Shown: positions 1 to 56,050 of the stretch, in pieces
Layout of the letters: every line of letters starts with the position of its first letter
Position numbering within the stretch: position 1 is the first letter of the stretch
Source: Candidatus Sodaliphilus aphodohippi
Lineage (GTDB): Bacteria; Bacteroidota; Bacteroidia; Bacteroidales; Muribaculaceae
Direction: 5' to 3'
Length of the DNA: 56,050 bases
Assembly (NCBI GenBank): GCA_018065665.1
Contig: JAGHSV010000034.1
Span: 1 to 56,050 of the forward strand
Translations under genes and position numbers: made by a program
Notes under the pieces: generated by a model
What the model was told of the DNA's origin: nothing
Database searches by the model: none
What the model saw: the letters and a program-made list of their open reading frames with translations, nothing else

Positions 1-972
1 GTCTTGCAGACACCGATAAACCGTCCAGACATCTACAGTGTGCATGATCATAACCAAGGCGTAGTCATGGTCAAAATTGCCCAATATGCAGTGTTGCTCA
101 AATGTGACAAGCGTGCCGAGGCATTGAATTTGCTTATGCAACAGGAGCAGTCCTTGCGCGAGAACAAGATGACATTTGAGTTGCTGGAGGTGCTGCAACT
201 CATCAGGCAGCACTATGAGGTGGATGGTAACGAGGCTATGGCCAATAAATATAGTTTGTTGTACTATACCACCAAGGACGAGTTCATCAACAAGAGCCGC
301 CTGGGCAAGATGGATGAGGCCAAGCTGAACATCGAGCTGGAGCAAACGCGCGAACAAGTGCGCGAGATGGCAAACCGGCAAAAGATTCAAACTATCGTGC
401 TGTGGGGCGTGGTCATCATCGCGTTGCTGGCGCTCACCATCCTTGCCGTGTTGTACGTCAACTACCGCAAGACCAAACTCACCAACAGCCTATTATATGA
501 AAAATACATTGCCGTGCTCAATGCTGCCGATGACTCGCCAGCCGTTGCAGCCGACAAGGCTGATGACTCCACCGGGCAAGAGGGCCCGACACAGTCCGAC
601 CGCGAACTGATGGCCAAAATCACGGCGGTCATGGAGTCTTCGCCCGAGATTTATAACGAGGGATTCTCGCGGCAGCGCCTTGCCGAACTGGTGGGCATCA
701 ACATCAAATATCTGTCGCGCGCCATCAATGCCTGCAGCCAGAGCAACTTCAATGGGTTGCTGAACGAGTATCGCATCAAGGAAGCCTGTCGACGGCTGAT
801 GGATACCGGCACATACGGCAGTTATACCATCGAGACCATTGGCAAAAGCGTGGGATTTGCATCGCGTAGCAACTTCACCACCGTCTTCAAGAACATAGTG
901 GGCCTCACCCCGGCAACATTCCAGAAGACGCACCGACAGAAAGCACCGACAACCATCCCTGCCGACGAGTAA
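1..972 (+). CDS. Membrane-anchored AraC-family transcriptional regulator (5'-partial; helical repeat region, TM helix, AraC HTH)
   Basis: Frame is open from position 1; hydrophobic segment IVLWGVVIIALLALTILAVLYV; C-terminal AraC signature LNEYRIKEAC...TIETIGKSVGFASRSNFTTVFKNIVGLTP. Confidence 0.88.
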   Translation, partial: VLQTPINRPDIYSVHDHNQGVVMVKIAQYAVLLKCDKRAEALNLLMQQEQSLRENKMTFELLEVLQLIRQHYEVDGNEAMANKYSLLYYTTKDEFINKSRLGKMDEAKLNIELEQTREQVREMANRQKIQTIVLWGVVIIALLALTILAVLYVNYRKTKLTNSLLYEKYIAVLNAADDSPAVAADKADDSTGQEGPTQSDRELMAKITAVMESSPEIYNEGFSRQRLAELVGINIKYLSRAINACSQSNFNGLLNEYRIKEACRRLMDTGTYGSYTIETIGKSVGFASRSNFTTVFKNIVGLTPATFQKTHRQKAPTTIPADE

Positions 973-978
973 CATGCT

Positions 979-1037
979 GCGACCGGGACGGGACGCGCAT
1001 ACCCCGCAGGCCCTCGCTCGTGCGAGTGCCTACGGGG
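979..1037. repeat. Composite REP-like element (module 979-996 plus hairpin module 1002-1037)
   Basis: 979-996 is the exact reverse complement of 11535-11552; 1002-1037 CCCCGCAGGCCCTC...GAGTGCCTACGGGG recurs at 54919-54950. Confidence 0.7.
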
Positions 1038-1062
1038 ATATTCAAATACTGTCATATTTCAG

Positions 1063-3303
1063 TTACTTGGTCATGAAGAAGGTGATGTGACGGGCGGCGA
1101 GCAGTTGGGCATAGGTGATGAAATTGCCCTCGTGGCGCTTGCCGTCAATCTCGACATGGTCAACATACATGTTTGTCTCGCTGATATTGCGGGCTTCGAT
1201 GACGAGCGGATGGGTGTCCTTGCCGTCGGGCGAGGTAATCTGCATGGTGATGCGGGGGAACTGGGGCGCTCCCAGTGCAAAGAGGTTGCTTGCCGGAGTG
1301 ACGGGGTAGAAGCCCATTACCGAGAACAGGTACCAAGCCGACATCTGTCCACAGTCGTCATTGCCGTTGAACCCGTCGGGGGCGTTGCGGTAGTTGTCGC
1401 GCACGGTCTTGCGAATGAGTTGTTGTGCTTTATGTGGCTGTCCGCAGTAGTCATAGAGGTAGATGTAGTGGTGTCCGGGCTCATTGTCGTGCTTGTAGTG
1501 CCCTCCGTCGAAATTCTGGTCGAGTTTGCGGGCGAAAGCATCTTTGCCTCCCATCATCTCGATCATGCCAGGGATGTCCTGCATGACACAGAAGAGGTAG
1601 GTCCACTTCGACCCCTCGGTGAGTCCGTGCCGGTCGTGGTCGTCGATGTCAATCCAAGTGCCGTCGTAGCGACGGGGCAGCATGAACCCTTTTTCCTTGT
1701 TATACTGGTTGCGGTAGTTCTGTGACCATCGCAAGAGGTTGTTGTAGTCATCGGTCTTGCCCATGTCGCGGGCCACCTGTGCGATGCACCAGTCGTCGAG
1801 GGCATACTCGAGTGTTCGCGACACGCTCTCGGCAGTGCGGTCGTCGGGCACATATCCGATGGTGTGGTAGAAACTGGCTCCGGCACGAGCCTCGTAGGCG
1901 GTCCAGCGGTCGCGGTCGCCATATCGTCGCTGTGTGTCGCCGTCGGGCGGTACCATGGCATCCTTTCGCATAGCCTCGTAGGCGAGGTTGACGTCAAAGT
2001 TGCGTATGCCTTTCATGTAGGCGTCGGCAATGACGGCGTCGGCATGGGTGGCAATCATGATGTTGGTGTATGAGGGGTTGGGCCACATGGGCAGCCATCC
2101 GCCTTCCTTGTACATGTTCAGCAAACCGGTAATCATGTCGCCCGTCATCGTGGGCTCGAGCAGCGTGAGCAGCGGGTGAGTGGCGCGGAAGGTGTCCCAC
2201 AGCGAGAAGTCGTTGTAGGAGATGCCCTCGTGCACCTTGTCGTCCATGGCGCTGTAGTAGTGCCCGTACTCGCTGAAGTCGCGCGGAAACAGGTAGTTGT
2301 GATAGAGCGCGGTTGTAAAGATAATCTTGTCGTCGCGGTTGCCGGTCTCGACCGACATCTTTCCCAGCACCTTGTCCCACTGGTCGCGTGTGCTGGCCAT
2401 CAGTGACTTGAAATTATTGTTGCCGACCTCTTTGTCGAGGTTTTCCCGTGCCTGTTCCAGGCTGATGAACGAAGTTCCCACCTGTGCGACTACGGGTGCC
2501 TTGCCGTTGGCGCCAAACTCGACAAAAGCCCCCATGCGCGTGCCGCTGAGTTCGTCGCGGTCGCGGTAAACCTTGTCGCCGTCCCATGTGCCGAAACCGA
2601 TGATGGGCCGGTTGAAGCGTACTACGAAATAACCCTTGAAATTGGGAGTTTCGGGTCCAATTTGGGCACTCTGCCGGTCGGGGTTGTAACCCACGATTTC
2701 GCCCTTGGCGACGTCCACCTTTACCCAACCACGCAGTTTCTGGAGTCGTGGTCCGTAGTCGTTGCACCAGTCGCCCAACTCGGGGTTCAGATTAATACCC
2801 TGAAGTATAATGCGTTGATTGGCTTTACTCGGGAAAGAGAACGTCATGATGGCGGCTCGGCTGGCAGCGGTCATCTCGGCGTGGATGATACCCTCGGCAG
2901 CCTGCTGGTCAACGGAGTAAGAGTATGGGTGTGCCTCCTCGCGATTATGGCTGTAAGGCAGCGCGCGGTCGTGCGACAGCGTTCGCACCTCGGTGCCGGT
3001 CTGCGGCATGATCGACATATAGCCGTAGTCACCCATCCAGATGGTTGGCTGGTGTGATGCCATGAAACCCATAATTGACTTGTCGTCATAGATATAAGCC
3101 ATTGTACCCATCTTGTTCTCGCGGGTCTGGGGCAGGAAATTGGTCATGGCGTGTGGCACTCCGACAAACGGTGCGGTGCCTCCCTCACCTTTGGTTGCCG
3201 TACCCATGTGAACATTGACGAAGTCGGACGGGCAAGTGTTTGACTTTGCCCACGCAGCGGCAACAAAAGTCACCATCAGCAATATAGTCGCTATTTTTTT
3301 CAT
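1063..3303 (-). CDS. GH92 glycoside hydrolase (alpha-mannosidase family), copy 1
   Basis: Signal peptide; GH92 motifs FSLWDTFRA, LTEG, DNEPGHH, GNDDCGQMSAWY. Confidence 0.93.
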   Translation of the reverse strand: MKKIATILLMVTFVAAAWAKSNTCPSDFVNVHMGTATKGEGGTAPFVGVPHAMTNFLPQTRENKMGTMAYIYDDKSIMGFMASHQPTIWMGDYGYMSIMPQTGTEVRTLSHDRALPYSHNREEAHPYSYSVDQQAAEGIIHAEMTAASRAAIMTFSFPSKANQRIILQGINLNPELGDWCNDYGPRLQKLRGWVKVDVAKGEIVGYNPDRQSAQIGPETPNFKGYFVVRFNRPIIGFGTWDGDKVYRDRDELSGTRMGAFVEFGANGKAPVVAQVGTSFISLEQARENLDKEVGNNNFKSLMASTRDQWDKVLGKMSVETGNRDDKIIFTTALYHNYLFPRDFSEYGHYYSAMDDKVHEGISYNDFSLWDTFRATHPLLTLLEPTMTGDMITGLLNMYKEGGWLPMWPNPSYTNIMIATHADAVIADAYMKGIRNFDVNLAYEAMRKDAMVPPDGDTQRRYGDRDRWTAYEARAGASFYHTIGYVPDDRTAESVSRTLEYALDDWCIAQVARDMGKTDDYNNLLRWSQNYRNQYNKEKGFMLPRRYDGTWIDIDDHDRHGLTEGSKWTYLFCVMQDIPGMIEMMGGKDAFARKLDQNFDGGHYKHDNEPGHHYIYLYDYCGQPHKAQQLIRKTVRDNYRNAPDGFNGNDDCGQMSAWYLFSVMGFYPVTPASNLFALGAPQFPRITMQITSPDGKDTHPLVIEARNISETNMYVDHVEIDGKRHEGNFITYAQLLAARHITFFMTK

Positions 3304-3315
3304 ATCGTTGTTTTT

Positions 3316-5328
3316 TTACTTGAGAACCCAAACGCACGAGTCGGTAGCCCCCTCGTCGGTGTGCACCACTATGTTGTTGTCGCCTTTGGAGAGCTGAACG
3401 CCGTGTGCCGTCCAGGTGTGATAGCCATTGTCTTGGAGTTGATATGTAGTCCCGTTGACGGTCAGGACGGGGTTGTTGCAGTTGCTGTAAACCTTCACGT
3501 CGGTGAGGGCTTCCTTGCGCTCGACGTCCCGCTGTGAGCAGATGTGTGCCATGGGTTCGGGGTTCCATTGGGCCTTGTAGAAATAGAAAGCGTCCTTGCG
3601 CACCTTGCGGTCATAGGTGACGAGTCCCTTGTCGTTGATGCCCATGGCGTCGCCTTCGTGCCGACCGGCGCTGGCAAAGTCAAACATGTTCCAGACAAAG
3701 GTGCCCCACAGCATCGGGCTCTTGTCAATCTCGCGATAATTGCACTCGTGGACAAAGGCTTGCCACTCCTCGGGGTGCCACTCGCCGTCGGTCTTGGGCG
3801 CGGACTTCACATGCTGGTCGTGGTGATGTATGCTCGCCCCGGCACCGTACTCGCTGATGGCGATGCTCTTGCCGCTGTCGGGCTTGTAGTTCCATGCGAT
3901 GGTCCACTTCATTGCCGTCGGGTCGGACCAGTACCATCCGGGATAGGTGTTATGCCCCACGGCGTCGGGTATCCGGTTCTCGGGGCGGCCGGCATTGTTG
4001 GTGGCGCCGACGGTGATGCGTGTCGGGTCTTCGCGGTGTGCCAGGTCGTTGAGCCGCGCCACGAGAAGTTCGGGGTTAGTGCCTTCGCCCAACTCGTTAT
4101 ATAGACTCCAGCAGAAAATAGAAGGGTGGTTATAGCTCTGCCGGATTAGTTCCACAAGCATGTTGCAGGTGTTGGCATCAAACTCGGCATTATTCCTGGT
4201 GCCCTTTTCGACAAACGGAATCTCGGCCCACACGAGCATGCCCTCGCGGTCGCACAGTGAGTAAAAATACTGTGAGTGAGGATAGTGTGCCAGACGAATG
4301 GTGTTTGCGCCAATCTCCTTGATCATTGCCATGTCCTGGTCGTGGTCATCGTTGGTGATTGCCCACCCCTTGTCCTGCCGGTCCTGATGGCGGTTGACAC
4401 CACGCAGGGGGTAGGACTCGCCGTTGAGGTAGAATCCCTTGTTGTGGTCGATGTGGCATGAGCGAAGGCCGATTTGCTCGGTAACCTCGTCAATGACATT
4501 GTTGCCGTCCATCAACTGGATGTTGCATGAATACATTGCCGCATCTTTCTTGCCGTTCCACAGGTGTGGGTTGGGGATGGTGACCGGCAGGGAAATCTCA
4601 TAGAAATCGGTACCTCGTTTCATGCTGCCGCCGCTGACGTCAACACTGCTGCCACAGCCGTCGGTGGCAGTGACGTGCAGACTGAGACGGTGTTTCACGT
4701 CGGCAGTAAGGTCCACTCGTGCCTTGACCTCGATTCGGGCTTTATCGGCCGAGACCTCGTTCTGCTTGATATAGACACCCTTGGTGGCATGGTCGAGGAG
4801 AGTGATGCCGTTGGCGGGTGCCACCTCGAGATAGACGGGCCGGTAGATGCCGCCAAAGACGGTGAAGTCGCCCGCGAGCGGTATAATGGTCTCATCCAGC
4901 GCGTTGCTGACGCGTACCAATAGTTCGTTGCCCTTGGGTTTGAGAAAAGGAGTGGCATCGGCGGTGAATGCTGTGAACGCCCCCTTGTGCTCGGCGGCCA
5001 GGTTGCCGTTGACATATACGCGCGCATGCTGGCTGACACCCTCAAAGTGAATCACGACGCGCTTGCCTTTGATGTCGTTGGGAGCGTCAAAGCAATATCG
5101 ATAGGTACCGTTGCCGCGAAAATATCGGGGCGTGCAGCCGTCGCTTGCGTTCCATGAGTGAGGAATGCTGACCTCTTGCCACTGTGTGTCGCTGTTGGCG
5201 TGCTCCACATCGCTTTTCACAAACTGCCATGCGCCGCCAAGGGGTTGCTGCCATCTTGTGCGTGCCGTAGCGGCCAGCGCCATGACAGCAGTCAAAACCA
5301 TCATTAGAGTTAATCCATACCTTTTCAT
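3316..5328 (-). CDS. GH2 glycoside hydrolase (beta-galactosidase-like)
   Basis: Signal peptide; GVNRHQD, IRLAHYP, WSLYNE (acid/base), SEYGAG (nucleophile), NDKGLVTYDRK. Confidence 0.92.
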   Translation of the reverse strand: MKRYGLTLMMVLTAVMALAATARTRWQQPLGGAWQFVKSDVEHANSDTQWQEVSIPHSWNASDGCTPRYFRGNGTYRYCFDAPNDIKGKRVVIHFEGVSQHARVYVNGNLAAEHKGAFTAFTADATPFLKPKGNELLVRVSNALDETIIPLAGDFTVFGGIYRPVYLEVAPANGITLLDHATKGVYIKQNEVSADKARIEVKARVDLTADVKHRLSLHVTATDGCGSSVDVSGGSMKRGTDFYEISLPVTIPNPHLWNGKKDAAMYSCNIQLMDGNNVIDEVTEQIGLRSCHIDHNKGFYLNGESYPLRGVNRHQDRQDKGWAITNDDHDQDMAMIKEIGANTIRLAHYPHSQYFYSLCDREGMLVWAEIPFVEKGTRNNAEFDANTCNMLVELIRQSYNHPSIFCWSLYNELGEGTNPELLVARLNDLAHREDPTRITVGATNNAGRPENRIPDAVGHNTYPGWYWSDPTAMKWTIAWNYKPDSGKSIAISEYGAGASIHHHDQHVKSAPKTDGEWHPEEWQAFVHECNYREIDKSPMLWGTFVWNMFDFASAGRHEGDAMGINDKGLVTYDRKVRKDAFYFYKAQWNPEPMAHICSQRDVERKEALTDVKVYSNCNNPVLTVNGTTYQLQDNGYHTWTAHGVQLSKGDNNIVVHTDEGATDSCVWVLK

Positions 5329-5332
5329 GCTA

Positions 5333-5340
5333 CAAAGTTA
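5333..5340 (-). promoter_or_regulatory. Bacteroidetes -7 promoter element for the GH2-GH92 operon
   Basis: TAACTTTG on the minus strand, 4 nt before the ATG at 5328. Confidence 0.7.
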
Positions 5341-5680
5341 ACAAATCGGTCACGAAAAAATAACAATAAATGTCCTATTAAATATTACAATCGTATTAAA
5401 AATATGCCGTACCATAAGCATCGTTTTGCGATATACCCCAAAAACACTATGGTATTTGGTAGCAGAAAGGAGAATGCTGCCTTGTTGGCAAAATATTGGA
5501 TTTTGAAACGAGCTGTTACAAAATGCTTTTTTTCTGGTCAAAAATAGACTTTTGTTCTTTGAACGCCCACCGAAATTCAGTGTTTTTTGAGCGAAAATTT
5601 ATTTTTTTGTTTATTTTTTTTGGTGGAAAAGTTCAAGAGTACTAAATTTGTGAACAAAATTACTATTGTTTATTAGAAAT

Positions 5681-5890
5681 ATGGCACAAAAGCATTCACT
5701 AACAAATCGCGAAATACAGATTCTGGAGCTTCTTTCCCAAGGGTTGAGCAGTGCAGAAATTGCACAACAACTCTTTATCTCACCTAACACAGTTGAGTTC
5801 CACCGAAAGCAACTGCTTCGCAAGACCGATTCGCGCAACGTGGCACACCTGATAGGGAATGCATTTCGCAAGAAACTTCTCACACTGTAA
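5681..5890 (+). CDS. Stand-alone LuxR-type HTH regulator (69 aa)
   Basis: LTNREIQILELLSQGLSSAEIAQQLFISPNTVEFHRKQLLRK; TAAATTTG -7 element upstream near 5643; ATG at 5681. Confidence 0.9.
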   Translation: MAQKHSLTNREIQILELLSQGLSSAEIAQQLFISPNTVEFHRKQLLRKTDSRNVAHLIGNAFRKKLLTL

Positions 5891-5918
5891 TTAAATAGTC
5901 AATATCATATTTAACAAT

Positions 5919-5952
5919 GTGGTGGCATTCAATAAATGCTACTACTTTTTTT
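5919..5952 (+). terminator. Intrinsic terminator after the luxR-type gene
   Basis: GTGGTGGCATT...AATGCTACTAC stem followed by a T tract. Confidence 0.7.
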
Positions 5953-6079
5953 GCAATGATATTCTATTTGCCCTTGTAAACAAGAGCAGTGATCACACCT
6001 TTTGTGACTTGCCACATTAAGTAACTAAAGAAAGGCGGAGCCCTATACGCAGAGCCTTGATGGCTCTGCAGATTGTTGC

Positions 6080-7708
6080 CTATATTATTTGGTCTATAAA
6101 ATCTTTCTTCTCAATAATTTTGCCAATAGAATCGGTGATGCTCCATTGAGTAATGTTACGGACTTCAGAAGATATACTTATACCACACTTGGTCACCTTG
6201 CGTCCGTCAGCCTCGTAAGGTATGGCATACCCTTTGCTGTCAATCTGTGCAAGGGCATTCTCTACAGTATCGTCAACTTTCAACTCCAGTACAAAGATGT
6301 CCGTCTTGGTCTTGATTACCACATCGGCACGGCCGTGAATGCTCTTGACTTCGGTATCAACCGTTGAATTGAGCATGGAGAATGCCATGTAGAGTAATAG
6401 TTGATAGAATGACTCACGGTGCTCCTTATCTTCCCACTCTTCTTTGGTTATAACATCGTATGGTATCTTGGCAATATAGGAGCGAAGAGCCGTGAGGGCT
6501 TCAGAAAGATTGCTCTTGAATATGGCTCTTGCCATTGCTGCAACCACGCTATTATTGTCGGCTACTGTGCGCTTTAGGATAATTGGCATCAAGCAGTCTA
6601 TGAGCCCTTTCCTTACTTCATTATTGGGAATCTTCAATTCATAACGATGAGTAAAACGGTCATAGGATGCGATAGTGAGATATCCACTCTGATAGAGCAA
6701 TGGCATTGGTGAATCGGCATTCTCACATGGGACGCTAAACTCATTTTCGCTCACTTCCACACCATCATAATCCAGTGCCCGGGTGATTGGGAAACGTGAA
6801 AGATGCTTGAGCAATGAGCCTGAGGTCGCATTGTCAAACCAATAGTGAGTTGCGTCATTGTCATTAAGTGCATTCAGCAAACTGTATGGAGCATATACAT
6901 CTTTACTCTTTTTAGAAAAATGGTAGCCGTCATAGTTTTTCTTCAATAACGCATACGCTTCATCAACGGTTATCTCCAAGTTCTGAGCATATTCCTCCAC
7001 ACAAGGGCGCAAGGTGGTGTCCAGTTCCTCCTGCGTGATGCCACAGATAACAGAATAATCATCAAGCATCGAGATTTGCTTCAAATTATTCAGCTCAGAG
7101 AAAATGCTGAGTTGTGAAAACTTGGTGACACCGGTAATAAAGACAAAGCGCAGATATTCGCCTTCATCCTTAAGCACTTGATAAAACTCTCGAAGCAAAG
7201 AACGCATAGCTTCAAGTTGTTCGGCTTTACCAAGCAATCTCATGATTGGCGAATCATATTCATCAAGAATGATAACCGCCTTTTCGCCTGTCTGTTCGTA
7301 AGCATTGTGAATCAAACGACGGAATCTTGCTCCAGGTGTTTTGTCTGCCTCGTTTCTGCTATACCCTGATTCGTAATCACCAATGAATGCTTCCAACTTA
7401 GACTTGGCATCAGGAATACTACAGTCCTTTAGGCCGCTCAATATAAAATGGAACACCGGGTACTTTTTCCACTGCTTCTCCAACTCCATCACCTTCAGCC
7501 CTTCAAACAATTCCTTCTGCCCATTAAAATATGCCTTAAAAGTATTACAGAGCAGAGATTTTCCAAATCTACGAGGACGAGCCAGAAAAACATAATTATA
7601 TTTGTCGGCAAGATCATACATCATGTCGGTCTTGTCAACATACACTTTGCCTTGCTCCCTTATTTTCTGGAACTGGTCAGTATCTACCGGGTATCTGAAT
7701 TTACTCAT
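6080..7708 (-). CDS. AAA-family ATPase with C-terminal PD-(D/E)XK nuclease domain
   Basis: YVDKT, Walker A RPRRFGKS, Walker B IILDEYD, C-terminal GRADVV...ELK...ALAQI..KGY; AT-richer than flanks. Confidence 0.9.
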   Translation of the reverse strand: MSKFRYPVDTDQFQKIREQGKVYVDKTDMMYDLADKYNYVFLARPRRFGKSLLCNTFKAYFNGQKELFEGLKVMELEKQWKKYPVFHFILSGLKDCSIPDAKSKLEAFIGDYESGYSRNEADKTPGARFRRLIHNAYEQTGEKAVIILDEYDSPIMRLLGKAEQLEAMRSLLREFYQVLKDEGEYLRFVFITGVTKFSQLSIFSELNNLKQISMLDDYSVICGITQEELDTTLRPCVEEYAQNLEITVDEAYALLKKNYDGYHFSKKSKDVYAPYSLLNALNDNDATHYWFDNATSGSLLKHLSRFPITRALDYDGVEVSENEFSVPCENADSPMPLLYQSGYLTIASYDRFTHRYELKIPNNEVRKGLIDCLMPIILKRTVADNNSVVAAMARAIFKSNLSEALTALRSYIAKIPYDVITKEEWEDKEHRESFYQLLLYMAFSMLNSTVDTEVKSIHGRADVVIKTKTDIFVLELKVDDTVENALAQIDSKGYAIPYEADGRKVTKCGISISSEVRNITQWSITDSIGKIIEKKDFIDQII

Positions 7709-7855
7709 TTTAATCTGTAAAATGTCGTTTTCTTGATATATTAGCCGACGTTGTCGGCAAAGGTATTAATTTTTCTTCAAATATCGCTCATTTCAGTTGC
7801 TTTTTGAGCAAACTTTAACAAGATTTGTCAAGAAAAACCCCCTCAACGTCAATTG

Positions 7856-8575
7856 TTAGACAATCTCATCGAGTGTCGAGACCTCATGGTCGGCAATGCC
7901 GGCGGCAATCGGTTTGTTTTTCAGGTTGAAGTATATGGTGCGCCATCCGGCGTTGTGTGCACCGGCAATGTCGGCATCGGGATCGTCTCCAATCATCACC
8001 GTGGTGTCGGCACTGGCATGGCACACCTCAAGGGCGTAGTCAAAGATTCCCCTCAATGGTTTGGTAATGCCGCAGTCATCGCTCAGCACAAGGCGGTTGA
8101 TGTATCCGTCGATGCCTGCCGACTGCAGTTTCTTCAGTTGCACACCCTTGAAACCGTTGCTCAGTATGTTTACCTCAAATCCATGTTCCTGAAGGCGTTG
8201 CAACAGTTGACGGGCACCGGGCACCAGCCGTGGCAGAGTTGCAAGGAACGACAGGTACTCCTCGTTCATCCATGCCCCCAACTCATCACAGTCGCCATCA
8301 TAGCCCGATTTGTCGAGCGCATAGCGGAACCTCTCGTTTACCAGATAGTCCTTCCCGATTTTGCCGTGGTGGTAGAGAGTCCACAGTTCGTTGTTGCGTT
8401 TGAGGTAAATATCGTGGAACAGATTGTATGGCGGCATCGTGTGCTCCCGTGCCGCCTCCTCGTATGTATGCAGGAACGCTACCTTGCTGTTCTCGGTGAA
8501 CCACCACAAAGTGTCGTCCAAATCAACAAACACCGTCCTGACTCCATCAAGCATGCTATTACTCTTCTTTTCCAT
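7856..8575 (-). CDS. YjjG-like HAD pyrimidine nucleotidase
   Basis: DLDDTLW, SNGF, KP..GIF, MIGDDPDADIAGA; ATG at 8575 just after a TAACTTTG element. Confidence 0.88.
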   Translation of the reverse strand: MEKKSNSMLDGVRTVFVDLDDTLWWFTENSKVAFLHTYEEAAREHTMPPYNLFHDIYLKRNNELWTLYHHGKIGKDYLVNERFRYALDKSGYDGDCDELGAWMNEEYLSFLATLPRLVPGARQLLQRLQEHGFEVNILSNGFKGVQLKKLQSAGIDGYINRLVLSDDCGITKPLRGIFDYALEVCHASADTTVMIGDDPDADIAGAHNAGWRTIYFNLKNKPIAAGIADHEVSTLDEIV

Positions 8576-8611
8576 ACATGACAAAGTTACAAAAAACTTT
8601 TGATACAGCAA

Positions 8612-8640
8612 AAAGGCAGAGGACTGCTCTCCTCTGCCTT
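8612..8640 (-). terminator. Intrinsic terminator after the M23 gene
   Basis: AAGGCAGAGGA...TCCTCTGCCTT stem with T tract on the minus strand. Confidence 0.75.
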
Positions 8641-8688
8641 AGTCATATTCTTGATGTTGAAATATCTACTCGAAAACCCCGATACACA

Positions 8689-9459
8689 TTACTTTGAAGC
8701 AGTGGTGGTGCCTTCGTAGTTGCGGGCCTGCGTGTAAGTGGTCTTGGTGAATGTGTAGTTGTCGGTGTGGGTAACGCGATTCTTGAAGTCAAAGATGGCT
8801 TCGGGATTGATGGCGTAGCCCATGAAACGTGTTTCAAAGTGGAGGTGCGGACCTGTGCTGTGTCCGGTGTTGCCGCTGAGTGCGATGGGCTGACCGGCCT
8901 TCACATACTGGTTGGGCTGCACGAGGAAACGGCTGAGGTGACCATAAACGGTTTCCAGACCGTTGTCATGGCGTACGATAACATAAAATCCGTAACCCGA
9001 GCGTTCAAACTTGGTCAAGCGGATGCGACCGCTGAATGCCGAGCGAACGGTGTCACCAATGGCGGCACGCAGGTCAACCCCCTTGTGCATGCGTCCAAAA
9101 CGAGGACGGTAGCCATATGGCGAAGTGATGTAGTTGCCTTTGACGGGCATGCAATATCCCTTGACGTTAATTACCTTGCGGTTGGGAACTTGGCTCTCTT
9201 TGTAGCAGTTAACGATTCCGCTATCCCAACCCTCGGTGTAGATATCGGGTTCGGGTTCTTCTTCCTCATAGAGTTTGAGGGCGTATTTCTGTGAGTCGGC
9301 CAGACGTATCTGGTCCTTGATGTTACCTTGTCTTGCCAGCAGTTTGTCGTGGCGGTTCTTGTTGTTTGTTACTGATTGAAGATTTTGTGCAGTTGCCACC
9401 ATTGACAAAGATGCCGCGGCAGCGATTACTATACATGTAATTTTTTTCAGTATATTCAT
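8689..9459 (-). CDS. M23 family metallopeptidase
   Basis: HKGVD, YGHL, STGPHLHFE; signal peptide. Confidence 0.92.
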   Translation of the reverse strand: MNILKKITCIVIAAAASLSMVATAQNLQSVTNNKNRHDKLLARQGNIKDQIRLADSQKYALKLYEEEEPEPDIYTEGWDSGIVNCYKESQVPNRKVINVKGYCMPVKGNYITSPYGYRPRFGRMHKGVDLRAAIGDTVRSAFSGRIRLTKFERSGYGFYVIVRHDNGLETVYGHLSRFLVQPNQYVKAGQPIALSGNTGHSTGPHLHFETRFMGYAINPEAIFDFKNRVTHTDNYTFTKTTYTQARNYEGTTTASK

Positions 9460-9949
9460 AAATAATTTTTTTGGAGGCTCATCAAACCAAATGCGGCTCG
9501 CAGGCGGTTTGAATCAGTCTAAGCAACACCATAAAACAGTTGCCACGCCTCGTTAATAATTAGGCTATTCGTTTCAAATAGCGTTCAAAGTTAGCATTTT
9601 ATTTTGTAATAGCACCCAAAAATACCGCTAAAAAATGTAAACTTTGGTTTTGCTGTGTTAACAACGGTTGCCGTTCTCCCCATGGTCACGCAGTTTGGGC
9701 AAGGTTGTTAAAAACTTTATTTTTTTGTCAAAAAAGGCATAATAATGGTCTAAAACGGCTTTTGCGGGGCTTGATGCCGATAGCGAGAACCATCATTCGG
9801 TGCCCTGCACAACGACAAAGTTACTACAACTTGACCGATTGTGCAAATTCTTTGTTTTTTTATCGGTTAATATTGCTGCTGTTCGGGAAAGTTGTAGTAA
9901 ATTTGTATCAATATGAAATCACTATACTCACTTTATAGATTATAGCAAT

Positions 9950-10495
9950 ATGAACTACGTATTTTTTGCCGACGGATTTGAAGAGATAGAGGCTCTGACC
10001 GCAGTTGATGTGATGCGCCGCGCCGGAATGCCGGTGACCACAGTGTCAATAAACCCGTTTGATGTCGTGACAGGTGCCCACGGCGTGGTAGTCAGCACCG
10101 ATGCCGTGCTTGACGGCCTTAACATGTCGGACGCTCAGTGGCTGGTACTGCCCGGTGGAATGCCCGGCGCAACCAATCTGCTGGAGTGTGACGAGCTGGC
10201 ACATGCTCTTGTTGAGCACAATCGCCGCGAGGGGCGTATTGCCGCCATCTGTGCGAGTCCTGCTGTGGTGCTGGCACCACTGGGAATCCTGGACGGTAAG
10301 CGTGCCGTGTGCTATCCCGGCATGGAGGTCGAGGGTTATGGCGCTGAGTGGTGTGAAGCGCTGACAATGACCAGCGGCAACGTCATAACAGGTTCAAGCC
10401 CCGGTGCAGCCATGCAGTTTGCATTGGCAATCGTGGCTGCAACACCCAACACCAATGCCGCGGCAGTCGCTGCCGGCATGGTCCTTGACAGGTGA
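9950..10495 (+). CDS. DJ-1/PfpI (ThiJ/YajL-like) protein
   Basis: GFEEIEA, LPGGMPGA, AAICASP. Confidence 0.92.
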   Translation: MNYVFFADGFEEIEALTAVDVMRRAGMPVTTVSINPFDVVTGAHGVVVSTDAVLDGLNMSDAQWLVLPGGMPGATNLLECDELAHALVEHNRREGRIAAICASPAVVLAPLGILDGKRAVCYPGMEVEGYGAEWCEALTMTSGNVITGSSPGAAMQFALAIVAATPNTNAAAVAAGMVLDR

Positions 10496-11514
10496 TGCTC
10501 TCGCGTCTGTTCACATTCCTGAAGGAATGGAAACTGCCGGTGGCTATGATCATCGGCGTGATAATGTATTTCATAATTGAGGCACTGCCCCTTGATGCCA
10601 CAACCACCGACTCGCTTTACTATGGCACGTCGCACTGGCTGCAGCCGTGTCTGATTTTCTCAATGCTATTCCTTGCATTTCTCCGGGTTGGGCTTCATGA
10701 ACTGCGTCCTCACCGTTGGCATGGCATGTTGTTACTGTGCCAGGGGCTGATGATGACTGCGTGCGCTCTTGTTGCTGCCGCACCGTGGCTCTCACCCACA
10801 GCCAAGATACTGATGGAGGGGGCGATGCTGTGCTTCATCTGCCCGACCGCCACTGCGGCTGCCGTCATCGTGCAGAAACTGGGTGGTTCTCTCTCGGGGT
10901 GCGCTTCTTATCTCATACTGTGCAACCTGCTTGTATCGGTACTTGCACCGCCGTTGCTCACCATGGTTGAGCCGCAGGTGGCGGTGTCCCACATCTCGTC
11001 GTCGCTGGTGCCGTCGTCGCTGGGCGGTGGCATGCTGGGCGTGGTGTTCATGATTATGGGCAAAGTTTTCCCGCTGCTGTTGTGCCCGCTCTTTGCCGCT
11101 CTGCTCGTTCGCCACTATGCCCCTGGACTGACCAGACGCTTGCTTCGTTCGCGCGACCTTGCGTTTTATATGTGGCTCGTGGCGTTAGCGTTGGCAATCA
11201 CCGTCACGGTGCGCACGATTGTTGACAGCAACATTAATATATATGTATTGCTTGGCCTTGCCTGTGTGTCACTGGCATGTTGTGCCGTCCAGTTTGCATG
11301 GGGCCGCCGCATCGGCAGCCGTTACGGTCTACATCCCGAGGACTGCCTCACTGCCGGTCAGGCCATGGGGCAGAAAAACACTGTCTTCATCATCTGGTTA
11401 GGCCTTATGTTCCTCAACCCGGTCACCTCGGTTGTGGGCGGCGTTTATAGTGTATGGCACAATGCCGTCAACTCCTGGCAACTGTACCGACACGACAAGG
11501 AGCAAGGACTCTGA
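10492..11514 (+). CDS. Bile acid:sodium symporter-family membrane transporter
   Basis: Multiple TM helices; CPTATAAAVI..KLGG and GQAMGQKNT motifs. Confidence 0.75.
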   Translation: MMLSRLFTFLKEWKLPVAMIIGVIMYFIIEALPLDATTTDSLYYGTSHWLQPCLIFSMLFLAFLRVGLHELRPHRWHGMLLLCQGLMMTACALVAAAPWLSPTAKILMEGAMLCFICPTATAAAVIVQKLGGSLSGCASYLILCNLLVSVLAPPLLTMVEPQVAVSHISSSLVPSSLGGGMLGVVFMIMGKVFPLLLCPLFAALLVRHYAPGLTRRLLRSRDLAFYMWLVALALAITVTVRTIVDSNINIYVLLGLACVSLACCAVQFAWGRRIGSRYGLHPEDCLTAGQAMGQKNTVFIIWLGLMFLNPVTSVVGGVYSVWHNAVNSWQLYRHDKEQGL

Positions 11515-11577
11515 TACCCCACGTCCCCTGGAGTGCGTCCCGTCCCGGTCGCGTCTGGAAGACGCTACATCGTGTGG

Positions 11578-12348
11578 TTATGGTCTTGTGGATTCTATCT
11601 GCTTGATGAGATCGTCAAGTTTTTTCTCGTGAGCCGGGGTGTAGCGGCGGTTCTCTTTCAGGTAGTGCTTGGCTGTCTCGATGGTGGCGATGACCTGGTC
11701 AATGGCCTCGGGGTGTGCTGCATAGTAGCTGCCCTTGGTCTTGTAGTCGGGCATGAGGCTGGTCACGTTGTTGTTGACGATGTACTCTACATCGCCGTTC
11801 ATGAGGTGGTTTGCGGCACGGTCTATGTAGTCCTGCGTGCTGTGCCGTTCACTGTCGTCGGGCGCCGCTGCGTCGGGATAGAGAATGTCGTCAATCAGCC
11901 ATTGGCCGTCAAGTTGTTTCATCACCAGCGTGAATCGTTTCCCTGCCGCTGTACCGCTGGCAAGCCTCATGTTGACCCGCGCGTTGCCGCCGTCAATGGC
12001 AATGCTGTCAATGGTATGGGTGCATCGGGTGGTGGCGAGGGTGCGAGCGTCGGCCATCTTGGCAGTCCAGTCAAACTCGCGGTAGAGGGTTCCCTCGGGG
12101 ATGCCGGCAACCAGCAGACGCGCCTCGCGGCTGAGTGACAGCAGTTCGGGTGTGAAGATGCTGTCGAGCGACGGCACGGTGTTCTGCTTCATGCCGTCGA
12201 CCACTGCCCGCAGTTGGTCGGGTGTGGTTGGTATGTTGGTCTCGTGGCGTGGTTTGGGCGACTGCTTGCCGTCGGTGTTGTCAGTGCCTGAGCAGCCTGC
12301 CAATGTCACAGCCATTATTGTCGCTATAATTATAAATAGGTGTTTCAT
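11578..12348 (-). CDS. Hypothetical lipoprotein (NTF2/DUF3828-like middle region)
   Basis: Lipobox LAGC; LVMKQLDGQWLIDDI motif. Confidence 0.6.
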   Translation of the reverse strand: MKHLFIIIATIMAVTLAGCSGTDNTDGKQSPKPRHETNIPTTPDQLRAVVDGMKQNTVPSLDSIFTPELLSLSREARLLVAGIPEGTLYREFDWTAKMADARTLATTRCTHTIDSIAIDGGNARVNMRLASGTAAGKRFTLVMKQLDGQWLIDDILYPDAAAPDDSERHSTQDYIDRAANHLMNGDVEYIVNNNVTSLMPDYKTKGSYYAAHPEAIDQVIATIETAKHYLKENRRYTPAHEKKLDDLIKQIESTRP

Positions 12349-12363
12349 TGGTCGGGTATGGGG

Positions 12364-12822
12364 TTACAAGTCACGTTCTTCAAAGCGTCCGATAGCGGTG
12401 CGCCAGTCATCGGGCACGGGTGCTGGCCGCATGGTATGCAGGTCAATGAACACCATGGTAGTCGCGCACGAGCATTTTGCCTCGCCTGTGTCGCTGTTGA
12501 TAATCTGCTGCTTCATCAGTATGCTCTTCTCGCCGATGGTGTCAACCTGGGTAACCACGGCAACGGGCTCGTGAAACAGCGTCTGGCACAGGAAGTCGAT
12601 GTTGACGTTGGCGATAATCATTGGCGGCCGTTTGTAGTCCTTCAGTTCGGGCATAATGCGGGTGAAGTAGTCGGTCTTGGCATGGTCCAGCAACTCGAAG
12701 TATCGGGTGTTGTTCAGGTGCCTCATCATGTCAATATCGTTCAGCCTCAACTGCATTGGGGTGCTGCATTTGAAAGGATGGGTTATCTCTACTGCGCCTT
12801 GGCGCTTTTTGTTGTCACTCAT
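12364..12822 (-). CDS. Acyl-CoA thioesterase (4HBT/hotdog)
   Basis: DIDMMRHLNNTRY motif; PVPDDWR C-terminus. Confidence 0.88.
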   Translation of the reverse strand: MSDNKKRQGAVEITHPFKCSTPMQLRLNDIDMMRHLNNTRYFELLDHAKTDYFTRIMPELKDYKRPPMIIANVNIDFLCQTLFHEPVAVVTQVDTIGEKSILMKQQIINSDTGEAKCSCATTMVFIDLHTMRPAPVPDDWRTAIGRFEERDL

Positions 12823-12831
12823 ATTATTATC

Positions 12832-13122
12832 TTAATAAAAAATGATTTCTTTTATTACCGGTTTACCGACAGCATCGTTGAGGTTCTTGATGATGATGCT
12901 GCGGTTCATTGTCAGTTCATTTCGAAGCGTGGCCGACGACAGCTGTATGTGCAACACTCCGTCCTTCACCCAGCGGTTGACGGTGTACCGATTGATGGCT
13001 GGACCCACCACCTGGGGCCACAGCGAGCATGCCTGCTGCTCGTTGAACTGTCCGTCGATGTGTTCCTCCTTGAGGTACTTGTTAATGATTTCGCCAATCG
13101 ACATTGCGTTGGTCTTTTTCAT
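12832..13122 (-). CDS. DUF721 / DciA-like protein
   Basis: Overlaps the recF stop; WPQVVGPAINRYT...LRNEL; ATG of MKKTNA at 13122. Confidence 0.82.
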   Translation of the reverse strand: MKKTNAMSIGEIINKYLKEEHIDGQFNEQQACSLWPQVVGPAINRYTVNRWVKDGVLHIQLSSATLRNELTMNRSIIIKNLNDAVGKPVIKEIIFY

Positions 13123-14234
13123 AGACGCACTGCCTCCTCGCAGTCGCTGGGAGTGCATACACCGTCAACAACGGTGAACATGCTGTGGTCACCGTCAAGG
13201 CGTTGCATGATTTCGTCGAGGTGGGTGCGGTTGGTGTCGGTAATGAAAATCTGTCCGAATCGGTCGCTGGCTACGATGTTGACAATGTTCTCGACACGCC
13301 GTGCATCCAGTTTGTCAAAGATATCGTCAAGCAGCAGGACGGGTGTTGTTGGCGTTGACTGGCGCAGGAACTCGTACTGTGCCAGACGCAGAGCGATGGT
13401 GAATGTCTTGCCCTGGCCTTGTGACCCGGTGCGGCGCATACTGTAGGTGCCCAGCATCATCTCCAGGTCGTCGCGGTGCGTTCCGTGTGAGGTGTAACCC
13501 AGAACCAGGTCGCGCTCGCGAGCCTGTGCCAACAGTTCGTCCATGGTGGAGTCGTTCAGGTGGCTGCTGTAACGCAGGTCCACCTTCTCGCCATCGCCGG
13601 CGATGGCGGCATAGAACTCGGCAAAGATGGGTTTGAACTTCTCAACCCACTGTCGCCGCACGTTGTGGATATATGATGCACATTGGCACATGGCAGCCTC
13701 GACGGTCTCATACAATAACGGGTCGCGCATCTGGTTGCGAAGCATCGAGTTGCGCTGTTCAAGTGCTCTGTTGTAGCGAATGAGGCTGTCAAGGAACTGT
13801 TTGTCGCCCTGCGAGATAATCTGATCCATGAAACGGCGTCGCTCATCGCTGGCCCCGCTGATTAGCGTCCAGTCAATGGGCGAGACCATAACCACCGGCA
13901 GCAACCCTATGTGTTGGCTTTGCCTCTGGTACTCCTTGCCTCCGCGTTTAACCACCTTGTGTTTGCCGCGCTGCGCACTGATGACGATGTCCTCCTCGGT
14001 GTTGCGTCTGGTATAGTGCCCCTGCAGCATCAGGAACTGCTCGCCGTGGCGAATGGTGTTGGCATCGGTCTGTGACCCAAAACTCTTGCAGAAACTGAGG
14101 TAGTAAATAGCGTCGAGCACATTGGTTTTACCCATTCCGTTGTTGCCAATCAGGCAATTAACGTTGGGCGAGAAGCGCAGTTGCGCCTCGGCGATGTTCT
14201 TGTAATTGAGTATCGAGAGTTGGTTCAGTATCAT
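13119..14234 (-). CDS. recF: DNA replication and repair protein RecF
   Basis: GNNGMGKTN, GSQGQGK, LLLDDIFDKLD. Confidence 0.96.
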   Translation of the reverse strand: MILNQLSILNYKNIAEAQLRFSPNVNCLIGNNGMGKTNVLDAIYYLSFCKSFGSQTDANTIRHGEQFLMLQGHYTRRNTEEDIVISAQRGKHKVVKRGGKEYQRQSQHIGLLPVVMVSPIDWTLISGASDERRRFMDQIISQGDKQFLDSLIRYNRALEQRNSMLRNQMRDPLLYETVEAAMCQCASYIHNVRRQWVEKFKPIFAEFYAAIAGDGEKVDLRYSSHLNDSTMDELLAQARERDLVLGYTSHGTHRDDLEMMLGTYSMRRTGSQGQGKTFTIALRLAQYEFLRQSTPTTPVLLLDDIFDKLDARRVENIVNIVASDRFGQIFITDTNRTHLDEIMQRLDGDHSMFTVVDGVCTPSDCEEAVRL

Positions 14235-14331
14235 TATTTATACCCAGCAGTAATGAAATTCGCCACAAAAATACACATTTTTTTTGTCAGTTCAAAAAAT
14301 ATTATTACCTTTGCAACGCTTTTGGAGACAT

Positions 14332-14414
14332 GGGTAGATTCCAGAGTGGCCAAATGGGGCAGACTGTAAATCTGCTGTCTTATGACTTCGGTGGTTCGAA
14401 TCCATCTCTACCCA
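14332..14414 (+). tRNA. tRNA-Tyr(GTA)
   Basis: GGGTAGA/TCTACCC acceptor stem, GCAGA-CTGTAAA-TCTGC anticodon arm, long variable arm, GGTTCGAATCC T-loop; TACCTTTG promoter upstream. Confidence 0.97.
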
Positions 14415-14415
14415 C

Positions 14416-14448
14416 AGAGTCGGTTGCACGTGCAATCGACTCTTTTTT
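14416..14448 (+). terminator. Terminator after tRNA-Tyr
   Basis: AGAGTCGGTTGC...GCAATCGACTCT followed by a T tract. Confidence 0.8.
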
Positions 14449-14586
14449 TATGTTGATATGTCGCCAGATGGTATCGGGAATACCGAAAAACTGTTTGTCT
14501 TCGCCCTCGGTAGCATTGCGGGAGTCATTTTTTTTGAGTAACTTTGCAATGCCAACAATGGCAAATCAATGCAAACCAAATATATT

Positions 14587-15045
14587 ATGGAACAACTTAT
14601 ACTGCAGCCCGGCAAGCCCGTGGCACTGTGCAGCGATCACGCCGGTTGGGCTACCAAGCAGGTTGTAATCGCGTTACTCGAGAAAGAAGGCATTGCCTAT
14701 AAGGACTTTGGCACCTACAGCGAGGACAGCTGTGACTATCCAGACTTTGCCCATCCCTGTGCGCTGGCAGTCGAACGCGGCGAGTGCTATCCCGGTATCG
14801 CTATCTGCGGTAGCGGTGAGGGCATCAACATGACGGTCAACAAACATCAGGGCATACGCTCAGCGTTGTGCTGGATTCCCGAGATTGCCTCACTGGCACG
14901 CCAGCACAATGATGCCAATATCCTGGCAATGCCCGGGCGTTTTCTCAGTCCCGCCGAGGCCGAGGCCATCGTGACCACCTTCCTGACCACACCCTTTGAG
15001 GGCGGGCGTCACCAGCGCCGCATCGACAAGATTCCGGTGAAGTGA
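14587..15045 (+). CDS. rpiB: Ribose 5-phosphate isomerase B
   Basis: SDHAG, DYPD, CGSGEG, ARQHNDAN, FEGGRHQRR. Confidence 0.95.
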   Translation: MEQLILQPGKPVALCSDHAGWATKQVVIALLEKEGIAYKDFGTYSEDSCDYPDFAHPCALAVERGECYPGIAICGSGEGINMTVNKHQGIRSALCWIPEIASLARQHNDANILAMPGRFLSPAEAEAIVTTFLTTPFEGGRHQRRIDKIPVK

Positions 15046-15443
15046 CTCCGTCACTCGTCTTGACGGGTTGAGTGAGGTCTGGCCCCACTGGGGGTTATAT
15101 GCAACGAACCGCCAAAGCGTTCGTTGAGTATGGGGCATCCGCCCCAGAAAATGATTGTGCAAAATGTATAAAATTGCAAAATCATTTTTATATTACAGGC
15201 AAAAACACCTTTTGATTTGTTAGAATATTGTGCCAAAACATAAGAAAAACCAATATTTTTGAAAATAACGACAAAAAAATCTTATATTTGTTGGAATGTT
15301 AAAATTAAATTGCTAACTTTGCGATATCACGACATAGGAATTGTATAAAAGTATAATGATGTATTAATTCAAATGTCACAAAATAGGGACTCATATTTTT
15401 ATGGGTGACACACATAAACATTATTTTAACAGTTTATTTTAAA

Positions 15444-15916
15444 ATGAGAGAAAAAGATAAACGCATAGAACTTTTGGTCGGAATTATCACGACCAATAGC
15501 ATTGGAAGCCAGGAGAGTTGAGGGCGATGCTGGCCAAGCAGGGATGTAAAGTGACCCAGGCAACACTGTCACGTGATTTGAAAATGATGAAAGCCGTCCG
15601 CACGCCAACGCCCACAGGAGGCTATCGCTATGTCTTGCCCGAGGGTAATCTCGAAGACTACGGGTTATCGGGATGGTCATCGACCGGTAACGATTCTTTA
15701 TCAATCGAAGTGACGGGCAACTTGGCAGTTATCAGAACCATACCCGGGCACAGCATTGGCATTGGCATTGGCATTGCCAAGCACCTTGATTCGGTACAGT
15801 TGCCCGAGGTGTTGACATCAATCGTATGCCCGGCCTCAGTCATTGCCGTGTTGCGTGAGAATGTTTCAAAACAGCATGCCATTGACGTTCTCAAGAAAGC
15901 CCTGATGAACACCTGA
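15444..15916 (+). pseudogene. argR: Arginine repressor, frameshifted
   Basis: ATG 15444 reads MREKDKRIELLVGIITTNSIGSQES* (stop 15519-15521); another frame continues LRAMLAKQGCKVTQATLSRDLK, the ArgR signature; consistent with one base missing near 15513-15517. Confidence 0.85.
15753..15776 (+). repeat. (GCATTG)x4 microsatellite within argR
   Basis: Four perfect hexamers encoding SIGIGIGIA. Confidence 0.9.
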
Positions 15917-16072
15917 CAGACTTTTTCTCCAAACAACAAGATAAAACCGAACCGCTCTTCCCGACAAACAACTGGAGAGCGGTTCTTATGTTTTTAGGTA
16001 CTGTCATTCTTTGATATTTTCCTTTTTTTGTGTAACTTTGCACCATAAGATAATTAACAACCCGCAAATACA

Positions 16073-18187
16073 ATGAAACAATTAATCATGAGCACGATTC
16101 TCTTGGCCGGTGCCGCCATGGCGACCCAGGCCCAGAACATCAAGTATCCCGACACCCGGCGTGTCGACACCGTTGACGTCTATTTTGGCACCAAGGTTGC
16201 CGACCCCTATCGCTGGCTTGAGGACGATCACAGCGCCGAGACCGCACAGTGGGTCAAGGAGCAGAACGCCATCACCAACAACTACCTGCAGCACATTCCG
16301 TGCCGCAAAGATGTGAAGAAACGCCTGACCGAACTCTTCAACTACGAGAAAATGGGCATACCGTTCAAAGTAAAGGGGAAATACTATATATATAAGAACG
16401 ACGGCCTGCAAAACCAGAGCGTGCTCTATGTCAAGGACAAACTCGACGGCGAGGCACGCGTGGTGCTCGACCCCAACAAGTTGAGCGATGACGGCACCGT
16501 GGCGTTATACTCCGTTGACTTCTCTAACGACGGACGCTACCTGGCATATACCATCACCCGCAACGGCAGCGACTGGTGTGAGATTTATGTGCTTGACCTG
16601 ACAACGGGCAAAACCCTTGAAGACCACATCATGTGGGCCAAGTTTACCGGTGCACAGTGGCTGGGCGACGGATTCTTCTATAGCTGCTATGACGCCCCCG
16701 AGAGCGAACTGACATCAAAGAACGAGTGCCAGAAGGTGTGCTACCACAAACTGGGAACGCCCCAGAGCGAAGACTACCTCGAGTACTGCGACAAGAGCCA
16801 ACCCCAGATGTTCTACATGTCGATGGTTGACGACAACGAGCGTTTTATCTTTCTGACAGAGTGTCCCGGCGAGGGCAACGGACTGTTTGTCAAAGACCTC
16901 AAGGACCGTAACCCCCACTATGTGCGTATTGCCCCGACCGACAACTCCACCAACGAGGTGGTGGGCATTGACGACAACCGCATCTATATAAAGACCAACA
17001 AGAATGCCCCGCAGTGGAAAATCGTCGCTTATGACATCAACCACCTGGGGCTGAACAACACCGACTTTATCCCCGAGTCGGACGCCGTCATTGCTGGTGC
17101 CCAGCAGGCCAGCGACAAGTTCATTATCAACTATGAGCGCGACGCGTCGACCCAACTCGCCATCTTTGACCGTAACGGCACCAAGACCGGCGAGATTGCG
17201 CTGCCCGCCATCGGCGCGGTCGGTTTGTGGAGCGACGACAAGAATACCGAGGTGTTCTACAACTTCACCAACTTCACCACCCCCGGCACCATCTACTCCT
17301 ATGACATGGCAACCAACACGTCAAAGCAGCTTTTTGCTCCCCGCGTTGCCTTCAACCCCGCCGACTTCGAGACCGAGCAGGTGTTCTTTACCAGCAAGGA
17401 CGGCACTCGCGTGCCCATGTTCCTTGTCCACAAGAAAGGTCTGAAGCGTGACGGCAAGCGTCCGGTACTCATCTATGGCTACGGCGGTTTCAATATCAGC
17501 ATGACGCCGGGCTTCAGCACCAGCCGCATCCCTCTGCTCGAGGCAGACGGTATCTATGCCGTTGTCAACCTGCGTGGCGGCAGCGAGTATGGCGAGAAGT
17601 GGCACGAGGCCGGCACCAAGATGAAAAAGCAGAACGTGTTTGACGACTTTATCAGCGCTGCCGAGTATCTCATCAAGGAGGGCTATACGGCAGCCGGCAA
17701 GATTGCCTGCAACGGAGGCAGCAACGGCGGACTGCTTGTTGGAGCCGTTGTCAACCAGCGCCCCGACCTCTACGGCGCCGCCGTTCCCCAGGTGGGCGTG
17801 ATGGACATGCTGCGCTACCACCGCTTCACCGTTGGCTGGAACTGGGCGAGCGACTATGGCCGCAGCGACGACTCAAAGGAGATGTTCGAGTACCTGAGGA
17901 GCTACTCACCGCTGCACACCATCAAGAACGACGGAACCAAGTATCCCCCGATTCTTGTCACCAGCGCCGACCACGACGACCGCGTAGTGCCTGCCCACTC
18001 GTTCAAATATGCCGCAACACTGCAGGCCAGCAACACCGGTAACGCCGTTAAAATCATCCGCATCGACAGCAATGCGGGCCATGGACACGGCAAACCCGTC
18101 GCAAAGGCCATCGAGGAGAGCGCCGACATCATGTCGTTTGTCCTCCACAACCTTGGCGTGAAGTACCGCTATAAAAAACAGAAATAA
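16073..18187 (+). CDS. Prolyl oligopeptidase (S9A)
   Basis: DPYRWLED, GGSNGGLL (Ser), DHDDRV (Asp), AGHG (His); signal peptide. Confidence 0.96.
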   Translation: MKQLIMSTILLAGAAMATQAQNIKYPDTRRVDTVDVYFGTKVADPYRWLEDDHSAETAQWVKEQNAITNNYLQHIPCRKDVKKRLTELFNYEKMGIPFKVKGKYYIYKNDGLQNQSVLYVKDKLDGEARVVLDPNKLSDDGTVALYSVDFSNDGRYLAYTITRNGSDWCEIYVLDLTTGKTLEDHIMWAKFTGAQWLGDGFFYSCYDAPESELTSKNECQKVCYHKLGTPQSEDYLEYCDKSQPQMFYMSMVDDNERFIFLTECPGEGNGLFVKDLKDRNPHYVRIAPTDNSTNEVVGIDDNRIYIKTNKNAPQWKIVAYDINHLGLNNTDFIPESDAVIAGAQQASDKFIINYERDASTQLAIFDRNGTKTGEIALPAIGAVGLWSDDKNTEVFYNFTNFTTPGTIYSYDMATNTSKQLFAPRVAFNPADFETEQVFFTSKDGTRVPMFLVHKKGLKRDGKRPVLIYGYGGFNISMTPGFSTSRIPLLEADGIYAVVNLRGGSEYGEKWHEAGTKMKKQNVFDDFISAAEYLIKEGYTAAGKIACNGGSNGGLLVGAVVNQRPDLYGAAVPQVGVMDMLRYHRFTVGWNWASDYGRSDDSKEMFEYLRSYSPLHTIKNDGTKYPPILVTSADHDDRVVPAHSFKYAATLQASNTGNAVKIIRIDSNAGHGHGKPVAKAIEESADIMSFVLHNLGVKYRYKKQK

Positions 18188-18251
18188 TACCTGTACCGGT
18201 CAATATATTTAATGAGAATCTGAATATCAATAACAACTAAAATACTTGACA

Positions 18252-20486
18252 ATGAAAAAAATTATCTTATTAGCCACGATGCTACTGTCAGTTGCCGTTG
18301 CATCGGCCCGGGTTCAGTCGCCTGTTGACTGTGTAAATCCACTTATTGGTGCATCAGAAAACGGTGACGGAGGCACTTCGCCCTTTGTGAGTCCTCCTTA
18401 CGCAATGACCAACTTCACCGCACAGACATGGGAGAACCGAATCGGTGACATGCCCTATTACTACGAGGACCCGACCATCATCGGCTTCCTTGCCACACAC
18501 CAGCCATCGGTATGGATGGGCGACTACGGTTATGTGTCGCTGATGCCGCAAACAGGCAAGGATGTTAAAACTGCCGCCAACGAGAGGGCGATGAAGTTCA
18601 GCCACAAGGACGAGAAGGCCACCCCCTACCGCTACAGCGTTGTCATGCAGAGCAACGAAGGCAAGGTAAAGGGCGAAATCACTGCGTCGGCGCGCTGTGC
18701 GCTGATGCGGTTCACATTCCCCGGCAAGGGCATGCAAAGAATCATCGTGCAGGGTATCAACCTGGACCCGTCCAAGACCGACTTCTGCAACCGATATGAC
18801 CGCCGCCTAAAGACTTTGCGCGGATGGATGAAGGTAGTCCCCGAGAAAAACGAGATTATCGGATACAACCCCGACCGACAGTCTGACCCGTTCGGACCCG
18901 AAATGCCCAACTTCAACGGATATTTCGTCATCCGTTTTGACAAACCCATCAAGGGGTTCGGCACCTGGAGCGACAACTGCGTCTATCGCGACAAGAACGA
19001 GCAGACCGGTACCCGTATGGGGGCGTTTGCCGAGTTTGACGCCGCCGGGAAGGCCGTTACCGTGCAGGTGGCAACATCATTCATCAGCATTGAGCAGGCA
19101 CGCGAGAACCTCGCCAAGGAAGTGCCCGGATGGGACATGGAACAGCTTGCCACGACTACACGCAACGCGTGGAACAAGGTGCTGGGCAACCTCACCGTCG
19201 AGGGGGCAACACCCGACCAGGCTGCTATATTCTACACAGCGCTCTACCACAACTACCAATTGCCGCGCGAGATGGGCGAGTACGGACGCTACTACAGCGC
19301 CATGGACGACAAAATCCACGAGGGCAACTCCTACAACGACTTCTCGCTGTGGGACACCTTCCGTTGCACACACCCGCTGCTCACGCTGCTCGAGCCCAAA
19401 CTGACCGGTGACTTCATCACAGCACTCCTGCAGATGTACCGTGAGGGTGGATGGCTGCCCATGTGGCCCAACCCGTCATACACCAACGTGATGATTGGCA
19501 CCCACTCCGACGTCGTCATCGCCGACGCCTACATGAAGGGCATCCGCAACTATGACGTAAACCTTGCCTACGAGGCAATGCGCAAGGATGCCATGCTGCC
19601 GCCCGACGGCGATACACAGCGACGCTTTGCCGACCGCGACCAGTGGGAAGGATTTGAGGGCCGAGCCGGTGCCAGCTACTACCACAGCCTGGGATACATC
19701 CCCTACGACCGTACTGCCGAGAGCGTGTCGCGTACCCTGGAGTATGCACTCGACGACTGGTGCATCGCACAGGTGGCACAAGACCTGGGCAAGACCGATG
19801 ACTACAACAAACTGATGAATTGGTCTCAGAACTACCGCAATGTGTATAACAAGGAGAAGGGTTTCATGCTGCCACGCGACTTCAACGGCAACTGGAAAGA
19901 CCTTGACGACAATGGGCGGGTTGGCTTAACCGAAGGCTCAAAGTGGACCTATCTTTTCTGTGTCATGCAGGACGTTCCGGGCATGATCGAGATGATGGGA
20001 GGCAACGAAGCTTTCAAGAAGAAACTCGACCAGAACTTTGAGGGCGGCTACTACCGCCACGACAACGAACCGGGACACCACTACATCTACCTCTACGACT
20101 ACTGCGGTGCACCGCGCAAGTGCCAGGAACTCGTGCGCAAGCACACCCGCATCAACTACCGCAACGCGCCCGACGGCCTCAACGGCAACGACGACTGCGG
20201 ACAGATGTCGGCTTGGTACCTGTTCTCGGTAATGGGCTCCTATCCCGTCACTCCGGCAAGCAACATCTTTGCACTGGGAGCGCCCCAGTTCCCCCGCATC
20301 ACCATGCAAATCACCTCGGGCGACGGCAAGGATACACATCCGCTCGTTATCGAGGCACGCAACATCAGCGAGACAAACATGTATGTTGACCATGTCGAGA
20401 TTGACGGCAAGCGCCACGAGGGCAATTTCATCACCTATGCCCAACTGCTTGCTGCACGCAACATAACCTTCTTCATGACCAAGTAA
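18252..20486 (+). CDS. GH92 glycoside hydrolase, copy 2
   Basis: Same GH92 motifs as copy 1 (FSLWDTFRC, LTEG, DNEPGHH, GNDDCGQMSAWY); ATG at 18252, alternative TTG at 18246. Confidence 0.93.
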   Translation: MKKIILLATMLLSVAVASARVQSPVDCVNPLIGASENGDGGTSPFVSPPYAMTNFTAQTWENRIGDMPYYYEDPTIIGFLATHQPSVWMGDYGYVSLMPQTGKDVKTAANERAMKFSHKDEKATPYRYSVVMQSNEGKVKGEITASARCALMRFTFPGKGMQRIIVQGINLDPSKTDFCNRYDRRLKTLRGWMKVVPEKNEIIGYNPDRQSDPFGPEMPNFNGYFVIRFDKPIKGFGTWSDNCVYRDKNEQTGTRMGAFAEFDAAGKAVTVQVATSFISIEQARENLAKEVPGWDMEQLATTTRNAWNKVLGNLTVEGATPDQAAIFYTALYHNYQLPREMGEYGRYYSAMDDKIHEGNSYNDFSLWDTFRCTHPLLTLLEPKLTGDFITALLQMYREGGWLPMWPNPSYTNVMIGTHSDVVIADAYMKGIRNYDVNLAYEAMRKDAMLPPDGDTQRRFADRDQWEGFEGRAGASYYHSLGYIPYDRTAESVSRTLEYALDDWCIAQVAQDLGKTDDYNKLMNWSQNYRNVYNKEKGFMLPRDFNGNWKDLDDNGRVGLTEGSKWTYLFCVMQDVPGMIEMMGGNEAFKKKLDQNFEGGYYRHDNEPGHHYIYLYDYCGAPRKCQELVRKHTRINYRNAPDGLNGNDDCGQMSAWYLFSVMGSYPVTPASNIFALGAPQFPRITMQITSGDGKDTHPLVIEARNISETNMYVDHVEIDGKRHEGNFITYAQLLAARNITFFMTK

Positions 20487-20711
20487 GGATGCTCTCTTCT
20501 TGCCCTCTCCTGACCGCAACATTACATTCTGAATTTCTGATTTAGCGAAAAGTTTTTGCTTATTTGGGAAAAATGGTGTAATTTTGTAGTTTGTTGAGTG
20601 GGCGAAGTTTGCATTGTTGCTGACAAGTCGATGGCGAGATTAGCAAAGTGCAGACTTAATACTCAGTATATTAAAATATTGGAAACAAAAAAACAATAAA
20701 AATACATTACA

Positions 20712-21443
20712 ATGGGAAGAGCATTTGAATATCGCAAAGCGAGAAAACTGAAACGCTGGGGCAGCATGTCCCGCACGTTCACCAAGATTGGTAAAGAAAT
20801 CACAATAGCAGTTAAGGCTGGCGGTCCCGACCCCTCGTCTAACTCACGCCTGCGTGCGCTGATGGCCAACGCCAAGGCTGCCAACATGCCAAAGGACACC
20901 GTAGAGCGCGCCATCAAGAAGGCAAGTGACAAGGATGCCGGCGACTACAAGGAGGTTATCTATGAGGGATTTGGACCCAATGGCATCGCGGTTCTCGTCG
21001 AGACTGCAACCGACAACACCACCCGCACCGTTGCCAACCTGCGCAACTACTTCAACAAGAAGGGCGGCACACTGGGTAACTCGGGTACTGTTGCTTTCAT
21101 GTTCTCTCACAAGTGCTACTTCCACGTGGCACCCAAGGACGGCGTGACAGTTGATGACCTCGAACTGGAACTGATTGACTGTGGTGGCGAAGACTTTGAG
21201 ATGGACGAAGAGGAAATCCTGATTGGCGGCGCATTCGAGTCAAACAGCGACATCCAGAAGTATCTCGAGGACAACGGATTTGAAATCACCAGCAGCGAGT
21301 TTGTTTATGAACCCGCCGAGTATAAGGAACTGAGCGCCGAGCAGCGCGAGCAGGTTGAGGCACTCATCGAGGTACTCGAGGAGGATGAAGACGTGCAGAA
21401 CGTGTTCACCAACATGCAGGCCGGTGACGAAGGCGAAGAATAA
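20712..21443 (+). CDS. yebC: YebC/PmpR family protein
   Basis: MGRAFEYRKARK, ANMPKD, YEGFGP.G, TDN..RT, DVQNVFTN. Confidence 0.95.
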   Translation: MGRAFEYRKARKLKRWGSMSRTFTKIGKEITIAVKAGGPDPSSNSRLRALMANAKAANMPKDTVERAIKKASDKDAGDYKEVIYEGFGPNGIAVLVETATDNTTRTVANLRNYFNKKGGTLGNSGTVAFMFSHKCYFHVAPKDGVTVDDLELELIDCGGEDFEMDEEEILIGGAFESNSDIQKYLEDNGFEITSSEFVYEPAEYKELSAEQREQVEALIEVLEEDEDVQNVFTNMQAGDEGEE

Positions 21444-21603
21444 TCAATAGCACATAATATCGAAGAGCCAAATGCGGAGTGGCCACCAAGGCCAAGACAC
21501 CGTGCCGGCTCTTCGATTTTTGTATAGTCGAGCAACAAAATTGAGGGCACAGCGTAGCAATCGGTGCGTAATGTGCGTCTAACTAATAAAATAGAGAAAT
21601 GCT

Positions 21604-22512
<909 letters not shown>

Positions 22513-22520
22513 TCACAGCC

Positions 22521-23795
22521 ATGAATAAACTGAAACTGATTATAGCACGCGAATACCTGGAGATGGTTAAGCGCAAATCGTTCATTGTCATCACCCTGCT
22601 CATGCCGTTGCTGGTGTTGCTCGTGGGCGGAATCCCTGTCCTCATCAGCCAGCTTAACGGCGGCGGAGAGACCAAGGACGTCATCGTCATTGACGAGACC
22701 GGCAAGTATGCCGCCGCTCTTGCCGACAATGACACATACCACTTTGTTGCCCTCAGGGGAGACACCGTGACCGATGCCCGCGCCTTCTATGAGAAGACCG
22801 ACGGCAGCAGCGAGGCGATGATTGTCATCCCGCGGGACATCGACAGTACGGCAGTGGTGAACATATACAGCGAGGGCACCATCAACCTCTCCCTAAGGGA
22901 ATATGTTGCCGGTCGCCTCAGCGACACCATCAGCCAGGCTCGCATTGCGTCTTACAATATCCCCGAACTGAAAAGCATCATCGACAAGGCTAACGTTGAC
23001 GTGACCATCAACAGCGTCAAGTGGAGCGATGACGGCAGCGAGAGCGAGTCATCGACCGAGATGGCGATGATCATTGGCATGATTTTCTCGATGTTTATCT
23101 ACATGTTCGTGCTGATGTACGGTGCCATGATCATGAACGGCGTGGTCGAGGAGAAGACAAACCGAATTGTCGAGGTCATCGTCAGCAGTTGCAAACCGTT
23201 CCAGCTGATGATGGGCAAAATCATTGGTGTAGGGCTCGTTGGCCTGACGCAGTTTGCAGTATGGGTGCTTGTCATCGGGGCTGTCGTTCTGGCTATGGGA
23301 GGTGTAAGCAGTGTTGGTGTCGATGCGGGAGCAAGCGAGGACATGATGGCAATGATCATGTCTCAGGTTGCCAGTGTCAACTATCTGCCCATCATCTCGT
23401 GGTTCGTGCTCTATTTCATCGGCGGCTACCTTCTCTATGCGGCCCTGTTTGCCGCCTTCGGGTCGGCAGTTGACCAGGCCAGTGATGCAAGCCAGTTCAC
23501 CAGCCCCATCATCATTATCATGATTGTCGCGCTCTATGCCGGCATGGGCTGCATTGACAACCCCAACGGACCTATGGCTGTGTGGTGCTCGATGATACCG
23601 TTCACATCACCCATCGTGATGATGATACGTGTGCCCTACGATGTTCCAGCATGGCAGATGGTAGCCAGTCTGGCGCTGCTCTATGCGACCGCTGCCGGAA
23701 TTGTGTGGGTTGCTGCACGAATCTACCGCACCGGTATATTGATGTACGGCAAAAAACACACAATCAAAGATATTTTCAAATGGATTAAACAGTAA
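22521..23795 (+). CDS. ABC-2 type transporter permease (NatB-like)
   Basis: EEKTNRIVEV, MMGKIIG; one N-terminal TM plus C-terminal TM bundle. Confidence 0.9.
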   Translation: MNKLKLIIAREYLEMVKRKSFIVITLLMPLLVLLVGGIPVLISQLNGGGETKDVIVIDETGKYAAALADNDTYHFVALRGDTVTDARAFYEKTDGSSEAMIVIPRDIDSTAVVNIYSEGTINLSLREYVAGRLSDTISQARIASYNIPELKSIIDKANVDVTINSVKWSDDGSESESSTEMAMIIGMIFSMFIYMFVLMYGAMIMNGVVEEKTNRIVEVIVSSCKPFQLMMGKIIGVGLVGLTQFAVWVLVIGAVVLAMGGVSSVGVDAGASEDMMAMIMSQVASVNYLPIISWFVLYFIGGYLLYAALFAAFGSAVDQASDASQFTSPIIIIMIVALYAGMGCIDNPNGPMAVWCSMIPFTSPIVMMIRVPYDVPAWQMVASLALLYATAAGIVWVAARIYRTGILMYGKKHTIKDIFKWIKQ

Positions 23796-23801
23796 AGACA
23801 A

Positions 23802-25043
23802 ATGGCAGAAAGTAATTTTATTGATTACGTTAAGATATTGTGCCGCAGCGGGCACGGAGGTGCCGGCTCGGCCCACCTCCATCGCGCCAAGTATGTCCCC
23901 AAGGGAGGCCCCGACGGGGGCGACGGCGGGCGCGGCGGACACGTTTTCCTGAAGGGTAACCGCAACCTGTGGACCCTGATTCACCTGAAATATACTCGCC
24001 ACATCTTTGCCACCAACGGTCAGGCAGGTTCAGAGAACCAGTCAACGGGCAAGGACGGCGAGGACCGCACCATCGAGGTTCCCTGCGGGACAGCGGTATA
24101 TGATGCCGAGACAGGACAGTTCCTGTGTGACGTCACCGAACACGGACAGGTAGTGCGTCTGCTCAGGGGCGGGCGTGGCGGACTGGGCAACACCCACTTC
24201 AAGACCGCCACACGCCAGACTCCGCGTTTTGCGCAGCCCGGCGAGCGAGGCGTCGAAAAGAGCGTTATCCTGGAGCTGAAGGTGCTTGCCGACGTAGGTC
24301 TGGTGGGATTCCCCAATGCCGGAAAGTCAACGCTGCTCAGTGTCATATCGGCAGCCAAACCCAAGATTGCCAATTACCCGTTCACCACACTGGAACCCAA
24401 CCTTGGCATCGTAAGCTATCGCGGGCAGCAGTCGTTTGTCATGGCCGACATTCCCGGCATTATCGAGGGTGCCAGCGAGGGCAGGGGCCTGGGTCTGCGC
24501 TTCTTGAGGCATATTGAACGTAACGCCGTGTTGCTGTTCATGATACCCGCCGACACCGATGACATCAAGCACGAGTATGAGGTGCTGTGCAACGAATTGG
24601 ACACTTTCAACCCCGACCTGGTTGAGAAACCGCGCGTGCTGGCAATCACCAAGTGTGACATGCTTGACGACGAACTGATCGAGGAGATGCGCCCGATGCT
24701 GCCCGACGGCATTGAGTGCGTGTTTATCTCGAGCGTGGCACAGATGGGGCTAACCCAACTGAAAGACCTGCTGTGGCGCACCATCAATGACGAGCGCAAC
24801 CGCATTCCCGAGACCGTCACACACCGTGACCTTGACGAGCAACACCGTGTCAAGGCCGAGGATGACTTCATCTTTGAGGCCGAGAAAGACGAGACTGTCG
24901 AGGACGAAGTTTCGTATGACAAAAACGCCGGCGGCAAGATGATCAACCCCGACAGCAAGGAGTGGAGCGACGAATACTGGGACAGCGACTATCGCGACGA
25001 GAACGACGACTTCCAGGTGGTCAGCGACCCCGACGAACAGTAA
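23802..25043 (+). CDS. obgE: GTPase ObgE
   Basis: [34 protein letters not shown]. Confidence 0.97.
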
Positions 25044-25055
25044 TCAAGGTTTATT

Positions 25056-26564
25056 ATGATAGATTTCACGCCACTTGTCCGCGGGCATTTCAATAACCGG
25101 CTGCAGGAGCAGTTGAGGTTTATTGACTATGCCGACAGCGTCCAGCAGGGCGAACTGGTGCGGCTTGTGGAGAAAGCGTCGCTGACGTGGTTCGGCCGCA
25201 AATATGACTTCTCGACCATCAGGACCTACCACGACTTTGCCAGTCGTGTGCCGTTGTTCTCCTATGAAGACATACGTCCGATGGTAATGCGCATGGTCAA
25301 AGGCGAGAGCAGCGTGCTGTGGCCGGGACGGACAATGAGGTTTGCCCAGTCAAGCGGCACCACCGGCGGCAAAAGCAAATATATCCCAGTCACCATTGAG
25401 TCTCTGAGGTGGAACCATTACCGTGGAGCCAGCGACGTGGTAGCCCATTACCTGAACCTGAATCCCGAGAGCCGCCTGTTCTCTGGCAGGGCGCTGATAC
25501 TGGGCGGCAGTTTTGCCAATGAACTGGACTTGCCCCGCGGTGTCAAGGTGGGTGACTTGAGCGCCAACCTCATCGAGGGTATGAATCCGCTTGCCAACCT
25601 GTTCAGGGCGCCGGGCAAGGATATCGCCCTGATGGAGGACTGGAACGAGAAACTGCCGGCACTGGTCAAGGCCGCTGCCGACAAGAATATCACCAACCTT
25701 AGTGGTGTGCCGTCGTGGTTCCTCACTGTTATCAAAGAGGTTATGAAGTTGAAAGGGGCTTCATGCCTGCACGATGTATGGCCCAACCTCGAGGTGTTCT
25801 TCCATGGTGGAATCGCCTTTGGACCTTATCGTCAGCAGTATGAGAACCTGTGCGACATGAGCCGCATGCACTTCCTTGACACCTACAACGCCAGCGAGGG
25901 GTTCTTTGCCGTGCAGTCGTCGTGGGAGTCAAGCGCGATGATGCTGTTGCTTGACGCCGGAGTGTTCTATGAGTTCATTCCGTTGAGTGATATCGACAGC
26001 CGTACCCCCGAGGTGTATCCGATATGGGAAATTGAAGCCGGCAAAACCTACGAACTGGTTATCACGGCATGTAACGGACTGTGGCGTTACCGGATTGGCG
26101 ACACCGTTACCATAGACCAGCTCAATCCGGTGAAAATCAGGATTGCAGGACGCACCAGCAGTTTTATCAACGCGTTTGGCGAGGAACTGATGGTCCACAA
26201 TGCCGACGCTGCCATCACTGCCGCCGCACTGGCTACCGGGGCCACGGTGCTCAACTATACCGCCGCGCCCGTCTTTGCCGATGGCGACCAAAAAGGCTGC
26301 CACCAGTGGCTCGTTGAATTCGGCAAACAACCGTCGAGCCTCGAAGCGTTTGCCGCAGCGCTGGATAGCCGTCTGAAAGAGGTGAACAGCGACTATGAGG
26401 CCAAGCGAGGCGGCGACATCTTTCTGGCTGCCCCACAGATAACTGTGGCACAAACGGGGTTGTTTGACCGATGGTTGGCAAGCACCGGAAAACTGGGAGG
26501 ACAGCGCAAGGTGCCGCGCCTGAGCAATGACCGCAGGATAATCGAGAGCATGATGAATTTATAG
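25056..26564 (+). CDS. GH3 auxin-responsive family protein (acyl-acid amido synthetase fold)
   Basis: SSGTTGGKSKYIP, YNASEG, GLWRYRIGD, GQRKVPRL. Confidence 0.9.
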   Translation: MIDFTPLVRGHFNNRLQEQLRFIDYADSVQQGELVRLVEKASLTWFGRKYDFSTIRTYHDFASRVPLFSYEDIRPMVMRMVKGESSVLWPGRTMRFAQSSGTTGGKSKYIPVTIESLRWNHYRGASDVVAHYLNLNPESRLFSGRALILGGSFANELDLPRGVKVGDLSANLIEGMNPLANLFRAPGKDIALMEDWNEKLPALVKAAADKNITNLSGVPSWFLTVIKEVMKLKGASCLHDVWPNLEVFFHGGIAFGPYRQQYENLCDMSRMHFLDTYNASEGFFAVQSSWESSAMMLLLDAGVFYEFIPLSDIDSRTPEVYPIWEIEAGKTYELVITACNGLWRYRIGDTVTIDQLNPVKIRIAGRTSSFINAFGEELMVHNADAAITAAALATGATVLNYTAAPVFADGDQKGCHQWLVEFGKQPSSLEAFAAALDSRLKEVNSDYEAKRGGDIFLAAPQITVAQTGLFDRWLASTGKLGGQRKVPRLSNDRRIIESMMNL

Positions 26565-26569
26565 GGACT

Positions 26570-27850
26570 ATGGAACGCATTATGCAATATGTGTGGCAGC
26601 ATCGCCTATGGATGAGCGAGGACATGGTGACCAACGACGGCCGCCGCGTTCAGGTGCTTGACCCGGGGCGGCTGAACACCGACCAAGGCCCCGACTTCTT
26701 TAATGCCAAGGTGAAAATTGACGGTCAGGTGTGGGTGGGCAACATAGAAATTCATGTGCGCGCCACCGACTGGCACCGCCACGGCCATGACACCGACAAA
26801 GCCTATGACAGTGTTATCCTGCATGTCGTTGACAAGGATGACGCTCCCGTATATCGCTCGAACGGTGAACGCATTCCGCAGCTGGTGCTGCAATGCTCGC
26901 CCCGATTCGGGCAACAACTGTCCCAACTCGTTAACGCCCAAGTCGAGATTCCGTGTGCGTCGTCGCTGCCGACACTGCCGGCGCTGCTGGTGACCGAGTG
27001 GACCGAGGCCCTTGCCTTCGAGCGTATGCACGGCAAGGTGGGACGCATAGCCGACCTGCACAAGTCCACGATGGGAAACTGGGAGGAGATATGCTATGTG
27101 ACCCTGGCGCGTAACCTGGGGTTCGGAGTCAACAGCGATGCCATGGAGCGACTGGCGCGCCGCACCCCGCTGAGACTCCTTCACAAACACAGCGACTCGC
27201 TGCTTCAGGTTGAGGCGCTGCTGTTCGGTCAGGCCGGCATGCTGACCGATGTGGCTGTCACCGACCAATATACAAGCCAACTCAAACGTGAGTATGATTT
27301 CCTGGCCAACAAGTTCAGTCTCACCCCGATGGAGCATGAGGCATGGAAGATGTTCAGGATGCGTCCCGCCAACTTTCCAGCCCGCCGCATTGCCATGCTT
27401 GCCCACTTCATCAAGGGCGGTTTCAACCTGATGCAAGCCATCCTGGAGGCTGCCGACGAGAAAGCCCTGCGCGAACTGTTCAGCGTCGAGCTGACCGGTT
27501 ACTGGGCAACCCACTATGCCTTGGGCAAAGAGAGCGACATGGGTGCGAGGGCGATGGGCAACAAGTCGATAGATATCGTTCTAATCAATACCGTGGCGCC
27601 ATTATACTATGCCTATAGCGAGATTAACGGCAACTATGAGATGGGCGAACGTGCCGTATCACTGCTCGAGCAACTGCCGCCCGAACGCAACTCAGTCATC
27701 GATGCTTGGAATCGTGCCGGCATCGCCACCCCCGACGCCCTGTCAACCCAGGCAATGTTGCAACTGAAACGCGAGTACTGCGATGCCCGTAAGTGCATCT
27801 ACTGCAAGTTCGGGCACCATCTCCTCTCCATCGCGGCACGCCTCAAGTAG
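26570..27850 (+). CDS. DUF2851 family protein
   Basis: GPDFFNA, GNIEIH, W..HGH..D..YDSVILHVV, RPANFP, terminal C...C..C. Confidence 0.88.
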   Translation: MERIMQYVWQHRLWMSEDMVTNDGRRVQVLDPGRLNTDQGPDFFNAKVKIDGQVWVGNIEIHVRATDWHRHGHDTDKAYDSVILHVVDKDDAPVYRSNGERIPQLVLQCSPRFGQQLSQLVNAQVEIPCASSLPTLPALLVTEWTEALAFERMHGKVGRIADLHKSTMGNWEEICYVTLARNLGFGVNSDAMERLARRTPLRLLHKHSDSLLQVEALLFGQAGMLTDVAVTDQYTSQLKREYDFLANKFSLTPMEHEAWKMFRMRPANFPARRIAMLAHFIKGGFNLMQAILEAADEKALRELFSVELTGYWATHYALGKESDMGARAMGNKSIDIVLINTVAPLYYAYSEINGNYEMGERAVSLLEQLPPERNSVIDAWNRAGIATPDALSTQAMLQLKREYCDARKCIYCKFGHHLLSIAARLK

Positions 27851-28319
27851 CCCTCGCCATCATTAAATTTTCCAATTCAAGAGCATAAACTTCTTTAAAA
27901 TATATTAAAGAATATTATAGTATGTTAATAGGGGCTGGATATTGGCATTTTCATATATAATTGTGTTTTAGGAATTTACAAATGCAATTTCTTTTCAAAA
28001 CCTTAAATATTTGGCAAATAACCTGATAATTGGTTAACCATTGTTTTGTTTTATTTATTTTTTTTTCGCAATTTTGCATTTGAAATTAATTGCTATAATG
28101 CGCTCTGCAGGCAAAACACGCCGATTACTACTTGCAGAGAGTCTTATAATAATTATGGTGTGAAAAGCAAAAAAAGTTGTATTTTTGTTGCGTATCACAA
28201 AAAATATTTGCAATTTTGCATTTAAAATGACATTGGGGAAGTGTTTCCCGTGCCGTTTTAATACATAAAAACGAGTGATAGATAACTATTTTTTATAAAC
28301 CAACTCACAAAATGTGCGT

Positions 28320-31300
28320 ATGAAAAAACAATGTGTATTGTTGGCTGCGCTCGCTATCGCATGTGGTGCTCCTGTTGGTCTGACTTCAAGTCAGAGCAAT
28401 ATGGGTTTCACTGCTGTTGCGCAAAACAACAAAGTTACAGGTGTCGTTACGGACGCCTCTGGTGAGCCGCTGATCGGTGCTACCGTAATGGTCAAAGGGA
28501 CCAGCCGTGGTACTTCAACCGACATCGACGGTCGTTACAGTATTAATGCCCCCCAGGGCAGCACTCTTGTGATTTCTTACATCGGCTCTAAGCCAATGGA
28601 AATCAAGGTTACAGGTTCTAACCTGGACGTTACAATGGAAAGCAGTGACACTAACCTCGACGAGGTTGTTGTTACCGCGCTCGGTATCAAGAAGGAACGC
28701 AAGTCTCTCGGTTATGCCGTAGACGACCTGAAGGCCGAGGAACTTATGAGAAACAAAACTGCAAACGCTATCAGCTCGCTCTCTGGTAAGATTGCAGGTG
28801 TTAACATTACTCAGTCATCGGGTGCTGCAGGTGCAGGTGCACAGATCATCCTTCGTGGTGGTACATCTGGTTCTGAAAACCGTGACAACCAGCCTCTGTT
28901 CGTTGTAGATGGTATCATCTATGATAACTCTTCTTCAGTTGTTGGTAACACCGGTTTCGATGGATCTGGCAAGACCTCGACTACTACTTCTAACCGTGTA
29001 ATGGATATCAACCCCGAGGATATCGAGAACATGTCTATCCTCAAGGGCCCGGCTGCATCGGCACTTTACGGTTCACGCGCAGCAAACGGTGTTGTCCTGA
29101 TCACTACCAAGAAAGGTAAAGCAGGTAATGTTGAAATCAACCTGAACGCCAAGTACATCTCTTCACGCGTTAAGACTCTGCCCGACGTACAGAATCAGTA
29201 TCGCCGCGGTTTCATGCAGGATAACTATGACGAGACTACCAAGGCTTACATCAACACCACTTTCAACCCCAAATCTTATCAGTCATGGGGTAATGAAATT
29301 GGCAACGATCCCGTTTATGACAACATTGGCAACTTCTTCCAGACCGGTGGCATCTGGGACACCAACCTGAGCATCAGCGGTGGTACCGAGACAGGTAACT
29401 TCTACCTGAGCGGTTCTTACTACGATCAGACCGGTGTTGTTCCCGAGACTGGTTACAAGAAGACTACCTTCCGTTTCAACGGCGAGCAGAAGTACAAAAT
29501 CTTCACCTTCGGTGCAAATGCAGCTTATAGCGACGCACGCACTGCACGTACCCTCACCAGCGGTGGTCTTTATGGTTCAAGCGGTAGCGGTGCCCTCTAC
29601 GGTGTTTACACCTGGGCTCCCAGCAACGACATGACCCACTACCTCAACGAGGACGGTACACGTTTCAAACAGTTTGACGATCTTATGAACTGGGAAGAGA
29701 GCGACAACCCCTACTGGATCATCAACAACAACAAACTGAGCGACCAGACTGAACGCTTCACCGGCGGTTTCAACGTTAAGGCCGACATCACCGACTGGTG
29801 GTTCATCAACTACCGTATGGGTGTCGACAGCTACACTCAGACCAACCACAACTTCGTTGCTCCCAACGGTGTTGTTAAGCAAGAGTGGCAGCAGGGTATG
29901 ATGAGTGACAACGACCTCAAGTATCGTTACCTCTCAACCAACTTGATGACCAACTTCAACAAGCAGTTTGGTGACTTCAACTTCAACCTGATGCTCGGTA
30001 CTTCAACCGACTACACTAAGTACAAACGCAACTATCGTATGGCTACTCACTTTGCAGTTCCCGAGTTCTTCTCGTTCTCTAACGCAGGTGAGAATGACAA
30101 GAAGTTCGAACAGAGCAATACCCGCAAGCGCCTTGTTGCCGTATTCGGCGAGTTCCGCGCTGACTGGCGTAACGCTATCTTCTTGACTGTTACTGGCCGT
30201 AACGACTGGACTTCTACACTGCCTCTTGACAACCGTTCTTACTTCTATCCCAGCGTAAGTGGTGCAATCGCATTCACAGAGCTCATGGGTGAGGCTAAGC
30301 CCGAATGGCTGAGCTTCGGTAAGATTCGCGCAAGCTGGGCTAAGGTAGGTAAGGATACCGGCGCTTATGAGACCGCAACTTATCTGTGGCCCACCGGTAC
30401 ATATCTGCTGGGTAAGGTTGGTCGGGGTAACACCTGGACTCGTGGTAACCCATTCATCAAGCCTGAGATGAGCCGCTCGAGCGAGTTTGGTATTGAACTC
30501 CGCTTCCTCCAGAATCGTTTGAAATTCGACCTCTGCTACTACAACAACAAGTCTTACAACCAGATCCTTTCTCCGCGTGGACCTCAGTCAACTGGTTACA
30601 TCTTCTGCTCTATCAACGCAGGTACAGTTTACAACAAGGGTCTTGAGTTCAGCCTCAGCGGAACTCCCATTCAGACTAAGGACTTCACTTGGGAAACCGG
30701 TATCAACATCGCCGGCAACCGTGGTACAATGGAAGACCTTCCCGCAGGTATGGACATTATGTACGTAACCGACGTTCAGTATGCAGGTGCTAAGGCTGCT
30801 ACATTCAGTGGCGGTAGCTTCATGGGTATCTCTGGTACTCAGTGGGCACGCAACCCCGAAGGCAAGATCATCCTTGACAAGAACGGCATGCCTACTCCCG
30901 ATAACAGCAAGACTACATTCCAGGTTGGTAACCGCGAGGCTAAGTTCACTGGCGGTTGGAACAACACCTTTACTTACAAGAACCTCTCACTCAACATGCT
31001 GTGGGAGTTCCGCGTAGGTGGCGACGTATTCAACGGAACCAAGTACACTATGACTATGGCTGGTGTTAGCCAGTTCTCAGCTGACTTCCGCAACGAGCCT
31101 CTCACCATCGCTGGTGTAATCGAGAAGGGTAAGGACGCTGATGGCGTAATGCAGTACGAAGATGTTTCTAACACTTGGGAACCCAACAAGATGTACAACT
31201 TCAACGGTCAGGACATGCCGGGTTCAAGCATCATCAAACGCTACTACACCAACGAGTACAATACCGAGGTTAAGAATTGGCTCACAACTGTTAACAGCCT

Positions 31301-31544
31301 GCGTCTGCGCTCAATCACTTTGAGCTATGACCTGCCCAAAGCATTCTTGGCTAAGACTAAGGTTATCAAGAGAGCTTCTATCTCGGCAAGCGCAACCAAC
31401 CTGTTGCTGTTCACCAACTATGACGGTGATCCCGAGGTTGCTGCATCTGGTTCGGGTACAGGTGGTTCAAGCTCAGTTGGCTTCGACTACTGCGGTGTTC
31501 CCGCTACTCAGAGCTTCTCACTGGGTGTAAACCTCACATTCTAA
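28320..31544 (+). CDS. SusC/RagA TonB-dependent transporter
   Basis: GEPLIGATV, LDEVVVTALG, DINPEDIENMSILKGPAASALYGSRAANGVVLITTKKG, terminal F; start ATG 28320 or GTG 28314. Confidence 0.96.
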   Translation: MKKQCVLLAALAIACGAPVGLTSSQSNMGFTAVAQNNKVTGVVTDASGEPLIGATVMVKGTSRGTSTDIDGRYSINAPQGSTLVISYIGSKPMEIKVTGSNLDVTMESSDTNLDEVVVTALGIKKERKSLGYAVDDLKAEELMRNKTANAISSLSGKIAGVNITQSSGAAGAGAQIILRGGTSGSENRDNQPLFVVDGIIYDNSSSVVGNTGFDGSGKTSTTTSNRVMDINPEDIENMSILKGPAASALYGSRAANGVVLITTKKGKAGNVEINLNAKYISSRVKTLPDVQNQYRRGFMQDNYDETTKAYINTTFNPKSYQSWGNEIGNDPVYDNIGNFFQTGGIWDTNLSISGGTETGNFYLSGSYYDQTGVVPETGYKKTTFRFNGEQKYKIFTFGANAAYSDARTARTLTSGGLYGSSGSGALYGVYTWAPSNDMTHYLNEDGTRFKQFDDLMNWEESDNPYWIINNNKLSDQTERFTGGFNVKADITDWWFINYRMGVDSYTQTNHNFVAPNGVVKQEWQQGMMSDNDLKYRYLSTNLMTNFNKQFGDFNFNLMLGTSTDYTKYKRNYRMATHFAVPEFFSFSNAGENDKKFEQSNTRKRLVAVFGEFRADWRNAIFLTVTGRNDWTSTLPLDNRSYFYPSVSGAIAFTELMGEAKPEWLSFGKIRASWAKVGKDTGAYETATYLWPTGTYLLGKVGRGNTWTRGNPFIKPEMSRSSEFGIELRFLQNRLKFDLCYYNNKSYNQILSPRGPQSTGYIFCSINAGTVYNKGLEFSLSGTPIQTKDFTWETGINIAGNRGTMEDLPAGMDIMYVTDVQYAGAKAATFSGGSFMGISGTQWARNPEGKIILDKNGMPTPDNSKTTFQVGNREAKFTGGWNNTFTYKNLSLNMLWEFRVGGDVFNGTKYTMTMAGVSQFSADFRNEPLTIAGVIEKGKDADGVMQYEDVSNTWEPNKMYNFNGQDMPGSSIIKRYYTNEYNTEVKNWLTTVNSLRLRSITLSYDLPKAFLAKTKVIKRASISASATNLLLFTNYDGDPEVAASGSGTGGSSSVGFDYCGVPATQSFSLGVNLTF

Positions 31545-31584
31545 TATATAGGAATTGTTGAACCTAATTTAAATCACAATTAAT

Positions 31585-33483
31585 ATGAAGTTATTAAAAT
31601 CAATTATAATGTGCGGCCTTGGTGTAGCAGCGTTGACACTCACTTCGTGCAACGACTGGCTGGACGTTAACCAAGACCCCGACGCTCCGTCGGCTGAGAG
31701 CACTCCATACCAACTTCGTTTGGCTCACATCCAGTTCTACACCAACCACGGACATCAGATTGGTGACTGGCGTACTTCAATGCAGTGCGGTGACTGGACT
31801 CGCAATTATAACGGCGGTACTTACTGGTATGTATCTTATGGCTGCCCCACTACAAGTGTTAACACAACTTGCTATCAGTGGTGGTTCGTAGGTGCATATT
31901 GCAATGTACCCGATATGTACGAAAAGGCTATGGCAGACGAGAACCCGCACTATGCAGGTGTTGCCAAGATTATCGAGGCCTACGGTACAATGTTAATGGC
32001 TGACCTCTATGGTGAGATGCCCTTCAGCGACATCCCAACAGGTAGCGCAACTCCAACCTATGACACTGGTAAGGAACTCTTCCAGGCATCTCTCAAGAGC
32101 CTTGACGACGGTCTTGCACTCCTCGAGTCTCACCCCGGTGCACTTGATCCCGCAAAGCCCGCTCTGTCTGTAGGTGACTGGTGGAACAACGGTGACGTTA
32201 GCAAATGGATTAAACTCGGTTATATGCTCAAAGCACGCTGGCTGAACCACCTCATCAAGAAGGGTAACGGCAAGTGCGTTAAGGACGAGAACGGTGTTTA
32301 CACTACTCTCAAGTATGATCCCGAGTTGATTCTCGCTTGCCTTGACAAGGCTATGCAGAGCAACGCCGACAACACTGTCATCTACCACACCGATGACAAT
32401 GGCGCAACTCACGATGACCTTGGTTGGGACGAGCCCGTTGACTACTCTCCCCTCTACTCGGTTTGCGGTATGAACTCTGGTTACATGGTAACCAAGATGC
32501 TCTACAACAACCTGACCAACTTTGGTGGCTATGGTGTTGAAGACCCCCGCGCCGACCGCATCATCCCCTGGGCTTACAGCGCAAACACAACTGCTGCTAA
32601 CGCCAACAACCCCGCACTCAAGTGGAACGGCCACTGGCGTCGTTCACTCGGTGTTGACATGAACTCTGGTATCAATGCTGCTGGTGGTCCCATCCGCGCT
32701 GGTTACAGCGACGCAAAGGGTGGCTGGTGGATTGACAGCTCGAACCCCGATCGTCTGGGTGATACTGTTTATGTTGAGTGCACAACCGAGTCTAAGGGTT
32801 ATGATGGCAACATCGACCTTCTCTATCGCCGTGCTGCTGGCAATGACAACTCTAAGGAGTCTGGTTCATTCTACAGCCGCGTATCTGCTCCCACTTACGT
32901 TGGTACATACTCTGAGTGCTGCTTCATCCGTGCCGAGATCCTGTTCAACCAGGGCAACAAGGCTGGCGCATTTGACTGGTACAAGAAGGGTATCAAGGCC
33001 AGCATGGATCAGATGAATGTCAAGCTGAACGCATGGGTTAGCGAGGATCCCGGTCTGAAGAACTGCCCGTCATTCGTTCCTATGGCTGACGCCGACATCC
33101 AGAACTTCCTGAACAACGGTATCGGTACTGCAAGTGATATCACTCTGGGTAAGATCCTTCTCCAGAAGCGTATCTCTCTCATGTACTCAGTTGAGATCTG
33201 GAACGACATGCGTCGTTATGACTACAAGTATGACCTCTTCGGATGGGAAATGCCTGACTACTACAACCACGACAGTGACTGTCCCAAGCGTCTGCCCAAC
33301 AAGGATTGGCGTCGTTGGACCCAGTGCTCACACGAGCAGAACTACAATGCCAAGAACCTCCAGGCTATTGGCGAGAAGGTTCCCGGTGCTCGTCTCGTAG
33401 GCGCTGACGGAAAGCCCTGTGAATGGTACAAGCAGGATGACGTTTATGAAGTACCCATCTGGTGGGATAGCGATCAAGAATAA
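31585..33483 (+). CDS. SusD/RagB surface lipoprotein
   Basis: Lipobox LTSC followed by NDWLDVN.DP; DLYGEMPF; EIWNDMRR; directly downstream of susC. Confidence 0.93.
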   Translation: MKLLKSIIMCGLGVAALTLTSCNDWLDVNQDPDAPSAESTPYQLRLAHIQFYTNHGHQIGDWRTSMQCGDWTRNYNGGTYWYVSYGCPTTSVNTTCYQWWFVGAYCNVPDMYEKAMADENPHYAGVAKIIEAYGTMLMADLYGEMPFSDIPTGSATPTYDTGKELFQASLKSLDDGLALLESHPGALDPAKPALSVGDWWNNGDVSKWIKLGYMLKARWLNHLIKKGNGKCVKDENGVYTTLKYDPELILACLDKAMQSNADNTVIYHTDDNGATHDDLGWDEPVDYSPLYSVCGMNSGYMVTKMLYNNLTNFGGYGVEDPRADRIIPWAYSANTTAANANNPALKWNGHWRRSLGVDMNSGINAAGGPIRAGYSDAKGGWWIDSSNPDRLGDTVYVECTTESKGYDGNIDLLYRRAAGNDNSKESGSFYSRVSAPTYVGTYSECCFIRAEILFNQGNKAGAFDWYKKGIKASMDQMNVKLNAWVSEDPGLKNCPSFVPMADADIQNFLNNGIGTASDITLGKILLQKRISLMYSVEIWNDMRRYDYKYDLFGWEMPDYYNHDSDCPKRLPNKDWRRWTQCSHEQNYNAKNLQAIGEKVPGARLVGADGKPCEWYKQDDVYEVPIWWDSDQE

Positions 33484-33508
33484 TACTCTTGAGAGTTAAA
33501 CAATAATT

Positions 33509-33545
33509 AGAGGGTGCCCCGTTTTGAGGGCACCCTCTTTTGTTT
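33509..33545 (+). terminator. Terminator after susD
   Basis: AGAGGGTGCCC...GGGCACCCTCT followed by a T tract. Confidence 0.85.
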
Positions 33546-33836
33546 CCATCATCAGCCCATCTGCAGCCCCTTCAGTAGGGAACTGAGTGGCCTCATGTTT
33601 CTCGTGTTATTCTAGTCTGAAAATGGAAACAGGTGATATGTGAAAGATGGGCTATGCGAAGTACTCATGAATTTTGTGATTTTTTTCAAATTCTTTGTAA
33701 TTTTTCGGTTACTTGTTGCGTCTAATGTATGAATAAAGTGCTAACTTTGTAAATTAAATCGCAAGTAGTGGCATTTGCTGCATACCAAATAACGAAAACA
33801 AAACAAACATATAATTAATAAAAGATTCGTAAGATT

Positions 33837-36668
33837 ATGAAGATTAAACACTTATTTGCAGCCGTCCTGCTCGCCATTGCGGGTAGCGGCATGGCACAGG
33901 AGATGCAGATGCCCCAGCTGCCCCCCATCCCCGTTGATGGTGAGGTTCGCATCGGCAAACTCCCCAACGGACTGACTTACTATGTCCGCAAAAACAATTA
34001 TCCCGAGAAACGCGTCAACTTTTACATCGCACAGCGCGTGGGCTCGATACAGGAGGAGGAGTCGCAGCGAGGACTCGCACACTTCCTGGAGCACATGGCA
34101 TTCAACGGCGGCAAGCACTTCCCCGGCAACGGCGTGATTGACTACACCCGCACCCTGGGCGTCGAGTTTGGCGGCGACCTGAACGCATACACCAGCACCG
34201 ACGAGACCGTATATAACATCAACGATGTCCCCTCGACACGACAGAGCGCCCTCGACTCGTGTCTGCTGATTCTGGCAGACTGGAGCAACGGCCTGCTGCT
34301 CGAGGACAAGGAGATTGACAAGGAACGTGGCGTTATCCACGAGGAGTGGCGCCTGCGCAGCAGCGCGATGCAGCGCATGCTGGAGCGTAACCTCGAGACC
34401 CTCTATCCCGGCTCGAAGTACGGCCGCCGTATGCCCATCGGCACCATGGAGGTTGTTGACGGTTTCAAGTACAAGGAGCTCCGCGACTACTACCACAAGT
34501 GGTATCGCACCGACAACCAGGCCATCATCGTGGTTGGCGACATTGACGTTGACTACACCGAGGGCAAGATTAAGGAAATCTTCGGCGCCATCCCCGGCCC
34601 CGCTGCCGATGCAGCCCAGGTGGTGACCGTCGAGGTCCCCGACAACGACCAGCCCATCATCGTGGTTGACAAGGACAAGGAACAGCAGTACAGCATCATC
34701 CAGATGATGTACAAGCACGACGCCCCCACTCCCGAGGAGAAGAAGACCATCGCATACCTGATTGAACGTTATGCCGTCAACATGATTTGCAACATGCTCA
34801 ACCAGCGTCTGCAGGAGAAGTCGCTCGAGGCCGACTGCCCCTTCACAGCAGCAGGTACCGAGGACGGCAATTACCTCCTCTCCAAGTCTAAACAGGCTTT
34901 TGCACTCTATGCACTGCCTAAACCCGGAAAGAACGCCGAGGCACTGAATGCCATCGCGCTTGAGGCACAGAGGGCCTACCAGCACGGTTTCACCGCCGGC
35001 GAGTACAACCGCGCCCGCGACGAGTACATGAGCCAGCTTGAGAAGACCTACAACAACCGCGACAAGGTCAGCAACGAGCACTACGGACGCAGCTATGCAG
35101 CCAACTTCCTCAACAACGCGCCCATCCCCTCGATTGAGCAGGAATACCAGATTATGAGCCAGATCGTGCCTATGCTGCCCATTGAGGCTATCAACATGGG
35201 CGTTAAGGAGCTGATTCCCCAGGGCGACAAGAACCTCGTCGTGCTCAACGCCAACCAGGAGAGTGCCGAGGTTGCCATCCCCACCACCGATGACATGGCA
35301 CAGGCTGTCAGCAGCGCTCGCAGCGCCAACGTCGAGGCTTATGTCGACAACGCCAAGGACGAGCCCCTCGTTGCCAACCTGCCCGCTCCCGGCAAAATCG
35401 TCAAGGAAACCCCGGGCAAGAAGTTCGGTTACACCGAGCTCACTCTGAGCAACGGAGCCAAGGTCATCCTGAAGAAGACCGACTACAAGGCCGACGAGGT
35501 TCGCATGCGCGCCGAGTCGCTTGGCGGACAGTCGCTCTACAACGACAAGAAGGACTACGCCAACCTGGGTCTGTTTGACGCACTGGTAGCCATGAGCGGT
35601 CGCGGCGAGTTTGACTTCACCGAACTGCAGAAGGCCATGTCGGGTAAGCAGGCAAGCGCAAACCTGAGCATGTCCAACACTATGGAAACCGTAAGCGGCA
35701 ACAGTACCATCAAGGATCTGGAAACCATGTTCCAGCTCACTTACCTCACCTTCACCGACATCCGCAAGGACGAGAAGGCATTCGGCACCCTGGTTAGCCA
35801 GCTCGAGACAATTCTCAAGAACCATGACTCACAGCCCGAGGCAGTCTTCCAAGATTCGGTTAACTACACCCTCGAGAACCACAGCTGGCGCGAGCGCCCC
35901 TTCAAGGTTGAGGACCTCAAGTCTATCGACTATGACCGCGTGCTCAAGATTGCCAAGGAGCGTACAGCAAACGCTGCCGATTTCACCTTCTACTTTGTCG
36001 GCAACTTTGACAACGACAGCATCCGCAAGTACATCTGCCAGTATATCGCAACCCTGCCCGCCAAGGGTAAGAAGGAAACCTACAAGAACTGCGTAGAACG
36101 CCCCAAAGGACAGGTAATCAACGAGTTCGCCCGTAAGATGGAAACTCCCAAGGCCAACGTGCGCATGGCATGGTATACCTATGACAACCAGCCCTACAAC
36201 CTCGAGAAAGCCATCCAGGCCGACATCGCCGGACAGGTGCTCTCAAAGATTTATCTGCAGAAGATCCGCGAGGATGCCGGTGCTGCCTACTCGGCAGGGG
36301 CCGGTGGCGGTCTCACCACCTATGGCGACATGAAGTACAACTTCATCAGCGCTTCTTGCCCCTTCAAACCCGAAATGAAGGACATGGCACTCGGTATCAT
36401 GCGTGACGAAATCAAGAACGCCACACAGACTATCGACGAGGGCACACTCAAGGAAATCAAGGAGCTTCTCCTCAAGCAGCAAGGTACCTATGAGAAAGAG
36501 AACGGCTATTGGATGAACGTGCTGTCGCACTATGTTGGACGCGGCATCGACATCCAGACCGACTACGCCAATATTGTCAACGCACAAACAACCGCGACAA
36601 TCAGCGCCTTCGTCAAGAACATCCTTGCCAAGGGCAGCCACGTAGAGGTAATCATGCTCCCCGAGTAA
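33837..36668 (+). CDS. M16 family zinc metallopeptidase (PqqL-like)
   Basis: GLAHFLEHMAFNG (HxxEH), LNAYTS, ERGVIHEEWR, IRE..G.AYS. Confidence 0.94.
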   Translation: MKIKHLFAAVLLAIAGSGMAQEMQMPQLPPIPVDGEVRIGKLPNGLTYYVRKNNYPEKRVNFYIAQRVGSIQEEESQRGLAHFLEHMAFNGGKHFPGNGVIDYTRTLGVEFGGDLNAYTSTDETVYNINDVPSTRQSALDSCLLILADWSNGLLLEDKEIDKERGVIHEEWRLRSSAMQRMLERNLETLYPGSKYGRRMPIGTMEVVDGFKYKELRDYYHKWYRTDNQAIIVVGDIDVDYTEGKIKEIFGAIPGPAADAAQVVTVEVPDNDQPIIVVDKDKEQQYSIIQMMYKHDAPTPEEKKTIAYLIERYAVNMICNMLNQRLQEKSLEADCPFTAAGTEDGNYLLSKSKQAFALYALPKPGKNAEALNAIALEAQRAYQHGFTAGEYNRARDEYMSQLEKTYNNRDKVSNEHYGRSYAANFLNNAPIPSIEQEYQIMSQIVPMLPIEAINMGVKELIPQGDKNLVVLNANQESAEVAIPTTDDMAQAVSSARSANVEAYVDNAKDEPLVANLPAPGKIVKETPGKKFGYTELTLSNGAKVILKKTDYKADEVRMRAESLGGQSLYNDKKDYANLGLFDALVAMSGRGEFDFTELQKAMSGKQASANLSMSNTMETVSGNSTIKDLETMFQLTYLTFTDIRKDEKAFGTLVSQLETILKNHDSQPEAVFQDSVNYTLENHSWRERPFKVEDLKSIDYDRVLKIAKERTANAADFTFYFVGNFDNDSIRKYICQYIATLPAKGKKETYKNCVERPKGQVINEFARKMETPKANVRMAWYTYDNQPYNLEKAIQADIAGQVLSKIYLQKIREDAGAAYSAGAGGGLTTYGDMKYNFISASCPFKPEMKDMALGIMRDEIKNATQTIDEGTLKEIKELLLKQQGTYEKENGYWMNVLSHYVGRGIDIQTDYANIVNAQTTATISAFVKNILAKGSHVEVIMLPE

Positions 36669-36707
36669 AGAATAACCCCATCTACTCCCCCAACAGGGAG
36701 AAACAGA

Positions 36708-36752
36708 AACAAAGCACTCCCGACCGCTTGGTCAGGAGTGCTTTGTTATTTT
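36708..36752 (+). terminator. Terminator after the M16 gene
   Basis: AACAAAGCACTCC...GGAGTGCTTTGTT stem. Confidence 0.75.
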
Positions 36753-37419
36753 GCCCCACGACACTATCCCGTACCCTAAAGGCACGGTAGCCATTGTATG
36801 CCCTAATCACAGCTGACGTGGCGGTGTCACGATTTGATTAAGTGTGCGTTCCCCTTGGGAACGAGAGAGGGGCAGTGCATCTGCCCCGTACGCAACTAAC
36901 GCCTTGGCGGCTCATTGCAGATAACCCGTTCCTTCGCTGACGCTCAGGAACGGGATACAGGTCTATACCCATATCGCGGCTGGATGCCGCTACCGTTCGC
37001 TTCGCCCTCAGGGCAGTTTCGCGTCAATCGGCTCACCTCACAGTTCTGCTCCATAGATGAGAATATAGCGCGGGCTGCCGTTGGTAGAAAGACGGCAGCC
37101 CGCGATAGTTTTTTTAGTTGACAGCAAAAGAGGTTGTCATGCCAGTGGCGTTGCATGTGCGCGCAAACATCCTGATGAAGTTGAGGGTCGATTGCCGCGG
37201 GCCGTTTGTTGCATGCCCTTCTTTTGTGCCAAGTTTCGGTTGAGTAAAGGTTTTTTGCATAGGCAATAAGTTTAAAAGGTTGTTACACTTATATAACGCA
37301 GATGGTGCACAAATATTTTGTGCCATAAGCAAAAAAAAAATGACCTGCAATGATATTCCTTTTGTCACCGCAACCGTCAGATGCAATCTTCGTCTTGGAT
37401 TCCCCTCGATGAGGGGTAG

Positions 37420-37464
37420 CAATAAAACATACAGGCGCCCCGGGTTGCCGGGAGCGCCTGCGTT
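37420..37464 (-). repeat. Terminator-like repeat, copy A (shared with ino1 downstream region)
   Basis: CAATAAAACATACAGGCGCCCCGGGTTGCCGGGAGCGCCTGCGTT, near-identical to 38466-38511 and 40333-40376. Confidence 0.9.
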
Positions 37465-37500
37465 GGCTTTGCCGTCAAATGTATTCTCCTCTTGGCGGTA

Positions 37501-38211
37501 TTATTTCTTGATGGTATTGGCAATGAGAGTGTTGCCGTTTTCAAGTTCTATCTCGATTTCCAGATAATTGCCTGTGTTCACTATGTCTTTCTTGATGTCG
37601 GGGAAGATGAAGTGGGCCCGAGTAAACACCATGGGCTTGTAGGCAAGGTACTGGCTTATGGTTAAATCCAACGGCATGGTTCCAACAACGTTCCCCTGTG
37701 AATTGATGATGACAGAATGGAATTTTTCGTCTCCCAGATAGGAATTGTCCTTATAGTGGAAACGTGCTTTGTCGGTAAGGTCCATGACGAAATTCTTGTC
37801 CTTATCATACATTTTAATCGTAATAGACTTGCACACTTTTGTTGTATAATCAAAATGTATAGGTACGTTGCCGTTATACTCCCCATTGGGGTCCAGGAAT
37901 GTGCTCAACTGTTGCTCAATGCCCTTGTTAGCAGCGAGGTAGTAGGGCTGATACAGGTCAATCCAGAGGTCCTTGTGTAGTTTGCTTACTACGAGTACAA
38001 TCATATCCAGGCAATCGGCATTAATTTCGCCTTCAGCGTAGGTGTTTGCTGCAGTGCGAACACTGTCGGCGGGGCAATGTTGAAATAGGAGATAACAACC
38101 CTTGTCACCAATAACAAATTCATTGTCATCATTGTCACATGAAGTGAAAGAAAGGGAGGCAATCGCGCATAGCGACAGACATCCAAGATACTTAATGAAA
38201 GATTTTAGCAT
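37501..38211 (-). CDS. Hypothetical lipoprotein
   Basis: Lipobox FTSC followed by acidic DNDDNE, typical of Bacteroidetes surface lipoproteins; own TACCTTTG element at 38308-38315; AT-rich. Confidence 0.75.
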   Translation of the reverse strand: MLKSFIKYLGCLSLCAIASLSFTSCDNDDNEFVIGDKGCYLLFQHCPADSVRTAANTYAEGEINADCLDMIVLVVSKLHKDLWIDLYQPYYLAANKGIEQQLSTFLDPNGEYNGNVPIHFDYTTKVCKSITIKMYDKDKNFVMDLTDKARFHYKDNSYLGDEKFHSVIINSQGNVVGTMPLDLTISQYLAYKPMVFTRAHFIFPDIKKDIVNTGNYLEIEIELENGNTLIANTIKK

Positions 38212-38466
38212 AGTTGTAAATTTTTATTCAAAAAGGATGGCACATTTTGATACATTGATAAGTTACTTGTTTGTGCAGCATACTGCCATCTTGCAGTTGC
38301 ACAATCGCAAAGGTATTACACTTTTTTGAACAAAACAAATATTCCCCCCAAAAAAACGACATAAATTTTGAGGGGGGGGTAAAAAGTTATATTTCAAGTA
38401 GTTACAAAAGTGCAAAAAAATCTTAAAAACTGGATTGGGGTTCCAAATTTGATTTTTTGTGTGTAC

Positions 38467-38601
38467 AATAAAACATACAGGCGCCCCCGGGTTGCCGGGA
38501 GCGCCTGCGTTATGTAAGCTATTCGGAAAGTGTCGCTAGGGATTAGTCGATTTCCTCGTCGGCCTCGTAACCGCCCATCTCACGGATGGCGTTCTTCAGC
38601 A
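38467..38601 (-). repeat. Direct-repeat copy B: duplicated ino1 3' end (LKNAIREMGGYEADEEID*) plus terminator
   Basis: About 135 bp matching 40333-40466 with four differences. Confidence 0.95.
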
Positions 38602-38618
38602 CAACACACCAAAAAGCA

Positions 38619-38693
38619 TTGAAATGCGAGCGGAATCTATGATTTTTTTGCACATTCCGCTCGAAACTGAGCATTTTTTGTGAGAAATTGAAG
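38619..38693. repeat. 75-bp direct repeat R1 with internal palindrome
   Basis: Matches 40236-40311; contains CGAGCGGAAT-N17-ATTCCGCTCG. Confidence 0.92.
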
Positions 38694-38779
38694 AGCAATT
38701 GATGTAAATAACCTATCAATTGTATTAAATCTAAGCACTGTAAATCAAATGGTTAAGGGTGATATTAGTTCAAACTCGT

Positions 38780-40195
38780 CTATAATTCCTTGAATAGGTC
38801 ATCTAAGACCACTATATTTTGAATGTCATCGGAGAAACCATTCCGTTTTACCCCGTTTGCGCTAACCAGCACGTTATGAATGGCCTTGGTTGTGCCTGTT
38901 TCGTTGCGGAATACAGATTCCTTTTGCATGATGCTGTTATAGTCGCTCTCTGTCATTTCCCAAGGTTCCTTGGTATATTTCATTTCACACAGGTCTATAA
39001 CATCATCGTCACGGTCGATAAGCAAATCAATCTGTGCACCAGGTTTACTGGCGATGTGTCTCCATGAAAATATTCGGGATATTACGCCTGAAATGCCCAA
39101 AGCATGCTTTATTTGTTCGGTATGCAGAAGGCACACACGCTCAAAACTAAGACCACACCAGGTATTATAGGTATTGGACCCCAGACAGTGTGTCCAGTAT
39201 TGCGGGTCATTGTGTTTGTTCTCTTTCACAAATTCATAATAGAAAATTGTGTATGGGTCGATGAGTTGATATAGGGCATTCTTCTTTTCTTTGCCAATCA
39301 TCTTGTAACTGCGAATGAAACCGCAACTTTCCAGATTTTCCAATATTTGACCAAAACTGCCATTATCAATAAATTTCCCATTTGCAATTAATTCATTGCG
39401 CGTCAGCCCTTGACGTTTTTTTGCCAACAGACCGATGACTTTTATGTAGCATTCTGGATTCTTGAAAAGCGAAGCATAAAGTGCATCGAATTCCTCGAAT
39501 AATTCTCCTTGGGGAGTAAAAAAGTTAAGGTCAATGTTCTGAGCAAGACTCAGACCCTTTTGAATTGACTTCCAATAGAAAGGTACACCCCCCATAATCA
39601 TATATCCTTCCACAATTTGTTTTCTGGTCATGTTCACCTTGCGGCTTTTCATGTATTGCTCACATTCATTGAGCGTGAACTGCTGCAGAGGAATCTTATA
39701 ACCAATACGGTTGTGTAAACCGCCTCTGTTTTTGACTATTTTGTTGATAATCCACGATGTTGCACTGCCACAAATTATCAAAAGAATGTCTTTTCTCGCA
39801 CTTGCCCATGAGTTCCAAAAATGATCCAAAGCAGGAATAAGGCCGGAAGCATGGGTGTCCATCCAGGGCAGTTCGTCAATAAAAATGACTTTCTTTTTGT
39901 CATTTGATTGATTTATCAAGTCTTTTAGCAGTTCAAACGCGTCAAGCCAGTTTGTTGGCGTCCGTTTCACTTTCAAACCATAAGTTGCAAGCGAATTTCT
40001 CCATGCTTTCAGTTGAATCTTACGAGGAGACTTGGCGAGTCCACTATGTTGAAAAGTGAAATTGTAGTTAAATGTTTCACGAATTAGGAATGTCTTGCCA
40101 ACGCGACGCCTTCCATATACTGCCACGAACTCTGAGTATTCCGATTCAAATGCGTTTAATAAACGATTCTTTTCGTATTGTCTGCCAATCAACAT
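38780..40195 (-). CDS. AAA ATPase (archaeal-ATPase type) with C-terminal PD-(D/E)XK-like domain
   Basis: MLIGR..E, YGRRRVGKT, IFIDELPW, CGSATSW, GGVPFY, QIDLLIDR...CEMKY; AT-rich. Confidence 0.88.
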   Translation of the reverse strand: MLIGRQYEKNRLLNAFESEYSEFVAVYGRRRVGKTFLIRETFNYNFTFQHSGLAKSPRKIQLKAWRNSLATYGLKVKRTPTNWLDAFELLKDLINQSNDKKKVIFIDELPWMDTHASGLIPALDHFWNSWASARKDILLIICGSATSWIINKIVKNRGGLHNRIGYKIPLQQFTLNECEQYMKSRKVNMTRKQIVEGYMIMGGVPFYWKSIQKGLSLAQNIDLNFFTPQGELFEEFDALYASLFKNPECYIKVIGLLAKKRQGLTRNELIANGKFIDNGSFGQILENLESCGFIRSYKMIGKEKKNALYQLIDPYTIFYYEFVKENKHNDPQYWTHCLGSNTYNTWCGLSFERVCLLHTEQIKHALGISGVISRIFSWRHIASKPGAQIDLLIDRDDDVIDLCEMKYTKEPWEMTESDYNSIMQKESVFRNETGTTKAIHNVLVSANGVKRNGFSDDIQNIVVLDDLFKEL

Positions 40196-40235
40196 AATAA
40201 TAGATTTTATCTCTGTGCAAAATTATAAAAAATAG

Positions 40236-40311
40236 TTGAAATGCGAGCGGAATCTATGATTTTTTTGCACATTCCGCTCGAAACTGAGCATTTTTTTGTA
40301 AGAAATTGAAG
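40236..40311. repeat. Direct repeat R2 with internal palindrome, upstream of the ATPase promoter
   Basis: Second copy of 38619-38693; lies next to the TAATTTTG -7 element at 40218-40225 (minus strand). Confidence 0.92.
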
Positions 40312-40407
40312 GTATGGAGATGATATCTGGGTAATAAAACGTACAGGCGCCCCCGGGTTGCGGGAGCGCCTACGTTATGTAAGCTATTCGGAAAGTGTCG
40401 CTAGGGA

Positions 40408-41715
40408 TTAGTCGATTTCCTCGTCGGCCTCGTAACCGCCCATCTCGCGGATGGCGTTCTTCAGCATTACGTACTGCTGGAACAGGTGGTTAACGGGTAC
40501 CTCACCCTGGGTGTAGTCATGCTGCGGGCTCTTCAGGAAGAAGCTCAGGAAGCGCTGAGTGCCAACGCGGCCTGCACGTGCAGCGAGGTCCATCAACAGA
40601 CACAGGTCGAGGCAGAGGGGAGCTGCCAGGATAGAGTCACGGCAGAGGAAGTTGATCTTGATCTGCATGGGGTATCCCATCCAACCGAAGATGTCAATGT
40701 TGTCCCAACCCTCTTTGTTGTCGTTGCGGGGAGGATAGTAGTTGATGCGTACCTTGTGGTAGTAGTCGGTGTACAGGTCGGGCTGCTCGTCGGCAACGAG
40801 GATAGACTCGAGTGTAGAGAGCTTGCTGACCTCTTTTGTACGGAAGTTAGCGGGCTCGTCAAGTACAAGACCGTCGCGGTTACCAAGGATGTTGGTAGAG
40901 AACCAGCCGTTCAGACCGAGCATGCGAGTGCCGATGATGGGAGCGAAACCGCTCTTAACCAGTGTCTGGCCAGTCTTGAAGTCCTTACCGGCGATTGGCA
41001 TCTTAACCTCTTCGCAGAGTTCCCAGATAGCGGGGATGTCAACGGTAGTGTTGGGGGCACCCATGATGAAGGGAGCACCTTCGCGCAGAGCTGCGTAAGC
41101 GTAGCACATTGAGGGGGCGATGTTAGCGGTATCGTTGTCCTTCATTGCCTTCTCAAGGTCGGCCAACTTGTAGTGTACGTCCTTGTTGGGAGCTACATAA
41201 ATCTCGGTAGATGCTGCCCACAGAACAACAACTCGGTCAACGCCAGACTCTTTCTTGAAGTTGCGGATGTCCTCGCGAACCTGTTCCATCATGTCCCAGC
41301 GATCCTTGCAGGTCTTCACGTTGTCACCATCGAGGCGCTTTGCATAGTTCTTGTCAAAAGCGGCCTTGAGGGGCTTGATAGCCATGAGTTCGTCCTTAAC
41401 GGGGTTGATGTCCTTCTCTTTGAGTACCTCGGCGTTGATAGCGCTCTCGTAAGCGTTTGCGGGGTAAACGTCCCAAGCTGCGAAGACGATGTCCTTCAGG
41501 TCAGCGATGGGGGCGATGTCCTTATAGGGTAAATATTTCTTTTCGGCACCACGACCAACACGAATCTTGTCGTACTGAGTCATTGAGCCAACGGGTTTGG
41601 CGAGGCCTTTGCGGGTCATTAAAACACCTGTCATGAAAGTGGTGCTAACTGCACCGAGTCCAACAACCATAATACCGAGTTTTCCGGTAGCTGGTTTTAC
41701 GTTTGAATTTGCCAT
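40408..41715 (-). CDS. ino1: myo-inositol-1-phosphate synthase
   Basis: GLGAVSTT, VLWAASTE, GKDFKTGQT, NILGNRDG, DNKEGWD, CRDSILAAPL. Confidence 0.96.
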   Translation of the reverse strand: MANSNVKPATGKLGIMVVGLGAVSTTFMTGVLMTRKGLAKPVGSMTQYDKIRVGRGAEKKYLPYKDIAPIADLKDIVFAAWDVYPANAYESAINAEVLKEKDINPVKDELMAIKPLKAAFDKNYAKRLDGDNVKTCKDRWDMMEQVREDIRNFKKESGVDRVVVLWAASTEIYVAPNKDVHYKLADLEKAMKDNDTANIAPSMCYAYAALREGAPFIMGAPNTTVDIPAIWELCEEVKMPIAGKDFKTGQTLVKSGFAPIIGTRMLGLNGWFSTNILGNRDGLVLDEPANFRTKEVSKLSTLESILVADEQPDLYTDYYHKVRINYYPPRNDNKEGWDNIDIFGWMGYPMQIKINFLCRDSILAAPLCLDLCLLMDLAARAGRVGTQRFLSFFLKSPQHDYTQGEVPVNHLFQQYVMLKNAIREMGGYEADEEID

Positions 41716-41975
41716 AATAAAATTTTTAAATCTATTATATTGATAATTTTATGTTTTCTCCTTGTTCGGTTGAGAAATATTGTTCAAAGTTATATCCTTT
41801 TTTTGAACTACCAAAGCAAAAAAACACTCAAAAATGATAAAAGTACCTAAAAAATTGTGTTAATATGTAATTTGTGTTAAATTCGCCTTAAAATAACACT
41901 ACAATGTTAACATATATAAAAAGGGGTAAATGCGTTTTTCACCCTTTTTGGGGCATTTTTGTACTGTTTTGCGTG

Positions 41976-43406
41976 TCAATTCTGTTTGCTTGCCGGAAGG
42001 GCATCGATGAGCATGCGGCTCATGTTGTCCTTCAGCGTGCTACGCTCGCAACTGTAATTGTTGGCAAGAATAGCCCAAACCACCTGGGGCTTGTCGGCAG
42101 GATAGTAACCCACAAAACACTGTACGTCGCTCATGCTGCCCGACTTCAGTTTGATGCTGTCGCACAAGACATTGTTACCGAGTACCGACCCTATGCGACG
42201 ACCGGCGCTTGGCATGAGATCGCACAGGCGCAGGGAGTCGGTGCCATATTTGCGTTCAGCCATGTACCGCAGCATCTCGCAGAAGGTACGCACCGAGTTT
42301 TTGTTGGCTCGCGCAAGACCGCTACCGTCCAGCATAAACAAGGCCGAATCGTCAATGCCACGGTCGCGCAACATTTGCTTTACGGCATCGGCACCGGCAT
42401 AGTCAATGCCCATTTCGCCACGCTTGTATGAGCCCTGGCGTGACCCCACTGCACGCAGCAGGGCATGAGTGAACATGTTGTCACTGCGGTCCAGCAGAGA
42501 GGTGATGATGTCGGTAATCACTGGCGAATAGTGGCTCAGCAGGACCGCATGGTCACCTTCACCACTCTCGAAAGTCAACTCCCTGTTTTCAACCTTGATG
42601 CCGGCTTGCATCAGGGCTGCTTCGACCTCAGCCTTCAACATGAGGTCGGGACGCGGGTTGGCTATGGTATAGCTGTGGTTTCCGGGGTTGGTCTCACCGT
42701 AGAGGACGACAGCCGAGTGCCCGTAGTCGAGGCTTGCACTCCAGTTGTTGCGGCTACCGCTGTGCATCATGTTGGTTATCTCGACTCCCGGCACCTGGGG
42801 CGACAGCGTGAGATTGTTGATATTGCCCTGAGGGTCAACGTTGAATTTGACTGTAACCAGGTTGTCGCGGTAGTTAAGACCATGAACGCCCGCACCGTAG
42901 TCCTCGGCAATATCACCGATGTCCCACCAGCTGCTGTATGCGGGATAATTATAGAAAGATGCGTCAACGATAATCCGGCCCTGGATTTCGGTGATGCCGG
43001 CATTCCTTAACGAATCTATGATTTCGCCAATGATATTGTTTTTAGGGAAATACTGGCTGCCCAGTGTGGGGTCACCGTAGCCGGTGATAATGAGGTTACC
43101 CTTAAGTTTGTTCCCATCAATCTCGCCGATGGTGTGGACTACGGTCTCAAAACGGTAGTCCCCGCCCAGCAGTTCAAGGGCGGTGGTCGATGTCACGGTC
43201 TTCATTGTCGATGCCGTGATGACCGACAGGTCAGGGTTGTATGAGGCAATCACGTTGCCGCTGTCAATGCCCATAATCATCACACCCAACGACGCGTGAC
43301 GCATGGTGTTGTCCAGCGCAAAACGGTTAACGGCTTCCTGAGGGGTTATGCCCCATGCTGTAAATGCAATGGCAAACTGCAAGGCAAGCAATGCTATTTT
43401 CTTCAT
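41976..43406 (-). CDS. dacB: D-alanyl-D-alanine carboxypeptidase/endopeptidase (PBP4, S13)
   Basis: ASTMK (SxxK), GDPTLG, SDN (SxN), DGSGL, KSG; start MKKIALL at 43406. Confidence 0.92.
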   Translation of the reverse strand: MKKIALLALQFAIAFTAWGITPQEAVNRFALDNTMRHASLGVMIMGIDSGNVIASYNPDLSVITASTMKTVTSTTALELLGGDYRFETVVHTIGEIDGNKLKGNLIITGYGDPTLGSQYFPKNNIIGEIIDSLRNAGITEIQGRIIVDASFYNYPAYSSWWDIGDIAEDYGAGVHGLNYRDNLVTVKFNVDPQGNINNLTLSPQVPGVEITNMMHSGSRNNWSASLDYGHSAVVLYGETNPGNHSYTIANPRPDLMLKAEVEAALMQAGIKVENRELTFESGEGDHAVLLSHYSPVITDIITSLLDRSDNMFTHALLRAVGSRQGSYKRGEMGIDYAGADAVKQMLRDRGIDDSALFMLDGSGLARANKNSVRTFCEMLRYMAERKYGTDSLRLCDLMPSAGRRIGSVLGNNVLCDSIKLKSGSMSDVQCFVGYYPADKPQVVWAILANNYSCERSTLKDNMSRMLIDALPASKQN

Positions 43407-43413
43407 GTTGCTG

Positions 43414-44037
43414 TCAATATTTGATGGTGAATTCAACGAGGTTGGCGGCAATGCCGTCGGCAAGATTGATGAGCGAGCACAGCGGATAACGGTCGCGTGC
43501 CGTGTTCAGCGAGTTTTTCTCTTCGGGGCTCTGGAACGGCAGGTCCCATGCCGCCATGTGCCAGCGTATGGCAAGCAGGTCCTCCTTGGTGATGTCAAGA
43601 CCGCCCCACAGGGCCATCATGGCCGACTTCTCGCCATGCCCCAGCGGCAGGTTGCTGTAGTCGACGTCCCATCCGGGTTCTTCGGTCCAGATGCCGTTCA
43701 CCTTCACTTTCTTGATGGCTGGCACATAGATGTCGCTCTTGCAGATGTCATGCAGCAGCGACGCGATGATGACACTGTCGCGCGGCAGTTCGGGCTCGAG
43801 GTCGGGGCGCATCTTGATGGTTACCTCGCGCAGTTCGAGCGCGGCGTGGCACACGTTCAGCGAGTGCTGCAGCAGCCCGCCCTCCTCGTTCAGGTGGAAT
43901 CGGGTACTTGCCGGAGCGTTGAAAAAGCGGTTCTTACCATCATCAAGATACTCAATCAAGTCATCAACGCCCTCGCGTCCAGTCGACTTTAGCAGTTCAA
44001 TAAATTCCCTTTTGTTTGCTTCAATTTCGATTTTCAT
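43414..44037 (-). CDS. HD-domain protein (YhaM-like HD)
   Basis: APASTRFH...GGLLQHSLNV, LLHDICK, GHGEKS, AIRWHM. Confidence 0.85.
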   Translation of the reverse strand: MKIEIEANKREFIELLKSTGREGVDDLIEYLDDGKNRFFNAPASTRFHLNEEGGLLQHSLNVCHAALELREVTIKMRPDLEPELPRDSVIIASLLHDICKSDIYVPAIKKVKVNGIWTEEPGWDVDYSNLPLGHGEKSAMMALWGGLDITKEDLLAIRWHMAAWDLPFQSPEEKNSLNTARDRYPLCSLINLADGIAANLVEFTIKY

Positions 44038-44145
44038 ATTGGCAATAATAAGTTTATGTTTAATTCAACCCATGCATATCTAAATGCTGAATCCAAGTGA
44101 CAGAATGTAGTTGAACAAATCTGTCAGGTATTTTCTTTGTTGTTG

Positions 44146-44334
44146 TCATTGTGCACGACCATTTTCTTCCTTAACGCCAATCACGACATAACCACCAGTA
44201 TCTTCAAAGTCATTGGCAAAGGCACAGATTGTGCGATAGATGGTGTCAGGATTCCATCCTTCCTTGTAATCAAGTCTGTTGCTCTCCACTGCCTTGCCGT
44301 TGAGCAGGTCTTCTATATTAATGTGCAATGCCAT
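44146..44334 (-). pseudogene. Truncated AlbA_2/Schlafen-type DNA-binding domain gene remnant
   Basis: [25 protein letters not shown]...GGYVVIGV then stop at codon 63; this family is normally several hundred aa. Confidence 0.75.
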
Positions 44335-44380
44335 AATTTGTTTTTAACTATTTCTACACCACAGCTATATCGTCCAATTG

Positions 44381-44707
44381 TTATTGTTGTCGTTTGTTTT
44401 TTCGCCATTGTTCAAAGTGTCGGCGCTTTTCCAGGTAGTCAAGGTCGCGCTGGTGTCGGTATGCTTCGCGTTCAAACGAGATGTTGCGGTAGGCATTGCC
44501 GCGCATCAGCAACCGTACCAGCCACTCCAGCACATATATAACATAAAACGGCAGATAGCCCAGTTCGCGCATCTGAGCAGTGTGGATTCGTTCGTGGTTG
44601 ACAGCCTCGCTCGACAGGTAGGCACCCGAGCGCACCACCAGCACGCCCAGTACGTTCATGGCCAGAAAGCCTTTTAGCGGAAACCTGTTTGACCTGATAA
44701 TTTTCAC
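44381..44707 (-). CDS. Small conserved hypothetical protein with HExxH motif
   Basis: NHERIHTAQ, AYRNISFEREAY; GTG start at 44707 chosen because TAACTTTG lies at 44713-44720. Confidence 0.7.
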   Translation of the reverse strand: MKIIRSNRFPLKGFLAMNVLGVLVVRSGAYLSSEAVNHERIHTAQMRELGYLPFYVIYVLEWLVRLLMRGNAYRNISFEREAYRHQRDLDYLEKRRHFEQWRKNKRQQ

Positions 44708-44751
44708 GACTGCAAAGTTACTGATTTTTACTCTCCCGTGCAAGACAAGGG

Positions 44752-45288
44752 TTAGAGTTCCAGTATGCGAACCTCGGCGTTCTCCAGTGGTTTTACCATG
44801 CGTGGCGACAACCCGAAGTGGGCTGCAATCAGGTTGCGGGCAAACAGCCCGTGAGTGACGACTACGGCACTGTCGCCATGACAGGTTCGGGCAAGAGCCA
44901 GCAAGGCATCTTTGGCGCGTTGGTAAACAGCGTCCTCGGTCTCGACCGTGTCGGGCGGGAAGACCCATTCCCCGTCATGCAAAAAGCGTTCGCGAGCCTC
45001 GTCAATCGGCATCCCGTTAAATTCGCCCCAGTCGCGTTCACGCAGCAGCGGCATCGGCACAATCGGCAAATGCAGTTTGGAGGCAATGATGCCGGCCGAG
45101 TCAATTGCGCGTTTGAGGTCGCTCGAGATGATTTGGCTACATGCCGCTTTCATCTCTACAAGTCGCTTTGCGGCCTCGGCAACCTGTCTGCGCCCCTCGT
45201 CGGTGAGCGTGCCGGGCAGTTGCCCCTGCAGCACGTGACGGTGGTTCTCCTCGGTCTCGCCGTGGCGAACAATATACAGTGTCGCCAT
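44752..45288 (-). CDS. Histidine phosphatase family protein
   Basis: RHGET, SSDLKRA, LRERDWG, VTHG. Confidence 0.92.
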   Translation of the reverse strand: MATLYIVRHGETEENHRHVLQGQLPGTLTDEGRRQVAEAAKRLVEMKAACSQIISSDLKRAIDSAGIIASKLHLPIVPMPLLRERDWGEFNGMPIDEARERFLHDGEWVFPPDTVETEDAVYQRAKDALLALARTCHGDSAVVVTHGLFARNLIAAHFGLSPRMVKPLENAEVRILEL

Positions 45289-45290
45289 GA

Positions 45291-45815
45291 TTACTTGATC
45301 CAGTAAACGTAGTCGGCCTTGCGCGGAGGTGCTGCCACAGGCCCTTCCTGTGCGCTGTAACCCAGCACGCAGTGCCCTATGCCTTCATACTCGTCCTCGA
45401 TGCCCAGGCTGCGCAGTATCTCGCGTCCCTCGGTGCTCTCGAACTCCTCTTTGGCGCGATGAATCCAGCACGAACCAATGCCCAGGCTATGGGATGCCAG
45501 CATCAGGTTGCCCATCACCAGCGATCCGTCATAGATAAAGGTATTGACATCTTTCTTGGCAAGTACAATCAGTACGACGGGTGCGCCATAGAACGGGTCG
45601 GCAGTCGTGCCCAGCACGTCGGCATTCATGCGTGACAGACGGTCGCGCATCTCTTTGTTGGTAACTGCGATGATGATTGGGGCCTGGCGGTTGCGTCCTG
45701 TTGGGGCATAGGTGCCGGCCTTAACGATTTCTTCGATCAGTTCCTGTGGCACGGGGCGGTCGCTGAAGTTGCGAACGCTGCGGCGCGTAATCATGTTTTC
45801 AATAACGCTATTCAT
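45291..45815 (-). CDS. Nitroreductase family protein
   Basis: RRSVRNF, APTGRN.Q, LGIGSCWI. Confidence 0.92.
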   Translation of the reverse strand: MNSVIENMITRRSVRNFSDRPVPQELIEEIVKAGTYAPTGRNRQAPIIIAVTNKEMRDRLSRMNADVLGTTADPFYGAPVVLIVLAKKDVNTFIYDGSLVMGNLMLASHSLGIGSCWIHRAKEEFESTEGREILRSLGIEDEYEGIGHCVLGYSAQEGPVAAPPRKADYVYWIK

Positions 45816-45821
45816 AAATTA

Positions 45822-46454
45822 TTATTTGTTTTGGGTTTCGATAAAATCTTTCAGGGGTTGGAACCAGTCGGCCTGCTCGGTGACGTGGAACGAGGGGATG
45901 CCGACTGCACGTGCGCCCTCGATGTTGCGCATGCTGTCGTCGATAAAAATGGTCTCGCTGCGTTCCATGTTGCCCAATGCCAGTACTTTCTCGAAGATGG
46001 CGGCATCGGGTTTGTATTCGTGCAGTTCGTTGCTGCAGTACAGGGTGTCGAAGTAGTGATGGATGCTGTGGCCGTGTCCGTCAAAGTTGTCGCTGCGCGC
46101 CCAGTTCTGCACAAATGCGTTTGTGTTGCTGAGCATGCACACGTTGTAGCGTTCCTTGAACCACAGCAGGTGCTGCAGGCGTTCCAGCGGCACGTCGCGC
46201 ACAAATCCGAGCCAAGCGTTTTGCACTTCCTTATAAGTCAGCTGCCGGTGGCATTCCTGCTCCAGCTGGTCGATGAACTCATCCTCGGTGATTAGCCCTT
46301 TTTCCAGTTCAAGGAAAAAGCCGCGCTGCCCGTGGTCGCCGGTAAAGTCGCGTACGTTGACAAAACCCAGTTGCTCAAACCGTTTGATGGGTTCGCTGAG
46401 TGGATTTTGGCTGAAGATGACGCCACCGAAGTCAAACAATAGATTCTTTATCAT
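45822..46454 (-). CDS. HAD family phosphatase (YihX-like)
   Basis: FDFGGV, LSNTN, KPD..IF, FIDD. Confidence 0.9.
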   Translation of the reverse strand: MIKNLLFDFGGVIFSQNPLSEPIKRFEQLGFVNVRDFTGDHGQRGFFLELEKGLITEDEFIDQLEQECHRQLTYKEVQNAWLGFVRDVPLERLQHLLWFKERYNVCMLSNTNAFVQNWARSDNFDGHGHSIHHYFDTLYCSNELHEYKPDAAIFEKVLALGNMERSETIFIDDSMRNIEGARAVGIPSFHVTEQADWFQPLKDFIETQNK

Positions 46455-47128
46455 AACGAGTAATTGCTTATTTTGTGGCCAGAGGCGGCCTCAAAGTGAT
46501 ACTTTACAATGCCGAGGTCGACATGGGTATAGCCAACCAGCGAAAATCGCGCCGTGGCGGCAACTTTACCCGAGGGTTCCAACGTGAAACGGAACTTTTG
46601 CTGGTTGACGGCGGTTGGTGCCAGCAGGGCAGCCTTGACGCCATTGACAAACCACTCGGGGCTGTCGGCAGTGACGTTGCTCACGTCACCGGCTTTTTTG
46701 ATTTTGTGGGTAGTGCCGGCTGTGCTGCCGTAGCCGATTGAAATCACAGCCACAACTTTCTCGCCCTCGGCGAGGTTGAATGCACCGGGTATCTTGCTGT
46801 AGGTCAGCCCCACCCAACAGGTGTTGAGACCCATCATCTGTGCTTCGAGCACCAGGTGCTCGCCATAGTATCCGACACGCTCGTCCAGGTCTTCGCTGCG
46901 TTGTCCGGCCATGACGATGTAGTTGGTCACACCGCTGAACTTGCCGTAGCGCGCCATGCGGCACGGGGAAGCCTGCGGTTCGTTGGTGACCAGTTGGATG
47001 TGGAGGCGGCCATTGGCGTTGCAGCGGTCAATCTGCTGTTGCAGTGCGGATATAGTCGCGCCGTCCAGCGGTTTGCCGGTGTAACTGCGCACCGAGTGCC
47101 TCGATTCTATGGCTTCAAGCAGGGTCAT
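46451..47128 (-). CDS. Nitroreductase family protein (two-domain type)
   Basis: RHSVRSY, GLNTCWV, APTAVNQQ, DLGIVKYHFE; ATG at 47128. Confidence 0.88.
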   Translation of the reverse strand: MTLLEAIESRHSVRSYTGKPLDGATISALQQQIDRCNANGRLHIQLVTNEPQASPCRMARYGKFSGVTNYIVMAGQRSEDLDERVGYYGEHLVLEAQMMGLNTCWVGLTYSKIPGAFNLAEGEKVVAVISIGYGSTAGTTHKIKKAGDVSNVTADSPEWFVNGVKAALLAPTAVNQQKFRFTLEPSGKVAATARFSLVGYTHVDLGIVKYHFEAASGHKISNYSL

Positions 47129-47226
47129 GGGTTTACTTGCCAATTTTGATGAGTTTGTTTTTTTCCCGTTTTTAAATATCAAACAAATTTACAAATAATT
47201 TCCGACATGAGGGGATGATTACCGGG

Positions 47227-48360
47227 CTATAAAACATATTCAAGATAGTTTTGGGGAGTGACAACATGGGTTTCTCCGGGGTTGTAGGCATTGATGAACG
47301 ACACGGGTAGCGTTGTTTTTGCTTTTTTCGGATTCCATTTTAACTCAAAAGCCGCGATGTGGCCGTTCGCCTCTTCGATATAGTCAATCTCTTTTTTGTC
47401 GGTCGTTCGCCAGAAGTAGGAGTTGACTGCTCGGCCGGCATAGCGATTGGCCTTGATTCTTTCGGCTATAAAGAAATTTTCCCATAATGCCCCAGTATCC
47501 TGTCTGTATTCAAGGGGGGCAAAATTCCTGATGACGGCGTTACGGATGCCGTTATCATAGAAATATATCTTTTTGCCTTTTGTGAGCTCGGTCCTGATGT
47601 TACGGTTGTAGCTGTTCAGGGCAAACACAACATAGCATTTCTCAAGCAGGTCTATATATTTCTCAACAGTTTTCCTGTCAATACCGACGGTCTTTGCCAG
47701 CTCGTTGTACGAAACCACACTTCCAACCTGCAGCGCCAGTACCACAACCAGTTTGTTCAGTACCGACGTGCGTCGCAAGCCGTCTATCTCCAGAATGTCT
47801 TTGTATAGGTAGCTATCGGCAAGTTCGGTCAGCATCTCTTGCGGTTCGTCACCCAGTAAAACTGCTGGATATGAGCCATAAATCAATCGTGATTCAAACG
47901 TTTCATTAACCCCAATCAGACCCTGGTTGTCATAGATCTCCTTTGTTGAGAGAGGAAACAGGTGCAGAGTTGATTTTCGACCCGTCAACGGTTCGTTGAT
48001 GCGATTGCGCAGTTCAAAAGCCGATGAACCGGTAACAAGAAGGGTGACATCGGGCATATTGTCAACAATAAGCTTAAGTGTCAGGCCAATGTCATTCACC
48101 CTTTGCGCCTCGTCAATAACAACCGTCTTATTAGAGCCGATGAGCAACTCCAGATTGTGCAGGTTTGTGGTCTGTACTGCGTCGCGCACTTCTTGACGGT
48201 CACAGTTAAGCCACAAAACTTTTGCATCGTCGCTGGCAAATCGGTCAATATACTGATGCAGCAGGGTGGTTTTCCCCACTTGCCTTGCTCCAATCAGCAG
48301 AAGGGCTTTCCCGGGCTTTGCCTTTTGGCTGATTGTCATTAATAAATCTCGCTGAATCAT
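47227..48360 (-). CDS. AAA ATPase with DUF4143-type C-terminal domain
   Basis: GARQVGKT, IDEAQR, TGSS, EPLTGR, YFYDNG, GALWEN, YFWRT..KEID; ATG at 48360. Confidence 0.9.
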   Translation of the reverse strand: MIQRDLLMTISQKAKPGKALLLIGARQVGKTTLLHQYIDRFASDDAKVLWLNCDRQEVRDAVQTTNLHNLELLIGSNKTVVIDEAQRVNDIGLTLKLIVDNMPDVTLLVTGSSAFELRNRINEPLTGRKSTLHLFPLSTKEIYDNQGLIGVNETFESRLIYGSYPAVLLGDEPQEMLTELADSYLYKDILEIDGLRRTSVLNKLVVVLALQVGSVVSYNELAKTVGIDRKTVEKYIDLLEKCYVVFALNSYNRNIRTELTKGKKIYFYDNGIRNAVIRNFAPLEYRQDTGALWENFFIAERIKANRYAGRAVNSYFWRTTDKKEIDYIEEANGHIAAFELKWNPKKAKTTLPVSFINAYNPGETHVVTPQNYLEYVL

Positions 48361-48444
48361 AATTGAATCAATGAATTGTTTTTCGGTGGCAAAATTAGTG
48401 CTTTTATTTTGTTTAGCAAGCAAAAAAACAAGAATAATTTGCTC

Positions 48445-48510
48445 GAATTCCCAAAAATCACCAATATTTTGGGAATATAATCCCAAAAATCATTAATATT
48501 TTGGGAATTC
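48445..48510. repeat. Two tandem palindromic units upstream of the ATPase
   Basis: TCCCAAAAATCA-NN-AATATTTTGGGAAT present twice. Confidence 0.85.
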
Positions 48511-48566
48511 ATGGTCGATAGGCTATAGAAACTACATAGGTCTTATGCAGCCCTTATCTCTTCTTG

Positions 48567-48965
48567 TCAGTTGATGGAGATGAGGTGGATTTCGAAAATC
48601 AGGGTTGAGTAGGGCGGGATGCCGGGGCAGCCGCGTTTGCCGTAGGCTTTGTCCCAGGGGATGTAGACGGTCCACCGGTCGCCCTTGCGCATCTTGCACA
48701 GCGCTGCACTGAAACCGTTGATGAGGTCGGCAACGCGGAATGCCTCGGGGCAGTTGCGCTGCCACGAGTCGTCAAACACCTTGCCGCTGATGAGCGAGCC
48801 TCGATAGTGGCAGGTGACCACGCTGCGCATGTTGGCGGTTTTGTCGCCCTCGCCGTTTTCCTCGCCGCGGTAGTATATGCCGCCACCAATGAGTTCGACG
48901 CCTTCTTGCCGGGCGATGTCGGCCATGAACTGCTCGTTGCGGGCCTTATATTCCTCTTTGTTCAT
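48567..48965 (-). CDS. FKBP-type peptidyl-prolyl isomerase
   Basis: HYRGSLISGKVFD, LINGF, YIPWDKAYG, IPPYSTLIFEI. Confidence 0.93.
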   Translation of the reverse strand: MNKEEYKARNEQFMADIARQEGVELIGGGIYYRGEENGEGDKTANMRSVVTCHYRGSLISGKVFDDSWQRNCPEAFRVADLINGFSAALCKMRKGDRWTVYIPWDKAYGKRGCPGIPPYSTLIFEIHLISIN

Positions 48966-48967
48966 AG

Positions 48968-50035
48968 TTACTTGTATTGTCGGATGCGTACGTCAATCTG
49001 GTCGTTCTTCAGCAGCTCGGGAACCCGATTGATGTCGGTCTGGGCATAGTGGTAGGGGAAGAGCACCTTGGGTTTGACGATGCGGGCAGCATTGGCCACC
49101 TGCTCGGGAGTCATGGTGTAGGGCAGGTTGCACGGCAGGAATGCCACGTCGATGTCGTTGATGTCGGCCATCTCGGGGATGTTCTCGGTGTCGCCGGCTA
49201 TATAGATGCGCATGCCGTCGATGGTCAGCACAAAGCCGTTGTCGCGTCCCCGCGGGTGGAACTGCTGCTTGTCGGCACCGGTGTTGTAGGCCGGCACGGC
49301 GTCAATCTTGACGTCGCCGACAGTCAGCGAGTCGCCGTTGGCCATCACGGTGGCGTCGGTCACCCCTTTCAGCGCGGTGGCGCAGTTGGCATTGGCAACC
49401 AGTCGTGTGCCGTCCTTTGCCAGTTGTCTAACCGCGTTGGCGTCGAGGTGGTCGCCATGTTCATGGGTAATCAGGATTATGTCGGCACGGGGCATCGTGC
49501 TGTAGTCGGTAACCGGCTTGACGGCGGTGGTCACGGGATCGATATATATCCACTTGCCGTCGAAGTTGATAGAGAGCGTGCCGTGCTTGATGGCATCGAT
49601 ACGGACCAACTTTCCTCCCGGTGTGGCAAAGATGTCGGTCTCGATGGTGGTCACCGGCCGCTTGGCGTCGTTCCATCCGATGATGCCCGACTCCAGTTCT
49701 ACGATGTCGAAACCCCGCGCCGCCAGCACTTGGGCGGCTTTCTTGCTGCGTCTGCCGCTACGGCAGTACAGCGCGACTGTCTTGCCGGTGGGCAGTAGAG
49801 CCATGGCGCGTTTCTCAAAGTCGGTCTGCTTGACGTCGATGTTGATGGCGCCGTCAATGTGTCCCTCGGCATATTCCTCGGGGGTGCGCACGTCCAGCCT
49901 GACAATGTTGTTGTCGGCGATGGTTTTCTCGAACTCGGTAACGTCAACGCTCTTGAACGCCGCGTTTTGGGCATTGCAACCAACGAGGGCGCACAGCGAG
50001 GCAAACAGTCCCATAACCAGTATCCTTATTTTCAT
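48968..50035 (-). CDS. Rhodanese plus metallo-beta-lactamase-fold fusion, probably exported
   Basis: N-terminal LVGC signal; DVRTPEEY..GHI.GA and YCRSGRRS (rhodanese); THEHGDH, AGDT, PYHY (MBL). Confidence 0.88.
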   Translation of the reverse strand: MKIRILVMGLFASLCALVGCNAQNAAFKSVDVTEFEKTIADNNIVRLDVRTPEEYAEGHIDGAINIDVKQTDFEKRAMALLPTGKTVALYCRSGRRSKKAAQVLAARGFDIVELESGIIGWNDAKRPVTTIETDIFATPGGKLVRIDAIKHGTLSINFDGKWIYIDPVTTAVKPVTDYSTMPRADIILITHEHGDHLDANAVRQLAKDGTRLVANANCATALKGVTDATVMANGDSLTVGDVKIDAVPAYNTGADKQQFHPRGRDNGFVLTIDGMRIYIAGDTENIPEMADINDIDVAFLPCNLPYTMTPEQVANAARIVKPKVLFPYHYAQTDINRVPELLKNDQIDVRIRQYK

Positions 50036-50052
50036 ATTAGAATATTTAACTC

Positions 50053-50766
50053 TTACATATTGATGCAGTCGGGCACCTGGGTGATGGACGTGATCATGCA
50101 GGGATGGGTCTGGGCGTCTTCGTCTGCGGTCCAGCCTTTGCCTTTAATCCACAGCACCTTGCATCCGAGGCTCTCGGCAGGCACGATATCCTTGGTGATG
50201 CTGTCGCCAACGACAAGCACGTCGGCCGCCTCCATCTCGCGCGCGTCAACGCCCAGGCGGAACAGTGTGGGGTTGGGTTTGCGTACGCCCACAACGGCGC
50301 TCTCGATTACGCCCTTGAAATAGCGGCGAAGGTCAAAGTCGCGCAGCACGCTGTCGACGTTGCCATAGAAGTTGCTGACCAGCATCATCGGGTAGCGGCT
50401 GCTCAGGGTTTCCAGTATGGGGCGCGCCTCCTCGACACACTCGCGCGCGGCGTTATAGCAGTATTGTGCGATTGACTCGCAAAGCGACTGCGGAGCCTCG
50501 GCAATGATGCCGTTATCGACCAGGTTCCCCAGCTCGATGGCCATCTTCTTGCGCAGCAGGTCAAGGAACGTGTCGTTGGGCAGAATGTGCCTCACCCGCG
50601 CCAGTTCGCGCTCGGCAAAGACATAGCAGTCGCGGAACTGCTCCTTGGTGATGTTGACGCCGGCGTTGAGATAGCCCTTCCATATCACTTCGCTCCAGTG
50701 GACGGCGCGGCTGTCGATGGTGCCGCCGTAGTCAAAGATGATGCCCTTGATGTTGATTTTGTCCAT
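50053..50766 (-). CDS. HAD family hydrolase (inositol-lipid cluster)
   Basis: FDYGGTID, VSNFYGN, RKPNP, VGDSITKDI. Confidence 0.88.
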   Translation of the reverse strand: MDKINIKGIIFDYGGTIDSRAVHWSEVIWKGYLNAGVNITKEQFRDCYVFAERELARVRHILPNDTFLDLLRKKMAIELGNLVDNGIIAEAPQSLCESIAQYCYNAARECVEEARPILETLSSRYPMMLVSNFYGNVDSVLRDFDLRRYFKGVIESAVVGVRKPNPTLFRLGVDAREMEAADVLVVGDSITKDIVPAESLGCKVLWIKGKGWTADEDAQTHPCMITSITQVPDCINM

Positions 50767-50778
50767 ATCCTGATGTTG

Positions 50779-51738
50779 TCAAATTGTTTTCTTCATATCG
50801 GAGCAGATGTGCTCGTGACGTATCACCATGTAAACGAGCATGATATTGAGCACCACAAGTTCAAACACAAAGTAGAGCCAGGGCATCTTGATGATGACCG
50901 AGATGAACATGGCAATGATGCGGGTGTTGAACGAGAGCATGTTGGTGTACTTCATCAGCGGCAGGCTGCGTGCGCGGAAACGGTCGCGGAAGTCCTGTGC
51001 CACCCCGTCCTCGCCGTAGCGCTCGTGCAGCGCGGCGCGCAGTTGCTGCATGCGCGGTGTCAGGCGTTCCTGGCTGGCAGTATAACCGCGGTAGAAGAAC
51101 AGGGTGAACTTCTTGAAGAAGTCCTTGCCCCACGACAGCGTGTTGTAGGTCTCGGTCAGTTGGGTTGTGCTGTCGAGCTCGCTGCCGTCCTTGCCTTTGA
51201 GGAAGTACAGGTGGAACTGTCGGTAGTAGTCGGCCATGGCGGCTTGCTTGGCATGGCACAGCCCGGCAGCCACGGCAAGTGCCCAGATGGCCCACTGGTG
51301 CTGGCCAAAGTAGTTGCCAATCAGGTTGTCGCCAAAGTCGATTTCCCTCATCACGATGGCAATGTAGATGGCAATGAACCAGAAGTCGCCGCTGACGCCG
51401 TCCAGTATGCGCCCGATGCGTGAGTACTGCTGGGTAAGTCGCGCCAGCTGGCCGTCGGCGCTGTCGTAGGTGTTGGCCCAGATGATGAGGAAGATGCCCA
51501 GGTAGTTGAGCCACAGGTAGGGGCTTGCCCCAAAGTAGAGCAGAATGCCGCCACCGACGCCAAGAAATATTGACGCGATGGTCACCACGTTGGGGGATAT
51601 GCCCAGCTTGGCAAACAGTATTGCCCAGGCAAAGCCCAGCGGGCGGTAGAATGCAAGGTCGATGTGCTCCTCGGTGTCCATCGATTTGAGGGACGCCTTG
51701 TATTGTTGTTTTAAATCACTGAAAGCCATTTTCTTCAA
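50779..51738 (-). CDS. CDP-alcohol phosphatidyltransferase
   Basis: PNVVT and DSADGQLAR...SRIGRILDGVSGD signature; TM helices. Confidence 0.92.
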   Translation of the reverse strand: MKKMAFSDLKQQYKASLKSMDTEEHIDLAFYRPLGFAWAILFAKLGISPNVVTIASIFLGVGGGILLYFGASPYLWLNYLGIFLIIWANTYDSADGQLARLTQQYSRIGRILDGVSGDFWFIAIYIAIVMREIDFGDNLIGNYFGQHQWAIWALAVAAGLCHAKQAAMADYYRQFHLYFLKGKDGSELDSTTQLTETYNTLSWGKDFFKKFTLFFYRGYTASQERLTPRMQQLRAALHERYGEDGVAQDFRDRFRARSLPLMKYTNMLSFNTRIIAMFISVIIKMPWLYFVFELVVLNIMLVYMVIRHEHICSDMKKTI

Positions 51739-52607
51739 CCTTTGTTTTTGTATTCCTTGATGATTCCCAGAATGGCTTTTGCGATGTGTGGTGCAGCCTC
51801 GTTGCGGCAGGGCGCGAAACTGGGCCAGTCGTTGAAGTCGATGATGCGTATGCTGCCGTCCTCGGCAACGATGCAGTCTCCGCCATAAACAACGACGTTC
51901 AGTTCCTCGGCGGCGCGGTTGCAGATATCCTTGAGGTAGTCTTCGTCAAACTTGAAGCCCTTTGAGATGCCGTTGATTTGCTCCAGGCCATATTTGCTGT
52001 GGCCTTCGTCAAAGGGATAGAACCAGAAGAAGTAGGGCGAGCCCTTGATGCCGTAGAACTTGATGAGGTCGCCAACGAGGTGAACGTTGATGACGGCGCG
52101 GTTGATGCCGCGGTAGAAGTACTCCTGCAGCACTTCCTGTGCCTCCTCGGCGTGGCGGACATAGGACACGTCCTCCTTGTGCATGGCGTGGAAGTCGCCG
52201 CGTTTGATCCAGCAGCTCTGGAAGCCGGCTTCCTTGATGCGTTCCTTCACGTTCTCGTTGGTGTTGACGATGAGGCTGTCGGGGTATGGGATGCCGTTCC
52301 CCAGCAGTATGCGTGTCATGCGTTCGCGTGTGCAGTTCTCGATGCCGTAGCCCGAGTTGATGACGAGGCGGCCCTGGTCCTCCAGTTTCTGGAGGTTCTC
52401 GATTGACTCGCGCTCGCGGCACATGCTCAGTATGATGTTTTCTTCGACTCCGTTCTTGTTGAACTGTTCCTCGTTGTAGATGTTGACGAGGCATCCGCGC
52501 TTGCGCAGTTCGTCGGCAGTCGCGTTGAATATCGCGGTGTCGTTGCCGATGTGGTTGGGCGAATATGCGCCGGCTCTCATTATGCCGGCAATGGTGATTT
52601 CTGCCAT
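51735..52607 (-). CDS. Uncharacterised ATP-grasp fold protein
   Basis: GIPYP, WIKR, GDLIKFYG, YGGDCIV...IIDFNDWPSF; ATG at 52607; 4-nt overlap with the next gene. Confidence 0.7.
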   Translation of the reverse strand: MAEITIAGIMRAGAYSPNHIGNDTAIFNATADELRKRGCLVNIYNEEQFNKNGVEENIILSMCRERESIENLQKLEDQGRLVINSGYGIENCTRERMTRILLGNGIPYPDSLIVNTNENVKERIKEAGFQSCWIKRGDFHAMHKEDVSYVRHAEEAQEVLQEYFYRGINRAVINVHLVGDLIKFYGIKGSPYFFWFYPFDEGHSKYGLEQINGISKGFKFDEDYLKDICNRAAEELNVVVYGGDCIVAEDGSIRIIDFNDWPSFAPCRNEAAPHIAKAILGIIKEYKNKG

Positions 52608-52626
52608 AGTTGTATGCTGTATTTGG

Positions 52627-53328
52627 TTATTTCTCTTTAATGAATTCCTGTGCCACGGCGATATCGCTCGCGTGGTCAACGTCAATGATTTTGTCGATGG
52701 AGAACGCCTTGAGGTTGAAACCTGCCTCGACGAGTGCGCGCTGGAAGTTGCGCATGCGCGAGATGCCGTTCTCGATGCAGTGTTCCAGCACGGGGAACGC
52801 CTTGTCGCTCATGGCGTAGATGCCGCCCGACACATAGCGTGCGCCGGGGAATGCCGTGTCGTGGAATCCGGTGATTTTCATCTGTTCATCGACGCTGACA
52901 TAGAGGGGCTTCTCGTCCTCGATGAACGGGGTTACCGCCCACATGCCGTCGCTGCTGTCGTCGGCCTCGAAAGCCTCGATGTAGCGTGCGAAGTCGGGCT
53001 CGCGGAAGATGGTGTCGACTGTCGTGAGGCAGAACTTGCCGCGCGGCAGCACCTTGCTCAGTTCATAGAAACTGTGCATCGAGCTGGGTGTTGTCTTGAC
53101 CACCACCTTGAAGGGGATGCCCGGGTCGTATGCCTCGAGGGCTTCGCGCACCTCGGTCATGAACTCGTTGATGATGATGGTGACGCTCTGGGCGTTGCAC
53201 CGTTTGAAGATGTTGATGAGGCGTTTGACCATGGGCTCGCCGTTGAGTTCAACGAGCGGCTTTGGTTTGGCAACGCCTTCCTGTGCGAGTCTCGAGCCCT
53301 CGCCGGCTGCTATTATTGCGTAGTTCAT
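52627..53328 (-). CDS. NTP transferase (sugar/inositol-phosphate nucleotidyltransferase family)
   Basis: IIAAGEGSRL....PKPL, terminal DVD. Confidence 0.9.
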   Translation of the reverse strand: MNYAIIAAGEGSRLAQEGVAKPKPLVELNGEPMVKRLINIFKRCNAQSVTIIINEFMTEVREALEAYDPGIPFKVVVKTTPSSMHSFYELSKVLPRGKFCLTTVDTIFREPDFARYIEAFEADDSSDGMWAVTPFIEDEKPLYVSVDEQMKITGFHDTAFPGARYVSGGIYAMSDKAFPVLEHCIENGISRMRNFQRALVEAGFNLKAFSIDKIIDVDHASDIAVAQEFIKEK

Positions 53329-53346
53329 TGTAATGTTTTTATATGG

Positions 53347-54453
53347 TTATGCATCCTTGGTCAAGTCGAGCACGACGTTGTCCTTGCCGCGGTCAAAGTA
53401 CATCTTCTTCAGCGGGTTGGCGTTCGCCTCGTCGTGGCGTTCGCGGTTGCGGCAGATGTCGATGGCGGTGTAGATTGCCTGTCGCAGCGAGTTCTCGTTG
53501 GCGACGTTCTGGCCCGCGATGTCATATCCGGTGCCGTGGTCGGGGCTGGTGCGCACGTATGGCAGTCCGGCGGTGAAGTTCACGCCGTTGTCCATCGACA
53601 GCGCCTTGAACGCCGTCAGGCCCTGATCGTGATACATCGCCAGCACACCGTCAAAGTGACGGTAACTCTCGCTGCCAAAGAACCCGTCGGCTGCAAAGGG
53701 ACCGAAGCACAGCAGGTGCTCATCGTCGTATGACTTCTGGATTGCAGGTGCAATCACGTCTTTCTCCTCGTTGCCCAGCAGACCGTTCTCGCCCGAGTGG
53801 GGATTCAGGGCCAGCACGGCGATGCGTGGACGGCCGATGCCGAAGTCGCGTTTCAGCGACTTGTTGAACAGGCGCAGTTTCTTGCGGATATTGTCCTCGG
53901 TGATGGCCGGTGCCACCTGTGCTATTGGCAGGTGGGTGGTCACGAGCGCCACACGCAGGCTGTCGTTGCACAGCACCATCAGGGCTTTGTCGCCCTCTTC
54001 GCCCAGGCATGTCTCGAGATACTCGGTGTGGCCCGGGAACTTGAACTCATCGCTCTGGATAGTCTCTTTGTTGATGGGTGCGGTCACCATCACGTCGATG
54101 CGACCGCTCTTCAGGTCACTCACGGCTGCCTCCAGAGCCTGGAATGCCGCCGCACCCGCCTGCTTGTCGGGCTGGCCGAGTTCAACCTTGATTTCGGCCT
54201 TGGGGTCTCCCACCTCGACCAGGTTGACGGCATTGTCGTTGAACGGCTTGTCAGTTCCAACGATGTGGACATTGAACTGCTGGATTTTGAGGGCTTTGCG
54301 ATGATATGCCATAATCTTGCTCGACCCATATACCACCGGGGTGCACAGTTCGCAAAACTCGGGGCATGAAAGTGTTTTCAATATCACTTCATAGCCAATT
54401 CCGTTGGTGTCCCCTTGGGTAATGCCAACGCGTATCTTTCTTTCTTTTGCCAT
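53347..54453 (-). CDS. pdxA: 4-hydroxythreonine-4-phosphate dehydrogenase
   Basis: GDTNGIG, TAPINK, GHTEYL, LNPHSGE, MYHDQG, RTSPDHGT. Confidence 0.96.
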   Translation of the reverse strand: MAKERKIRVGITQGDTNGIGYEVILKTLSCPEFCELCTPVVYGSSKIMAYHRKALKIQQFNVHIVGTDKPFNDNAVNLVEVGDPKAEIKVELGQPDKQAGAAAFQALEAAVSDLKSGRIDVMVTAPINKETIQSDEFKFPGHTEYLETCLGEEGDKALMVLCNDSLRVALVTTHLPIAQVAPAITEDNIRKKLRLFNKSLKRDFGIGRPRIAVLALNPHSGENGLLGNEEKDVIAPAIQKSYDDEHLLCFGPFAADGFFGSESYRHFDGVLAMYHDQGLTAFKALSMDNGVNFTAGLPYVRTSPDHGTGYDIAGQNVANENSLRQAIYTAIDICRNRERHDEANANPLKKMYFDRGKDNVVLDLTKDA

Positions 54454-54640
54454 TAGTTATCAGTTGTTTTAAGTTTTAGTGAGGAGACAATATCTCGCCA
54501 CATTAATAAATAATCTGCTAAATTACAAAAAAAATCCCGAACATCCAAAAACACCCCCGCCACATAATAACAGAAAAGGGGCGCTCGCCCCCCCATACGC
54601 CCCACTTTTTTGACCTCACGCAGTTGGAGAGCGCTTCAGA

Positions 54641-54791
54641 TGACTCAAGAGCCTCTCCCAACCCTCCCCTAAAGGGAAGGGCTAACTATGAGGGTGTTAC
54701 AGCAATTCAGGTGACTCAGGAGCCTCTCCCAACCCTCCCCTAAAGGGAAGGGCTAACTATGAGGGTGTTACATTGACTCGGATGACTCAGG
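54641..54791 (+). repeat. 71-bp-period tandem REP-like repeat (two copies plus partial)
   Basis: TGACTCA at 54641, 54712 and 54783; identical core AGCCTCTCCCAACCCTCCCCTAAAGGGAAGGGCTAACTATGAGGGTGTTACA twice. Confidence 0.92.
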
Positions 54792-54985
54792 TGGTTGGTT
54801 TTTGTTAGTATTATCGTTTTCATCATGCTGGCAAAGATAGTGGTTTGGGTTCGGGTGGGCGATTGTAACCGGTGGAGCATGGAAGCAACTCCGTCATCAC
54901 TCTGCTGTCTGCAAAAATCCCCGCAGGCCCTCAGACGAGTGCCTACGGGGTTATACAGATAGCGTCTTACAGACACAGTATCATC

Positions 54986-55036
54986 GTAACGCCCTCATAG
55001 TTAGCCCTTCCCTTTAGGGGAGGGTTGGGAGAGGCT
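54986..55036 (-). repeat. Inverted third copy of the same REP-like core
   Basis: Reverse complement of the 54650-54700 core with one mismatch; abuts the stop codon at 55038. Confidence 0.92.
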
Positions 55037-55037
55037 T

Positions 55038-55862
55038 TTACTTCACCACTACTTTCTTTCCCTCATGGATATAGATGCCCGGGGCGTCCTCGGGGTGTTC
55101 CACCGGCTGGCCCATCAGGTTGTAGTAGCTGTCGTCAACTGGTCCCATGACCTTGATGTCATGCGTTGCGCTGTCCTCATCATAGACTTTCTTCCATTTG
55201 GCAAAATCCTGACTCTGGTAGATGACATTACCTTCGCTATCTTCCAAATGATCAAACCTGTATTCGGTCCATATCAAGCTCTCCCCACTACTATTGTACG
55301 GCATATATATCACTCCACCATAATTTCCCGAGCGAAAATCGTAATCAAAGCCGACACCTTCAATCTGGAGACGTTCCCAAGAATTCCCTTTATCAACTAT
55401 AAATCTTTTGCATTGAACATCATTGATAGTGATTGGTTCAATTTCTTCAGGGTCAGGGGTGTCAAAGAATGGATTAACATTAAAAGGTGAATTAAAGTCA
55501 ATCAATTTTGTGCCTTTTTCATCTGATGAGAAGTCCATCACGTTGTCGAAATCAAAGTCTGGCCATTTAAGGTATACCACTTTCTCCTGTTCACCCATAA
55601 TAGCAACAAATTGTTCAGGCTGAATTGGAGATGTGTAACGTTTGTAACATTTCTTGTATGTAAAACCATTTATGGTTGTATCCCCTTTGAAATAGACTTC
55701 AAAAGGTTTGTCTTTGAAAGTGCCTTCAATACAATCAACATCCAACTCATGATAAATCCACTTGACACCCTCGCGCACCAGGGGGATGTAGTCCGTTTGC
55801 TGGGATTGTGCAGAGGTCCAAATACACAAAACCGTAATAATTAAAATAAAAGATTTCTTCAT
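55038..55862 (-). CDS. Secreted hypothetical protein with T9SS-like C-terminal sorting domain
   Basis: Signal peptide; YIPLVREGVKW start; C-terminal YYNLMGQPV.....PGIYIHEGKKVVVK. Confidence 0.78.
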   Translation of the reverse strand: MKKSFILIITVLCIWTSAQSQQTDYIPLVREGVKWIYHELDVDCIEGTFKDKPFEVYFKGDTTINGFTYKKCYKRYTSPIQPEQFVAIMGEQEKVVYLKWPDFDFDNVMDFSSDEKGTKLIDFNSPFNVNPFFDTPDPEEIEPITINDVQCKRFIVDKGNSWERLQIEGVGFDYDFRSGNYGGVIYMPYNSSGESLIWTEYRFDHLEDSEGNVIYQSQDFAKWKKVYDEDSATHDIKVMGPVDDSYYNLMGQPVEHPEDAPGIYIHEGKKVVVK

Positions 55863-55903
55863 TTTGTTTTTGTTTTTGCAAAGTTATAAAAACTAGTTGT
55901 AAT

Positions 55904-55928
55904 AGAGGGTGTTTTCACCCTCTATTTT
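55904..55928. terminator. Intrinsic terminator hairpin
   Basis: AGAGGGTG-TTTT-CACCCTCT just beyond the stop of the partial CDS. Confidence 0.65.
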
Positions 55929-56050
55929 TAAAATGTTGATTTTGTCACGCTGAAAACTGCGTTTTTCTCCACCGAGAAGCCTGGCATCAGTTTTACATCA
56001 CCCTTGGCTTCAATCTCGTATTCAGCGCCGCTCTTGACAACAACATCGCC
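55928..56050 (-). CDS. 3' end of a gene running off the window
   Basis: Manual translation GDVVVKSGAEYEIEAKGDVKLMPGFSVEKNAVFSVTKSTF*, followed by a hairpin. Confidence 0.7.
   Translation of the reverse strand, partial: GDVVVKSGAEYEIEAKGDVKLMPGFSVEKNAVFSVTKSTF

What the first reader, a model, noticed from the sequence alone, without database searches (positions are those of the whole stretch)
37420..40466. Integrase-free stepwise gene capture at the ino1 3' end
Seen: the ino1 terminator region occurs three times (A 37420-37464, B 38467-38511, C 40333-40376). Copy B extends to 38601 and duplicates the last ~19 codons of ino1. Each interval holds exactly one AT-rich gene with its own promoter (lipoprotein between A and B, ATPase between B and C). 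A and B share three alleles (AAAACAT, TTGCCGGG, CCTGCG) where C differs (AAAACGT, TTGCGGG, CCTACG). Inference: B is the original chromosomal end, and C arrived with the ATPase unit and rebuilt the ino1 C-terminus, as in att-site integration into a coding gene. No integrase or transposase lies in the window, so these look like minimal single-gene cassettes that are mobilised in trans or by homologous recombination, forming a small array.
Basis: partly seen in the sequence, partly recalled or inferred. Interest (0 to 1): 0.78.

Follow-up and report, generated by a model that had tools for sequence, protein, structure and literature searches.

The report
Genes inserted with long target duplications
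Two foreign-looking genes, a lipoprotein and a candidate anti-phage ATPase-nuclease, sit just after a housekeeping gene of a gut Bacteroidales bacterium, each followed by a copy of that gene's end; this is most likely the known integrase-free "insertion with long target duplication", seen here for small defence-type genes rather than restriction enzymes.

Summary
The three ino1-end repeats are real (B/C 135 bp, 97%; A/B 46 bp, 98%). No integrase or transposase is in the window. The ATPase is PADLOC PDC-S27.

Best reading: two separate insertions with long, variable target duplication, a type described for restriction-modification genes (PMC2853133), not att-site cassettes. Six more such inserts in this genome have unrelated 38-203 bp repeats and toxin-antitoxin, nuclease or lipoprotein cargo. 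A related ATPase locus has an empty site with one repeat copy. No empty allele was found at ino1 itself.

Family-wide, a spaced palindrome precedes 67 of 77 ATPase clusters, against 18 of 250 controls. It recurs after the stop in 11 of 65 and tracks the winged-helix recognition residues. The inserting enzymes remain inferred. This scan noted the same pattern before on other genomes.

The parts
40408..41715 (-). ino1, myo-inositol-1-phosphate synthase (435 aa), the host gene whose 3' end is the target
   Evidence: Pfam PF07994 and PF01658; found in 24 of 24 congeners
40333..40466 (-). Repeat C: working 3' end of ino1 (18 codons, stop, terminator hairpin)
40228..40311 (-). Repeat X2: spaced palindrome (9-bp half-sites, 17-bp spacer, 40244-40278) just upstream of the ATPase promoter motif; likely operator
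40218..40225 (-). TAnnTTTG promoter-like motif of the ATPase (consensus recalled)
   Evidence: sequence
38780..40195 (-). PDC-S27 protein (471 aa): AAA+ ATPase, winged helix, PD-(D/E)xK nuclease with D390, E404, K406
   Evidence: PADLOC E 6e-196; conserved columns; model pLDDT 91; fold matches
38611..38693 (-). Repeat X1: promoterless second copy of the palindrome, 86 bp after the ATPase stop and 9 bp before B
38467..38601 (-). Repeat B: non-coding copy of the ino1 3' end and terminator (135-bp target duplication of the ATPase insert)
38308..38315 (-). TAnnTTTG promoter-like motif of the lipoprotein gene (consensus recalled)
   Evidence: sequence
37501..38211 (-). Predicted lipoprotein (236 aa) of an unnamed Bacteroidota family; C-terminus 8 aa shorter than its 97% relative P0001
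   Evidence: no Pfam, PADLOC or NCBIfam hit; 48 relatives; Atlas clusters 'hypothetical'
37420..37464 (-). Repeat A: copy of the terminator hairpin only (46-bp target duplication of the lipoprotein insert)

Best explanation
Two single-gene units lie just past the ino1 terminator, each followed by a copy of the preceding host sequence (46 and 135 bp), and they most likely entered in two separate insertions with long, variable target duplication, made by host repair and recombination rather than by an integrase. Shown: the repeats, the foreign base composition, the lack of mobility genes, the same footprint at six other sites of this genome with unrelated repeats and cargo, and one empty site for a relative of the ATPase. 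Inferred steps: (1) a short incoming fragment carrying gene, promoter and, for the ATPase, its own palindromes is joined at one end right after the terminator and at the other 46-135 bp upstream, and the gap is filled, which copies the target; (2) such events survive because ino1 stays whole and the newcomer gains a terminator; (3) the repeats would then allow loss or amplification by homologous recombination, and strain-to-strain spread through the flanks. The lipoprotein probably came first, because the ATPase varies less between strains. X is likely the ATPase's own binding site for self-repression; a copy at each end of the gene may allow looping. The ATPase is a predicted, untested defence nuclease.
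For: Own genome: 17 low-copy direct-repeat pairs passed the filter. Four are this locus. Seven were set aside as paralogue pairs, Rhs-like tails or a contig end (C25, C48, C64, C91, C114, C128, C218; judged by eye). Six remain: C6, 203 bp, dipeptidase 3' end, AAA_14/DUF4143 cargo; C129, 38 bp ending at a host stop, AbiEi/AbiEii; C165, 86 bp gene end plus terminator, DUF4160/DUF2442; C214, 81 bp tRNA-Val 3' part plus terminator, DUF6088/AbiEii; C163, 41 bp, DUF1016/YhcG; C8, 41 bp, two predicted lipoproteins, one a Peptidase_C10. Family: 18 of 71 testable ATPase clusters have a repeat of at least 30 bp on both sides, against 6 of 140 neighbouring ORFs and 25 of 934 ORFs of this genome. By eye, 7 of the 18 copy sequence other than the palindrome (host gene end, terminator or promoter region), 10 copy the palindrome and 1 is a repeat array. 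Empty site: L241 joins both flanks of L115 with one 58-bp copy and no ATPase; the 1,965-bp insert also carries a scrap of an unrelated gene, so its ends are imprecise. Only two PF00589 recombinases in the MAG. Size and repeat length meet the published criteria (PMC2853133). Operator: upstream palindrome in 67 of 77 clusters vs 18 of 250 control genes. Cognate copy within 20 nt of the stop in 11 of 65 clusters vs 10 of 4,141 swapped pairs. Paralogues in one genome carry different half-sites. Half-site similarity peaks at residues 276-290, the predicted recognition helix (pairs not independent). Order: listed contig pieces differ from the window at 13 of 4,299 ATPase letters, 31 of 2,367 lipoprotein letters and 47 of 4,121 flank letters.
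Against: No empty or alternative allele was seen at ino1: four runs carry both genes, the metagenome scan found 0 matches, and no listed congener match reaches more than 12 bp into the 3' untranslated part. No step of the insertion chemistry was observed. Both duplications, and by eye C165, C214 and L079, end at or within about 10 bp of the terminator's U-run, which may mean targeting rather than chance plus selection. A could be an eroded longer copy. One X1 contig joins C back to B's flank, as a circle would, though its depth (7.3 vs about 4.5) fits a collapsed repeat better. The published class is defined by R and M genes, absent here. The MAG is 87% complete, so trans-acting enzymes may be missing from it.
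Confidence: 0.62

Rival explanations
1. The ATPase-nuclease mobilises itself: it binds the palindromes at both ends of its gene, cuts or excises the palindrome-to-stop unit and triggers insertion with target duplication. The lipoprotein and other cargo come by a different route.
For: Near-identical ATPases in different neighbourhoods share DNA only from about the palindrome's outer edge (-82 to -163) to the stop codon. Cognate palindrome right after the stop in 11 of 65 clusters, in some with arms kept and spacer changed. Nuclease and ATPase motifs are conserved. Target-type duplications are enriched around the family. Double-strand breaks were proposed for the RM case (PMC2853133 discussion).
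Against: Cargo without a DNA nuclease family shows the same footprint in this genome (lipoproteins, AbiE pairs, DUF4160/DUF2442). 54 of 65 clusters lack the downstream site. The tight unit borders also follow from selection keeping only promoter and gene. L115 carries a scrap of another gene outside the palindrome.
Confidence: 0.14
2. Att-site cassettes: each gene travels as a small circle with a replacement ino1 end and is integrated by a recombinase acting in trans.
For: C keeps ino1 intact and differs from A and B. C214 duplicates a tRNA 3' part, a classic att target. The X1 contig has the junction a B x C circle would have. In L115 the upstream copy is the diverged one.
Against: A and B begin 90 bp apart, so there is no shared crossover point. 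The repeats of the other six inserts occur at most three times in the genome and differ in length and sequence. No integrase in any of these inserts, and two PF00589 genes in the MAG. Both genes have their own promoter-like motifs, unlike typical integron cassettes (recalled).
Confidence: 0.1
3. Local rearrangement only: the genes arrived without duplication, and later tandem duplication-deletion events or selection for terminators produced A, B and X1.
For: Palindromes are often locally multiplied upstream of these genes (L030, L034, L206, L228). A is only the hairpin. Terminator copies are useful to an orphan gene.
Against: The L115/L241 pair shows a single-copy target at the empty site. Repeats of 95-100% identity end sharply at insert borders in eight cases in one genome.
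Confidence: 0.11
4. Assembly artefact of a fragmented MAG.
For: 251 contigs; no listed contig of another run spans the whole locus.
Against: Copies differ at 1-5 positions. Other runs bridge A to the lipoprotein, X1 and X2 to the ATPase, and C into ino1, and one X1 contig links X to T on both sides.
Confidence: 0.03

Closest known systems
[quoted passage not shown] 2010, PMC2853133; passages and Discussion read; its reference 37, the original H. pylori report, not read)
   Same: Insert under 20 kb, flanking direct repeats over 30 bp that are unique in the genome, no other mobile element, low GC, repeats that can overlap a host gene's 3' end, single copy at the empty site (shown here for L115/L241).
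   Different: Cargo is not an R-M pair but a PDC-S27 ATPase-nuclease and a lipoprotein, and elsewhere in the genome toxin-antitoxin pairs. Two events are stacked at one terminator. The ATPase brings its own pair of palindromes.
PADLOC phage-defence candidate PDC-S27 (described as ATPase fused to PD-(D/E)xK, mostly awaiting validation; PMC12988326 passages read)
   Same: Full-length HMM match (E 6e-196), same domain order, single-gene unit.
   Different: The passages read say nothing of a cognate palindrome, of a second copy after the stop, or of target duplications. My searches for these listed no paper on them; most subscription papers and all supplements were not seen.
Integrase-driven att-site elements and integron cassettes (recalled)
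   Same: The host gene's 3' end is kept intact and a displaced copy lies beyond the insert.
   Different: No integrase, no fixed core, variable repeat length, own promoters.
Minimal mobile elements of Neisseria (definition recalled; only passing mentions read in PMC1538595)
   Same: Accessory genes between core genes with no mobility genes, able to spread by homologous recombination.
   Different: Long flanking direct repeats are the defining feature here; alternative cargo at this slot was not found.
Archaeal Orc1/Cdc6 with ORB sites, and archaeal ATPases PAB2304 and SSO1545
   Same: AAA+ plus winged-helix fold (2qen, 2fna, 1w5t, 2qby) beside inverted DNA sites; the likeness of some half-sites to ORB is recalled.
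   Different: Extra C-terminal nuclease, bacterial host, 12-16% identity, no evidence of a replication role.

Membership tests
Insertion with long target duplication (PMC2853133) | Flanking direct repeat longer than 30 bp | tested here: met
   135 bp and 46 bp
Insertion with long target duplication (PMC2853133) | Insert under 20 kb with no other mobile-element gene | tested here: met
   1,731 and 1,001 bp; no integrase or transposase family among 43 ORFs
Insertion with long target duplication (PMC2853133) | Repeat not found elsewhere in the genome | tested here: met
   the MAG is 87% complete
Insertion with long target duplication (PMC2853133) | Empty allele with one copy in a related genome | tested here: inconclusive
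   Not found for ino1; found for relative L115 in L241
Insertion with long target duplication (PMC2853133) | Insert holds both R and M genes (the paper's screen) | tested here: not met
   ATPase-nuclease or lipoprotein only; so it works like the class but is not an RM member
Att-site integrative elements | Integrase in or beside the insert | tested here: not met
Att-site integrative elements | Fixed crossover core shared by events at one site | tested here: not met
   A and B start 90 bp apart
Att-site integrative elements | Excised circle | tested here: inconclusive
   One joint 40360 to 38496 in an X1 contig at about double depth
Integron gene cassettes | attC sites and promoterless genes | tested here: not met
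   No Rfam match at gathering score; promoter-like motifs present; T is a terminator hairpin
PADLOC PDC-S27 | Full-length profile match | tested here: met
   PDLC04984, residues 2-468, E 5.8e-196
PADLOC PDC-S27 | ATPase fused to PD-(D/E)xK nuclease | tested here: met
   Walker A and B, R163, D390, E404, K406 conserved; model
PADLOC PDC-S27 | Anti-phage activity | not testable with these tools
   Needs a phage challenge
Minimal mobile elements | Alternative cargo between the same conserved flanks in conspecific strains (recalled) | tested here: inconclusive
   Four runs show the same cargo; congeners have other genes after ino1

The most novel reading that the evidence does not exclude
PDC-S27 genes are one-gene selfish elements of an undescribed kind. 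The winged helix reads a gene-specific palindrome placed at one or both ends of the gene, and the AAA+ / nuclease oligomer releases the palindrome-to-stop unit and makes the breaks that insert it, with long target duplication, preferentially at transcript 3' ends. Promoter-bearing passengers such as the lipoprotein and toxin-antitoxin pairs use the same integrase-free route in Bacteroidales.
Probability: 0.13. Interest if true: 0.82.

Novelty: new variant of a known kind. Interest (0 to 1): 0.42.

Why it matters
It widens integrase-free insertion with long target duplication from restriction-modification genes to small defence-type and surface genes of gut Bacteroidales, with eight likely cases in one genome. 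Island finders that look for integrases would miss such inserts. It also gives a very common, untested defence-candidate family a concrete DNA site and a candidate recognition code (D277/N278 with GGAAT-type sites), which makes self-repression and self-mobility directly testable. The locus itself is one more example of a pattern that this scan has already noted in other genomes.

Tried and rejected
Empty ino1 allele: the metagenome scan with a 20-nt motif of the 3' untranslated part found 0 matches; 132 congeners are too distant (79 weaker matches not listed); only 4 of the 20 listed runs were laid, so empty alleles in the other 16 remain open. No RNA holder was listed; this says nothing about expression. 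The X1 joint 40360 to 38496 is not counted as a circle: its depth is about double, and both alternative branches are missing from that run's contigs. Rfam gave no match at gathering score for T or X. The plain downstream-palindrome test failed because terminators inflate the control (21 of 76 vs 55 of 250); it was replaced by the cognate test. Empty-site searches for L052 (only a second filled genome) and L079 (no close relative among 60) gave nothing. L242 and L243 match only the downstream flank of L115. Left out before counts: loci without a full-length gene or enough flank (84 clusters, reduced to 65-77 per test), and 3 of the 32 listed contig pieces in the strain-difference sum (the two repeat pieces and one across A). 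At least one of the 6 neighbour-control hits is the ATPase's own repeat. No complex prediction was run, since no protein-protein claim is made. The lipoprotein's function stayed unresolved.
Full report
Observation. The three copies of the ino1 end are present as described: B 38467-38601 and C 40333-40466 agree at 131 of 135 columns, A 37420-37464 and B at 45 of 46, and the sequence occurs nowhere else in the MAG. The hairpins of B and C pass the terminator scan on the minus strand, and all three fold with z-scores of -3.7 to -6.1. The inserts are 1,001 and 1,731 bp at 39-40% GC, against 53-56% for flanking genes. None of 43 window ORFs scanned matches an integrase or transposase family, and the MAG has two PF00589 genes. 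In transcription order the locus reads: ino1, T(C), 21 bp, X2, promoter motif, ATPase, 86 bp, X1, 9 bp, T(B), promoter motif, lipoprotein, T(A).

Reality and age. Contigs of four runs from four studies carry both genes; three bridge A, and no listed piece spans the whole stretch. Among 29 of the 32 listed pieces, differences from the window are 0.3% in the ATPase, 1.3% in the lipoprotein and 1.1% in the flanks. The pieces are not independent, but this suggests the ATPase is the younger insert. One X1 contig runs from X2 through T into X1. Its depth is 7.3 against about 4.5 nearby, so I read it as a collapsed repeat, not a circle. Its linked alleles suggest that two of the four B/C differences are private to this strain. 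None of 23 other ino1 loci with a readable 3' flank has a tail duplicate, the lipoprotein family was found in 0 of 132 congeners, and no listed congener match shares the untranslated part. An empty ino1 allele was not found.

The ATPase. It matches PADLOC PDC-S27 over its full length. Walker A and B, an arginine at 163 and a D390-E404-K406 nuclease motif are conserved in 52 sequences. The model is confident (pLDDT 91), and its best fold matches are two archaeal ATPases, then STAND proteins and Orc1/Cdc6. PMC12988326 (passages) describes S27 as an ATPase fused to a PD-(D/E)xK domain, with validation pending for most PDCs.

X is a family feature. From 160 loci in 84 clusters, a spaced palindrome lies upstream in 67 of 77 clusters against 18 of 250 control genes. 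The cognate palindrome recurs within 20 nt of the stop in 11 of 65 clusters against 10 of 4,141 swapped pairs; in the window it recurs about 118 nt after the stop. Paralogues in one genome have different half-sites. After removing overall identity, half-site similarity tracks residues 276-290 best, at the start of the predicted recognition helix (related sequences inflate this). The simplest reading is a self-repression operator, which is inferred, not shown. Near-identical genes at different sites share DNA only from about the palindrome edge to the stop.

T-type duplication is general. A repeat of at least 30 bp flanks the gene in 18 of 71 clusters, against 6 of 140 neighbours and 25 of 934 ORFs of this genome. 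By eye, 10 copy the palindrome, 7 copy other flanking sequence and 1 is a repeat array; L079 copies a gene end plus terminator as here. For L115, genome G212 gives the empty site: both flanks, one 58-bp copy, no ATPase. The downstream copy is identical to it, the upstream copy differs at 4 places, and the insert carries a scrap of an unrelated gene. In the window's own genome, 17 low-copy repeat pairs passed a filter. Four are this locus, seven were set aside as paralogues, Rhs-like tails or a contig end, and six are AT-rich inserts with unrelated 38-203 bp repeats. Their cargo is a DUF4143 ATPase, two AbiEii pairs, DUF4160/DUF2442, DUF1016/YhcG and two predicted lipoproteins.

Mechanism. Variable length, unrelated sequences, imprecise ends and cargo with and without nucleases point to a host repair or recombination route that joins the incoming fragment at two staggered points and copies the target between them (confidence 0.62; chemistry inferred). 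Att-site integration needs a fixed crossover, but A and B begin 90 bp apart (0.10). Self-mobilisation by the ATPase fits the unit borders and paired sites but not the other cargo (0.14). Later local duplication (0.11) and artefact (0.03) are weaker. That C arrived with the ATPase is possible, as L115 suggests, but the shared A/B alleles do not prove it, since A may have been copied from B. One point is unexplained: several duplications end at the terminator U-run (by eye).

Comparison with what is known. The footprint meets the size, repeat-length and no-mobile-gene criteria of insertion with long target duplication in PMC2853133 (passages and Discussion read) but fails its R-plus-M criterion, so it works like that class and extends it. 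Nine paper searches (listings only, apart from the three papers cited) showed no description of the PDC-S27 palindrome or of this footprint in Bacteroidales; subscription papers and supplements were not seen. Earlier notes of this scan on other genomes gave the lead to the target-duplication literature and reported the same two features; I tested the duplication, empty-site and palindrome claims here on other loci.

Verdict. The self-mobilising one-gene element reading remains open at about 0.13.

Noticed in passing
window 36883-36997: A hairpin-rich repeat of about 115 bp after the M16 peptidase gene, with roughly 28 related places in the genome; REP- or MITE-like by appearance.
   Followed up: partly
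window 37460-37510: The lipoprotein's end differs by 2 bp from contigs of runs X1 and X6 and from P0001; the longer form stops about 10 bp before repeat A.
   Followed up: partly
window 38344-38380: C-run / G-run inverted repeat upstream of the lipoprotein promoter; one similar site on contig C248.
   Followed up: partly
window 47227-48510: A PDC-S01 (AAA_14/DUF4143) ATPase with its own upstream palindrome at 48445-48510 and no flanking direct repeat.
   Followed up: partly
window 6080-7708 (-): A third ATPase-nuclease type (AAA-ATPase_like + PDDEXK_9) in the same window.
   Followed up: no
G000:C6 3564-5615 (L262): DUF4143 ATPase inserted after a dipeptidase gene with a 203-bp copy of its 3' end; same layout as B x C.
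   Followed up: yes
G000:C214 89-2141 (L270): DUF6088/AbiEii pair at tRNA-Val with an 81-bp duplication and no integrase in the insert.
   Followed up: partly
window A/B/C; G000:C165, C214; L079: By eye, several duplications end at or within about 10 bp of the terminator U-run and vary at the other end; targeting or selection not tested.
   Followed up: no
L186 2597-2713 and 4288-4383: The insert sits inside a host gene's end, so the upstream gene now has a different last few residues than the displaced copy.
   Followed up: no
L230 and L232 (G150): Two loci with identical printed flanks in one genome, each ATPase with double palindromes on both sides; part of a larger duplicated segment.
   Followed up: no
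G000:C128 4120-5844 (L266): 200-bp repeat at the start of an Rhs-core-like displaced tail (my reading of the sequence; no Pfam hit).
   Followed up: no

What the first reader, a model, noticed from the sequence alone, without database searches (positions are those of the whole stretch)
40408..53328. Split 'alternative' inositol-lipid pathway: NTP transferase / ATP-grasp / CDP-alcohol transferase / HAD, with ino1 displaced about 8 kb
Seen: four tightly packed minus-strand genes (50053-53328) directly behind pdxA, and ino1 on the same strand at 40408-41715 with its own TAACTTTG element. Known: an alternative Bacteroidetes cluster of MIPS, NTP transferase, CDP-alcohol phosphatidyltransferase and HAD has been proposed for inositol lipid synthesis, distinct from the B. 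thetaiotaomicron BT_1522-1526 route. The logic resembles IPCT/DIPPS chemistry (Ins-P to CDP-inositol to transfer). Inference: this organism activates the head group rather than the lipid, making PI, inositol ceramide or a di-inositol-phosphate-like solute. The fusion to the pdxA transcription unit and separation from ino1 look like a rearranged variant.
Basis: partly seen in the sequence, partly recalled or inferred. Interest (0 to 1): 0.7.

Follow-up and report, generated by a model that had tools for sequence, protein, structure and literature searches.

The report
Inositol-lipid cassette hides candidate inositol kinase
These genes are an ordinary gut-bacterium copy of a published but still untested route predicted to build inositol-containing membrane lipids; the gap to the inositol-synthase gene is a minor local rearrangement, and the part worth testing is a constant ATP-grasp gene, absent from the text of the published scheme, that likely adds a phosphate to the inositol head group.

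Summary
Observation confirmed: pdxA–NTP transferase–ATP-grasp–CDP-alcohol transferase–HAD lie 5–19 nt apart on the minus strand; ino1 lies 8.3 kb downstream behind its own TTTG-N19-TAACTTTG promoter. The 'rearranged variant' reading adds little. pdxA linkage is the Muribaculaceae norm (60 of 71 loci). ino1 is detached in 27 of 72 same-contig genomes, has a -7 element in 21 of 41 loci even when adjacent, and is adjacent in the closest relatives, so this gap looks like a recent insertion. The cassette matches the untested 'alternative' cluster of Heaver 2022; head-group activation is plausible (transferase closest to AF2299/DIPPS; no BT_1523-type synthase found here). The under-described part is the ATP-grasp gene: in 117 of 120 family genomes, with ino1 in 33 of 34 Bacteroidales carriers, repeatedly fused to the NTP transferase, and unmentioned in that paper's text. 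It carries three ITPK-type rather than RimK-type residues but lacks two ITPK inositol-phosphate contacts, and overall profile and fold scores favour ligases as much. Best model (about 45%): a Kennedy-like kinase, cytidylyltransferase, transferase and phosphatase chain for inositol lipids. The transferase lacks the canonical catalytic Asp4. This scan reported the same cassette and kinase idea on at least eight other genomes.

The parts
53347..54453 (-). pdxA, housekeeping gene that heads the gene string; probably supplies the promoter, not part of the pathway
   Evidence: TIGR00557 374 bits over cut-off 290; adjacent to the NTP transferase in 60 of 71 related loci; absent beside the cassette in the 13 distant-class loci
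54518..54549 (-). candidate Bacteroidota promoter TTTG-N20-TAATTTAG (one mismatch) upstream of pdxA
   Evidence: relaxed pattern scan; function untested
52627..53328 (-). NTP transferase, 233 aa; predicted CTP:inositol-phosphate cytidylyltransferase
   Evidence: PF12804, PF00483; family profile hits RmlA E 1e-11, T. maritima IMPCT 4jd0 E 2e-10 over profile positions 4-223, LicC E 7e-8 (4JD0 = IMPCT per PMC12275187)
51735..52607 (-). unnamed ATP-grasp enzyme, 290 aa; candidate inositol(-phosphate) kinase
   Evidence: model pLDDT 96.6; ATP-grasp fold, RimK Z 21.4, ITPK1 Z 20.1; R94/K183/D257 align to ITPK residues, not RimK K/R/E; 117 of 120 family genomes; fused to the NTP transferase in 7 of the best 150 representatives and 3 of 19 order-level loci
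50779..51729 (-). CDP-alcohol phosphotransferase, 316 aa, with Gly at the canonical catalytic Asp4 position; predicted to move phosphoinositol from CDP-inositol to a lipid
   Evidence: PF01066; profile best hit AF2299 E 1e-14; fold best hit DIPPS 4mnd Z 16.0, rmsd 2.8 over 190 residues; G at D4 in 42 of 46 rows
50053..50766 (-). HAD hydrolase, 237 aa, motif I DxG instead of DxD; predicted phosphatase
   Evidence: PF13419/PF00702; FD[YF]G[GA]T motif in 41 of 49 homologues, the other 8 not matched by the pattern near their ORF start
41976..50035 (-). unrelated genes between HAD and ino1 (rhodanese/MBL, FKBP, AAA-DUF4143, two nitroreductases, second HAD, His phosphatase, HD protein, DacB); likely a recent insertion
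   Evidence: closest relatives L057, L058, L060, L061 (83-87% ATP-grasp identity) have ino1 right after the HAD
41785..41815 (-). ino1 promoter match TTTG-N19-TAACTTTG
40408..41715 (-). ino1, myo-inositol-phosphate synthase, 435 aa
   Evidence: PF07994 E 1e-99, PF01658 E 1e-30

Best explanation
These five genes likely form a head-group-activating route to inositol lipids, in which Ino1 is predicted to make inositol-3-phosphate, the ATP-grasp enzyme likely adds a phosphate to the inositol head group, the NTP transferase would make CDP-inositol(-phosphate), the membrane transferase would pass it to diacylglycerol or dihydroceramide, and the HAD would remove the spare phosphate. This is the logic of the Kennedy pathway (kinase, cytidylyltransferase, CDP-alcohol phosphotransferase). 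The kinase would either put the phosphate on another ring position than Ino1 does, or re-phosphorylate free inositol. Shown here: gene identities, order, conservation, fusions, folds and residue patterns. Inferred: every substrate and product. The pdxA link and the 8.3 kb gap to ino1 are incidental, because ino1 has its own promoter.
For: Cassette order NTP-ATP-grasp-transferase-(LPG-synthase TM)-HAD in 19 of 19 order-level loci fetched (19 of the 34 carriers); ino1 in 33 of 34 carriers among 251 Bacteroidales genomes, 10 weak ATP-grasp hits dropped; 5 of the 9 ino1 genomes without the ATP-grasp were tested and all 5 have a BT_1523-type synthase instead, 4 over cut-off. B. vulgatus and P. veroralis make PI-DHC without BT_1522/23/25 (PMC9246714). 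Transferase profile ranks soluble-CDP-donor enzymes (AF2299, CEPT1, CHPT1, DIPPS) above PIPS. ATP-grasp fused to the NTP transferase in 7 of 150 representatives and 3 of 19 loci, an architecture known for kinase plus nucleotidyltransferase pairs (recalled). Family profile hits ITPKs at E 2e-4 to 1e-3, ahead of RimK/LysX at E 0.07 or worse, behind PsnB at 1e-6. R94 (112 of 116), K183 (115 of 116) and D257 (114 of 116) align to ITPK R, K and D, where RimK/LysX have K, R and E in 12 of 12. ITPK1 phosphorylates I(3)P and I(1)P (PMC6900528). G617 (100% complete) has the whole cassette but no MIPS found, which fits a kinase that can salvage inositol. Neighbouring LPG-synthase-TM and MlaEFD genes in distant loci point to a lipid product.
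Against: Fold scores do not favour kinases: RimK/LysX Z 21.0-21.7 against ITPK1 20.1, and Foldseek's top rows are D-Ala-D-Ala ligases. Profile-profile E-values: RimK/LysX 2e-13, ITPK 8e-11, an uncharacterised bacterial D-x-N clade 2e-22; no inositol gene was seen among that clade's short flanks. ITPK His and Arg inositol-phosphate contacts (H151, R196 of A2) have no counterpart, and neither ITPK Pfam matches P0001. G120 and G138 keep the ATP-grasp gene intact although the other four genes were not found; G069 and G152 keep only the transferase. The published scheme needs no kinase. The transferase lacks Asp4, which is essential in PIP synthase (PMC4634129). An IMPCT-like best hit can use another substrate (CpgD, PMC12275187).
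Confidence: 0.45

Rival explanations
1. The published scheme is right as written (Ins-P to CDP-inositol to PI-DAG, HAD as PI-DHC synthase or phosphatase) and the ATP-grasp enzyme is a ligase that decorates the head group or lipid with an amino acid or other carboxylate.
For: Top fold matches are RimK, LysX/ArgX and Ddl; best single PDB sequence hit is the ligase PsnB; R64 aligns with the invariant RimK Arg53; distant clusters add an aminotransferase and a Gfo/Idh/MocA dehydrogenase (Pfam-confirmed in 7 of 7 tested loci), which could supply an amine acceptor; the gene survives alone in G120 and G138.
Against: RimK-invariant K87, R178, R192 and E247 are replaced; the minimal Bacteroidales cassette has no aminotransferase; fusion is to the nucleotidyltransferase; a quick tree separates the family plus ITPK from RimK (SH-aLRT 88, long-branch warning).
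Confidence: 0.27
2. The cassette makes a water-soluble di-myo-inositol-phosphate-like solute: CDP-inositol is condensed with an inositol phosphate and the HAD dephosphorylates the product.
For: Transferase is closest to DIPPS and AF2299, both of which use soluble acceptors; lipid-acceptor enzymes usually have extra C-terminal membrane helices (PMC4634129), and a hydropathy scan found only four clear hydrophobic peaks.
Against: Carriers of this cluster make PI-DHC without the BT genes (PMC9246714); no BT-type synthase found in this genome; LPG-synthase-TM and Mla genes ride with the cassette; the transferase has about 110 residues beyond the DIPPS core and lacks Asp4.
Confidence: 0.1
3. The NTP transferase activates a different phosphorylated alcohol (sugar-1-phosphate, choline- or glycerate-phosphate), and ino1 is only a frequent neighbour.
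For: Profile best hit is a glucose-1-phosphate thymidylyltransferase, with heptose and mannose transferases and LicC close behind; no NCBIfam family over cut-off; G617 lacks MIPS.
Against: ino1 in 33 of 34 carriers and in the same gene string across classes; no other inositol-lipid synthase found in this genome.
Confidence: 0.1
4. The ATP-grasp enzyme is a true ITPK that makes soluble inositol polyphosphates as signals, independent of the lipid genes.
For: ITPK-type R/K/D residues; Lokiarchaeal ITPK genes flank inositol-phosphate synthase genes (PMC6900528); orphan copies in G120 and G138.
Against: Lacks the His and Arg polyphosphate contacts; orphan copies are in genomes where MIPS was not found; fused to the NTP transferase and next to the membrane transferase in 74 of 75 loci.
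Confidence: 0.05

Closest known systems
Putative alternative inositol-lipid cluster of Bacteroides (Phocaeicola) vulgatus and Prevotella (Heaver et al. 2022, PMC9246714)
   Same: MIPS, NTP transferase, CDP-alcohol phosphatidyltransferase and HAD; MIPS sometimes detached; LPG-synthase-TM and carboxypeptidase-regulatory neighbours in relatives.
   Different: The paper's text, extended-data legends and 8 held supplement files do not mention an ATP-grasp gene (figures not seen). Its locus tags skip RS13100 between NTP transferase and transferase, where this gene would sit (inferred, not fetched). It does not treat Muribaculaceae in the searched text, nor the missing Asp4.
IPCT/DIPPS of hyperthermophiles and IPCT/BEPIS of Rhodothermus marinus
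   Same: MIPS plus nucleotidyltransferase plus CDP-alcohol phosphotransferase; DIPPS is the best fold match of the transferase; T. maritima IMPCT is a near full-length profile match of the NTP transferase.
   Different: Far below the IPCT-DIPPS family cut-off (39 bits against 580); Asp4 absent; extra ATP-grasp and HAD genes. BEPIS known to me only as cited in PMC4587543.
ITPK1 inositol-phosphate kinases (PF05770, PF17927; PDB 2QB5, 1Z2N, 7PUP)
   Same: ATP-grasp fold; R, K and D-x-N residues at three positions that separate ITPK from RimK; genomic link to inositol-phosphate synthase as in Lokiarchaea.
   Different: No Pfam match over cut-off; His and Arg substrate contacts missing; own long-branched clade; reported from eukaryotes and Asgard archaea in the passages read (PMC8024741, PMC6900528).
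RimK/LysX ATP-grasp ligases (TIGR00768)
   Same: Best fold scores and similar size.
   Different: 31 bits against cut-off 143; invariant K87, R178, R192 and E247 not kept.
B. thetaiotaomicron BT_1522-1526 PIP route
   Same: MIPS start point and inositol-lipid products.
   Different: Uses CDP-DAG and a BT_1523 synthase, which was not found in this genome and which was present in 5 of 5 tested ino1 genomes without the ATP-grasp gene.
Caulobacter Cpg ceramide-phosphoglycerate pathway (PMC12275187)
   Same: Precedent for a CDP-activated head group proposed to be moved onto a bacterial sphingolipid by an IMPCT-like cytidylyltransferase plus transferase.
   Different: Head group is glycerate, and the kinase there acts on ceramide.

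Membership tests
Heaver alternative inositol-lipid cluster | NTP transferase, CDP-alcohol phosphatidyltransferase and HAD clustered | tested here: met
   homology to the BVU proteins themselves was not run
Heaver alternative inositol-lipid cluster | MIPS in the genome, usually nearby | tested here: met
   ino1 8.3 kb away on the same contig
Heaver alternative inositol-lipid cluster | BT_1523-type synthase absent | tested here: met
   not found with NF052561, control rang in B. thetaiotaomicron; genome 87% complete
Heaver alternative inositol-lipid cluster | organism makes PI-DAG or PI-DHC | not testable with these tools
   needs lipid analysis
IPCT (CTP:inositol-1-phosphate cytidylyltransferase) | closer to IPCT than to sugar-1-phosphate or choline-phosphate transferases | tested here: inconclusive
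   RmlA 1e-11, IMPCT 2e-10, heptose 3e-10, LicC 7e-8, AfIPCT 7e-7; NF041135 39 bits against 580
Class I CDP-alcohol phosphotransferase | D1xxD2G1xxAR...G2xxxD3 | tested here: met
   invariant in 46 of 46 except A96/R97 also 46 of 46
Class I CDP-alcohol phosphotransferase | catalytic base D4 four residues after D3 | tested here: not met
   G in 42, E in 2, T in 1, D in 1 of 46; D or N one residue later in 44 of 46
ITPK1 kinases | ATP-grasp fold | tested here: met
   Z 20.1, rmsd 3.2 over 263 residues to 2qb5
ITPK1 kinases | PF05770 and PF17927 over cut-off | tested here: not met
   P0001 no hit; 5 of 116 members reach E 0.1 or better, best 0.0036
ITPK1 kinases | Arg, Lys and D-x-N at the ATP/metal site positions | tested here: met
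   R94, K183, D244, D257, N259; the D in my ITPK set is fixed by the search pattern, but the PDB ITPKs show it independently
ITPK1 kinases | His and Arg inositol-phosphate contacts (human H167, R212 per PMC6900528) | tested here: not met
   Asp146 and an aromatic stretch align there; mapping rests on a low-identity profile alignment
ITPK1 kinases | kinase activity on an inositol phosphate | not testable with these tools
   needs assay
RimK/LysX ligases | TIGR00768 over cut-off and DK / DIR / E-x-N motifs | tested here: not met
HAD phosphatase | motif I DxD | tested here: not met
   DxG (DYGGT) in this protein and 41 of 49 homologues; active DxG HADs such as YihX exist (recalled)

The most novel reading that the evidence does not exclude
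The ATP-grasp gene is the first bacterial ITPK-type inositol(-phosphate) kinase, and with the nucleotidyltransferase and an Asp4-less transferase it forms a full Kennedy-type pathway that gives gut Bacteroidales their inositol lipids, allows salvage of host or dietary inositol where MIPS is missing, and in distant Bacteroidota is extended by a dehydrogenase and an aminotransferase to an amino-inositol lipid.
Probability: 0.4. Interest if true: 0.75.

Novelty: new member of a known kind. Interest (0 to 1): 0.5.

Why it matters
The alternative route is the predicted source of inositol lipids and sphingolipids in Prevotella, B. vulgatus and, by this survey, nearly all Muribaculaceae sampled, yet none of its enzymes has been assayed in the papers found. 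A constant fifth gene changes the pathway to be tested. If it is a kinase, it would extend ATP-grasp inositol kinases to bacteria and offer a candidate for the missing inositol kinase of inositol-salvaging Bacteroidales (the gap is stated for T. forsythia in PMC4587543; that species was not tested here). The split arrangement in this genome matters little by itself.

Tried and rejected
Rearranged-variant reading: rejected. One search used an off-frame query, so its family-level misses were not used. PF05770 in the own genome: nothing rang, controls included, so uninformative. ESM Atlas: only same-family clusters, one with RimK on 16% of members. Foldseek on the transferase: no match at E 0.001 or better; best rows AF2299. 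Tree of 47 ATP-grasp rows: only the quick tree finished, with a long-branch warning; not used for ancestry. Flanks of the bacterial D-x-N clade (1.2 kb or less): MFS transporters, no inositol genes. No RNA holder listed. DNA contigs of related strains cover the region but none spans it; one bridges ino1-dacB, so the assembly of the whole gap is not independently confirmed. Complex prediction of NTP transferase with ATP-grasp was not available, so binding is open. Literature: ten searches listed no paper that assigns this ATP-grasp family or assays the alternative cluster; (ATP-grasp, inositol, Bacteroid, lipid, cytidylyltransferase) returned 0. Most subscription papers are outside the library. 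Heaver supplements: 8 held files, 0 hits; figures and any unheld tables could show the gene. Sphingolipid capacity (SPT) of this genome and the T. forsythia genome were not tested.
Full report
Observation. On the minus strand run pdxA (53347-54453), an NTP transferase (52627-53328), a 290-aa protein without a Pfam match (51735-52607), a CDP-alcohol phosphotransferase (50779-51729) and a HAD (50053-50766), with gaps of 18, 19, 5 and 12 nt. ino1 (40408-41715) lies 8,337 bp further on, behind nine unrelated Pfam-identified genes and two short ORFs. A full TTTG-N19-TAACTTTG match sits at 41785-41815; such matches number 10 in the window against 0.42 expected. Named relatives place the organism in Muribaculaceae, near Sodaliphilus.

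The arrangement is ordinary. Among 80 related loci, pdxA precedes the NTP transferase in 60 of 71 with enough flank, the NTP transferase is adjacent in 66 of 77, the transferase in 74 of 75, and ino1 follows the HAD within 1 kb in 31 of 49. Of 115 family genomes with both ATP-grasp and ino1, 45 have ino1 directly downstream, 21 have it 2.6-12 kb downstream, 6 elsewhere on the contig and 43 on another contig, which is partly assembly breakage. The closest relatives (83-87% identity) have ino1 adjacent, so the gap here looks recent. Even when adjacent, ino1 has a TAnnTTTG within 300 bp upstream in 21 of 41 loci, against 0-2 of 61-79 at the inner junctions, so detaching it likely costs nothing. 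In one Sodaliphilus group the cassette splits differently, with NTP transferase and HAD elsewhere in 4 of 5 genomes tested. Heaver et al. already note detached MIPS (PMC9246714; passages, abstract, extended-data legends and 8 supplement files seen).

Known cluster. That paper proposes MIPS, NTP transferase, CDP-alcohol phosphatidyltransferase and HAD as an unconfirmed CDP-inositol route and shows PI-DHC in B. vulgatus and P. veroralis, which lack BT_1522/23/25. This genome (87% complete) has two PF01066 genes, PssA and the cassette transferase, and no BT_1523-type synthase was found. Among 251 Bacteroidales genomes, 34 have a strong ATP-grasp family match (10 weak matches dropped) and 33 of them have ino1; 9 ino1 genomes lack it, and 5 of 5 of those tested carry a BT_1523-type synthase. 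All 19 order-level loci fetched keep NTP-ATP-grasp-transferase-(LPG-synthase TM)-HAD. Thirteen loci from other classes keep the same core, with ino1 in 12, and most add MlaEFD, a class III aminotransferase and a Gfo/Idh/MocA dehydrogenase.

Head-group activation. The transferase profile ranks AF2299 (E 1e-14), CEPT1, CHPT1 and DIPPS above PIP synthases, and its model (pLDDT 94) fits DIPPS best (Z 16.0, rmsd 2.8, 190 residues; PIPS 14.1). AF2299 and DIPPS take soluble CDP donors (PMC4634129, passages). The family has Gly where Asp4 should be (42 of 46) and Asp or Asn one residue later; Asp4 is essential in PIP synthase, so the mechanism must differ or use another base. The NTP transferase cannot be assigned from sequence: RmlA, T. 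maritima IMPCT, heptose transferases and LicC all score within four orders of magnitude, and the IMPCT-like CpgD uses phosphoglycerate (PMC12275187, passages). Its link to inositol rests on gene context.

The ATP-grasp gene. It is in 117 of 120 family genomes and has 1,020 relatives among 50%-identity representatives. Seven of the best 150 are fusions to the NTP transferase (9 long ones scanned), and 3 of 19 order-level loci encode such a fusion. The words ATP-grasp, RimK and kinase were not found where searched in the paper or its preprint. The model (pLDDT 96.6) is an ATP-grasp fold with RimK/LysX at Z 21.0-21.7 and ITPK1 at 20.1. The family profile hits PsnB (1e-6), then ITPKs (2e-4 to 1e-3), then ligases (0.04 or worse). 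To compare residues I built sets of 12 ITPKs and 12 uncharacterised D-x-N ATP-grasp proteins from a metagenome pattern scan and 12 RimK/LysX proteins. Overall E-values were 8e-11, 2e-22 and 2e-13, so overall likeness does not pick the kinase. At three positions, however, R94, K183 and D257 match ITPK R, K and D, whereas RimK/LysX have K, R and E in 12 of 12. The ITPK His and Arg whose spacing matches human H167 and R212, the conserved inositol-phosphate contacts (PMC6900528, passages), are missing. That fits a kinase for a lightly phosphorylated substrate, or a different chemistry altogether. A quick tree gives the family its own long branch on the ITPK side of RimK (SH-aLRT 88), with a long-branch warning.

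Losses cut both ways. G617 (100% complete) has the whole cassette and no MIPS found, as expected if the kinase can salvage inositol; T. forsythia uses outside inositol with no known kinase (PMC4587543, passages), but I did not test that genome. Against a strict coupling, G120 and G138 (92% and 95% complete) keep only the ATP-grasp gene beside pdxA, and G069 and G152 keep only the transferase.

Mechanism and odds. Most likely (0.45): Ino1 makes Ins3P; the ATP-grasp enzyme phosphorylates the head group; the NTP transferase makes CDP-inositol(-P); the transferase moves it to DAG or dihydroceramide; the HAD removes the spare phosphate. One reason for such a step would be to attach the lipid through a different ring carbon than Ino1's phosphate allows (inference from known stereochemistry). 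Rivals: published scheme with a decorating ligase (0.27), DIP-like solute (0.1), another head group (0.1), soluble polyphosphate signalling (0.05). An inositol-lipid role for the cassette as a whole I put near 0.75.

Novelty. The locus is a new member of a published, untested cluster; the split is not notable. The ATP-grasp component, the Asp4-less transferase and the extended amino-inositol-like clusters were not found in ten literature searches (listings only, except the papers named). Passages of PMC8024741 and bioRxiv 2026.05.08.723234 place ITPK in eukaryotes and Asgard archaea. This scan had reached the same reading on at least eight other genomes; those notes are not independent support, and my odds were stated before I opened them.

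Noticed in passing
window 38476-38690 and 40235-40464: The AAA ATPase gene (38780-40195) is flanked by duplicated DNA: a second copy of the ino1 3' end plus its downstream hairpin, and a ~70-bp repeat. A contig of a related strain skips 38682-40301, so this gene is a variable insertion just behind ino1.
   Followed up: partly
L137-L149 (for example L137:2964-13371): In other Bacteroidota classes the cassette includes MlaEFD, a class III aminotransferase, a Gfo/Idh/MocA dehydrogenase and sometimes two tandem ATP-grasp paralogues or a second CDP-alcohol transferase; this suggests an amino-inositol lipid.
   Followed up: partly
family-wide: 30 of 40 Muribaculaceae genomes show only two PF01066 genes and 10 show three; in this genome the two are PssA and the cassette transferase, so no separate PgsA-like gene was found. 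The inositol route may supply the main anionic lipid (inference).
   Followed up: partly
L035:8730-9644 and L278:8399-9346: G138 and G120 keep an intact ATP-grasp gene between pdxA and yceD although NTP transferase, transferase, HAD and MIPS were not found.
   Followed up: partly
L297:7721-8695 and L298:7766-8698: G069 and G152 keep only the transferase, with altered D1 motifs (DCCDG, DCTDG).
   Followed up: partly
L165, L168, L170-L173, L189, L191, L204, L217: Bacterial-looking ATP-grasp proteins with an ITPK-like D-x-N-x-F-P-G motif score over the PF05770 cut-off in most cases and often sit before an MFS transporter; they are the closest profile match to this family.
   Followed up: partly
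window 54590-55040: Palindromic repeat copies (AGCC/GGCTCTCCCAACCCTCCCCTAAAGGGAAGGGCTAAC type) upstream of pdxA, with high depth and length variants in other runs; looks like a REP-type element.
   Followed up: no
window 44146-44334: 62-aa ORF that looks like the start of an AlbA/Schlafen-type DNA-binding protein, apparently truncated (label recalled, not scanned).
   Followed up: no
P0227 (cluster 8): A 691-aa protein joins a PAS histidine kinase to the ATP-grasp domain; the cluster also holds 425- and 268-aa members, so it may be a read-through or a strain-level fusion.
   Followed up: no

Follow-up and report, generated by a model that had tools for sequence, protein, structure and literature searches.

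Bacteroides (Phocaeicola) vulgatus and Prevotella have a putative 'alternative' inositol-lipid cluster, which comprises an NTP transferase (BVU_RS13095), a CDP-alcohol transferase (BVU_RS13105) and a HAD protein (BVU_RS13115) (PMC9246714) and is the closest described counterpart of the locus studied here. B. vulgatus and P. veroralis have only this alternative cluster, and they make PI-DHC (PMC9246714). In the published scheme the product of myo-inositol-phosphate synthase (MIPS) goes straight to the nucleotidyltransferase to give CDP-inositol, with neither an ATP-grasp protein nor a kinase, and the available text treats the pathway as a whole, the CDP-inositol step included, as unconfirmed (PMC9246714). 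A 2023 review repeats the scheme, in the text available, without an ATP-grasp gene (PMC10191378). The words 'grasp', 'RimK' and 'RS13100' have no occurrence in the main text of PMC9246714, of which Figure 6 may draw the gene unlabelled; 'BVU_RS13100' and 'ATP-grasp' have none in 8 supplements of that paper, and its preprint text mentions no ATP-grasp gene. By locus numbering there is one gene slot between BVU_RS13095 and BVU_RS13105, and we infer that it holds the ATP-grasp family described below. The literature searched, mostly titles and the beginnings of abstracts with few subscription papers, assigns no function to this family. A second point of comparison is the IPCT/BEPIS route of Rhodothermus marinus, which has in common with the cassette a predicted CDP-inositol intermediate; the Rhodothermus operon is described as comprising MIPS, IPCT and BEPIS and no kinase (as cited in PMC4587543).

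The source of the inositol differs among these bacteria. Tannerella forsythia takes its lipid inositol from the medium only, as traced with 14C and D6 labels, and the label enters two mono-phospho-inositol dihydroceramides only; according to the available text, no candidate for an inositol kinase or a cytidylyltransferase was found in this species (PMC4587543). B. thetaiotaomicron relies on the other route and makes use of only very minor amounts of outside inositol, and in this species inositol lipids affect capsule and fitness (PMC9246714).

Here, we analysed the window, a 56,050-nucleotide stretch of DNA from Candidatus Sodaliphilus aphodohippi, which has the same three genes as the alternative cluster, identically ordered and with a MIPS gene not far away, and which carries among them a gene for an ATP-grasp protein, P0001 (Table 1). 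Its residues and gene neighbours suggest that P0001 is probably an inositol or inositol-phosphate kinase of some kind and, at an even balance of judgement, that it may phosphorylate free myo-inositol as the entry to a Kennedy-type route.

Table 1. Positions of the ATP-grasp gene, its cassette partners and nearby genes in the window.
Feature	Coordinates	Strand	Details
ATP-grasp protein P0001, candidate myo-inositol kinase	51735..52607	-	290 aa, ATG start, TGA stop
Nucleotidyltransferase, predicted CTP:inositol-phosphate cytidylyltransferase	52627..53328	-	233 aa; Pfam NTP_transf_3 5e-12
CDP-alcohol phosphotransferase	50779..51738	-	316-319 aa; Pfam PF01066; start TTG 51738 or ATG 51729
HAD-superfamily hydrolase	50053..50766	-	237 aa; motif I D-Y-G-G-T, no second Asp
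Myo-inositol-phosphate synthase (MIPS/Ino1)	40408..41715	-	435 aa; Pfam PF07994 1.5e-99 + PF01658
pdxA	53347..54453	-	18 nt upstream of nucleotidyltransferase

The open reading frame is real, with an intact start and stop on the minus strand, and it cannot be put down to chance because it has 5557 homologous clusters, an AlphaFold model with a mean pLDDT of 96.5 and a counterpart in 24/24 sampled genomes of the same genus. Those close homologues that bear names are Muribaculaceae, a family search around G072 found the gene in 5/5, and matches in the protein atlas are unnamed or 'ATP-grasp' clusters only. The preliminary description had placed the gene 19 nt after the NTP transferase, a spacing that the distance from the stop of that gene confirms, and had it overlap the CDP-alcohol transferase gene by 4 nt, which is so if the latter starts at TTG 51738 and turns into a 5-nt gap if it starts at ATG 51729. 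The accompanying claim of an inositol-lipid operon stands for the cassette of NTP transferase, CDP-alcohol transferase and HAD genes, but not for the MIPS gene, which in this genome is displaced to about 8.3 kb past the HAD gene, outside the operon and with ten unrelated genes between. MIPS adjoins the HAD gene in many relatives and lies within the 6-kb flank in 39/80 close relatives. The genome, 87% complete, has no BT_1523-type PIP synthase (NF052561) above the cut-off of 350 bits, the best match reaching 26.6.

The partners of the ATP-grasp gene are likewise predicted enzymes of head-group activation and transfer. The family profile of the nucleotidyltransferase matches 4jd0 (positions 3-224), the inositol-1-phosphate cytidylyltransferase 2xme and many sugar-phosphate nucleotidyltransferases, and a role as CTP:inositol-phosphate cytidylyltransferase is predicted for it. 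The profile of the CDP-alcohol transferase ranks AF2299, CEPT1, CHPT1 and IPCT/DIPPS above the PIP synthases, with AF2299 and CEPT1/CHPT1 nearest. In the transferase of the window the fourth Asp of the motif is replaced by Gly; this Asp is missing in 52/55 loci, with Gly in its place in 49/55.

Co-occurrence with the nucleotidyltransferase and with ino1 had been put forward as a check on the inositol reading, and it turned out in its favour. We sampled 300 Bacteroidales genomes, each at least 90% complete, and the ATP-grasp profile matched 47 of them at 1e-5; 40 matched better than 1e-80 and were taken as carriers, and the other seven matched no better than 1e-11. All 40 carriers have the matching NTP subfamily, fused to the ATP-grasp domain in four, and 38 have a MIPS. 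Outside the carriers the NTP subfamily occurs in one genome, G066, fused to a CDP transferase that lacks its first 93 profile positions. The HAD subfamily is present in 39 of the 40 carriers, besides one weaker paralogue, and the sole carrier without it, G254, has a PgpA-type phosphatase inserted beside the ATP-grasp gene. MIPS was found in 46 of the 300 genomes, namely 37 carriers with a Bacteroidales-type enzyme and nine non-carriers; the 38th carrier has another MIPS. Eight of the nine MIPS-only genomes possess the BT_1523-type PIP synthase, which also occurs in 6/40 carriers, and the ninth has its MIPS at a contig end. Fusions of the nucleotidyltransferase to the ATP-grasp domain were also seen in 7/9 long homologues scanned. 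A pure accessory salvage enzyme is ruled out, as 37 MIPS-positive Bacteroidales genomes retain the gene and the NTP partner hardly ever occurs in its absence. These counts are descriptive, and related genomes are not independent.

The association extends beyond the order. Among 300 genomes of the phylum there were 16 other carriers, 13 of them outside Bacteroidales, and the 14 loci of these 13 hold the CDP transferase, HAD and MIPS genes in every case and the NTP gene in 13. A distant profile was used to collect 80 metagenome loci; one or more cassette genes are present in 74 of them and the aminotransferase of an extended cassette in five more, and one locus, L231, has no recognised neighbour. 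The ATP-grasp protein is a core member of the cassette of NTP transferase, CDP-alcohol transferase and HAD protein. The more distant loci also bear on what the cassette makes. The homologues of one high-GC metagenome locus are named Gemmatimonadales, and high-GC soil loci of this kind have no adjacent MIPS and include an aminotransferase and a dehydrogenase. Together with the unconfirmed state of the pathway as a whole and the missing fourth Asp of the transferase, these loci fit a reading in which the protein phosphorylates another polyol or an amino-cyclitol, or has no catalytic activity, and in which the lipid made is something other than a phospho-inositol lipid in at least some lineages. 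We consider this very unlikely, given that MIPS is adjacent in 31/40 order loci and 14/14 loci from other classes, that all metal and ATP ligands are near-invariant, and that B. vulgatus and P. veroralis make PI-DHC with this cluster as their only one.

Carriers that lack MIPS are the most telling group as regards the substrate. Among 104 genomes of Tannerellaceae, 70 carry the ATP-grasp gene and 57 have MIPS, so divided that 37 have both, 33 the gene only, 20 MIPS only and 14 neither. Fifteen of the 33 MIPS-less carriers are at least 97% complete and two are in a single contig, and a second MIPS profile matched 0/5 of the MIPS-less carriers tested with it. We fetched 19 of the 33 loci, and these have the CDP transferase (19/19), HAD (19/19) and NTP (18/19) genes and no MIPS. 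No inositol transporter was recognised in any of the loci fetched. The MIPS-less genomes cluster in related genera and so are not independent of each other. P. distasonis and P. chinchillae are likewise listed with the three cluster genes and without MIPS (Table 5 of PMC9246714). The protein of one locus, L238, is 58% identical and is named Tannerella forsythia by its sources; in that genome we found no match to MIPS, to inositol monophosphatase or to a BT_1523-type synthase. The cassette offers T. forsythia candidates, by sequence, for both the kinase and the cytidylyltransferase. The genome has other CDP-alcohol transferases, and T. forsythia might rely on a different kinase or take a direct route. 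Salvage of free inositol, which had been suggested as one possible task of the enzyme, is supported by the 33/70 Tannerellaceae carriers without a MIPS match and by the labelling of T. forsythia lipids (PMC4587543). The other task suggested, that of making a further-phosphorylated lipid, is weakened, since this cassette-bearing species labels mono-phospho-inositol ceramides only (PMC4587543).

P0001 is a member of the ATP-grasp superfamily, as the preliminary description had proposed; the confident model has this fold, and K135, D244, D257 and N259 are near-invariant. Among the best 50 VIA structure matches, ATP-grasp enzymes dominate, with Z 11.8-21.4 and most of the chain covered. Comparison with solved structures places RimK first (Z 22.1, rmsd 3.0, 253 aligned residues), with LysX at Z 21.7 and human ITPK1 in 14th place (Z 20.2, rmsd 3.2, 263 aligned); Ddl (Z 20.3) and PPIP5K2 (Z 20.2) fall in the same small spread, in which the ligases are ahead. 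The top Foldseek matches listed are all ligases, with no ITPK among them. Judged on the model, whole-fold scores lean to the ligases and do not separate kinase from ligase chemistry.

Family assignments lead to a similar picture. Pfam assigns P0001 to no family, and its best NCBIfam matches, MptN, rimK_fam and LysX, reach 23-33 bits against cut-offs of 143-350 (31 against 143.4 for TIGR00768, and 23.5 against 275.6 for LysX_arch). A profile of 117 family sequences searched against PDB sequences finds the ligase PsnB first (E 7e-7), followed by six ITPK sequences in places 2-7 (E from 2e-4 to 1e-3), with LysX, ArgX and GshB behind them at E 0.09 or worse; a more diverse profile leaves the ranking unchanged. 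Pfam RimK weakly matches 11 of the 117 members and Ins134_P3_kin four, with a best E of 0.0036. In 41 carrier genomes the ITPK1 family profile (PF05770) found nothing above its cut-off (0/41), and its match to the ATP-grasp family gene was confined to one genome (G198, E 0.0016). The nearest proteins to the family within Bacteroidales genomes are RimK and RLAN-RimK.

The residues at the catalytic positions tell a different story from the fold. The motifs quoted in the preliminary description are all present, GIPYP at 105, WIKR at 133, HLVGDLIKFYG at 176, GGD at 242 (its G-x-D) and IIDFNDWPSF at 255. Near-invariant in the family are R11, S16, D23, R94, K135, D146, H176 and K183 and, in the C-terminal part, D244, D257, N259, D260 and P262-S263-F264. 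R94 is present in 113/117 members, K183 in 116/117 (with Arg there in 1/117) and D257, followed by N259 in a D257-x-N259 pattern, in 115/117, with Glu in none; all three are conserved in 56 proteins derived from genomes, in 19 proteins of MIPS-less Tannerellaceae and in 120 proteins of Gemmatimonadota type. At these positions an Entamoeba ITPK chain reads Arg, Lys and D-V-N-V-F-P-S-Y, and PsnB reads Lys, Arg and E-L-N. R94 aligns with the Arg of the Entamoeba chain, and K183 falls in the Arg column of PsnB, where Lys is the ITPK counterpart in the Entamoeba stretch (the position of HsITPK1 K199). The stretch D257-F-N-D-W-P-S-F aligns with the ITPK stretches DVNVFPSY, DLNYLPSF and DINAFPGY, and the metal motif D-x-N-x-x-P-[SG]-[FY] of the ITPK1 family is found in P0001. 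Eight RimK-like Bacteroidales outgroup proteins, three of them checked by Pfam as RimK or RLAN-RimK, show Lys, Arg and Glu in these columns or neighbouring ones where they align, with Glu at the D257 column in 5/5. The kinase-like pattern that had been noticed in this one protein is thus present family-wide at three catalytic positions. The motif argument for a kinase is tempered by the presence of D-x-N in some ATP-grasps that are not kinases, CDC123 among them.

The resemblance to ITPKs is partial. The preliminary description had likened HLVGDLIKFYG to the H-x(5)-K-V-Y/F pattern of ITPK1, and of this the Lys is in register; the His is not, because the spacing is H-x6-K and H176 falls in the Q-E-[YFL] hinge column of PsnB and the RimK-like proteins, where 5/6 aligned outgroup proteins have Phe. 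H167, K199 and R212 are the most conserved phosphate contacts of ITPKs (PMC6900528; general ITPK context in PMC7614388). By sequence register K199 is the one that the family keeps; the equivalents of H167 and R212 appear to be absent, replaced by D146 (115/117) and by F196/Y197 (Arg in 5/117 at 196 and 3/117 at 197). The register of H167 at D146 follows what we take to be the Lys-to-His spacing of ITPKs. Seven basic and five acidic residues are near-invariant in the family, and a pocket that seems poorer in basic residues than that of ITPK1 fits a less charged substrate such as free inositol. P0001 has in common with ITPK1 (PF05770; PDB 2QB5, 1Z2N, 7PUP) and the PPIP5K kinase domains the ATP-grasp fold and the Arg, Lys and metal motif, and with the Lokiarchaeum ITPK a genomic link with MIPS. 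It differs from ITPKs in its identity to them of 13-19%, in a score below the Pfam cut-off, in a shorter hinge loop, and in being a bacterial protein tied to a lipid head-group cassette, whereas ITPKs are tied to inositol polyphosphate signalling. By the tests run, P0001 falls outside the ITPK1 family, because the Pfam cut-off is missed and two phosphate-binding residues seem to be absent; the ITPK1-like status once suggested for it is given up, and an ITPK1 orthologue that makes inositol polyphosphates is ruled out with it.

RimK, LysX, ArgX and PsnB (PF08443, TIGR00768) are the best whole-fold matches (Z 21-22), with the same size and the same hinge loop length, and they form the nearest sequence outgroup. 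They point to another possible function, in which P0001 would be a RimK-like ligase that forms an amide or ester on the head group or on a lipid precursor, by aminoacylation for instance, and its kinase-like residues would have arisen by convergence. RimK, LysX and ArgX at the top of the structural matches, the NCBIfam names and an N-D-x-P motif (Asp after Asn) common to the family and RLAN-RimK proteins all agree with a ligase, and a class-III aminotransferase and a Gfo/Idh/MocA dehydrogenase in 11/14 distant loci could supply an amine. However, these two genes are found in 0/40 order loci and 0/19 Tannerellaceae loci, the NCBIfam scores are far below the cut-offs, and the reported T. forsythia lipids bear plain phospho-inositol (PMC4587543). 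Unlike in RimK-type ligases, the N-terminal Lys, the Arg of D-x-R and E-x-N are all replaced, by R94, K183 and D257-x-N, throughout the family, and fusion to the nucleotidyltransferase agrees with a reaction immediately preceding nucleotidyl transfer. The structural check proposed earlier hence splits: the best matches are amino-acid ligases, but the Arg of the carboxylate site and E-x-N are not kept. We regard a ligase as improbable.

The reading of the protein as a bacterial inositol (phosphate) kinase, first made for this one gene, is favoured by the three kinase-type positions, by coupling and fusion to the nucleotidyltransferase and by salvage, and is set back by best folds that are ligases and by the lack of ITPK1 membership. 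In the mechanism that we prefer, the ATP-grasp kinase would convert free inositol to inositol monophosphate, the neighbouring predicted nucleotidyltransferase would convert this to CDP-inositol, and phospho-inositol would then be transferred to dihydroceramide or diacylglycerol to complete a Kennedy-type route. In MIPS-less species the same enzyme would salvage imported inositol. In MIPS-positive species the HAD protein or an inositol monophosphatase would first strip the phosphate from D-Ins3P, the product of MIPS, and the freed inositol would be re-phosphorylated, most simply at D-1; the proposed dephosphorylation and re-phosphorylation would account for a kinase that is kept alongside MIPS. 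Free inositol is a substrate that cells with and without MIPS would have in common. Retention of the gene with MIPS is explained only if the nucleotidyltransferase cannot use the MIPS product directly, which leads to the suggested switch from D-3 to D-1. We infer the kinase chemistry, free inositol as substrate, the ring position and the role of the HAD protein; phosphorylation at D-1 is a doubtful assignment, and at D-3 an unlikely one. The predicted reaction, inositol and ATP to inositol monophosphate, is that of free myo-inositol kinases such as Thermococcus TK2285 and maize lpa3. Known enzymes of this kind have the ribokinase fold. Against a free-inositol kinase stand the ranking of RimK and LysX above ITPK1 by structure and a ligase, PsnB, as the best PDB sequence match. 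Free inositol, moreover, is reportedly accepted by none of the four families of IP kinase known, to which known inositol kinases are described as unrelated (PMC8024741).

The HAD gene fits this mechanism less well than it fits another. A HAD protein that served purely as an Ins3P phosphatase would not be expected where MIPS is missing, and 19/19 MIPS-less loci have the gene. An ITPK-like inositol-monophosphate kinase, perhaps also acting on free inositol, could instead add a temporary second phosphate, converting Ins3P to Ins(1,3)P2, and a CDP-inositol-phosphate or PIP-type lipid would follow, from which the HAD protein would remove the extra phosphate. Such a scheme agrees better with a HAD gene kept with or without MIPS and with the PgpA-type phosphatase of the HAD-less G254; I(1)P1 and I(3)P1 are both substrates of ITPK1, and in Lokiarchaea ITPK genes lie beside those for MIPS (PMC6900528). 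R11, which is invariant, and R64, present in 107/117 members, might form a distal phosphate site. Yet R64 is Gln in 120/120 Gemmatimonadota-type homologues and 11/56 genome loci, the ITPK H167 and R212 equivalents seem to be absent, and the 33 MIPS-less carriers would have to possess either a further kinase or one enzyme with both activities. According to the available text, the label entered no bis-phosphorylated lipid in T. forsythia (PMC4587543). A temporary second phosphate seems to us unlikely.

The ATP-grasp gene is a core enzyme of a widespread, published predicted pathway whose text omits it. If it encodes a free-inositol kinase, one gene would fill the inositol-kinase gap of T. forsythia (PMC4587543) and a gap in the chemistry of the second inositol-lipid route (PMC9246714), gut and oral symbionts would be able to build inositol from the host or its diet into their membranes, and the ATP-grasp fold would gain an activity and ITPK1 a bacterial comparison for its origin. 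The fuller picture, which we hold tentatively and at somewhat less than an even balance, is that of a bacterial ATP-grasp free-inositol kinase, a new activity for the fold, as the missing first step of a Kennedy-type route, in which T. forsythia and many Parabacteroides use scavenged host inositol for host-like sphingolipids, the MIPS product is reset to the eukaryote-type D-1 linkage, and the family is a RimK-derived branch near the origin of ITPK and PPIP5K.

Upstream of the nucleotidyltransferase, pdxA is a frequent neighbour of the cassette in gut Bacteroidales. The distant loci are without it, which speaks against a place in the pathway, and pdxA is probably a passenger.

Where the cassette is split (L013-L015, L026, L028, L038, L044, L045, L058, L059 and L063), the genes for the ATP-grasp protein, our candidate inositol kinase, and the CDP-alcohol transferase alone still adjoin, despite long flanks. 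Genes of the rival BT-type PIP route sit within the cassette at L099, L110 and L113 (genomes G254, G017 and G149, respectively); G254 yielded no HAD match and encodes PgpA. The HAD gene is retained even in loci lacking myo-inositol-phosphate synthase (MIPS). At L263:620-1897, in G066, the nucleotidyltransferase is fused to a CDP-alcohol transferase that lacks its front third, and this genome gave no match to the ATP-grasp protein, HAD or MIPS; the fusion reflects either deletion within the cassette or an error of assembly.

The single-contig genome G614 carries, together with the cassette, a BT_1523-like PIP synthase (G614:C1:1584635-1585288, 305 bits), and MIPS was not found in it. This combination would fit a D-3 kinase as the source of its inositol phosphate.

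In distant loci (L142-L154, which come from different classes within the phylum, as well as L173 and further high-GC soil loci), the cassette is extended by a class-III aminotransferase, a Gfo/Idh/MocA dehydrogenase and an LPG_synthase_TM protein, often with MlaEFD as well; the count is 11 of 14 loci. The extended cassette suggests an amino-inositol lipid variant; the top NCBIfam match of its dehydrogenase is iolG, well below the cut-off. ATP-grasp paralogues occur in tandem in genomes G398 and G468 and at loci L165 and L186, and a fusion in protein P0223 (691 aa, from a cluster of 54) places a PAS-histidine kinase module ahead of the ATP-grasp domain.

The CDP-alcohol transferase of the window lacks the fourth motif aspartate, a position occupied in 55 homologous ORFs (loci L081-L120 and L141-L154) by Gly in 49, Asp in three, Glu in two and Thr in one, usually with Asp or Asn one residue downstream. 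Among 50 HADs, 43 read D-[YF]-G-[GA]-T at motif I, with no second Asp, and the remaining seven did not match this pattern; H23-W24 and E52 are invariant.

In the window, ten unrelated genes separate the HAD gene from MIPS, and three copies of a REP-like palindromic element occupy intergenic DNA upstream of pdxA.

Features of the window and their coordinates
Feature	Position	Remarks
Ten genes	41976-50035 (-)	DacB, HD-like, histidine phosphatase, two nitroreductases, HAD, AAA_14 ATPase, FKBP, rhodanese-MBL fusion, one unknown
HAD	50053-50766	D-Y-G-G-T at motif I, second Asp absent
CDP-alcohol transferase	50779-51738
REP-like element, copy 1	~54649-54701	~50 bp, by eye
REP-like element, copy 2	~54720-54772	~50 bp, by eye
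REP-like element, copy 3	~54987-55037	~50 bp, inverted, by eye
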